A stretch of 64,000 bases of DNA from Haplodiscus bocki (lineage: Eukaryota). Below, piece by piece: positions 1 to 64,000 of this stretch (positions are counted from its first letter, which is position 1; each line of letters begins with the position of its first letter). The DNA is taken from positions 6,014,001 through 6,078,000 of the forward strand of contig OZ296659.1 of assembly GCA_965655095.1 (NCBI GenBank). Direction: 5' to 3'. The translations under genes were made by a program, and so were the position numbers. The notes under the pieces are model-generated. The model saw only the letters and a list, made by a program, of their open reading frames with translations, did not search any database and was not told the DNA's origin.

Positions 1-849
1 TTTCCGGATTTTTGTTCTTTTTTTGACAGTATTACTCGGATCTTAGATGGTTCTCAAAAAAATTTTCAGAGTAAAAAATTTTTTGGTTGGGACAATTAAT
101 TATTTGGTATTTATTGATTTGACTGTGTTTTAAGCACGAATTCGTACATTCATAAAATTTCTTCGAGAGAGAAAGAAATTTGAGAATAATAAATATAGGG
201 GGGACAAAGCACTTGTAATTACAAGGGTAGCACTTTGAGTAAATGATGTGAAGACAAAACAAATTATTTGAGAATTATTATAGTGACTAAAATTTCAACA
301 AAAAAGTTTCAATAATATAGAGAGGGGTTACAGAATAAATAATTTTTGAAAATAGAAAACGTGAAAAGAGTGCAAATTAGTTGTGAGAACCATCTTTCTG
401 GTGTCAGATTTCACAGGATTGCGTCTCGAATTTTGCTTGCATCGGAGCAAAAATGTGGGTGACGCATAGTGAATCAGTGTGATCAAGAACGGTTGAGCCA
501 GAATTCTGTTCGAGTGGAGATATTGATAACTTCATTTATGAATTTCTCAGCATTAATGTTTCTTAATTTTCTTTTAATGGATCTTTTAATTTAGGAGAAA
601 AGTGTTTGATTAAATGAACGTGGAAGCGATGGAAGTTGGTTTTGTTGAAAAATGTGTTTTCACAATGATGCGGGATTTCCTTCAGAGCTTGAAGAGCTTT
701 GTTGAGGAGGAACCGAAGTGCAGCGATTTGGAATTTTCTGCCGGAACTGGGAGATTGGGCAGTTTGATTGTGACTTGCAGGTGATGAAATGTACATCACT
801 ATGAGGCAGACAAGAAAGGTATATGTCTCAACATGAAATGTCAGTTAGA

Positions 850-2183
850 AAAAATTTTTTGATGAAAATCAGGATTTTTTTGAAAATTTTAGCAGTTAGG
901 ATCGCAAAGAAGCAAAAATGATTATATTTTTCTTCGAAGAATTTTCCAAGTAGGAGGGACTTTTTCTCAGAGCTAAAAAATCATAGATATCACAGAAACT
1001 TTTTTATGTTACATATTTAGGAATTTTTTATTGATGAAAAATTTCCAGTGTCATCTTTTGGAAGAGAGGTTCATTGTAAGAAAATTTTCGAAAAGGTGGC
1101 ATTAAATTGCAATTAAATAGAAGAATATTGCAAGGTTTTCAGACTCAATTGCAAATTTGCAAATGCGAATTATGCAGCTTGGTATCCATAAAGAACTTTG
1201 TTCAGAAATTCAATGTCAGATAATTCAGAAATCTTAGCTCAGCATGGCTCAATTAATTTACCACTTTGTTTGATGAGATCAAACGTTTTTTTTTCAATTT
1301 CAGTTGATTGAGCATTACCATGTTCATTTTCAGAATCATTTTCATAAACTTTTGCAGAAGAGGTAACTTGAGCATAGGAGACAGATTGAAAATTTCTATT
1401 CGAAATTTGTCAGTATTGCTTTTTTGAAATAAAAGGAGGTGATTGAGCAGGCAAAAAGAGGATTTAACTATTTGAATAGAGTTGTCAAGCATGTGTGTGA
1501 GACAAGAATTTATAGAACTTTATCATTCAGTGGGTGGCCAAAGACTTTTGACAAAGGTGGATACGGCTGAAAGACTGTGGTTGGATTGCAGTCAAGATCA
1601 ATATGTGCAGAATCAGTGGAAACAAGACATTCCTGTGGAATGATCAGGGGTCCGTCAGGAAAATTTTTGGAGTAAGAAAAAAGTATTGTTTCAAAGGATC
1701 TTAATTTTGGAGGGAACCAACGGTATATGCAGTTTCCAAAATATAGAACAAATGAAGCGAAAATGGAGAGATGAAATTTCTATTTCAAAAAATGAAGTTT
1801 TTTGTGAAGTTGACAGGAAGATTATCACAACAAAATTTGTAGGTTTTATGATGGACACATTTTTCATCCACAGATTGGAACTTCGTATTCGAATCATCAG
1901 TATGCCAATCAAATACAGAAACTCGTAGAAAATTTCTTTGCAGAGTGAAGACTTTTTGAAGATTTGCAGTCCAGAACTCATAGGGAGCTAATTGCTTAGA
2001 CGCAGACAAGATGTAATGATCATTATAGGGAATTGGATTTAATTGACCTTTATACAGTGTTGAAACCATATAGGGCGATATTAATTGAGGCTTGAATTGA
2101 AATTTTTCAGATGATAACTGAGGTGTTAAGGAATCATTTCTTTGTAAATCAGGTTTGGATGATGGCCTTAGTGTAGGAGGCAT
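850..2183 (-). pseudogene. Unassigned accessory ORF downstream of env (copy 1; further copies at ~5400-6739 and ~9960-11295)
   Basis: ATG at 2183 (MPPTLRPSSKPDLQRN...), followed by further same-strand ORF fragments. Seen in all three units. No known motif. Confidence 0.45.
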
Positions 2184-3479
2184 TACATTTGAAGGATCAG
2201 TTAAAACACTGTATTTCCTCTTGAAAATTTTCGCTGAGTTTTTAAATCATGCATAACAATTAAAGGAGCACTACTACAGGCTTCTTGAACTTCCAATTGA
2301 TCATTCAGATATGCTCCAGAACCATGTAAAGAGTTCTTAACTTCATTACACGGAGTAATAGTTTTTTTGAAAAATCAGAGAGTGATCTTTGTGGCGAAAC
2401 AGGCTCTTTATATTCATTAGGCACAGTGATTATCAGAGCTTGATGTTCAAATTCACCGAAAAGAAGAGAAACTTGGAAAGCTTATTCAGTAGCACTCATA
2501 ATGAAAAAATAGTAAATTTTTAGGTACCAGTAGAGATGGAGGTATCTGTTTTGGTGTTTTCAATTTTCCAATGACAGCAAACTGCACAGATGAAATATTG
2601 CAGTGAGAATGAAATTGGCCATAAGGAAAAGGCTTCAGAGCTCAACTTATTAACAAAATGTCCAAATGATTAGCAGAGTTTACTATCGGTGTTTCTTCTA
2701 GCAAGGAATTTCAGAAGAGAAATAAAATTGGAAGTTTGTTTTTCAGAGTCAAAAGAAGAACTTGAAGCAGTCAAAGAGAAGAACTTGATTTAAAGATGAA
2801 TAGAGAAAAAATGAAACATATTGGAATCTCAGAAAAATGAGGTAAGCAGAATATTTCAATTATTTATTTTCAGTTGGGATCTTTATCATATTTAATGACA
2901 GGTTGCACTATTGTTGATTAAAGGTGGCTTTAAGATAGTTTTCAGTGTTGTCGATTTGATCACGTTTTTTGATATTTGTTATGAAAGAAGATGAGACAAA
3001 GCGAGGGTGGTTATGGGTGGAAAGTAGTTTTATTAAATGTTTATGGGGTGGGGTCAGAGAGTTAGCTCGTAAATACTGATGTTATATGGTTTTTGTCCAG
3101 AGAAGGGTTTGCAATGGACACTCTTTGTGTTATGCAAATAAGTTGAAGGAAAAGCAATACTATTCTCAAGGTCAGTTATTTTGAAATGACTTTTGTCAAA
3201 GCAAAATGACCTTGACGGTTCATTAATTTTAGAAATTCGAGGCATGACTTCTTGATTTTTAGTTGCAGAATATTTTTGAATTTTCCATCTACTAGTTTTT
3301 GCAGATTTTTCACGGGAATCAAGAAGACGTTGAATTATTTTTCGGTGACGTTTGTCAAGTTCAGCGTCATGTAAAGCAGTGAACTTTTTTGATGTGGTGT
3401 AATTGGAAAATCCATGAGAGAGAAAACTCAGTATGGTTATTTTTTCATGAAGTCATTACTGATTTGATATTAGTTTAAA

Positions 3480-5302
3480 AAGTTTCAGAAGAAAAGTAAA
3501 AACTTTTTGTACAAACGGAAAAGTGGAAAATTATATCCCACATTGACTGAGAATTTAAAATAGAAAGCCAAACAAGGCAATGAAAGCATCAACAAACCAG
3601 TCAGGAGCAAACCGAGGAGCAATGTTTAAATGGTGATCATGTATATAGACCCTTTAAACGTTTTATGGATAAGACCGGTTTCTATTAGGAGGTGAAGAGA
3701 AATAAGTTGGATGTTGTTGAGAGGTGGCTAAAAACTCATACGAGATGGCTTTTTCCAAATGCTTCAGTGTCTTACCAGAGTGTTTCTTGAACAAAACACG
3801 ATTCCAGAAAATTGTCAATTCAGCTTTGGAATAAATTCCAGCTTTTGTGAAGTGAAAGTGTTTGTGCCAATAGCATATTGAACTTGTTTTGAAACAAAGA
3901 GCGTTGGGTAAGTTCGTAATACTGGTTTATATGTCGGTACAGTGTGCTTAACAGTATCAAGATCTAATGCTATGACATTCTGTGGATTTTTATCACAGGA
4001 TATAGGAGTAGCATATTTAAAATGTTTGTCTTGTTATTGGATCAATGTACGTTACAGAATCTTGATAGGTTTTTAGTATGCAATCAAAACCTTTATCAGT
4101 TTCATACAGAGGTGAGAGAATTTGAGATATGTCTTATAACTTAGCCTTAGAGACTTCTACGTAGAGAAAGTCACTACGGTTTCCAGTTGAAAGATAGCCA
4201 GCAATTTGAGGATTTTCAACAGACATTGCCAAAAGAGTTAGCAGTTGTGTTCGTTCTAGTTCACATATATGATGTAATGAATTGAGTTCTTGAAAACTCA
4301 CTGATATAAATACTTGATTGATAGAATATTCTATCTCTGTACTAACAAGGGAATCATATCCTACAAAACCGATGCTATTTAAATCATTCTGTGGAGGTAT
4401 GTACTTGTTTTTATTTCACAGAGTCAAAGACTAATGGTGAAGACGTTGGCTGTTGACTAATTGATGAGTCTTCATCAACAATGATTGGTTTTTTTCCAGT
4501 ATTCATATTAAAACCTACACGATCGTTGATAAACAAATCAGGACACTAAGTTGGATGCTGTTTTTGGTTTTGTGCAGAAAGTATGTTTTGTGGGAAAAGT
4601 TCCAGTCCCGATAATTCGGAGTAGTTTTTTCCAGTGGTGAATTGGTATAAAGAAATACAGTTGGAAGTATGCCTTTAAGAATTTGTTCAGTGTTTTATCC
4701 AGTTATGTTGAAGAAATCATCAGTTCCTAACCATTAACGATTATTAAAATTAGACATTTGTCCAAAAAAGTCAGAGATAAGAAATAATAAGCAAATTTCT
4801 TCAGGAAACCAGACAATAGTATAGAGATATTTCAAAGTTAGTTTACGAAAACCATCAGAATGCTTACAGGGAAGGGTATGACCTTCAAATATTAGTTTAT
4901 CTACTTTATCAGTACAATCCAGCGAATTTTTTTCATTAAATGATGACAAACTATCTTTGTCAATAAGATTTTCTTGATCATAATTACATCTTGACTTCAA
5001 GTTTGCAGTACCAGTAATCCAGTCATACTTATTCGATTGGTAGGTGAATACACCAATATGTACAGTGTTCAACTAGGTTAGAGTGAATGGCCTTTGTTTT
5101 TTTTCAATTTGAACTTGAAAACTCAGTCCCTCAAAATAACTGAAAGAGCCATTGTAAGAATATTGGTTCAATTCAACGCTAACCGTAGCACTAAGGTTTC
5201 GGATCGGTTTTTTATTTTCATTTGGGTTCAGTTCTGTTGGTAATGGCTTGGAGTTGGTATGACAATCCAAACGGTCATGTCTATACCACTTATGATGTGA
5301 AA
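3480..5302 (-). pseudogene. env: 5'-truncated env glycoprotein copy (unit 1)
   Basis: Homologous to 12560-14420 (HHKWYRHDRLD, LPCKHSDGF, TM segment WFVDAFIALFGF at ~3560-3600). Lacks the signal-peptide end. Confidence 0.8.
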
Positions 5303-8035
5303 TTAGGAGATTTTGCAGTTTGATTGTGACTTGCAGTGATGAAGTATTCATCACTATGAGGCAGACATGAAAGGAATATGTCTCAACATAAAATCTCAGT
5401 TAGAAAAAATTTTTTGATGAAAGTCATTATTTTCTTGAAAATCTTTAGCAGTTAGGATCACAAAGAAGCAGAAATGAATACAATTTCTTTTCAAAGAATT
5501 TTTCAAGGAGGAGTGACTTTTTTCAGAGCTAAAAAATCATAGATAATACGGAATTTTTTTATGTTACATATATAGGAATTTTTCAATGTTAAAAATTTTC
5601 CAGTGTCATCTTTTGGAAAGGAGGTTCATCGTAAGATTTTTTTCAGTAATTTGACATGAGATTGCAAATAATTAGAAGAATATTGCAAGGTTTTCAGACT
5701 CAATTGCAAGTTTGCAAATGCAAATTATGCAGCTTGGTATCCATAAAGAACTTTGTTCAGAATTTCAATGTCAGATAATTCAGAAATCTTAGCTCAGCAT
5801 GGGTCAATTAATTCATCACTTTGTTTGATGAGATCAAACGTTTTTTTTTCAATTTCAGTTGATTGAGCATTACCATGTTCATTTTCAGAATCATTTTCAT
5901 AAACTTTTGCAGAAGAGGTAACTTGAGCATAGGAAACAGATTGAAAATTCCTATTCGAATTTTGCTAGTATTGCTTTCTCGAAATAAAAGGAGGTGATTG
6001 AGCAGGCAAAAAGGGGATTTAACCATATGTATAGAGTTGTGAAGCATGAGTGTAAGACAAGAATTTATAGACCTTTAACATTCAGTGGGTCGTCAAAGTT
6101 TTTTGAAAAATGTGGACACGGCTGAGAGACTGTGGTTGGAATGCAGTCAGGATCAATATGTGCAGAATCAGTGGAAACAAGACATTCCTGTGGATTGACC
6201 AGTGGTCCATCAAGAAACTTTTTGGGGGCAAGAAAAAAGTATTGTTTAAAAGGATCTTAATTTCGGAGCGAGCCAATGGTATATGCAGTTTTCAAAATAT
6301 AGAACAATTGAGGCAAAAATGGAGTGATGAAACTTCTGGTTCAAAAAATGAAGCTGTTTGTGAAAATGGCAGGAAGATTATCACAACCATGTTTGTAGGT
6401 TTTATGATGGACACGTTTTCCATCCACAGATTAGAACTTCGTATTCGAATCATCAGTATGCAAATCAAATACAGAGAATCGGAGAAAATTTCTTTGCAGA
6501 GTGAAGACTTTTTGAAGATTTGCAGTCCAGAACTCTTAGGGAGCTAATTGCTTAAACGCAGACAAGATGTCTTGATCATTATAGAGATTTGGATTTAATT
6601 GACCTTTATACAGTGTTGAAACCATATAGGGCGATATTAATTGAGGCTTGAATTGAAATTTTTCAGATGATAACTGAGGTGTTAAGGAATCATTTCTTTG
6701 TAAATCAGGTTTGGATGATGGCCTCAGTGTAGGAGGCATTACATTTGAAGGATCAGTTAAAACACTGTATTTCCTCTTGAAAATTTTCGCTGAGTTTTTA
6801 AATCATGCATAACAATTAAAGGAGCACTACTACAGGCTTCTTGAACTTCCAATTGATCATTCAGATATGCGCCAGAACCATGTAAAGAGTTCTTAACTTC
6901 ATTACACGGAGTAATAGTTTTTTTGAAAAATCAGAGAGTGATCTTTGTGGCGAAACAGGCTCTTTATATTCATTAGGCACAGTGATTATCAGAGCTTGAT
7001 GTTCAAATTCACCGAAAAGAAGAGAAACTTGGAAAGCTTATTCAGTAGCACTCATAATGAAAAAATAGTAAATTTTTAGGTACCAGTAGAGATGGAGGTA
7101 TCTGTTTTGGTGTTTTCAATTTTCCAATGACAGCAAACTGCACAGATGAAATATTGCAGTGAGAATGAAATTGGCCATAAGGAAAAGGCTTCAGAGCTCA
7201 ACTTATTAACAAAATGTCCAAATGATTAGCAGAGTTTACTATCGGTGTTTCTTCTAGCAAGGAATTTCAGAAGAGAAATAAAATTGGAAGTTTGTTTTTC
7301 AGAGTCAAAAGAAGAACTTGAAGCAGTCAAAGAGAAGAACTTGATTTAAAGATGAATAGAGAAAAAATGAAACATATTGGAATCTCAGAAAAATGAGGTA
7401 AGCAGAATATTTCAATTATTTATTTTCAGTTGGGATCTTTATCATATTTAATGACAGGTTGCACTATTGTTGATTAAAGGTGGCTTTAAGATAGTTTTCA
7501 GTGTTGTCGATTTGATCACGTTTTTTGATATTTGTTATGAAAGAAGATGAGACAAAGCGAGGGTGGTTATGGGTGGAAAGTAGTTTTATTAAATGTTTAT
7601 GGGGTGGGGTCAGAGAGTTAGCTCGTAAATACTGATGTTATATGGTTTTTGTCCAGAGAAGGGTTTGCAATGGACACTCTTTGTGTTATGCAAATAAGTT
7701 GAAGGAAAAGCAATACTATTCTCAAGGTCAGTTATTTTGAAATGACTTTTGTCAAAGCAAAATGACCTTGACGGTTCATTAATTTTAGAAATTCGAGGCA
7801 TGACTTCTTGATTTTTAGTTGCAGAATATTTTTGAATTTTCCATCTACTAGTTTTTGCAGATTTTTCACGGGAATCAAGAAGACGTTGAATTATTTTTCG
7901 GTGACGTTTGTCAAGTTCAGCGTCATGTAAAGCAGTGAACTTTTTTGATGTGGTGTAATTGGAAAATCCATGAGAGAGAAAACTCAGTATGGTTATTTTT
8001 TCATGAAGTCATTACTGATTTGATATTAGTTTAAA

Positions 8036-9858
8036 AAGTTTCAGAAGAAAAGTAAAAACTTTTTGTACAAACGGAAAATTGGAAAATTATATCCCACATT
8101 GACTGAGAATTTAAAATAGAAAGCCAAACAAGGCAATGAAAGCATCAACAAACCAGTCAGGAGCAAACCGAGGAGCAATGTTTAAATGGTGATCATGTAT
8201 ATAGACCCTTTAAACGTTTTATGGATAAGACCGGTTTCTATTAGGAGGTGAAGAGAAATAAGTTGGATGTTGTTGAGAGGTGGCTAAAAACTCATACGAG
8301 ATGGCTTTTTCCAAATGCTTCAGTGTCTTACCAGAGTGTTTCTTGAACAAAACACGATTCCAGAAAATTGTCAATTCAGCTTTGGAATAAATTCCAGCTT
8401 TTGTGAAGTGAAAGTGTTTGTGCCAATAGCATATTGAACTTGTTTTGAAACAAAGAGCGTTGGGTAAGTTCGTAATACTGGTTTATATGTCGGTACAGTG
8501 TGCTTAACAGTATCAAGATCTAATGCTATGACATTCTGTGGATTTTTATCACAGGATATAGGAGTAGCATATTTAAAATGTTTGTCTTGTTATTGGATCA
8601 ATGTACGTTACAGAATCTTGATAGGTTTTTAGTATGCAATCAAAACCTTTATCAGTTTCATACAGAGGTGAGAGAATTTGAGATATGTCTTATAACTTAG
8701 CCTTAGAGACTTCTACGTAGAGAAAGTCACTACGGTTTCCAGTTGAAAGATAGCCAGCAATTTGAGGATTTTCAACAGACATTGCCAAAAGAGTTAGCAG
8801 TTGTGTTCGTTCTAGTTCACATATATGATGTAATGAATTGAGTTCTTGAAAACTCACTGATATAAATACTTGATTGATAGAATATTCTATCTCTGTACTA
8901 ACAAGGGAATCATATCCTACAAAACCGATGCTATTTAAATCATTCTGTGGAGGTATGTACTTGTTTTTATTTCACAGAGTCAAAGACTAATGGTGAAGAC
9001 GTTGGCTGTTGACTAATTGATGAGTCTTCATCAACAATGATTGGTTTTTTTCCAGTATTCATATTAAAACCTACACGATCGTTGATAAACAAATCAGGAC
9101 ACTAAGTTGGATGCTGTTTTTGGTTTTGTGCAGAAAGTATGTTTTGTGGGAAAAGTTCCAGTCCCGATAATTCGGAGTAGTTTTTTCCAGTGGTGAATTG
9201 GTATAAAGAAATACAGTTGGAAGTATGCCTTTAAGAATTTGTTCAGTGTTTTATCCAGTTATGTTGAAGAAATCATCAGTTCCTAACCATTAACGATTAT
9301 TAAAATTAGACATTTGTCCAAAAAAGTCAGAGATAAGAAATAATAAGCAAATTTCTTCAGGAAACCAGACAATAGTATAGAGATATTTCAAAGTTAGTTT
9401 ACGAAAACCATCAGAATGCTTACAGGGAAGGGTATGACCTTCAAATATTAGTTTATCTACTTTATCAGTACAATCCAGCGAATTTTTTTCATTAAATGAT
9501 GACAAACTATCTTTGTCAATAAGATTTTCTTGATCATAATTACATCTTGACTTCAAGTTTGCAGTACCAGTAATCCAGTCATACTTATTCGATTGGTAGG
9601 TGAATACACCAATATGTACAGTGTTCAACTAGGTTAGAGTGAATGGCCTTTGTTTTTTTTCAATTTGAACTTGAAAACTCAGTCCCTCAAAATAACTGAA
9701 AGAGCCATTGTAAGAATATTGGTTCAATTCAACGCTAACCGTAGCACTAAGGTTTCGGATCGGTTTTTTATTTTCATTTGGGTTCAGTTCTGTTGGTAAT
9801 GGCTTGGAGTTGGTATGACAATCCAAACGGTCATGTCTATACCACTTATGATGTGAAA
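8036..9858 (-). pseudogene. env: 5'-truncated env glycoprotein copy (unit 2)
   Basis: Near-identical to 3480-5302 at offset +4556. Confidence 0.8.
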
Positions 9859-12559
9859 TTAGGAGATTTTGCAGTTTGATTGTGACTTGCAGTGATGAAG
9901 TATTCATCACTATGAGGCAGACATGAAAGGAATATGTCTCAACATAAAATCTCAGTTAGAAAAAATTTTTTGATGAAAGTCATTATTTTCTTGAAAATCT
10001 TTAGCAGTTAGGATCACAAAGAAGCAGAAATGAATACAATTTCTTTTCAAAGAATTTTTCAAGGAGGAGTGACTTTTTTCAGAGCTAAAAAATCATAGAT
10101 AATACGGAATTTTTTTATGTTACATATATAGGAATTTTTCAATGTTAAAAATTTTCCAGTGTCATCTTTTGGAAAGGAGGTTCATCGTAAGATTTTTTTC
10201 AGTAATTTGACATGAGATTGCAAATAATTAGAAGAATATTGCAAGGTTTTCAGACTCAATTGCAAGTTTGCAAATGCAAATTATGCAGCTTGGTATCCAT
10301 AAAGAACTTTGTTCAGAATTTCAATGTCAGATAATTCAGAAATCTTAGCTCAGCATGGGTCAATTAATTCATCACTTTGTTTGATGAGATCAAACGTTTT
10401 TTTTTCAATTTCAGTTGATTGAGCATTACCATGTTCATTTTCAGAATCATTTTCATAAACTTTTGCAGAAGAGGTAACTTGAGCATAGGAAACAGATTGA
10501 AAATTCCTATTCGAATTTTGCTAGTATTGCTTTCTCGAAATAAAAGGAGGTGATTGAGCAGGCAAAAAGGGGATTTAACCATATGTATAGAGTTGTGAAG
10601 CATGAGTGTAAGACAAGAATTTATAGACCTTTAACATTCAGTGGGTCGTCAAAGTTTTTTGAAAAATGTGGACACGGCTGAGAGACTGTGGTTGGAATGC
10701 AGTCAGGATCAATATGTGCAGAATCAGTGGAAACAAGACATTCCTGTGGATTGACCAGTGGTCCATCAAGAAACTTTTTGGGGGCAAGAAAAAAGTATTG
10801 TTTAAAAGGATCTTAATTTCGGAGCGAGCCAATGGTATATGCAGTTTTCAAAATATAGAACAATTGAGGCAAAAATGGAGTGATGAAACTTCTGGTTCAA
10901 AAAATGAAGCTGTTTGTGAAAATGGCAGGAAGATTATCACAACCATGTTTGTAGGTTTTATGATGGACACGTTTTCCATCCACAGATTAGAACTTCGTAT
11001 TCGAATCATCAGTATGCAAATCAAATACAGAGAATCGGAGAAAATTTCTTTGCAGAGTGAAGACTTTTTGAAGATTTGCAGTCCAGAACTCTTAGGGAGC
11101 TAATTGCTTAAACGCAGACAAGATGTCTTGATCATTATAGAGATTTGGATTTAATTGACCTTTATACAGTGTTGAAACCATATAGGGCGATATTAATTGA
11201 GGCTTGAATTGAAATTTTTCAGATGATAACTGAGGTGTTAAGGAATCATTTCTTTGTAAATCAGGTTTGGATGATGGCCTCGGTGTAGGAGGCATTACAT
11301 TTGAAGTTAAAAAAGCAGGATCAGTTAAAATAATGTATTTCCTCTTGAATTTTTTCGCGGAGTTTTTGAATCAAGCATAACAATTAAAGGAGCACTACTA
11401 CAGGCTTCTTGAACTTCCATTTGATCATTCAGATATGCGCTGGAACCAAATAAAGAGTTTTTTACTTCATTAAACGGAGTAGTATTTTGGAAAAATCAGA
11501 GAGCGAGCTTGGTGGCGAAACAGGCTCTTTATATTCATCAGGCAGAGTGATGATCAGAGCTTGATGTTCAAATTCACTGAAAAGAAGAGAAACTTGGAAA
11601 GTTTATTCAGTAGCACTCATATTGAGAAAATAGTAAAATTTTAGGTACGAGTAGAAATGGAGGTATCTGTTTTAGTGTTTTCAATTTGCCGATGAGAGCA
11701 AACTGCACAGATGAAATATTGCAGTGAGAATGAAATTGGCCATAAGGAAAAAATTTCAGAGCTCAAATTTTTTACTCCAAATGATTAGCAGAGTTTAATA
11801 TCGGTGTTTCTTCTTACAAGGAATTTCAGAAGAGAAAATAAATTGGAAGTTTGTTTTTCAGAGTCAAAAAGAAGAACTTGATGCAGTCAAAGAGAAGAAC
11901 TTGATTCGAAGATGAACAGAAAAAAAATGAAACATATTGGAACCTCAGAAATATGAGGTAAGCAGAATAGTTCGATTATTTATTTTCAGTTGGGATCTTT
12001 ATCATATTTAATGACAGGTTGCAGTATTGTTGATTAAAGCCAGCTTTAAGATAGTTTTCAGTGTTGTCGATTTGATCACATTTTATGATATTTGGTATGA
12101 AAGATGATGAGACAAAGCGAGGGTGGTTATGGGTGGAAAGTATTTTTCAAATGTTTATGGGGTGGGGTCAGAGAGTTGGCTCGTAAATACAAATGTTATA
12201 TGGTTATTGTCCAGAGAAGAGTTTGCAATGGACACTTTTTATTTTATGCAAATAGGTTGAAGGTAGAGTAATACTATTGTCAAGTTCAGTTATTTTGAAA
12301 TGACTTTTGTCAAAGCAAAATGAATTTCACGGTTCATTAATTTTAGGAACTTGAGGCATGACTTCATGATTTTTAGTTGCAGAATTCTTTTGAACTTTCC
12401 ATCGACTATTTTTTGCAGATTTTTTATGGGGGTCATGAAGACGTTGAATTATTTTTCGGTGACGTTTGTCAAGTTCAGCGTCATGTAAAGCAGTGACTTT
12501 TTTTGATGTGATGTAATTGAAAAATCCATGAGAGAGAGAGACCTCAGTATGGTTATTTT

Positions 12560-14815
12560 TTTCATGAATTAAATAACTCATTTGATATTAGTTTAAAAAG
12601 TTTCAGAAGAAAAGTAAAAAATTTTTTGTACACACAGAAAAGTGGAAAATTATATCCCACTTTGATTGAGAATTTAAAATAGAAACCAAACATTGCAATG
12701 AAAGCATCAGCAAACAGCCAGGAGCAAACACAGGAGCAATGTTTAAAAGGAAATCATGTATAATGACCCTTTGAACGTTTTATGGGTAAGAACGTTTTCT
12801 ATTAGGAGGTGAATAGAAATAAGTTGGATGTTGTTAAGAGGTAGCTAAAAAGTCATACGAGATGGCTTTTCCCGAATGCTTCAGTGTCTTATCAGAGTGT
12901 TTCTTGAACAAAACACGATTCCAGAAATTTGTCAATTCAGCTTTGGAATAAATTCCAGCTTTTGTGAAGTGAAAGTGTTTGTGCCTATAGCATATTGAAC
13001 TTGTTTTGAATCAAAGAGCGTTGGGTAAGTTCGTTAGACTGGTTTATATGTCGGTACAGAGTGCTTAACAGTATCAAGATCTAATGCTATGACATTCTGT
13101 GGATTTTTATCACAGGATATAGGAGTAGCATATTTAAAATATTTGTCTTGTTATTGGATCAATGTACGTTACAGAATCTTGATAGGTTTTTAGTATGCAA
13201 TCAAAACCTTTATCAGTTTCATACAGAGTTGAGACAATTTGAGATATGTCATATAACTTAGCCTTAGAGCCTTCTACGTAGAGAAACTCACTACGGTTTC
13301 CAGTTGAAAGATAGCCAGCAATTTTAGGATTTTCAACAGACATTGCTAAAAGAGTTAGCAGTTGTGTTCGTTCTAGTTCACATATATGATGTAATGTATT
13401 GAGTTCTCGAAAACTCATTGATATAATTACTTGATTGATAGAATATTCTATCTCTGTACTAATACAGGAATCATATCCTACAAAACCGATGCTTTTTGAA
13501 TCATTCAGTGCAGATAAGTAATATTTTTATTTCACAGAGTCAAAGACTAATGGTGAAGACGTTGGCTGTTGACTAATTGACGAGTCTTCATCAACAATGA
13601 TTGGTTTTTTTCCAGTATTCATAGTAAAACCTTCACGATAAGTGATAAACAAATCAAGACACTAAGTTGGATGCTTTTTTTAGTTTTGTGCAGAAAGTAT
13701 GTTCTGTGGGAAAATTTCCAGTCCCGATAAAGTTGGAGTAGTAGTTTCCATTGGTGAATTGGTATAAGAAAATACATTTGGAAGTATGCCTTCAAGAATT
13801 TGTTCAGTTTTTTTTTCCAGTTATGTTGAGGAAATCATCAATTTCTTACCAATAACGATTATTAAGGTTAAACATTCGTCCAAAAAAGTCAAAGATGAGA
13901 TAATAGACAAAATTCTTCAGGAAACCAGACAATAGTATATAGATATTTCAGCGTTGGTTTACGAAAACCATCAGAATGCATACAGGGAAGGGTATGACCT
14001 TCAAATATTAGTTTATCTACTTTATCAGTACAGTCCAGAGAGTTTTCTTCATTAATTGATGACAAGCTATCTTTGTCAAAAAGATTTTGTTGATCATATT
14101 TACATCTGGACTTCGCGTTTGCAGTACCAGTAATCCAGTCCTATTTTTTGATTGGCAAGTAAAGACACCAGTATGTACAGTGTTCAACTTAGTTAGAGTA
14201 AATGGACTATGTTTTTTTTTCATTTTGAACTTGAAAACTCAGTCCCTCAAAATAACTGAAAGAGCCATTGAAAGAGTATTGCTCCAGTTCAACGCTGTCC
14301 GTAGCACTTAGTTTTCGGATCGGTTTTTTATTTTCATTTGGGTTGAGTTCTGTTGGTAATGGCTTGGAGTTGGTATGCCAATCTATACGGTCATGTCTAT
14401 GCCATTTATACTGTGAAAATTGAGCACCAGAGGTTCCATTATTTTTAACATTTGCAGAGCAGCGAAAGGTTTTATATCTTTTCGCTGTAGCACGAATAAG
14501 TACAGAAGCAAGAGTTCTAGTATATTTAGTTTCGGGGGGAGCTTGAGTACATTTCCGTACCCGTGTTGAGCTAAAATGTCTCAGATCGTTTTGTTTACAA
14601 CAATCATAATGAGTTGCTAGGATTTGAGTAAATCGAAGATCACCAAGTTGAATTATTTTTTCAGAAGTGAATGCATCAGCAGTATGCAGTGATGAGAAAT
14701 AAAATATTACACAGAGCAAAATCATAGATTTTGCAGGGAAAAAAATCATAAGTTTCAGAAAGTGGTTTTGTTTTTCAGACCAGAGATAGTGTTGAAAAAA
14801 GTTAAAGTTCGCCAT
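12560..14815 (-). pseudogene. env: Envelope glycoprotein, chuvirus/gB-like class III fusogen (full-length position, disrupted)
   Basis: Signal-peptide-like MILLCVIFYFSSLHTADA, then HYDC-x13-V-x2-C near the N-terminus. Central ICELERTQLLTLLAMSVENPKIAGYL...VEGS...YIDPITRQI block. Hydrophobic TM region at ~12650-12720. Lies downstream of pol. Confidence 0.75.
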
Positions 14816-14819
14816 TGAT

Positions 14820-15873
14820 GATCAAATGGAGGTTCATCAGAAGAAGTGAATTGTAAACTAGTTACAACAAAAAGACTAGGAAACGTTTGGTGTTTTAAGT
14901 GAGTTGAGGTTGGAATCGGATGAAGATTTAAACCAATGAATTTTACAGTTACTTCAAGCTTTAGTTCAATTGAAGTGTGAGTTAGTCTAGTCATTTCTTG
15001 ATTACGAGTAAAAGCAGAAAATTGCACACTGATGTTTAATCTGTTTACAGGAACGATGCGATATCTCAGATATTGTCTGGAACGAATATTCATTTGGTTA
15101 TCAACTCCAAGTGGATAATGGTAGAGATCAAGTGTACGAGGGCTTGAGTTTTCTTCCACCGTATGATATAGAAGATCAGTAGAAAGAATGGCACCCAGAA
15201 AAGAGAGAAGAGAGAGTTTTTGGTGTTCATTTGGATGAATAGATCTTGAATATATGTGACCAGTGAATGAAGTTTCGATACCAGAACAAGGTCTCAGTAA
15301 AATTGGGACGTCACAAAGAGAGCGAGGAAGGTCTTCAGAAGTAGATTAATTAGGTTGTGCGTGTTGACGCAACAATGCAGGGATCGAAATTGATGTTGAT
15401 CTTCTAGTTTAGGAATGCGATGTTTGTTTAGGTCTTGATCTCAAAGTATACGAGTGAGTTACAGGTTGAGAACAAAAGGTTGACATAATGTTTGATGAAT
15501 TTTTAGATTCACAATTCAGAATATCATCAGCAGAAGAATTAGAGTATAAACTCGATGATAGCGCTGGATATAACCATGAAAATGTTTCAAAATTAATATC
15601 AGAAGCTGTTTTCAGATCAGGTAGATCTGCAAAAATAGATGTTTCATCAATTTTTTTTTGCAGAGCAGAGGCGGTTTGTTTATTACAGAATGTAGCGTGA
15701 ATTGAACTTTGATGTTTGAAAGATTTTATTTTTCGAGCTACACTTTTAGTAACAGGTGGAGATGGTAGTGGAAAAGGAGGATCTATATCAGATGGATCCA
15801 GTATATAAAATGTTCTAGAGGTCCTAGTTGGAGTCATAACTGCAGAACCGGCATCAGTGATAAGGGAGGTCAT
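14820..15873 (-). pseudogene. Unassigned ORF(s) between pol and env
   Basis: ORF 15409-15873 (Pro/Ser/Thr-rich, ends YTLRSRPK) and ORF 14755-15159, both on the element's sense strand. Confidence 0.45.
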
Positions 15874-16370
15874 TGAGCAGCTACAGTAAGAGTTTCTTAA
15901 TTTTCAGTGCAGGAAACAACTTTTTTCAGAATCACTTGAAATTTCTACAGCAGATCCAGTATCATAAAACTTTGAAAGTTTTATTCCGAAACTGGTGGAG
16001 CAGAGGGTAAATTATTGTTACCAGATGAATCCGGAGATGAATAAAGGACTACGTCAGTATCAGAAAAGAAATTATTAGTAACAGGGTTTATTGCTTCTAT
16101 ACAATATAGAGTTTTTTCGAGAGTATTTGAATCAGAGTTTTCAATTGTGAAATACTTCAAAATGATTTCAGGGTTAAATTTTAACGAACTACAGTGGTAA
16201 ATATTTAAATGTTATCAGTTTCAACTTTAGAAGGATTTTTTTCAGAGTGTTAAAATTCTCTCCAAAAAATTACCAGAGTCTTAACGGCAAAATTCAAGGG
16301 ATATAAGTTATGATGAACAAGAAAAAAAATACCCTGGATGTTTCCATAGGCTTGCGATGATCAACTTTAT

Positions 16371-18223
16371 TCAACTCCATTCAAAGTCGATCAGCAATTT
16401 CATTCGATTCAACTCTTGTGGAAATAATAAATTAACCGGAAGGAAAGGTGATGAGACGAAAAGACAACAAACTGCTCTCGGTGGTGGTCGTAGATCATAG
16501 TTAATTCGAGTCTTTCTGTTGAAAGTTTGTGATTGGTTTAAATGCAAAGAGGAGTTTGATTGCTCTGCGAATGAAGTTGGACAGTATTGAACAGTATCAG
16601 TTTCGGGAAGATGGAAGATTTCAAGAAATTTGTTGAGTGATTGAAATTTAGACGATAGTGGTTTATAATGTAATTTATCAGAATCAGATTTTGATCGTGA
16701 AATATGATAACGAATATCTTTCAATTTTGCAGATTTGTTTAACTCATTACCAAACATAACTTATTGATCACCAGCACTGTTTTAGAATGGGTCATCATCC
16801 AAAACACTATAATCAGTTTCAGATTTATCTTAAGAAGTATAGAGATTATTTTGAATTATGTCTGATGTATCAGAATCGTTAATTAATTCAGGATTTTGTT
16901 CATTGTTTGATTGAATGTGAGGAAAGAGCAAAGACTATTTAGGATAATATGGAATCAAATGGTTTCATTATGTGTGAAAAATTTTTCCGTCCTCTGTCAG
17001 AAAATCATACGTGACATCCGTAGGCTTGTTACTAATTTTGAAAGAACCATTACGAATTGGTTTCAGTTTATCCAAAAAATGAACTACTTCAAAACTTCGA
17101 TTTAAAACAAATGAATTCAGTGGTATTGTTTTATCCAGATTGGGTGAATTTTGCATTGTATATGCAAGGGAATTTTTTTTCAGTGCGTATTGATATACCT
17201 TTGATTAAAATTGAACCAAGGCTGTTTCAATTGCGAGAAGCCAAGTAGACATTGGTTTCACAAATGCTATGAAAAAAACGGATTTGAATCAATTGATTGA
17301 AAATGAGAATGAGGAAGCAAATTAGAACAATATAGGACAGTACATTGACGAAATGAAATTCGAGAAAAATTTAATTGAAATTTCAGTGGAAAACGCGGTT
17401 GAGTAATAAAAATTAGCTCCTATGCTGAAATATGCAGATGTGATAATGGTTCAGTTTCATGAGCATAAGCAAAGAAATCTACTAGAGCTGACCAGTTTTG
17501 AGGAGTATCATGTATTAACATTATCAGATGGGCTCCAAGTTCTTTTTGTACTCCGACAAGTCCGTTTGTCCAAGGAATATGTGAAGTTCTTGGAGAATCA
17601 CGACTTTAAACAGAGTAGAGTAATTTGCCATTTCAGAATCAAGATCATCAGTTCCTCTATCAGTGATCAGACATTGAGGAAGACTGAATTTTGAAATCCA
17701 ATAATGAAGAATTCAGGAAGTTACAACGTAATGGGCATTTCTTTTTGGAGTTGATACAGTTACAATGTAATTGCTGAAATGATCAACAATTACATAAATG
17801 TAAATAATTCCTGTAGAAATGGGGTTATTGGACCTTTAGTATGCATAAAAATACTATGAATAAAAACGGTTCACAGTTTTGGGAATGGTAATATTGCAGC
17901 TTCGTTTTGTTTCATATTTTTGTACCTGTGCGATTGGCAATCAATACAATCATAAATGAAAATTGATAGCTATTTTTGCAGAAAAGGAATATAATAGTAT
18001 CGACCGGAATTATATTGTGCAATATGCAGACCAGCATTAGAGTTTTCATGAACTTTATCGACTGCAGAAAAATACAACTCCAGTGGTAACCCCAAGCGAG
18101 ACATTTGAGAAGAAAGATCATCATCAGTGTACTGTGAAAGGTTATCATTTTTTTCACGCAATGGTTTTTAGTAGTTATCGGTTGAGTAGATTCATCAAAA
18201 TGCAAATTTAGAAAAAAAAACAT
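16371..18223 (-). pseudogene. pol: Retroviral-type integrase domain of pol with GPY/F-like module and C-terminal tail
   Basis: HHCC remnant (VHENSNAGLH...HDCIDC). Core MHTKGP...YVIVDHFSNY at ~17770-17845. KLKPIRNGSFKI (GPY/F-like). YDLRPPPR tail. Confidence 0.85.
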
Positions 18224-18959
18224 TTTTTACAACAAAACTAGCAGTTGAAACAGGTGTCTTTACAACAGGACCGGATTTTTCGGGGATCCAATTATGTACA
18301 AACTTCAGAAGAGGGTCTCTTTTTTTAATAATTGAGTATTGTTTCACTCTCCAATGGAGTGTCGGTAGGCAAAATGAAATAATTAGATTTAGATGTGTTT
18401 TCGGAAAATGATGGAGCAAAAATTTAAATATTCAATGATTTTTTGATTACAGATTGATATGTTTCATGAAAAGTTTCCAGTTGCAAAATTTCTTTTTCAG
18501 AGTCATTATACTCCTCAGAAGTAGATGGCTTATATTTCAGCGTTAAATCAGGAGCAAAGGGATCATCAAATGTGGTATCTTCTTTTCACTAGGATCATCA
18601 ATATCAGTGATATCGGTGTCATTTGTCATTTAAAAAAGCTCATTGTTGTAATAAAGATTTAGTTTTTTTCTTGACTGGTTTTTTAGATTGACTTTGAAAT
18701 GGTTTGACAGCTTCAGAGGAAAGTGAATCTATTGGTTTGGTTCTGATGTTTTCTCTTTTGTCAATAATAATAATGGAGAATTGAGCAATTCTAGAATCAG
18801 CTAAAATACGATGACAATCGTCCGGTTGGGAAGGAAACACAGTTTCAAGTTTGACCAAAAAGTGTACAGGATTGATTTGCTTGTCATGTGTCAGTGTTGC
18901 AAAATGAATTTTCTCGGGTAATTGTTTGTGCGTCAGTTGCTTCAGTTGCGTTTCTTTGT

Positions 18960-19335
18960 GGGTAAAAGTATGGCCTAACATATCAAGTAGAGAAAGATTT
19001 TTTTTCGTATGAATACCACGAAATTCTGAAATATGGTTGAATGCATTTGTGAAGTGTAGAATATTGAAGAAAAGTTTCCTTTTTTATTAAAACATCTAAA
19101 GGTTGAATTTTGATCATTCAAAACATTAATGAGGCGATCAGAGCCAATATTATTATGTTCGTATATCGTTAGTGAATATACGATTCCGATTAAATCGTGA
19201 TATATAGTACAGAATTTTTTTTCATTAGTAGGTTATATAATCCAGTTTTCCTTTATCAATCATTTGGAATAGGACACAACCTATAACAATCAAGGAAGAA
19301 TCTACAGCAATGAAGAATGGATGGTTTTGTATTGG
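18960..19335 (-). pseudogene. pol: RNase H domain of pol
   Basis: HPFFIAVDSSLIVIGCVLFQ at ~19265-19325. Ends with LDMLGH, which corresponds to the ADxLSR motif. Confidence 0.82.
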
Positions 19336-19405
19336 ATAATGTCAACGTAACATCTTTTGTATTAGAAGTTTTAATTTGTTGAAACAGTGTTTTTAGTTCA
19401 AAGTT

Positions 19406-20173
19406 TCAGTTAAATTTCTTACTATCATGTAGTAAATCATACAGAGGATTCATATTAACATGAAGTTTACCAATAAATTTAAAATAGAAGTTCATTGAGC
19501 CAATGAACCTCACCAGTCCGATTTCTATAGTAGGAGGAACTCTTTGAATTGCCGCAATTTTGGATTGCTTTAGTTTAATTGTATGCAAACCAATTTCATG
19601 ACCAAGATACTGTAAAGTAAGAAGCATGAAGCAAGATTTTTCTGGAGCTAATTTCGGATGTTCTCTATTAGCAATATCATGAAAGTGTTTGATAAGTTGC
19701 TGTATTTGTGGTTCAGATTTTGACTTGAGTAGAAAATCATCAAAATAAACCAGTGCAGAACCTTGACAAATCAAGTCTTTGATAAACAGGGACATTTGTT
19801 GTGTGAAAAATTTCGAAGATCAATAAGGCCATGGAATCCTCTAATGAAAGCAAAAAGTTTATCAGCAGATGAAAATCCTGTTAGTTTGATAGCTTCATCA
19901 TCTAATATAGCATGTGCATATGCATACATCAGATCAATTGCAGGTATATATTTCTTGTTTGCCTTAGCATTCTGTGTTGCTAGTTTCCAGCAGCCAAGAT
20001 TCAGATAATTCATCAGTTATTGAATTGAGATGTCTAGCATCCAACTTAATTTTAATCGAACCATTCTTTTTTAAAATAATCCAGGAACTCAGAAAAGTGG
20101 TTGCATAGTTTGGTTCTTCATGATTCGGTGAGCCAGTTTGTTTCATTAATCCTTTTTTTTGTAAAGCATCCAA
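19406..20173 (-). pseudogene. pol: Reverse transcriptase domain of pol (frameshifted)
   Basis: IKLDARHLNSIT, IDLMYAYAH, FIRGFHGL, ALVYFDDFLL (YxDD), YLGHEI, RFIGSMNFY...PLYDLL. Confidence 0.93.
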
Positions 20174-20979
20174 TAAAGTATTGACTTTGTCGCAGTAATG
20201 TATAGGAACTTTAGTAGGTCTTTGTGTTTGTAGCTTAGCATCAGGTTTTGATCTAATCCGAAAATGAGTAGAATTTTTTCCGACAACATTACGACGTGTT
20301 CCATAACAGTGTTCATTTTCAACAAGAAAACTACAGAATTGAATATATTCAGAATCATTGAGATCAGAGTATTAAAAATGAATTTTCTTGAGAAATTGTA
20401 AAGTTTCTCCAGAATATGGTAAAGGTGAAAGTACTCGTGGAGCTAATATTTGAGACAGTTGTACATTACAGAAAGTACTGTTTAGAATTGGATCTTTATA
20501 CAAATCAAAACGATTAACTTCGAAAGAACTGTTCTTTTGTTTCTTGTCTTGATAATGAACGATAATTTGTTCAGTTACTCCAGGATGGTAGGTTTGAACT
20601 ACCGAATGAATCAGTGTAGTTAAATCCTGAAATCTACAATGGAAGGGTTTCACAGTGGTAATAGGAGTTGAAATTTATCATATTGTTCCAGTTGGAAGTG
20701 TAGCTATGTGCATAGTATTATTTTTAATTGAAAGTAAGCGCAAGTTTTCAGAACTTTTCGATAAGACTCCCATAAAAGATAAGTATCGTTTCAGTTTTTA
20801 CAGGAGATGAGTTTAAGGCATTTCATCAAAAAATCAAAAAATGGGTCATGATTTTCAGATTCTAACCATAAAATTTTTGAAATTTTCAATAGAAAGTGTG
20901 ATGTTTGTACAATGTTGAATTTATTACATGTTAGCTTTTTGAAATTATTTGCTAAATAGATGAAAAAAAGGAAATTCTT

Positions 20980-21360
20980 TTGAATCAGTGTGGTAAGAGA
21001 ATCAGTTATGGGTTGATCAATGGAAGAATGTTTGAAGTTCATGGTAAGATCTTGGATTTTGATCTTTTGTATGTATTTCTCAAGGAAAGACATTCGCACG
21101 ATATGTATTTCATATCAGCTAAAGTGGAAGGGATCATGAAATATCTTGATTTTGTTTCTTTTGTTGAGAAAGAAGTCGCAGAGATATTGTGTTTACTTGG
21201 AACTTCAGATTGGTTTGCAATGGTCAACATTTTCGATGTATCATGTTGATCATGTTGACATACATTGAACTTTTCAAAGATCATCATGTAGGTTGGTATG
21301 TTAAGTAGGGAAACAGACGCACCGCTATCTAGTAGAGAAGCGATTTCTAGACTTAAAGGT
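20980..21360 (-). pseudogene. pro: Aspartic protease domain
   Basis: My translation of the minus strand at ~21300-21350 gives LEIASLLDSGASVSLLN (D-S-G active site). Confidence 0.85.
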
Positions 21361-21419
21361 AAATTTGAATCGTTTTTGTGTTGTGAATGAATGTACAGAC
21401 TACAAAATCAGCTTTTTGG

Positions 21420-24400
21420 AGTTATAGCAATAATGATTTCAGTGGTATGCATGTTAACTTTAAAATTGTCTTCTGACTTCGAAAGGCTTTCAGTGTAGTG
21501 GTTATGATTTTCAGAGGAACTTGGTTGTGTATTATTGAAAAATTATTCTAGTTGCAGACGCAGATCGAGAACTTGGTCTTGATGGAGGTCGATAAGAAGA
21601 ATTAGAGTTTCTGAGATACTGTAGGTTTCTAGAGTTGGATCCACAAAACGAACGGTAGCGAGTATTTCTGAAAGAAGAATTGTAATGAGATCTATAGTTT
21701 CTTCGTTGGGTTTAAAATTCAGTCTATCTCGAACGTGATGGAGTTAGACTGCAATTGAATTTTCTATGACTATAACAATATCGGGAACGAGAAATTTCAG
21801 GTGATCGCCCTGAAATTGGAGGTCATCTAGAACGAGGGGTTCCATTTGGAGAAAATCGACTTCTCGAATTTGAGCGATTTCTTGAATCATATCTTTTACT
21901 TGGAAAATAGTTTACAGGGTAGGATGAAGTTTGATCATTTGGATGAATTTGATTCCGTTACGCTATGAAGTACTGATTGAAGAGTTTCGAAGGCGATTTC
22001 GATCGAGAACGAGAAATCCGTTTTTTTTCATCATCGCGTTGTTTGCGAAAACAATTTGAAACAAAGTGATTGGATTTTTGACAAAATTTAAAGTCTTTGC
22101 AAATTTGAGGTTAACTCTCTTTATCAAATATTTTTGCAAACATGACTTCAGGATTTGAATCATAAGTTTCAGCGGATCGATTTTTGAGATTCCAGTTTTG
22201 ATGTTGTATTAATGGTTTCCAGTGGTAAATTAAAAGTACGGTTTTCTTCATTCGTAATATCTTCACCATCAAGAAGTTTAACCAGTGTATGAAATGGAAA
22301 GGGAGGTTCCATAACAGTAGACTTATGTTTGACTTGCCGTTTATGAGCAAAAACTTCAGTTTTTTAGTAGTCATATAGAGAAAATTTCAATAAACTTGAG
22401 GTTAATAGTTGCAGCAGACTCATTACACCAGCCCTTTACAACTCATTGTTGGACTTTGAAAACATAATGACGTACGTCTTTGGTCTCTTTTTTCATTAAA
22501 ACTTGAGCTCCACATTGTGCGTAAAATGCAGTTTTCTGTGAAGGAAAGTTTTTTCTTATTCCAGATGCAAGGGGAGACCTGTCGCTTTTGTAACTTTCAT
22601 GGGGACGCAAAAACCAGCTTAAAACGAATCCAGATAACAAACATTGTAAATATGCCATTTTTCGTTTCTGCCATCGAATATATGATCAATAGGCTGTTCT
22701 CCCTTTGTAGAAAAATTATGTGCATCAATTCGATGTAAGTATTTTTCAGGAGTATATTGATGGTCAAGTCCATCAAAAGTTTTCACCGATTTGTTCAATG
22801 CAGCAAAGGTACAATATAATTTTGTGTAATTACAGGAGAAGTGAGAAGCGTTTATTGGATCCACAGTGGAAAATGATGAAGGTGAAAACATACAGGAGCC
22901 TATATTAGATGCAGTGTGTGGTTGATAAAATGTTTGACACGGATTTACAGTGGCGTTTAAATTAGTATTTGTTTGAAAAAATTATTGCTGGTACTACTTA
23001 ATGAGTAAGTATCAACAATATTCAGTAGAAACAACGACGTTCTTGACATGCTAGGAACAGTTGTAGTTATTTTATTCAGCATACGTGTGTGATCATTTGA
23101 TCTATTTGGTTGATTTGCTACAGTTTGGTCATTTTGAATTTGGTTAATATAATCAGTAAATGGATTATACATTTGTAAATTCCTTTGGGTTCTATCAAAA
23201 TGAAGAAATGGTGAAGTTTCAGTGTTTTGAAAATGAATTGGAAGAGAAGTTACACCACAGGACACAGGATTCATCTTGAGATCTAAACTTTTCAGATGAA
23301 TTTGGATGATTATGAATGACAGAACTGCTTCGAATGGTTCTTTTGAACTTGCAGTGGCTTTGTAAAACCTGGTGTGAAAATAGAATTGGGTACAATTGAT
23401 ATTCCAGTAACTTCGTGGGAGATTTATTTTCAGTGGCTTCAGTTGTGTTTATATTTGGATTTAAATTAACAGACTTCGATTGCGTTTGAGGTTGGAAACC
23501 AGCACTTTTATTGTAGTTTCATTTTTGAGCTATTTTTTTTAGTTATCGTTGGTTGAATTGAACGTATCTCATCCATAATGTAATCAATGGGTCTCTTTGC
23601 ACGGATTGCTCATGTGATCATATTAGGTAAAAATTCCAGTTGAGAAATAATTTCGGTATTGGCTTGGAGTAGATTATATTATTTCGAATGAAAAATTTCA
23701 GTTTTAACCTAGAATGGAAGTAATTCTTGTTCACTAGATGTCTGAAGAATTTTTTATAGTAGCCCTGATCAGTAGTATTTCAGAAAAATTGATTTTTAGG
23801 CCGGGAAAACGTTATCAGAAACAGAGAATAAAGTTTAATTTGTGTTATTGTTATGGTTTCTAAAACAATTAATTGGGAAAAAAATGTATATTGAAAAGCA
23901 TTTATTTGAGCAAAATCTCTCAAAAACCACTGGTGTGGATTATTAAGTCTTTTAACTTTATCCACTTCAAATGTTTTAGAAAAATGTTGCTTGTTAAAGC
24001 GTTCATAATTTGCCGAGGAAACAAGCGTAGGTTGTTGTAAATATTCATTAGCTTCTCGCAGTTTATTCAAAAAATATAAGAATACATCCTCAAATTGTAA
24101 AAAACTATGTTTAGGATTTATTGTCCTCGAAAAGATTCCAGTGTTATTGTTTTTAAAAACTATAGGGAAAGGTACGTTAGCAAAATTTGATTCACAAGTC
24201 TTATAATGAATTTAATATAACTAAGAGTCATTGTGTTCTCTAATCAGAGGGACTGAATAATTATTTTTACGGTGTTTTTGAGATGTCAGAGAGATTGTTG
24301 CTTCATTTATGAGGTTTTCAGTGGAAGTTATAGCGTCCGTAATAAATGCTCATTTTTGTCTTTCTGACATGAAAGACGAAGAGTGTAGGAATGGAAAATT

Positions 24401-24750
24401 CAGATCTTGCAACTCTTTGTGGTGGTACATTTTTCGTAATTGAAGGTCACAATTAAGTTTTTTCTGAAGGAATATTATTCTGTTGAATTTCAGCATCAAA
24501 TTGGTTAAATTGTTATATCATTTGATTAAGTTCAAGTTTTGTTTTCGTAGTAATTGATTTGCAGCTTCAATTCTTCCTTGATGTTGTAAACATATTCGTT
24601 CCTTTTCTGTTTGAGTTCTTTCTGATGAAAAAAGTTAAGGTAATTGTTGTTGCAAGTCTACAGATGGATTTGGTATTTTTCCTGTAAACATCTTAGATTC
24701 AGAAGATTCTAGGACTCGCAGAGAAATTTTTGTGTATTAATAGTTTAATT
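21420..24750 (-). pseudogene. gag: gag (long, disrupted) with a degenerate CCHC zinc knuckle
   Basis: KSVKTFDGLDHQYTPEKYL and LSWFLR capsid-like segments. FKFCQKSNHFVSNC at ~22050-22092 is Cx2Cx4Hx4C with the first C replaced by F. An Arg/Ser-rich tail follows. The 5' boundary is uncertain. Confidence 0.75.
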
Positions 24751-25265
24751 TGTATTTGATTCCACAGATGTTTCACATTGAAAGGATTCAGTATTATTCC
24801 CAGTGTAGTTGTTATTATCATCATTTTCATTTCCAGATGGGTTATGTGAGTGTGAAATTGTGTTCGTCTGTTTGGAATGCTTTCACAAATTGAATTGGAA
24901 ATAATTGAATCCAGAATATTTCAATAATCACTAAAAGAATTGTTAGAACAATTCTTTGCAAAAGATTGAATGAATTAAGTTTCAGATTGTTCTAAATGTA
25001 TTTACAATTTCAGGAACCTAAAATGAAGAAAAAAATTGATGAGGGTATAGAACAATAATTATTCAAAATATTGCGTTCAACCAAAAGGGTGTTGGCATTA
25101 TTAGAAAAACTTTTTTGAAACTGCGTTCAACCAAAATACTGCTAGCAGAATTCAAACAAACGTTTCCGTGTGAGATATGTTATTTTCAAGGCAGGGATAG
25201 TGACAAGGGAGTATACTTTTGTGGCAAACATTGCGGAAAACTGATCAATCAACTTTCGCGCACAA

Positions 25266-37465: not shown

Positions 37466-39957
37466 ATATGAAAAAGTATTTTTAGCTTGAATATATTTCA
37501 TTCATTCAAGATATTTTCTAATCTGATTGGTAAAATTTCATATCCATATTCCTTTTCAAAATAATCCCACTGTACATTATTGTTAAGATAACATCTTTTA
37601 TCATCAAATGTAATTAATGCTCTCTATGGTTGTTTTATCATGGAAATTTCAAGTTTTTAACTTCCAAAACAAAAATTAAATCCATACATTTTTTCATTTT
37701 TTTTCTAAACATTTTCTATTATGTTCTATTGTGTATTTCTTATAGGATTTTACTCCTTTGTGTTGTGTTTCAATTGATTTTGATGACTTTTTTTGAAATT
37801 ATAGAATTTACTCCTGAAAAACACTGCTTCATCCAATTCAATTTCATGAAGTGATTGGTTTTTCACTTTTGCTATTACTCTCATAATATCATTTGAATAG
37901 TTGATTTTGTGGAGTGGACCGGCCAAAACTTTCAAAAAGTCAAAACACGAGAGTTTTTCCAATATATTCAGTTTTACTTCAAGCAAAACCTATATGAATA
38001 ACTTTCCAGCAAGTGATCATTTAGTAGTTTAATATCTGAAATCAATGATTTTTTCCAAACGTCGGATTACTAAGCCGCCAGAACCTCCAAAACGCAGTTG
38101 TTTTTGATTCCCGATGATATTCAAACTCAGCAACCATAACTATTTGGCGAAACCAAAACTACCATAACTATTCGGCGGATTGCATCCAACAAGGTCTAAT
38201 CTGTGAGTGCAAACATCAGTTACTAAGAAAATTGAATTAAATTGTCATCAAGTTCGCCTGTTGACTGGTATCTTCGAACATCAGAATTGCTAGCATTTAA
38301 AAAAGTTGCTAATAAGCAAAACCATATCTCGAAAATTAGAATCATTTTTCACACCTTTACTGGCTTGAGTACATCAACCTTGGTCGCAATCTCCAGCTTT
38401 TTGCCTTCAAAAGAAGAAGCAATTAAAAAAATTTTTGAGGTGGATTCTAGGAATCGGCATCTCGACATGCCAAATTGCCAAGATTTGCCAATTATTATAG
38501 TGTTCCACCATCTTCCTTTGAAATTTTTGCCATGAGTACCGGTGACTTGTCTCGGTGAATCAACTGTTTTCTACGTGTCCAAATTTGAAAAAAAAGAATT
38601 CCCATTATCCACATTTTGCTGGAAAAATGTTTTTGCTACTGTTTATCGACAATCCCCAACTTGAATCTTTTGCCGTAACTACCATCAAGGCCCGATAGAG
38701 CTCAATTTGAACTTGCAGAAGTCTTCATTATAGAATCAATGCCGGTTTTTTTTGTGCATAGGTGTAATGTTTGGTTGAACATACCAAAAACTGTAACTAT
38801 TTTTACGAGTCTCAGGTGTCCAACACAAGTTAAATATCATATGCGAGCTTGATTCTTCTCTAAGAATCGGTACACAGCGTTCTACTTGGAAAGATGATTG
38901 AAAATAAATACTTCAATCTCGCATCCGATTCCTCGCATCTTATTCCTGATAAGCCCACAACACCAAAAATTGGATTTACTACAGATGCTCCACGATATCT
39001 TTTCTAATTTTCCACCCCAACTGGTGGTCTGGTTGCTTCCATAAATAAAAGTATGCATGAGCGGTTGCTTGTAAAAGGCATTCAAAAGAAAAATTAGAGG
39101 GAAGCCTATTAGCTGACAACGGCCAAAAGAACTGCAATTTCTAGATTTCTTGCCTCTAAAGACGCGTTTACCTGGTCTCCTACGCAAAATTATCTAATGC
39201 CTTTTCAATTACTTCCTCCTGCGCTAGGTTCATTCAAAAATTCGCAGTGCCACTGCGTTTCTGGAAACTTCTGAGTGGAAAACAAAGAAGTTCTTTGAAC
39301 TTCGATCGTTGTGAAGAGTTTAAAACTGAAGCGAAATTCCTCCGAAAACATGTTTCTTGTCAAGTTCTTTTTCAGAGCGTGTTTTTGCTTGAAAAAATTG
39401 TATCGAAAACAATCCCTACAAATTTTGTGTGGTCGAATAGTTATTAAAAAAGCCGAGAAGAAAGTATTGGGCCGAATCACTTTTTGAAAAACAACTAGTT
39501 TTCAATTCTTTCCGAGCAGCCCGATATTTATCGTACATTTCCAAAAATTTTCTTGGATGTCAATTTTATAAGCTATTGCTCAAAAAAGGGAGGAATAGTG
39601 TACGTAACAAATTAGTCTTTGGATGTGGACGATTGCCGGGAGATGAACGCATATGCTGCTAGAACAAGCAAAATAATATAGGATATTGCGGAGAATACCA
39701 GTAACTCTCGTTTCACTCGCGCCACTGATATAATCCGCAATACCCACGCTCGCTCGTTCGCATTGCTCACTCACCAACTCGTTCGTTTCAATCACATCGC
39801 CTCTCGCTTGAATTTTTGCTCGGCTACGCTTCGCCTGATCTTTCCTCAACCACATAAACTCATGAAAACTTGTATATATTTCCACATTTTATGGGAACAT
39901 AGAATTGATAAAAACTTTTCACGTTCGTTTCTTACGTTGAAGCGAGACTGAAAATTA

Positions 39958-40033
39958 CACTGAAAACGACACCACTGTGTACACTACAGTGTAAAAAATT
40001 GTGTAAATTACACTGAGAGTGTCGTTTTCAGTG
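39958..40033. mobile_element. 76-bp MITE-like element
   Basis: Perfect 15-bp TIR CACTGAAAACGACAC / GTGTCGTTTTCAGTG, flanked by TA on both sides. Confidence 0.65.
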
Positions 40034-40299
40034 TATAGTCCTTAGACTTGAATTAGATAATAATTTTTTCTTTCCTGATAGCATAGGTATTAAATCATGA
40101 AATTACATCAAATCCCAAGGTCTACTTTCAAGTAAAATTATAAGATTTTTTTTATTACACAGAATTCTTTCAAGATATCCTTTATTTCTTTGTCCATGTA
40201 AAATGCACTTTTTAGATTTATCTTTATTTTAACTTGTCTAGTGTTTTCAAATTTTTCTTTTACTTTTACAACCATTTATAAGTTAACAAATCTGTTTAA

Positions 40300-43200
40300 G
40301 TGATTATATACTTAGGAAGCATATGACCAAATTCATTAGGAGCTTCTCGTTTTAGTTCATTTATCTTTGCTGAGAATTCTTTCTTTTGATTTAGCATTTA
40401 TCACAATTATTACACAAAACATCTTTGTTACAATCAGTACAGTTTTTCTTTTAATGTGGAATTACAACGCCTATACTAAATGTTTTTTTCCAACTCAAAG
40501 GAACTCTAGCTATTAACTTACCACCATCTGCCAAATTAAACTATTCCTTTCTATCTAAATTATCACTCACATTTGTAGATCCTCTGAAGTTTTATCTTCA
40601 TCTATTATACCAAAGTTGTTTATAGTTGAACAATATATTATTTTCGATGCTGAAAAGAGATCATACCAAATGCCTCCTTCTTTGTAATCGTCTTCACTTT
40701 GTAACCTAAATTTATCAACTAATCCAGCTTTATCTAACTTGTCCCAATGTTTGTTTTCAAAATATAAACTATCTTTATCAGTACAATAAACATCATTGGT
40801 GTAAAATCCATTGATTGCGTGTATAAAATTATTCATGATTCGTTGGCTATCTGATAATACGAAAACGCCCAAGTGGAGAGGCATGGTGTTACTTTTTTCT
40901 ACTTCATCTTCTAATCCAGCATCATCTTTCATTTTTACAATATAATTTCCATGATTATTTTTTTGATAATCCAAAACTCGTTCATCATATTCTGTCATCA
41001 TCCAATTTTCAGATTTACATTCATAACTGTCAGTGATATCTTTGCGTATCTGTTCTCCGTATAAACTATTCAGATTTAATTTACCTAACAATTGCATAAC
41101 ATCATTATTTTCATCTTTATACTTTTGTCGTACTTCAAATAATTTATCAATTACTTTTTTGAAAGGAGACACTTTAAAGTTTTCTCGATAAATAACATTT
41201 TCATAAATTTCAATTACTTTACCACCAATTTTAACAATCTCTTGTATATCAAACAGAAGTTAAAGTGTCTAGAATTCAACCATTACACATACGATTAATT
41301 TCACATTTTTCCCCTTTTTCAACAGGAAGATTTCGAAAGATTATTTTTTTTTGGTTTATAAAAGTTGATTTTCAAAAATGCACTTCCTTGGTGAGGAGTT
41401 TGATTATTGAATTTTTGAACCAGTTCATCATGCATATCTTTTGTATGAGCATACCGGGTCTCTATTCTTGGATAAACAATCTTTTCATCTGACATTGCAC
41501 TTGGATATACACTATTAGCGTCAAAAACCCACAAAGAATCATTCTAATTTAATTGTTTTATTATTTGATGAATTGGAAGTTCACCTAAATTTTTATTGAT
41601 ATATTCATTAATTTCATCTTTTTTTATTTTTCTTTAATCAACAAATTTAATTTCGTATACTTCATTAATAATTTTTAAATGATCATTTTTTATATTTCAT
41701 ATAAGCTTAATTAAAATCATTAACACTTTCCTCCACTTTTATTTCTCGTGATATGGTTTTTAAAACATCACCAAAAGTTTTTGATTTATAAGATTGACTG
41801 AAACTACAAACCCGTCCATCTTTAATACTTACTCTTACGAAATGTATCATGTATTTGTCACTACATGTGTAAATTGGTTCGTCTTCTTCTGTTCTTAAAC
41901 TATTAAAATGTTTCCACCCTAATCCGGGCGCTGACAAAGTATCTTTCATTGAAAATCCAGTATTTTTTTCGATAGCTTTACAGTATCTGGCATAACTAAA
42001 AGCAGTACATGACGCATCTTGTTTAATATAATCCAACCATTCATCTTTTTCAACTTTGTAATTATTACAATCTACTTCATCGTGATTCATTTCAGTTTTT
42101 AACGATTCTTTTTGTAATTCGAAAGTTCTTCCTAATTTTTTCAACGAAGAGTTCAAATGCGTCATACCACATCTAAAATGAAGAGATTGCGGAATTTGTT
42201 TATTTCCAATATAACCGTTGATTACTTTAAGTTCGATTATACCCTTACCGTTTTTGATTATGTTAACAATTCTCTTATCACATGGTAGAATATAAAAAAC
42301 TATGCAAGTATCGAAACCAGATCCATTATGAGCTTGTAGTTGTAAATTCTTTTCAAGATTTTTACTTTTTTAAACTTTCTTTCTTCACGTTTCAACTTTA
42401 AACATAAATCTCATGCATTGTTAACACAACTATCTACATCAAACGCAATAGTATTATTTTATACTTTTCTGTTTCATATGGCGTTAAATCGCAGTTATAT
42501 CTCCCAGCTAATTTCCTCAATCTATAAAAACAAATGACATAAGGTCTTGCTCTATCAGTATTATGTGTTCCTAATTCATATGTGATAAAATTAGTCAAAT
42601 GTGATTCAAATTCTTTAGAAGTGTATATATATTCAAAGTGAGAAATGAGGTTTTTTTTCTGTTGTGAAATTATCAACTATTTCAAAATTATCTTTTAATT
42701 CTTTGAAAGTTTGATTAAAACTAACATTTTCAGATTTCCATATTAAAGAAAAACGATTTATGTACAAAAACATAGCATTATTTCTACCTGTAGCTGATCT
42801 AAGAAAAACTCATGTTCCATCAACATATCCAAATTAATTTTATTTACTCTACAAAATCGTTGAATTCTACCTTTAGTCATATTATTTGATCATCTTTTTT
42901 CATTTCTGATAAAGTCTAGATTCTGTTGTTTGTAATCCTCACCTGTTATGAAATTAAAACGTTTGATAAAACAAAATCCTTTCGTTGGTATAAAAAATTA
43001 TTACCTCGATATTCAAAAATTTCATGCTTAAAATCACAACCATTGCCATATTGCCTTTTTTTAACGAAGTTGAATTGTGGAGTGTTGAGTTCATAAAAAT
43101 AACCATTGAAACTACTCTCTACTGCACCATATCCTTAACCGATAGAATTGATATAAGCTTCATAATCAGTAATATTTCTAAATCTAAATGAGTCGGTCGA

Positions 43201-43470
43201 ATTTGATCACCGACTGATAATTTTCCAACCATTTCAAATTCAACAGCATAGACCCCTAATATTTTTTATTTAACCTCATGTAAATTTTTATCAACAACTT
43301 GAATTTTATATAACTCTTTCAAAGCATTTTGTAATTTCTCAGGATTAACAGCATTTTTGATTTTCACCAATTCATTTTCTAATTGCTTAATTTTATCATT
43401 TTTCTTAATTTTCTTTTTCTTCTTTGTTTTGATTTTATTTAAAAATGATCTCATTGTACCATTCATTTTA
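40300..43470 (-). pseudogene. polB: Protein-primed family B DNA polymerase (copy 1)
   Basis: ExoI YELGTH, ExoII AHNGSGFD, ExoIII YIKQD, motif A FDANSVYPSAM, motif B KLNLNSLYG, motif C CTDKDS. Confidence 0.93.
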
Positions 43471-43919
43471 ATTTTTCTTTCAATTCTTCTTTTTCTTTCT
43501 CGTCATAAAATTTTTTTCTCGTTATTCATTATCATCTTTAATTATAAAGAAAAATTTTTTTGAAATGATTTACCTAAGATCTCAAATTTCTCTACCTTAA
43601 CATCACAATATCATCTTCAATTCCAATATGAGGATTCAGAGATATGAAATCATTCAAATTAATGAAATCATTTTCATTTTTATCAATTTTTATTTCACAA
43701 TTCTTTTATCGTCTCTGTTTTCAATCACAGTAAAAAAGAAATCATAATATTCAATATTCATATTCCTAACTTGAGGTTCAGTCTGTAGAAGTTTCCTTAA
43801 TAAAATTACTTCATGATAAATTTTACTAAAACCTAGAGCATTTTTACAAGAAGGATTTTCTTCAAATTTAAAATTTCTAATATTCATCTCTTAATAATAA
43901 TTACTTAATTTTTTTACAA

Positions 43920-44432
43920 AATTTCAATTATGTTTCTCCTTTTAAACATTGTAAGCTACTATTCATATCCTCTGATGAATTCTAAGTAGTTTTAACCATG
44001 TTCGTCCAAGCTTCTCTAATCTTTTTAGTAGCATATGTTATTCTAGTTAAAAAATAATGATGTTGTCTACAAACTTTTTTTTTCTATTTGATGCTTCTGC
44101 TTATTAATAATATATTCACAATTCTGGCAATAGTAACATTTATCAATTTCTTACCAAGTATTTTGTTTGCAGGAAGGACAGTTTGGTGGATTAAATTTTG
44201 GTTGTTGTTTAATTGGTTGTTTACTTTTAGGATAATTCTTAACTACTAACACATCATCATCTTTCTTCATGACTTTTTGATTCTTCCTTAACTGTGTTCC
44301 ATTTTGAACTTGATATTGAGTTCTCAGAGATTTTGGTTTATCTCGGAGTCCTAATAAAATATTTTCAGTTGGATGATATCCGTAACGATGACCTTTTACT
44401 TCTACGTAATAATTACCATTAGGATGTTTCAT
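43920..44432 (-). pseudogene. Zinc-ribbon protein (copy at ~54100-54607)
   Basis: CPSC...CYYCQNC cysteine pairs. Confidence 0.5.
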
Positions 44433-44940
44433 TTAGACAACTCAAAATACTCACCATCAAATCATAATAGTTTATTTTTTCATAAATTGGTCGATCGTAA
44501 TAAGATATCCATTTCGTTAATCTAATACTATCATATCCAACTTTATATACACTTCTTGGTGTTCTTGAATAATATTCTTGTTCAAAGTCAGGATTGTCTT
44601 TCAAATCTTTTGCATTTTTCAATTGAGATATTGTTTTTTTTTTCAATTTTTTATTTTTTAATGTGGATAAAAGTTCAAATATTTTATCAAAATCATCACC
44701 TTCAAAGTTATGTATACATCTGCGCAAATGCAAAATATTTTGTGTTCCGCATATTTTAATCGATTCACAAAATTTATTTTTTTTTCGTTGAGTTTTAGAG
44801 AGTTTGTTTTTTCTGTTGATTAAGTTATATCCACAACCAAAACAAATCCATACATATTCAGAAAGAAGTAATATGTTTCGGGAGCAATGTCCGCAATGTT
44901 TAGCATATTTTTTAACAATTTGATCTTCAGTCAATTCCAT
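44419..44940 (-). pseudogene. Zinc-ribbon protein (copy at ~54595-55113)
   Basis: CGHC-x13-CFGC at the N-terminus. Frameshifted relative to its copy. Confidence 0.55.
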
Positions 44941-45032
44941 TTAATATTTAATATACTATTGAATTAAATTTTATTCTTTCATAACTTGAATATCTTCTCG
45001 TAAGGATAATTTTGATGGTAGTGTTAGGTTTT

Positions 45033-45808
45033 AATTATATCTTTCAGGTAAATTATTTATTCTACAGCTCGCTATACTATCATAAACAATTTCATTTATT
45101 GTATAAAGCTTATAGCTATAGTTTGTGCTATCTCCTTTGCCGAAGACCCCTTTAATATCAGCTGTACGAACTAGTTGTCCTAAATTCAATTTTGGTTGTT
45201 GTCTAACTCTTCGATCTTGGAGAAATGAATGGACTTCTTTTTCATTTGATTGTTTTTTAGCTTGAACTGGAACATTTTTATTGAGCTGTGGATTGTATTG
45301 TTCAATTTCCTAACGAGAGATGGAAGTTCGCATAACCAATCAGCATTTCCTTTTAAAGAGATTGGTTTCTCTAATATATTACGTACAAATTTAATGACTT
45401 TTTCGGCAATCGATGGTCCTCTGTCTATGAATCTTGAATAATGGTGACTGTTTTTACTTTACAAGAAGTCCTGAAATACAGAATTATAAAATTAGTGTCC
45501 TCAATCGCCTTCGATTTTTACTGGTGATCGTTTTGATGTTGATAGAATTTTTGAAAACTCATTTGTTCTTATCTGTGAGTTCTTTTAATAGGTGTGGCCC
45601 ACAAATGATTTGAAAAATTGTCAAATATATTGAATATATACCTAAATCCTTCATTATTTGAATTTTTGTAATCGATCATGTCAGACAAATCAATACTCCA
45701 TATTTCATCACTTTGATTTTATATTACTTTATTAGTTGGATAATTTCTCATTGGAGGTTTTCTATAAATTTCATCAATAGGAATCCTGATTTGGTCCCTC
45801 TTAATCAT
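45033..45808 (-). pseudogene. Polinton rve integrase (copy 1)
   Basis: WSIDLSDMIDY...DNFS, IEGD, GPSIAEKVIK, NNTIHSS, FGKGDSTNYSYKLYTI. Confidence 0.9.
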
Positions 45809-45824
45809 TTAATATTAAAAACTA

Positions 45825-46467
45825 TTTAGTTTTCACTTCTTGACAAAGATATAGATAGTGATCAACCTTAGCCTTATTCGAGTTGTTTCCATTAGAAGAC
45901 ATAGGTCTAAGAATAATTCAATTGAAACATTTCTCCAATTCGTTTTCAGCTTACAAGTTGAATGTTGCTATTGGAAGACAATGATCGATTTGCCATACGG
46001 AACCATAATTATCAAAAGCCATCTTACCATATAGTTAATAAAGTATCCATCTTTTGAAAAACGAATGAGAACAACCTATAAAATCAATTATTTTATGTTT
46101 TCATAACATTCTGAGATTTGAATGCTGATGATGATCTTGATCGTAAATTACAAGCTATTTTGAAGTTTAAATCTGATTCTTTCCTGTTTTTAACATATTC
46201 ATTTGTCTTTTCCCTAATATCACAACGATAACTTTCAATTTTATCTAGATTTTCAAATCTATATATTTCTTCGCCTATTAATCTCTAAATCATAATGTTC
46301 ATTATAATACTTTTTCTATAAAGTTCTCAACAAAGTTAGCAATGTGGTGTTAACCCATCATACTTTTTTATATCTCTGAAAAAATTCCTTTTTATTGAAA
46401 TAATTCCACATTGAGAACACTTTTTAAACAAATTATAACCAAATAAGTCTTTAATACATCTACTCAT
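45825..46467 (-). pseudogene. HNH endonuclease with N-terminal zinc ribbon (copy 1)
   Basis: My translation: KKCSQCG...PHC*LC, then DNYGSVWQIDHCLPIATFNL*AENELEKCFN*IILRPMSSNGNNSNK. Confidence 0.72.
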
Positions 46468-46495
46468 TTAAATTGTAGACTATCTTTCAAATGAT

Positions 46496-46830
46496 TTACA
46501 TTACTTTCCGTCTTAAACCTTTCCGATGCATGTCAGTTAAACTCAAAATTTCAGCACCTGTTAATGTTTCCATAAGGTTACTCGTTTTTTGTGCTGATTG
46601 AGGACCCATTGTTTTTGCAGCCACAGCGGCTGATATAAGCAGTGTTGCCATTTTTGAACCTGGTTTAATAAAACTAACCCAAGCTTTTCTTGTTCCTCTG
46701 AAAATTGATTTTAATTTACTCTTTATTGATCCACCATCGAGCATATATTGATGTGGTGTAAAAGTGATTATCTTCTGACAATTTTATTTAGGATTAGGGC
46801 ATTTATCATGTAGTTTCAAATTATCACCTT
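46496..46830 (-). pseudogene. Basic amphipathic virion core protein candidate (copy at 56671-~57000)
   Basis: MLDGG|SIKSKLKSIFRGTRKAWVSFIKPG matches the adenain site (M/L/I)xGG|X, followed by an amphipathic helix. Confidence 0.55.
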
Positions 46831-47199
46831 TACTATTTAAATCACAAAATGCCAAATTTCACATAGATGAACAAGGATTTTTCTTGCATCTTTCTTTTTT
46901 AATAAAATCCTCTCCTTTACTCTTTTACTTAGTAAAAATTTGAGATTTGTTTCGTTCACACGTATTATATAAACCTTTTTTAGTTTTAACAAGTTTTCTT
47001 GTTTTAGAATTAACTTTTTCATCCACATTTTGAGTAATTGATTCACTATAATGTCATCCACCAACACGCCAAGTCTTCGTCATATATTACTTGAAAATTT
47101 ATGCATAGTAAGGAGGAGCACTCAGTTGATAATCAATATTTTTGTCTTTCTTGGTTTAAAAAAATTTATCTTTTACTTAAATTAATATCCACAATTTTT

Positions 47200-47780
47200 T
47201 GGTTAAAAAAATAATTAAGTTAAGTAATTTGTTCTGGTAAAATAGAACCTATACTTATTACGTCACCAAAAATATCTTCGACTTTAAACTGAGTATTTTT
47301 CATAATTTCAGATCTTTTATCAAGGTAGTGATTATAATTCTTTTTTAATTCCTCGGCTTCTTTCCGATCAACTTTCTTATGGAAACCATGGAAGTTTTCA
47401 AAGTCTTTTAGTATAACAAAGTAAATACATTAACACAATCTCCTAAAGTTGTTTATCTCATCTTTAATTTTGAGATGCCTTCATTCGAGATTAACATAGC
47501 GATACTAGTTAACAAAGCAGTACTAGATAGTTTAAAAATACCAACACTTGGATTAATAATTGATAATGTAGAACTAGTTATAGTACTTCCGGATCCGATT
47601 AGAATTTCAGTTATAATTAATAATACTTTCTTTTTATTTAAACATTTATATCTCTTTTATAATATTCGTTATCTACTTTGAGAGATTTTAAAATATTTTC
47701 AAGATCGTGCTTCTCCGTTCTATGTTTTGAATCTTTAATTTTTTCATCTTTAGTTTTTATATTTAACATTTTTGCTTCTT
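47200..47780 (-). pseudogene. Coiled-coil + hydrophobic-hairpin protein (copy at ~57375-57955)
   Basis: Minus strand reads KCLNKKKVLLIITEILIGSGSTITSSTLSIINPSVGIFKLSSTALLTSIAMLI. Confidence 0.55.
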
Positions 47781-47808
47781 TATTCAATTTGGGATATGGA
47801 CGCATTTA

Positions 47809-48027
47809 TTAATTAGAAAATTGTTTTTCTAAAAGTTCCACCGCGACATGCTCTTTCAAAATTCTCTGTCTATGTGATTCTTCTAGAGCAAGATTCTTTA
47901 TTATAATTATTTCATGATCAGTAAAATTGGTTTGTTTTAATATATCTGGATCTGTTAGTGGTAATAGTAGAATTAAACTTCGTTCGTATCGTATAACTTC
48001 AAACTTTGTATCAGAATATTGTTCCAT
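47809..48027 (-). CDS. Small hypothetical Polinton protein (copy at 57983-58201)
   Basis: Open 72-aa ORF in both copies, on the element's sense strand. Confidence 0.45.
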   Translation of the reverse strand: MEQYSDTKFEVIRYERSLILLLPLTDPDILKQTNFTDHEIIIIKNLALEESHRQRILKEHVAVELLEKQFSN

Positions 48028-48118
48028 TTACTTTTTCAAAACTGTTAACAATAAACATATCATTTTCCATTTAACTTATCGAAATTGTCAGCAATAAACG
48101 ATTAATATCATTTTCCGT

Positions 48119-48361
48119 TTACTCATTCAAGATCTTTTCTAAAACAGATTCTTCTTCTTTTTTATCATAACTACAATATTCTTCGTTTTGTTCTAATATT
48201 ATGTTTCTAAAATCTAAGCTTAGACGTTCAATATCACTTTTCAGAAACCCACATTCTTGTAAAAAATCAACATCATTTTTAATGAAATACATTAGTAAGT
48301 CTATTTTTCTATAATCAGGGATTGATTTGAATAAATCTTCAAAATAATTTATGTTACCCAT
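48119..48361 (-). CDS. Small acidic hypothetical Polinton protein (copy at 58293-58535)
   Basis: Open 80-aa ORF in both diverged copies. Confidence 0.55.
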   Translation of the reverse strand: MGNINYFEDLFKSIPDYRKIDLLMYFIKNDVDFLQECGFLKSDIERLSLDFRNIILEQNEEYCSYDKKEEESVLEKILNE

Positions 48362-48381
48362 TTAATATATAGATACTTACA

Positions 48382-48387
<6 letters not shown>

Positions 48388-48446
<59 letters not shown>
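48388..48446. repeat. (TA)~29 microsatellite
   Basis: Read directly from the sequence. Confidence 0.97.
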
Positions 48447-48449
<3 letters not shown>

Positions 48450-48546
48450 AGTACTGTTCTTGGTTATATGAGTGTTTCATACGATTATATTTGTACTTAT
48501 ACTAAAGATATATTTACAAATAAGTGAGTTTTTTAAAATGTGTTTT

Positions 48547-50154
48547 TAATATACAGAATGTGTGATCGCAATAGTACTAAAGCACATATTGGCATGAGCA
48601 CTATCCATCTAATCATAAATTAATCTGACACCATAATTTTCTAAAATAAAATTTCAACTAAGAAGGGTCCAACTTGTTGAAAGGTCACTATATCGATCAT
48701 TTTTGGGAATATTTATCGAGTACTCCATGTGTTGTTTTTGAGTAATAGTTGATTTCTAAAGCGACCCATTGATTTCAAGGAATCATTAGTTAAAATTGAA
48801 AATCTGTTATAATAGAATGTTATGTTATAAATTTGTACGACATCTGTTTTTTTCGAAGCTGATAAAAACATTGTTACCATGACTATTAGATGAAAGCTCT
48901 ATATAAATAAACTATCACCGATTAGTGGTAGACTAGTTACTCCTGATTGACTAGTTGGGCTGTTTGATTTCGTTGCCCGTATGAAGTTTGTTGTTTTACC
49001 ATTATTATTATTATCATTACAAATTACTGTCCATCTAGGTAAGAGATAAGCGCCGTTGCCTGGTTTGATAAATGTAGTATCTGTATTTTGTATTTGATGA
49101 TGTATAGTCAAAATATAAGTATCATTTCCGACACGGATTTTGAGATAGTTTTCTAATGTTTGATTGAATGTTACTATTGTACCTTCTTCTATTGAATCAT
49201 CAACAAATTTTTTGTTTGCCAATTCGTTGTCTGAAGTAGGGTTTCTATTAACTGAAACACTATCTAAATTAGTTGATTGATTATCATCAAATTCATTATC
49301 TTGATCATTAAACACTGATGATACGTCACGTCTATTTCTACTGCTTTCATGTAAGCTATCAACATATGATTTGGTAGGTAATTCTATTATAGTCTTCGGT
49401 GATGTTGAAGTAGAATTAAGAACTATAGGTTCTTGATTATGTAGTCCAAAATTTTTCATCAGGATCTAATCTCAACAATGATATTCATACACATTTTAAA
49501 AAACAGCTCCATCGACATATTGTTTGGGTGTAAGATGTTCTCGAACTGCTGGCATGCTGTTTACTTTAACAAACCTAACGTAATTGAGATTTTTATCATT
49601 GAAGTCAACAAGTGTGTTGTTTCTAAGGTTACTAGGATCATTTAATCTTCTATCAACATATGATTTTGTAGGTAATTTTTTTATTGTCTTTGGTAATGTT
49701 AAAGAAGAACTAGGAACTAGATAATTCTGTTCATTTAATTTTAATTTTTCATCAAGATCTAATCTCAAAATGATGAATCATCTAAACCTTCAGATATAGT
49801 TTGATTGACATAAATTTTTCGTGTTAAATGTTCTTCAAGTGTGGGGATTGAGTTTATTTTGATCGAGTGAACATTATCGAGACTTTTCTCATTAAAATCA
49901 ACTTGAGTGGTGTTTTTTGTTACACTAGGATCGATAAAATTACTATCAACATAATTTTTTGATGCTGCTTCTTTAATACTAATAGGATCAAGTAAATTTG
50001 TGAATTTGTATTTATTTTTTAAATCAAAATCTTCCTCAATATTACTTTCTATATAATTAGTTCTCAGATAAGGTTTTTGTACAAATATACTTGTATCAAT
50101 ATTATTACCTTTATCATATGAGGAAGAACTGTTATCAAAAACATTTATCGGCCT
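48547..50154 (-). pseudogene. Fibre-like repeat protein (copy 1)
   Basis: Repeats ending in K-x-Y/F-VD (AASKNYVD, PTKSYVD x2, LTPKQYVD, LANKKFVD), followed by a non-repetitive C-terminal domain. Confidence 0.6.
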
Positions 50155-50409
50155 TTAGGTTTATAAAATTGACTCAAGTCGATGTTCTATTCAATGTTAC
50201 CTTCGATAATAGTTCATATTGTTTAGTTACACTTAATCAAATATGAATAAAATTGTAATCATTATTGTACATGTATGATTAAGTTATCTTATTTATAAAT
50301 ATTATCTATCAATTAAGTATAATTACTCCTATTCATATTATAACTATTATTATAACTGTACAAATACTTTCTTGTTCCGAAAACAAGTTATTAGAAATTT
50401 TTTGTATAC

Positions 50410-50814
50410 GATTAACTTATCAAAATACAATTTTAAATTAGATACATAAAATTTCATTCTTCCAATTAAATAAAAAAAAATATAAGCATATTGAGTCACA
50501 TAAATTACAAGTTATATCCTGTATTTCATAACTGTGGTAGGTTATCAGTTTAGGTAATTGATTTAAGAAAAATTTATCAGGAGCTCCTCTGAAACTATCG
50601 TAGTAATAGGCTTTGTTATCTTTTATCATAAAACAAGTCCAATGAGTGCCTCCCATCTGTCCATTGTCTATATTTACGAAGCCTTTGTCTGTATTATTCT
50701 AGAATTTCTGGGGTGTATGCGATAATTTTATACTCTCTGTAAATCGCTTTCATTCATATTATCATTTCTCAAATTATAATTTTTCAAAAAATCTTTAAAA
50801 CTTAATATTTTCAT
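50410..50814 (-). pseudogene. Adenain/Ulp1-like cysteine protease (copy 1)
   Basis: VNIDNGQMGGTHW...YYDSF...EIQD...LCDSICLYF, giving the H/D/Q/C catalytic set. Confidence 0.9.
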
Positions 50815-50886
50815 TTAGAATATACAACATTTATACAATTATATCATTTATAACTCATACAATTATACGAGTCTTTATACTAGGGT

Positions 50887-53640
50887 TAGCTACCTTTATC
50901 AGTATAAAAAACATCATTGGTGTAAAATCCATTGATTGCTTATATAAAATTATTCATGATTCGTTTACTATCTGATAAAACCAAAGCGCCCAAGTGGAGA
51001 GGCATGGTGTTAATTTTTCCAACTTCACCTTCTAATCCGGCATCTTCTTTCATTTTTACGACATAATTTCTTTGATTATTTTTTTGATAATCCAAAACTC
51101 GTTCATCATTTTCTGTCATCATCGAATTTTCAGATTTACAATCATAACTGTCAGTGATATCTTTGCGTATCTGTTCTCCGTATAAACTATTCATATTTAA
51201 TTTAACTAACAATTGCATAGCATCATTATTTTCATCTTTATACTTTTGTCGTAATTCAAATAATTTATCAATTACTTTTTTGAAAGGAGACACTTTAAAG
51301 TTTTCTCGGTAAAATAACACTTTCAAAAATTTCAAATACTTTACCACCAATTTTAACAATCTCTTGTATTTCAACAGAAGTTAAAGTATCTAGATCATAA
51401 CCATTACGCATACGATTAATTTCACATTTTTTCTCCTTTTTTAACAGGAAGATTTCGAACGATTAGTTTTTTTGGCTTATAAAAGTTGATTTTCAAAAAT
51501 GCACTTCCTTGATGAGAAGTTTGATTATTAAATTTTTGAACCAGTTCATCATTCATATCTTTTGTTTGAGCATGCCCCGTCTTTATTCTTGGATAAACAC
51601 TCTTTTCATCTGACATTGCACTTGGATATAGACTATTAGAGTCAAAAACCCACAATGAATCGTTCTAATTTAATTGTTTTATTATTTGCTGAATTGGAAG
51701 TTCACCTAAATTTTTATTGATATATTCATTAATTTCATCTTCGTTTATTTTTCTTTAATCAACAATTTTTTTTGATATATTCGTTCATTTCATCTCCGTT
51801 TCTCTTTCTTTAACCAACAAATTTAATTTCGTATACTTCATTAATATTTTTTATATGATCTTTTTTTATATTTCATATAAGCCTAATTAAAATCATAAAC
51901 ACTTTCATCAACTTTTATTTCTCGTGATATGATTTTTGAAACATCACCACAAATTATTGATTTATAAGATTGACTGAAACTACAAACCCGTCCGCCTTTA
52001 ATACTTACTCTTACGAAATGTCTCATGTATTTGTCAATACATGTGTAAATTTGTTCGTCTTCTTCTGTTCTAAAACTAGTAAAATGTTTCCACCTTAATC
52101 CGGGTGCTGACAAATAATCTTTCATTGAATATCCAGTATTTTCTTCGATAGCTTCACAGTATCCGGCATAACTAAAAGCAGTACATAACGCATCTTTTTT
52201 AACATAATCCAACCTTCCATCTTTTTCAACTTTGTAATTATTACAATCTACTTCATCGTGATTCATTTCAGTTTTTAATGATTCTTTTTGTAATTCGAAA
52301 GTTCTTCCTAATTTTTTCAACGAATAGTTCAAATGCGTCATACCACATCTAAAATGAAGATATTGAGGAATTTGTTTATTTCCAATATAACCGTTGATTA
52401 CTTTAAGTTCGATTATACCCTTACCGTTTTTGATTATGTTAACAATTCTCTTATCACATGGTAGAATATAAAAAACTATGCAAGTATCGAAACCAGATCC
52501 ATTATGAGCTTGTAGTTGTCAATTCTTTTCAAGATTTTTACTTTTTTAAACTTTCTTTCTTCACGTTTCAACTTTAAACAGAAATCTAATGCATTGTTAA
52601 CACAACTATCTACATCAAACGCAATAGTATTATTTTATACTTTTCTCTTTCATATGGCGTTAAATCGCAGTTATATCTCCCAGCTAATTTCCTCAATCTA
52701 TTAAAACAAATTACATAAGGTCTTGCTCTATCAGTATTATGTGTTTCTAATTCATATGTGATATATTTAGTCAAATGTGATTCAAATTTTTAGAAGTGTA
52801 TATATATATTCAAAGTGAGAAATGAGGTTTTCTTCTGTTATGAAATTATCAACTATTTTAAAATTATCTTTTAATTCTTTGAAAGTTTGATTATAACTAA
52901 CCTTTTCAGATATCCATATTAAAGAAAAGCGATCATTGTGCAAAAACATAGCATTATTTCTACCTGTAGATGATCTAGGAAAAGCTCTTGTTCCACCAAA
53001 TATCCAAATAAATTGTATTTAGTCTACAAAATCGTTGAATTCTAGCTTTAGTCATATTATTTGATCATCTTTTTCCATTTCTGATAAAGTCTAGAATTTG
53101 TTGTTTGTAATCTTCGCCTGTTATGAAATTAAAACTTTTGATAAAACAAAATCCTTTCGTTGGTATAAAACAATTATTACCTCGATATTCATTAATTTTA
53201 TGCTTAAAATCACAACCGTTGCCATATTCACTTCTATTAACGAAGTTGAATTGTGGAGTGTTGATTTCATAAATATAACCATTGAAAATACAATCTACTG
53301 CATCATATCCTTCACCGATAGAATTGATACAAGCTTCATAATCAGTAAAATTTCTAAATGTAAGATGAGTCGGTCGAATTTGATCACCGACTCATAATTT
53401 TCCAACCATTTCAAATTAAACAGCATAAACCCCTAAAATTTTGTGTTTAATCTCATGTAAATTTTTATCAACAACTTGAATTTTATATAACTATTTCAAA
53501 GCATTTTGTAATTTATCAGGATTATCAGCATATTTAATTTTCACCAATTCATTTTCTAATTGCTTAAATATATCATTTTTTTAATTTTTTTTCTTCTCTG
53601 TTTTCATTTTATTTAATAATGATTTCATTGTATCATTCAT
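50887..53640 (-). pseudogene. polB: Protein-primed DNA polymerase B (copy 2, truncated at motif C)
   Basis: FDSNSLYPSAM and KLNMNSLYG. Ends at NDVFYTDKGS at the duplication junction. Confidence 0.92.
51718..51820. repeat. Imperfect 55-bp tandem duplication inside pPolB copy 2
   Basis: tgatatattc...caacaa occurs at 51718 and 51773, but only once in copy 1 (~41598). Confidence 0.7.
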
Positions 53641-55203
53641 TTTAATTTTTTCTTTCAATTCTTTTTTTTCTTTCTCGTGATAAAATTTTATTCTCGTTGT
53701 TCATTATTACCTTTATTTATAAAGTAAAAAATTTTTGGAATGATTTACATAAGATCTCAAATTTCTCTACCTTAACATCACAATATCATTTCTAATTCCA
53801 ATATAATGATTCAGAAATATGAAATCTTTAAAATTAATGAGTCGTTTTCATTTTTTTTTCATTTTTTATTTCATAATTTCTTTGTCAACTCTGTTTTCAA
53901 TCACAGTAAATAAGAAATAATAATAATTATAACTCATATTCCTAACTTAAGGTTTATTCTGTAGAAGTGTCATGAACAATATTACTTCATGGTAAATTTT
54001 ACAAATACCTCGAGCATTTTTAAAAAAATGATTTTCTTCAAATTTAAAATTTCTAAATTTCATCTCGTCATAATATTTACTAAATTTTTGTAGAATTTTA
54101 AATATGTTTTTCCTTTTAAAGTTTGTAATTTACTATTCATATCCTCTGATGAATTCTAAGTAGTATTAACCATGTTCGTCCAAGCTTCTCTAATCTTTTC
54201 AATAGCATATGGTAATCTAGTTGAAAAATAATGATCTTGTCTACGAAATTTTATTTCTATTTGATGCTTCTGCACATTAATAATATATATTCACAATTCT
54301 GGCAATAGTAACATTTATCAAATTCTAACCAAATATTTTATTTGCAGGAAGGACAGTTTGGTGGTTTAAATTTTGGTTGTTGTTTAAATGGTTCTTTACT
54401 TTTACGATAATTCTTAACTACTAACACATCATTATCATTCTTCATGACTTTTTGATTCTTCCTTAACTCTGTTTCATTTTGTACTTGATATTGAGTTCTC
54501 AGAGTTTTTGGTTCATCTCGGAGTCCTAATATAATATTTTCAGTTGGATGAATTCCGTAACGATGATCTTTTACTGCTACGTAATAATTACCATTAGGAT
54601 ATTTCATTCAGACAACTCAAAATACTCACCATCAAATCATAATAGTTTATTTTTTCATAAAATGGTCGATCGTAATAAGATATCCATTTCATTAATCTAA
54701 TACTATCATATCCAACTTTATATACACTTCTTGGTGTTCTTGATTAGTATTCTTGTTCAAAGTCAGCATTTTCATTCAAATCTTTTGTATTTTTCAATTA
54801 AGATATTGTTTTTTTTCACTTTTTTATTTTTTAATGTGGATAAAAGTTCAAATATTTTATCAAAATCATCACCTTCAAAATTTATGTATACATCTACGCA
54901 AATGCAAAATAATTTGTGTTCCGCATTTTTTAATCGATTCACAAAATTTATTTTTTTTCGTTGAGTTTTAGAGAGTTTGTTTTTTCTGTTGATTAAGTTA
55001 TATCCACAACCAAAACAAATCCATACATATTCAGAAAGAAGTAATATGTTTCGGGAGCAATGTCCGCAATGTTTAGAATATTTTTTAACAATTTGATCTT
55101 CAGTCAATTCCATTTAATATTTAATATACTATTGAATTAAATTTTATACTTTTATAACTGGAATATTTTCTCGTAAGGATAATTTTGATGGTAGTATTAT
55201 GTT

Positions 55204-55983
55204 TTAATTATATCTTTCAGGTAAATTATTTTTTCTATAGCTCGCTATACTATCATAAACAATTTCATTTATTGTATATAGCTTATAGCTATAGTTTGTG
55301 CTATCTCCTTTGCCGAAGACCCCTTTAATATCAGCTGTACGAACTAGTTGTCCTAAATTAAATTTTGGTTGTTTTCTAACTCTTCGATCTTGGAGAATTG
55401 AATGGACTTCTTTTTCATTAGATTGTTTTCTAGCTTGAACTGGAGTCATTTTTATTGAGCTGTGGATTGTATTGTTCAATTTCCCAATGAGAGATGGAAG
55501 TTCCGATAAGCAATCAGCATTTCCTTTTAAAGAGATTGGTTTCTCTAATATATTAATTACAAATTTAATGACTTTTTCGGCAATCGATGGTCCTCTGTCT
55601 TTGAATCTTGAATGATGGTGACTATTTTTACTTTCCAAGAAGTTCTGAAATACAGAATTATAAAATTATGGTCCTCGATCGCCTTCGATTTTTACTGGTG
55701 ATCGTTTTGATGTTGATAGAACTTTTGAAAACTCATTTGTTATTATCTGTGAGTTTTTTTTAATAGGTATGGCCCACAAATATTTTGAAAAATTGTCAAA
55801 TATATTGAAAATATACCTAAATCCTTCATTTTTTGAATTTTTGTAATCGATCATGTCAGACAAATCAATATTTCATATTTCATCAATTTGATTTTATATT
55901 ACTTTATTAGTTGGATAACTTCTCATTGGAGGTTTGCTATAAATTTCATCAATAGGAATCCTGATTTGGTCCCTCTTAATCAA
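55204..55983 (-). pseudogene. Polinton rve integrase (copy 2)
   Basis: ORFs 55666-55863 (DNFSKYLWAIP, IEGDRG) and 55204-55638. Confidence 0.9.
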
Positions 55984-55999
55984 TTAATATTAAAAACTA

Positions 56000-56642
56000 T
56001 TTAGTTTTCACTTCTTGACAAAGATATAGATAGTGATCAACCTTAGCCTTATTCGAGTTGTTTCCATTAGAAGACATAGGTCTAAGAATAATTCAATTGA
56101 AACATTTCTCCAATTCGTTTTCAGCTTACAAGTTGAATGTTGCTATTGGAAGACAATGATCGATTTGCCATACGGAACCATAATTATCAAAAGCCATCTT
56201 ACCATATAGTTGATAAAGTATCCATCTTTTGAAAAACGAATGAGAACAACCTATAAAATCAATTGTTTTATGTTTTCCTAACATTCTGAGATTTGAATGC
56301 TGATGATGATCTTGATCGTAAATTACAAGCTATTTTGAAGTTTAAATCTGATTCTTTCCTGTTTTTAACATATTCATTTGTCTTTTACCTAATATCACAA
56401 CGATAACTTTCAATTTTATCTAGATTTTCAAATCTATATTTTTCTTCGCCTATTAATCTCTAAATCATAATGTTCATTATAATACTTTTTCTATAAAGTT
56501 CTCAACAAAGTTAGCAATGTGGTGTTAACCCATCATACTTTTTTATATCTCTGAGAAAATTCCTTTTTATTGAAATAATTCCACATTGAGAACACTTTTT
56601 GAACAAATTATAACCAAATAAGTCTTTATTACATCTACTCAT
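56000..56642 (-). pseudogene. HNH endonuclease (copy 2)
   Basis: Near-identical to 45825-46467, including the stops. Confidence 0.72.
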
Positions 56643-58674
56643 TTAAATTGTAGACTATCTTTCAAATGATTTACATTACTTTCCGTCTTAAACCTTTCCG
56701 ATGCATGTCAGTTAAACTCAAAATTTCAGCACCTGTTAATGTTTCCATAAGGTTACTCGTTTTTTGTGCTGATTGAGGACCCATTGTTTTTGCAGCCACA
56801 GCGGCTGATATAAGCAGTGTTGCCATTTTTGAACCTGGTTTAATAAAACTAACCCAAGTTTTTCTTGTTCCTCTGAAAATTGATTTTAATTTACTCTTTA
56901 TTGATCCACCATCGAGCATATATTGATGTGGTGTAAAAGTGATTATCTTCTGACAATTTTATTTAGGATTAGGGCATTTATCATGTAGTTTCAAATTATC
57001 ACCTTTACTATTTAAATCACAAAATGTCAAATTTCACATAGATGAACAAGGATTTTTCTTGCATCTTTCTTTTTTAATAAAATCCTCTCCTTTACTCTTT
57101 TACTTAGTAAAAATTTGAGATTTGTTTCGTTCACACGTATTATATAAACCTTTTTAGTTTTAACAAGTTTTCTTGTTTTAGAATTAACTTTTTCATCCAC
57201 ATTTTGAGTAATTGATTCACTATAATGTCATCCACCAACACGCCAAGTCTTCGTCATATATTACTTGAAAATTTATGCACAGTAAGGAGGAGCACTCAGT
57301 TGATAATCAATATTTTTGTCTTTCTTGGTTTAAAAAAATTTATCTTTTACTTAAATTAATATCCACAATTTTTTGGTTAAAAAAATAATTAAGTTAAGTA
57401 ATTTGTTCTGGTAAAATAGAACCTATACTTATTACGTCACCAAAAATATCTTCGACTTTAAACTGAGTATTTTTCATAATTTCAGATCTTTTATCAAGGT
57501 AGTGATTATAATTCTTTTTTAATTCCTCGGCTTCTTTCCGATCAACTTTCTTATGGAAACCATGGAAGTTTTCAAAGTCTTTTAGTATAACAAAGTAAAT
57601 ACATTAACACAATCTCCTAAAGTTGTTTATCTCATCTTTAATTTTGAGATGCCTTCATTCGAGATTAACATAGCGATACTAGTTAACAAAGCAGTACTAG
57701 ATAGTTTAAAAATACCAACACTTGGATTAATAATTGATAATGTAGAACTAGTTATAGTACTTCCGGATCCGATTAGAATTTCAGTTATAATTAATAATAC
57801 TTTCTTTTTATTTAAACATTTATATCTCTTTTATAATATTCGTTATCTACTTTGAGAGATTTTAAAATATTTTCAAGATCGTGCTTCTCTGTTCTATATT
57901 TTGAATCTTTAATTTTTTCATCTTTAGTTTTTATATTTAACATTTCTGTTTCTTTATTCAATTTGGGATATGGACGCATTTATTAATTAGAAAATTGTTT
58001 TTCTAAAAGTTCCACCGCGACATGCTCTTTCAAAATTCTCTGTCTATGTGATTCTTCTAGAGCAAGATTCTTTATTATAATTATTTCATGATCAGTAAAA
58101 TTGGTTTGTTTTAATATATCTGGATCTGTTAGTGGTAATAGTAGAATTAAACTTCGTTCGTATCGTATATCTTCAAACTTTGTATCAGAATATTGTTCCA
58201 TTTACTTTTTCAAAACTGTTAACAATAAACATATCATTTTCCATTTAACTTATCGAAATTGTCAGCAATAAACGATTAATATCATTTTCCATTTACTCAT
58301 TCAAAATCTTTTCTAAAACAGATCCTTCTTCATTTTTATCATAACTACAATATTTTTCGTTTTTTTCTGATATTATATTTTTAAAATCTAAGCTTAGACG
58401 TTCAATATCGCTTTTCAGAAACCCATATTCTTGTAAAAAATCAACATCATTTTTAATGAAATACATTAGTAAATCTATTTTTCTATAATCAGGGATTGAT
58501 TTGAATAAATCTTCACAATAATTTATGTTACCCATTTAATATATAGATACTTACAAATTTTTTTATATATATATTTGAGTACTGTTCTTGGTTATATGAG
58601 TGCTTCAAGCGATTATATTTGTACTTATACTAAAGATATATTTACAAATATATGAGTTTTTTAATATGTGTTTT

Positions 58675-60282
58675 TAATATACAGAATGTGTGATCGCAAT
58701 AGTACTAAAGCACATATTGGCTTGAGCACTATCCATCTAATCATAAATTAATCTGATTCCATTATTTTCTAAATTAAAATTTCAACTAACAAGGGTCCAA
58801 CTTGTTGAAAGGTCACTATATCGATCATTTTTGGGAATAGTTTATCGAGTATTCCATGTGTTATTTTTGAGTAATAGTTGATTTCTAAAGCGACCCATTG
58901 ATTTCTACGAATCATTAGTTAAAATTGAAAATCTGTTATAATAGAATGTTATGTTATAAATTTGTACGACATCTGTATTTTTCGAAGCTGATAAAAACAT
59001 TGTTACCACGACTATTAGATGAAAGCTCTATATACATAAACTATCACCGATTAGTGGTAGACTAGTTGCTCCTGATTGACTAGTTGGGCTGCTTGATTTT
59101 GTTGCCCGTATGAACTTTGTTGTTTTACCATTATTATTATTATCATTACAAATTACTGTCCATCTAGGTAAGAGATAAGCGCCGTTGCCTGGTTTGATAA
59201 ATGCAGTATCTGTAATTTGTATTTGATGATGTTTAGTCAAATTATAAGTAGCTTTTCTGACACAGATTTTGAAAGAGTTTTCTAATGTTTGATTGAATGT
59301 TACTATTGTACCTTCTTCTATTGAATCATCAACAAATATTTTGTTCGCCAATTCGTTATCTGAAGTAGGATTTCTATTAACTGAAACACTATCTAAATTA
59401 GTTGATTGATTATCATCAAATTCATTATCTTGATCATTAAACACTGATGATACGTCACGTCTATTTCTACTGCTTTCATGTAAGCTATCAACATATGATT
59501 TGGTAGGTATATATATTATAGTCTTCGGTGATGTTGAAGTAGAATTAAAAGCTATAGGTTCTTGTTTATCTAGTTTAAATTTTTCATCAGGATCTAATCT
59601 CAACAATGATATTCATACACAATTTACAAAAAAGCTTGATCGACATAATGTTTTGGTGTAAGATGTTCTCGAACTGCTAGCATGCTGTTTACTTTAACAA
59701 ACCTAACGTTTTTGAGATTCTTATCATTGAAGTCAACAAGTGTGTTGTTTCTAATATTACTAGGATTGTTTAATTTTATATCAACATTTGAAGTTGTAGG
59801 TATTTTTTTATTGTATTTGGTAATGTTAAAGAAGATTTAAGAACTAGATAAATCTGTTCATTTAATTTTAACTTTTCATCAACATCTAATCTCAAAAATG
59901 ATGAATCATCTACACCTTCAGATATAGCTTTATTGACATAAATTTTTCGTGTTAAAATGTTCTTCAAGGTTGGGGAATGAGTTTATTTTGATCGAGTGAA
60001 CATTACCAAGACTTTTCTCATTAAAATCAACTTGAGTGGTGTTTTTTGTTACACTAGGATTGTTATATTTACTATCAACATAATTTTTTGGTGCTGCTTC
60101 TTTAGTACTAATAGGATCAATTAATTTGTGATTTTGTATTTATTTTTTCAATCAAAATCTTCCTCAATGTTACTTTCTAAATAAATAGTTCTCAGATAAG
60201 GTTTTTGTACAAATATACTTGTATCAATTTTATTACCATTATCATATGAGGAAGAACTGTTATCAAAAACATTTATCGGCCT
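58675..60282 (-). pseudogene. Fibre-like repeat protein (copy 2)
   Basis: ORFs 59028-59606 and 59776-59967, homologous to 48547-50154. Confidence 0.6.
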
Positions 60283-60544
60283 TTAAGTTTATAAAATTGA
60301 CTCAAATCGATGTTCTATTCAATGTTACTTTCAATATTATTTGATATGGTTTAAATATACTTATTGAAAAACGAAATATAATGTAGTCTTTATTATACTT
60401 GTATGAATAAGTTATCTTATTTATAAATATTATTTATCCATAGAGTATAATTATTCCTATTCGTATTATAACTATTATTATAACTGTACAAATACTTTCT
60501 TGTACCGAAAATAAGTTATTAGAAATTTTTCGTATACTATTACC

Positions 60545-60941
60545 TTATCAAAATACAATTTTAAATTAGCAACGTAATATTTCATTCTTTCAATTAAATA
60601 AAAATATATAAGCATATTGAGCCACATAAATTACAATTTATATCCTGTCTTTCATAATTGTGGTAGGTTATCGGTTTAGAAAATTGATTTAAGAAAAATT
60701 TATCAGGAGCTCCTCCGAAACTATCGTCGTAATAGGCTTTGTTATTTTTCATTATAAAACAAATCCAATGATTGCCTAGCATCTGTCCGTTGTCTATATT
60801 TACGAAGCCTTTGTCTGTTATTATTCTAGAATTTCTGGGGTATATATGATAATTTTATACTCTATGTAAATCACTTTCATTCATTGTATCATTTCTCCAA
60901 TTTTATTTTTTCATAAAATCTTTAAAATTTAATTTTTTCAT
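60545..60941 (-). pseudogene. Adenain-like cysteine protease (copy 2)
   Basis: GNHWICF...DSFGG...RQD...LCGSICLY. Confidence 0.9.
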
Positions 60942-60954
60942 TTATAATTTAAAA

Positions 60955-61475
60955 GATTTATACAATTATATCATTTATAACTCATACATTTATACGAGTT
61001 TTTATACCAGGGTATACATACAATTATTTGAGTAGTTGTACATATATTCTCATTTTGTGTTACATGCAATTATACGAGAATATATACTAGCGTATACATA
61101 CAATTATTTGAGTAGATATTTTAATTATTATTTGAATAGGATTGAATATAAGATATGGATACAAACAATTAGATGAGTATTTATACTAAGATATACATAC
61201 AATTATTTGGTTAGTTGTACATTAATTCTCATTTTGTTTTACATACAATTATATGAGTGTTTATGTTAGGGTGTACATACAATTAAATGTGTAGGTATTA
61301 TAAATAATAATTGAATAGGAGTGAATATAAGATATGGATACATACAATTATGAGTGTTATACAATAGCATACCTTTAATTAAAAGAGTGTTCATTCATAA
61401 TTATAATTAATTTTTTTCTTTCATACAATTATATTTGTAATTATCCAAGGGTATACGTACAATTATAGGAGTTTT
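60955..61475. repeat. Degenerate array of ~11 CATACAATTA motifs, including a ~180-bp tandem dimer (61011-61190 / 61191-61365)
   Basis: Motif copies near 60960, 61017, 61062, 61097, 61162, 61196, 61242, 61276, 61341, 61422 and 61456. Confidence 0.85.
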
Positions 61476-61496
61476 TAATTATACTTTATCAATTAT

Positions 61497-62782
61497 TTAT
61501 ATAACTTTAATTTCTATAAATTTATTTTCGTCTGATATCATTTCAATTTGTCTATGTCTGATTAATATGACGAAGATTCTAGCAATAACATTAACTGGAT
61601 CGTTATAAAATTCTTCAAACAGTTGAATTTTCTTGGGAGATACAAGATCTACTTGATGTCTGAGATCAATTACTCGGAAATAACAATTGTTTTTCATACC
61701 AATATAACTTATAAATGGATTCATTAGGGATGCACCTACATATTCTCTATAAAATAATTTAAGATCTCTATATTGATCTAGATAATCGTTTTCAGGAAAA
61801 TTTGTGAGAACAGCATCTTTCGGATATCTATAACCATCTATTTCACAAAAGTAATTTCATACATTGATATTATCGAAAATTGCTATTTTATTTGTTTTGT
61901 TCGGTGTAGCTATTCTATCAGCTGTTTGAAAAGCGCCAATTAAATATTTGGGACTATTAACATATTGGGCACTACCAATCTCGACTTGAAGTTCAGTACC
62001 ATCAGTTGATAGTTTACGTTTTGTATACCAAGAATGATATGTGATTGTATAATAATTTTTAATAGATTCATTAAACATTCCTTGAGTATTGCTGTCAGGA
62101 ATTGATACGGGTCCGTAGAGATAAAAACTATTAAATGTTACATCGATATGTTTAGCCAATGATGTGAATATAATATTTTGAAGGTCAGCTGTTTTGAAAA
62201 CTAAATGAAATCCCAGATTTTTAGTAATCTTCTTAAAAGTTTTAAAAAACCCGAATAAATGTTCTAATTGTAATTGCCCTTTAACTTTTCCTCTTTTAAC
62301 TGCTACAATTTGACTATTAGTTACCCTATCGTTGAGTGAACTATTATTCATTGATGTATTTTCATCCGTATCAATATTTTTACCGAAGTAAGATGATAAA
62401 TCACCATCTTTACTCGTTAAAGCTCTCATAACAGTTGATACTTGCCTCGAAAATTTATTGTGTTCATATTCCATACCTCCAGTTGTTGGTATGACTGGAG
62501 CGGTGGCTCCGGTAAAACAGAAAGCAAAACCATTATTAACCAAACGTATTTCAGCGTTATTGTTAAAACCAACAGTTGGATCTCGTACTGCGATATCAAG
62601 GGCAATATATGAACAACCAATTTGATGATAATTGTTATTTTTACCAAAAATGAATTCGATATTGTGATTTGGATCATTTAATTGTGCTCCTTGTTGGTGG
62701 TACTTTTTGAAAAAAAATCTCTTTTAAAGATACTATTATCAATTGGTTCATTATCTAATAATTGACAATCCTTTAATCTCAT
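61497..62782 (-). pseudogene. Polinton major capsid protein, element 2
   Basis: ATG at 62782 (MRLKDCQLLDNEPIDNSI), then IRLVNNGFAFCF, LEHLFGFFKTFKKITKNLGFHLVFKT, EIDGYRYP. Frameshifted. Confidence 0.88.
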
Positions 62783-62799
62783 TTATATATTAGGAAAAA

Positions 62800-62955
62800 C
62801 TATTTATATTGAACAAAGCCGTTTCCTGATAAAAGTTTCTGTTTGAAAGATTGTAAATTTGGAGGTAAATTTGTTGTAGTTTTATTTATTTCGTGTTTAA
62901 TTTTAGGTTTGTGTTTATTAGAATGTAATCTCGATTTTAATAATGCTCTTGGCAT
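62800..62955 (-). CDS. Intact 51-aa basic protein with a C-terminal adenain-type site (core protein candidate)
   Basis: My translation: MPRALLKSRLHSNKHKPKIKHEINKTTTNLPPNLQSFKQKLLSGNGFVQYK*. Fits tightly between penton and MCP. Confidence 0.6.
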   Translation of the reverse strand: MPRALLKSRLHSNKHKPKIKHEINKTTTNLPPNLQSFKQKLLSGNGFVQYK

Positions 62956-62969
62956 TTAAAATGTTAAAA

Positions 62970-63700
62970 TTTAAATTTCCTTGACTGATAATCTAAAAGA
63001 GATGCTTTCACCGTTTAGAGATACCAATTCGTTATTTTCATTTTTTAATTTAAAAGAAATACTTGACTCAACATCTTTAGTTTCCATCATATACCAAGTA
63101 ATACCTCCTGCAAAGGATTCAACACTTTTGTAACCCGGACTGACTGTCATAGTCCAATTATGAGTTTTTTGCTTCGTTTTTGTTTAAAAATCATTCCTTT
63201 AGCAATATCACATTCGAGAAAATTTTTATCAAATGATAAAATATCAACAGGACTAGGTGATAGATTATATTCTTTGTATAATATAGTGTCATGAAATCCC
63301 GGAAGATTTCTAATACTATCATCAAACATAAAACTGATTATCGGTCCTGGTGGTGATTTTTCTATAATAGATCCTAAAGTTGAAAATTTTGGTTTGATTA
63401 GAAATGGATAATTCGCTTCAGTGAAGGGTTCTTCATCAATAGTAATCCTCCTAATTTCCTTATTCAAACTTTCAATTTTATAAGCTCCTTGTGGTATAGT
63501 AATTTGAATAAAAACATCTTCGTCAGTATTTGTTTTCTTGGAATAAAACTTATTATTTGAACTTGTAACCTTGAAAAAACGGTTATAACAACTTAGATAA
63601 GTCACTGCGATTTTAAATTCCCTATTATTAAATCGTAATGGTGAAGATAGATGCTCTTCATGAGTTGATTTATCGATAACAATCAACATAAGCTCTTCAA
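62970..63700 (-). pseudogene. Minor capsid (penton) protein, element 2
   Basis: NNKFY...ITIPQGAYKIESLN...PVDILSFDKNFLECDIAKG. After a frameshift: VSPGYK...ISFKLKNENNELVSLNGESISFRLSVKEI*. Confidence 0.82.
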
Positions 63701-63759
63701 TTTTAGGTCTCGCGTTGTAAGCTATTTGTTCTATTTTTTTACGAGGAAGCTCCCTTTAT

Positions 63760-64000
63760 AGGGTAGAAAATTTGTTAAGAGCATTTCCATATTGCTTTTC
63801 ATTTTGAATTTGAGCTATCTTATATAACTCATGTATCAGATTACTAGCTTCTGTTAGAGTATCGGTAAGGCCTGATAATTTTAGTCCGAGTAAGATTTTA
63901 AGTCTGGTGTAGTTATCAAATATGCTAGATGGTATAAATTTTTTTCTCCTTCTCTTTGTAAACCATCAGATACATTTTCAATTGCTGGTAAAGTAGGATT
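63760..64000 (-). pseudogene. C-terminus of a conserved Polinton protein
   Basis: FIPSSIFDNYTRLKILLGLKLSGLTDTLTEASNLIHELYK...NALNKFSTL*. Confidence 0.5.

Follow-up and report, generated by a model that had tools for sequence, protein, structure and literature searches.

Our results indicate that the window, by which we mean the whole 64,000-nucleotide stretch of DNA analysed here, very probably carries the dead remains of a large Ty3/Gypsy retroelement of gag-pol-env type, in which a class III (gB- or Monjiviricetes G-like) fusogen was encoded by the third gene. The same reading, with the same high confidence, makes the locus an HSV/gB-type 'errantivirus' in the broad sense of Chary and Hayashi (PMC13524379). 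It is founded on gene order, on membership of the env family and on the class III fold of close homologs, all of which are results of the analysis. The features are given below in the direction of the coding strand, with positions counted from the first letter of the window.

23780..24211, minus strand: 143-aa stop-free stretch upstream of gag (longest run, p=0.005)
21700..23500, minus strand: gag-like region; at 22083, remnant of a zinc knuckle spaced C-X4-H-X4-C (coding-like, p=0.005 for 21400-23500)
21040..21407, minus strand: aspartic protease remnant, LLDSGAS at 21335 (motif read by eye)
19330..20300, minus strand: reverse transcriptase remnant, YxDD at 19747 (RVT_1, E 1.3e-7; profile of 9 homologs, 333 bits)
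18100..19330, minus strand: RNase H (~19330-19000) and a bridge of ~300 codons to integrase (RT_RNaseH_2, E 1.7e-6; RT_RNaseH, E 0.0058; tblastn with homologs)
16900..18100, minus strand: integrase remnant with a zinc-finger CxxC near 17945 and its core at 17800-17500 (rve, E 0.00073, below cut-off; motifs by eye)
14755..16900, minus strand: coding-like sequence separating integrase from env (p=0.005, 200 resamples)
12250..14815, minus strand: decayed env-like gene of the class III fusogen family PF24664 (profile of homologs; Pfam and fold of homologs)
14670..14749, minus strand: signal-peptide-like hydrophobic N-terminus (hydropathy and ATG positions; full-length homologs alike)
13143..13382, minus strand: conserved CELERTQ…IDPITR block (motif positions, homolog model)
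12580..12715 (about), minus strand: transmembrane segment (TM), broken over two frames (sequence; TM helix in homolog model)
9862..12250, minus strand: sequence downstream of env, not coding-like (p=0.15)
750..14418, no strand assigned: three tandem 4556-bp units (self-comparison)
7690..9858, minus strand: 5'-truncated env duplicate of unit 2 (profile, self-comparison)
3135..5302, minus strand: 5'-truncated env duplicate of unit 1 (profile, self-comparison)

An env gene had been proposed at 12560..14815 in a sequence-only reading of this DNA. The gene itself is borne out by a profile of 40 natural homologs (747 positions), of which the window env covers positions 5-710 in five frame segments; the best segment scored 248 bits (E 8e-77), against a maximum of 1.9 bits across 30 Markov resamples. 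Its lower end has to be moved, as homology continues to 12252. The signal peptide, the YDC motif (14608), the block running from CELERTQ (13382) to YIDPITR (13166), the C-terminal TM and the pol upstream, all described in that reading, are present on the minus strand. ATG codons lie at 14815, 14749 and 14725, and the env probably starts at one of the latter two; the hydrophobic peak is at 14728, with a value of 2.61 (Kyte-Doolittle, 11-residue window), and in full-length homologs a hydrophobic N-terminal segment is likewise followed by YDC or FDC. In a homolog model, the CELERTQ…IDPITR block corresponds to the end of a 46-residue central helix (H424-469) and the beta strands that follow it. 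After the TM, a cytoplasmic tail extends to ~12250. Frame changes occur near 13890-13800, 13140, 12970 and 12720-12580, and nine stop codons were counted over four homolog-defined frame segments, some of them possibly in short out-of-frame patches. Nine of the 14 conserved cysteines are retained, one ambiguously, and five are missing. The window copy of env is dead.

A 130-aa fragment of the window env, one of 37 fragments scanned, gave a weak match to Pfam PF24664 (Monjiviricetes_fusion) at E 0.0068, below the Pfam cut-off. Of 246 candidates obtained with the same fragment, 50 were homologs (47-66% identity), and PF24664 is annotated in 43 of these. When 27 of 199 env homologs, the longer ones, were scanned, the family was present in 5/5 and 22/22, with a best E of 1e-47. 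The family is large: the homolog P0005 has 1812 relatives at E<=0.001 and 178 at <=1e-30, its cluster counts 1585 members, and a 703-aa protein with a cluster of that size is included. Similar proteins presumably occur in acoel worms. The N-terminal ORF of env gave 0 matches among 267 candidates, which is best regarded as a miss of sensitivity, since pairwise BLAST aligned it with homolog P0018 at 40% over 161 aa (E 3e-34).

The evidence on fold comes from monomer AlphaFold models of two natural homologs rather than from the broken window copy: P0018 (553 aa; 38-44% identity with the env of the window; pLDDT 76.9) and the full-length P0062 (746 aa, 28% identical, pLDDT 74.6). With Foldseek, the P0018 model matched G proteins of xinmovirus, chu-like and qin-related type, with E values between 1e-23 and 1e-21 and identities of 12-15%. 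Against the PDB, herpesvirus gB accounted for all matches listed for both models, with E from 1.3e-9 for P0018 and 3e-14 for P0062 against gB; a PDB sequence search with the env profile gave 0 matches. VIA-align of the P0018 model against 48,161 chains returned class III fusogens (gB or rhabdovirus G) as all of its best 10, headed by HSV-1 gB (Z 8.4, rmsd 14.8 A, 379 aligned), where a Z near 8 can reflect a common arrangement. TM-scores of the homolog models are low (0.2-0.45 overall; 0.2-0.3 against gB, with an rmsd of ~15 A), and the models show PH-like domains, a long central helix and a beta crown. For close homologs, Pfam, VIA-align and two Foldseek libraries agree, and this agreement supports the assignment of the window env family to the class III fusogens. 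Baculovirus or paramyxovirus F proteins are absent from the fold matches listed for P0018 and P0062, which alone excludes nothing; an F-type (class I) env appears implausible because of the positive class III matches. The 'chuvirus/gB-like class III' label given earlier thus stands in its class III part for close homologs, by Pfam and fold searches, and the fold comparison asked of it came out as expected, the two models matching gB and P0018 also xinmo- and chuvirus G. 'Chuvirus' is too specific, because the best structural matches are spread over xinmo-, chu- and qin-related G proteins at that low identity. Three entomopoxvirus proteins (Q9YVZ3, W6JPK9 and Q9YW15) also match an env homolog model at E 2e-12 to 3e-8 (BFVD), so that insect poxviruses, too, have class III-like glycoproteins.

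The pol remnant has the order PR-RT-RH-IN, on the same strand as env, with RT, RH and rve identified by Pfam (rve below the cut-off) and the protease by its motif; no Pfam protease family was found in the gag-pol frame readings. A degenerate GPY/F-like motif, read by eye, lies at 17060, after the integrase core. A GPY/F module in this position is a Ty3/Gypsy hallmark in the available text of PMC12440569. Nine RT homologs were found among 101 candidates, eight of them with both RT_RNaseH and RT_RNaseH_2, and the two families were matched in the window and, with E values reaching 3e-24, in 4/4 RT-RH homologs scanned. No second RNase H was matched in the window or in these four homologs. The bridge between RNase H and integrase (18100-19000, minus strand, ~300 codons) is conserved in P0202, P0206 and P0207 and carries no Pfam domain. 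In the PDB, the RT homologs matched Ty3 RT best (E 8e-24), followed by caulimovirus RT (4e-22) and foamy virus (6e-7); a caulimovirus is made unlikely by the presence of an integrase. That the carrier pol is of Ty3/Gypsy type, as the sequence-only reading had it, is supported by the order of its domains, the family of its RNase H and its PDB matches.

Peptidase_A17, DUF5641 and DUF1759 are markers of BEL/Pao (Pao-type) elements. None of them was found in the four RT-RH homologs (0/4) or in the minus-strand frame readings of 16299-26500 (0/6). A BEL/Pao carrier similar to Anakin of mosquitoes, which is the best-known bearer of a chuvirus-like G, is highly improbable: the order PR-RT-RH-IN is common to BEL/Pao in the accessible text of PMC12440569, but the two RNase H families at E down to 3e-24, the lack of those Pao-type families, the best PDB match to Ty3 and the degenerate GPY/F-like module all speak against it.

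That env follows pol was correctly read from the sequence, but the two are not directly adjacent, since ~2.1 kb of same-strand coding-like sequence separates the end of integrase (~16900) from env. The three local copies named in the sequence-only reading are units of one 4556-bp tandem repeat. Only unit 3 (9862-14418) runs on into the 5' end of env and pol; units 1 and 2 have a 5'-truncated env and no pol. As proof of independent env-pol linkage the three copies were therefore rejected, and the linkage rests on one copy. One of the nine RT homologs and one of the 50 env homologs share the same longest contig value, 230175, a weak hint of co-occurrence elsewhere.

A strand bias on the coding strand (C ~0.20, G ~0.13) extends over 25000 to 1 and has disappeared at 26500-29000. 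It suggests one element of at least ~17 kb, with the two duplicated units removed, running off the edge of the window. No LTR pair was detected by blastn and tblastx of 1-12300 against 23001-40000, with nothing better than E 0.05, and no convincing PBS or PPT and no target-site duplication was found at the element; it is old, and its 3' end may lie beyond position 1. Searches for Rfam families and tRNAs gave 0 matches each, and when 26500-40600 was scanned with Pfam in search of a host gene, 0/6 frames gave a match.

These results also bear on the proposal that the env is a non-retroviral endogenous viral element, a cDNA of a chu- or xinmo-like G that landed in or beside a Gypsy element and never worked as its env. 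The best structural matches are Monjiviricetes G proteins, the integrase and env lie ~2.1 kb apart with no LTRs found enclosing both, and in the available text of PMC10084718 such G genes are flanked by fragmentary Gypsy sequences without clear capture. However, identity to viral G is 12-15%, against 47-66% for the 50 matches of a family with a 1585-member cluster; env agrees with pol in strand, base composition and decay, both genes being degraded to a similar degree; and the shared contig value is a weak hint in the same direction. We regard this origin as quite improbable, and a retroelement env as the better reading of the gene.

The history of the copy can be followed in the tandem repeat. 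Two old units are ~91% identical, units 1 and 3 being 367 substitutions apart, and a near-exact 4556-bp repeat of ~2170-6725 (spanning 2170-11281, 2 mismatches) overlies this older duplication. Unit 2 is identical to unit 3 in its first 1420 bp, and its remainder is that of unit 1 except for 2 mismatches. An old duplication was followed by a very recent one, through unequal crossover, or else the near-exact repeat is an artefact of the assembly. Both old env copies have a common frame shift at profile positions 464-525 and miss the same four conserved cysteines, so that env was most likely already broken when it was duplicated. The differences between them fall at the three codon positions as 46, 30 and 39 (p=0.19), and 25 of 89 changes are synonymous (expected fraction, 0.24), so substitutions look neutral overall. 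The N-terminal part, one of four segments, has a synonymous excess (17/41; codon-position p=0.019), which fits selection or chance. That slight excess is the one point in favour of a host-domesticated, syncytin-like fusogen, an extremely improbable reading in view of the many stops and frame changes, the five missing cysteines and the pol remnant still attached; for this copy, the breaks largely rule it out.

A mechanism for the intact ancestor may be drawn from class III fusogens in general and from Drosophila gypsy. Env would enter the ER via its signal peptide, form disulfide-bonded trimers anchored by the C-terminal TM and be taken into the membrane of Gag particles. It would then fuse the particle with a neighbouring cell: the loops of domain I would insert, and the protein would refold about its long central helix. 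The element would probably have moved between cells in this manner, most likely from soma to germline as Drosophila gypsy does, and we infer a 'once infectious' lineage. After insertion, the copy would have decayed, a 4.56-kb piece with the 3' part of env would have been duplicated in tandem, and both duplicate copies would have drifted neutrally to ~9% divergence. An env family of 50 matches at 47-66% identity and a 1585-member cluster are as expected for amplification by a transposon, and the cluster suggests a recent burst of a relative.

The element may also have been as described while its env made no infectious particles, acting in cell-cell fusion or being carried as a passenger during intracellular movement. 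We consider this rather unlikely. The transmission mechanism is not established for most such elements (PMC13524379) and herpes gB needs partner proteins, but the signal peptide, the TM and 14 cysteines are conserved across env homologs of ~25-40% identity, which argues for long selection for a folded surface fusogen.

Several stretches of the element are coding-like and lack a known family. The gag-like region is a putative gag, from its position, the partial zinc knuckle at 22083 and its coding-likeness, and has no Pfam match. A full Ty3/Gypsy knuckle has the form CX2CX4HX4C. The stretch from integrase to env contains stop-free runs of 129, 76, 164 and 196 aa, with 564 aa of the 2.1 kb in runs of >=70; no Pfam or Atlas match was obtained for this stretch, which could be an extended tail of Pol or else an accessory ORF. 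The 196-aa run (14755-15345, minus strand), itself without Pfam or Atlas match, overlaps the start of env in another frame. In the homolog P0130, ~265 aa stand in frame before the env signal-like segment, which indicates that upstream fusion occurs in relatives of the window env. Downstream of env, the paralogous sequence at 1-3130 is coding-like (p=0.005); the post-env sequence has no Pfam match and weak unnamed Atlas matches (best, 0.79), and is a possible fourth ORF or a very long Env tail. The homolog P0082 has ~380 aa after its TM. The coding-likeness test covered ten regions on two strands and is not specific, since the plus strand of the flank at 29000-31500 likewise gave p=0.005. Taken together, the unexplained stretches could be extended tails of Pol and Env or else accessory genes.

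To the right of the element, a fragment of protein-primed DNA polymerase B (DNA_pol_B_2, E 1e-8) was found at 40570-41259 on the minus strand, within 40769-61013, in a 10.1-kb tandem duplication of 93% identity; this duplicated element is probably a decayed Polinton/Maverick-like element. Inside it are internal repeats (49356-49958, 59485-60087 and 60983-61465) with periods of ~293 bp (69-71% identity) and ~180 bp (76%). The longest stop-free runs of the window, 288 and 202 aa at 61857-62723 and 63147-63755 (minus strand), have no Pfam match.

A bolder reading, which we hold tentatively and think doubtful, is that the locus preserves a fossil member of a lineage of complex Gypsy retroviruses that are giant, at 17 kb or more, and that this lineage is uncatalogued and very abundant. 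It would have a class III env plus accessory genes of no known family at three places (ahead of gag, between integrase and env, and downstream of env), and its host would be an early-branching animal group that the published survey lacks. If true, it would close the gap that separates cnidarians from other bilaterians in the argument for a pre-Cambrian env, and provide an invertebrate example of a retroelement with accessory genes. More generally, class III envs on Ty3/Gypsy elements bear on the origin of retroviral-type envelopes and on fusogen exchange among retroelements, negative-strand RNA viruses and herpesviruses. The window copy adds one data point, because its kind is published and the copy is dead; it would gain in value with a host from an unsampled phylum, with the existence of intact members and with coding-like stretches that prove to be genuine accessory genes. 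An intact natural member could also address the triggering of a gB-type env that acts alone, lacking gH/gL.

Anakin, mosquito BEL/Pao elements with a chuvirus-like G (Dezordi et al. 2020, PMC7642597), are, in the accessible part of that paper, likewise LTR-type retroelements with a Jingchuvirales-like class III glycoprotein, whereas the window pol is Gypsy-type by Pfam and PDB matches. The available text of PMC10084718 reports Gypsy fragments beside Jingchuvirales G genes in arthropods, with no clear capture by Gypsy. Among viruses, the Monjiviricetes G proteins (Xinmoviridae, Chuviridae and qin-related) share PF24664 and provide the closest predicted structures (E 1e-23), but differ in their 12-15% identity; no viral N or L gene was found in the window regions scanned. 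Herpesvirus gB (e.g. PDB 2GUM) has the class III architecture of the env homolog models, but with ~10% identity and no sequence-level match, and its gH/gL partners were not seen at the locus. Of Troyka and Odin, defined in PMC12440569 and PMC9040795 as far as their text is available, Troyka does not fit the window element and Odin appears not to. In those parts, Troyka has a CX2CX8-10HX4C knuckle, no env and no GPY/F, and was rejected on the X4 spacing of the window knuckle and the presence of env. Odin, the lokiretroviruses and Retroviridae have a tether and a second RNase H there; the first RNase H of the window scores as a canonical Gypsy RNase H and no second one was matched in homologs reaching the bridge.

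In acoels, about half of one genome consists of LTR elements, and the main text of that report (PMC9911081) is silent on env. No paper on env-carrying Gypsy elements in acoels was among the results listed in literature searches, bioRxiv supplements and subscription papers lying outside their scope, and no acoel names occur in the text or supplements of PMC13524379. A search of those supplements, in which long cells are incomplete, with four short env motifs gave one unrelated match, a partial ectodomain row. The survey of Chary and Hayashi, which counts 1512 elements, describes gB-type env on Ty3/Gypsy across invertebrate phyla, together with 114 gypsy elements with a chuvirus-like glycoprotein for which a mosquito glycoprotein was the bait (PMC13524379). 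The novelty suggested in the sequence-only reading was therefore overstated. The survey took in elements with intact ORFs in several near-identical copies, whereas the window copy is broken; its non-insect filter allowed <=1000 nt between POL and ENV matches and 10 kb overall, with wider manual searches for some phyla. What may be new is the host group, a size of 17 kb or more and the presence of coding-like sequence on both sides of env.

Drosophila errantiviruses such as gypsy and ZAM share the gag-pol-env Ty3/Gypsy plan and serve as the model for soma-to-germline spread; unlike in the window element, their env is F-type, and most of them have a duplicated pseudo-RNase H (PMC13524379). The window copy differs from the HSV/gB-type errantiviruses in being decayed, in having no LTRs detected, in spanning at least ~17 kb once the duplications are set aside, and in its coding-like stretches between integrase and env and after env. 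It shares with them the gag-pol-env order, a Gypsy-type pol with one canonical RNase H, and an env with a signal peptide, a gB-like ectodomain (here in homolog models) and a TM; the kind is already published, and this locus is a further example of it, not a new kind.
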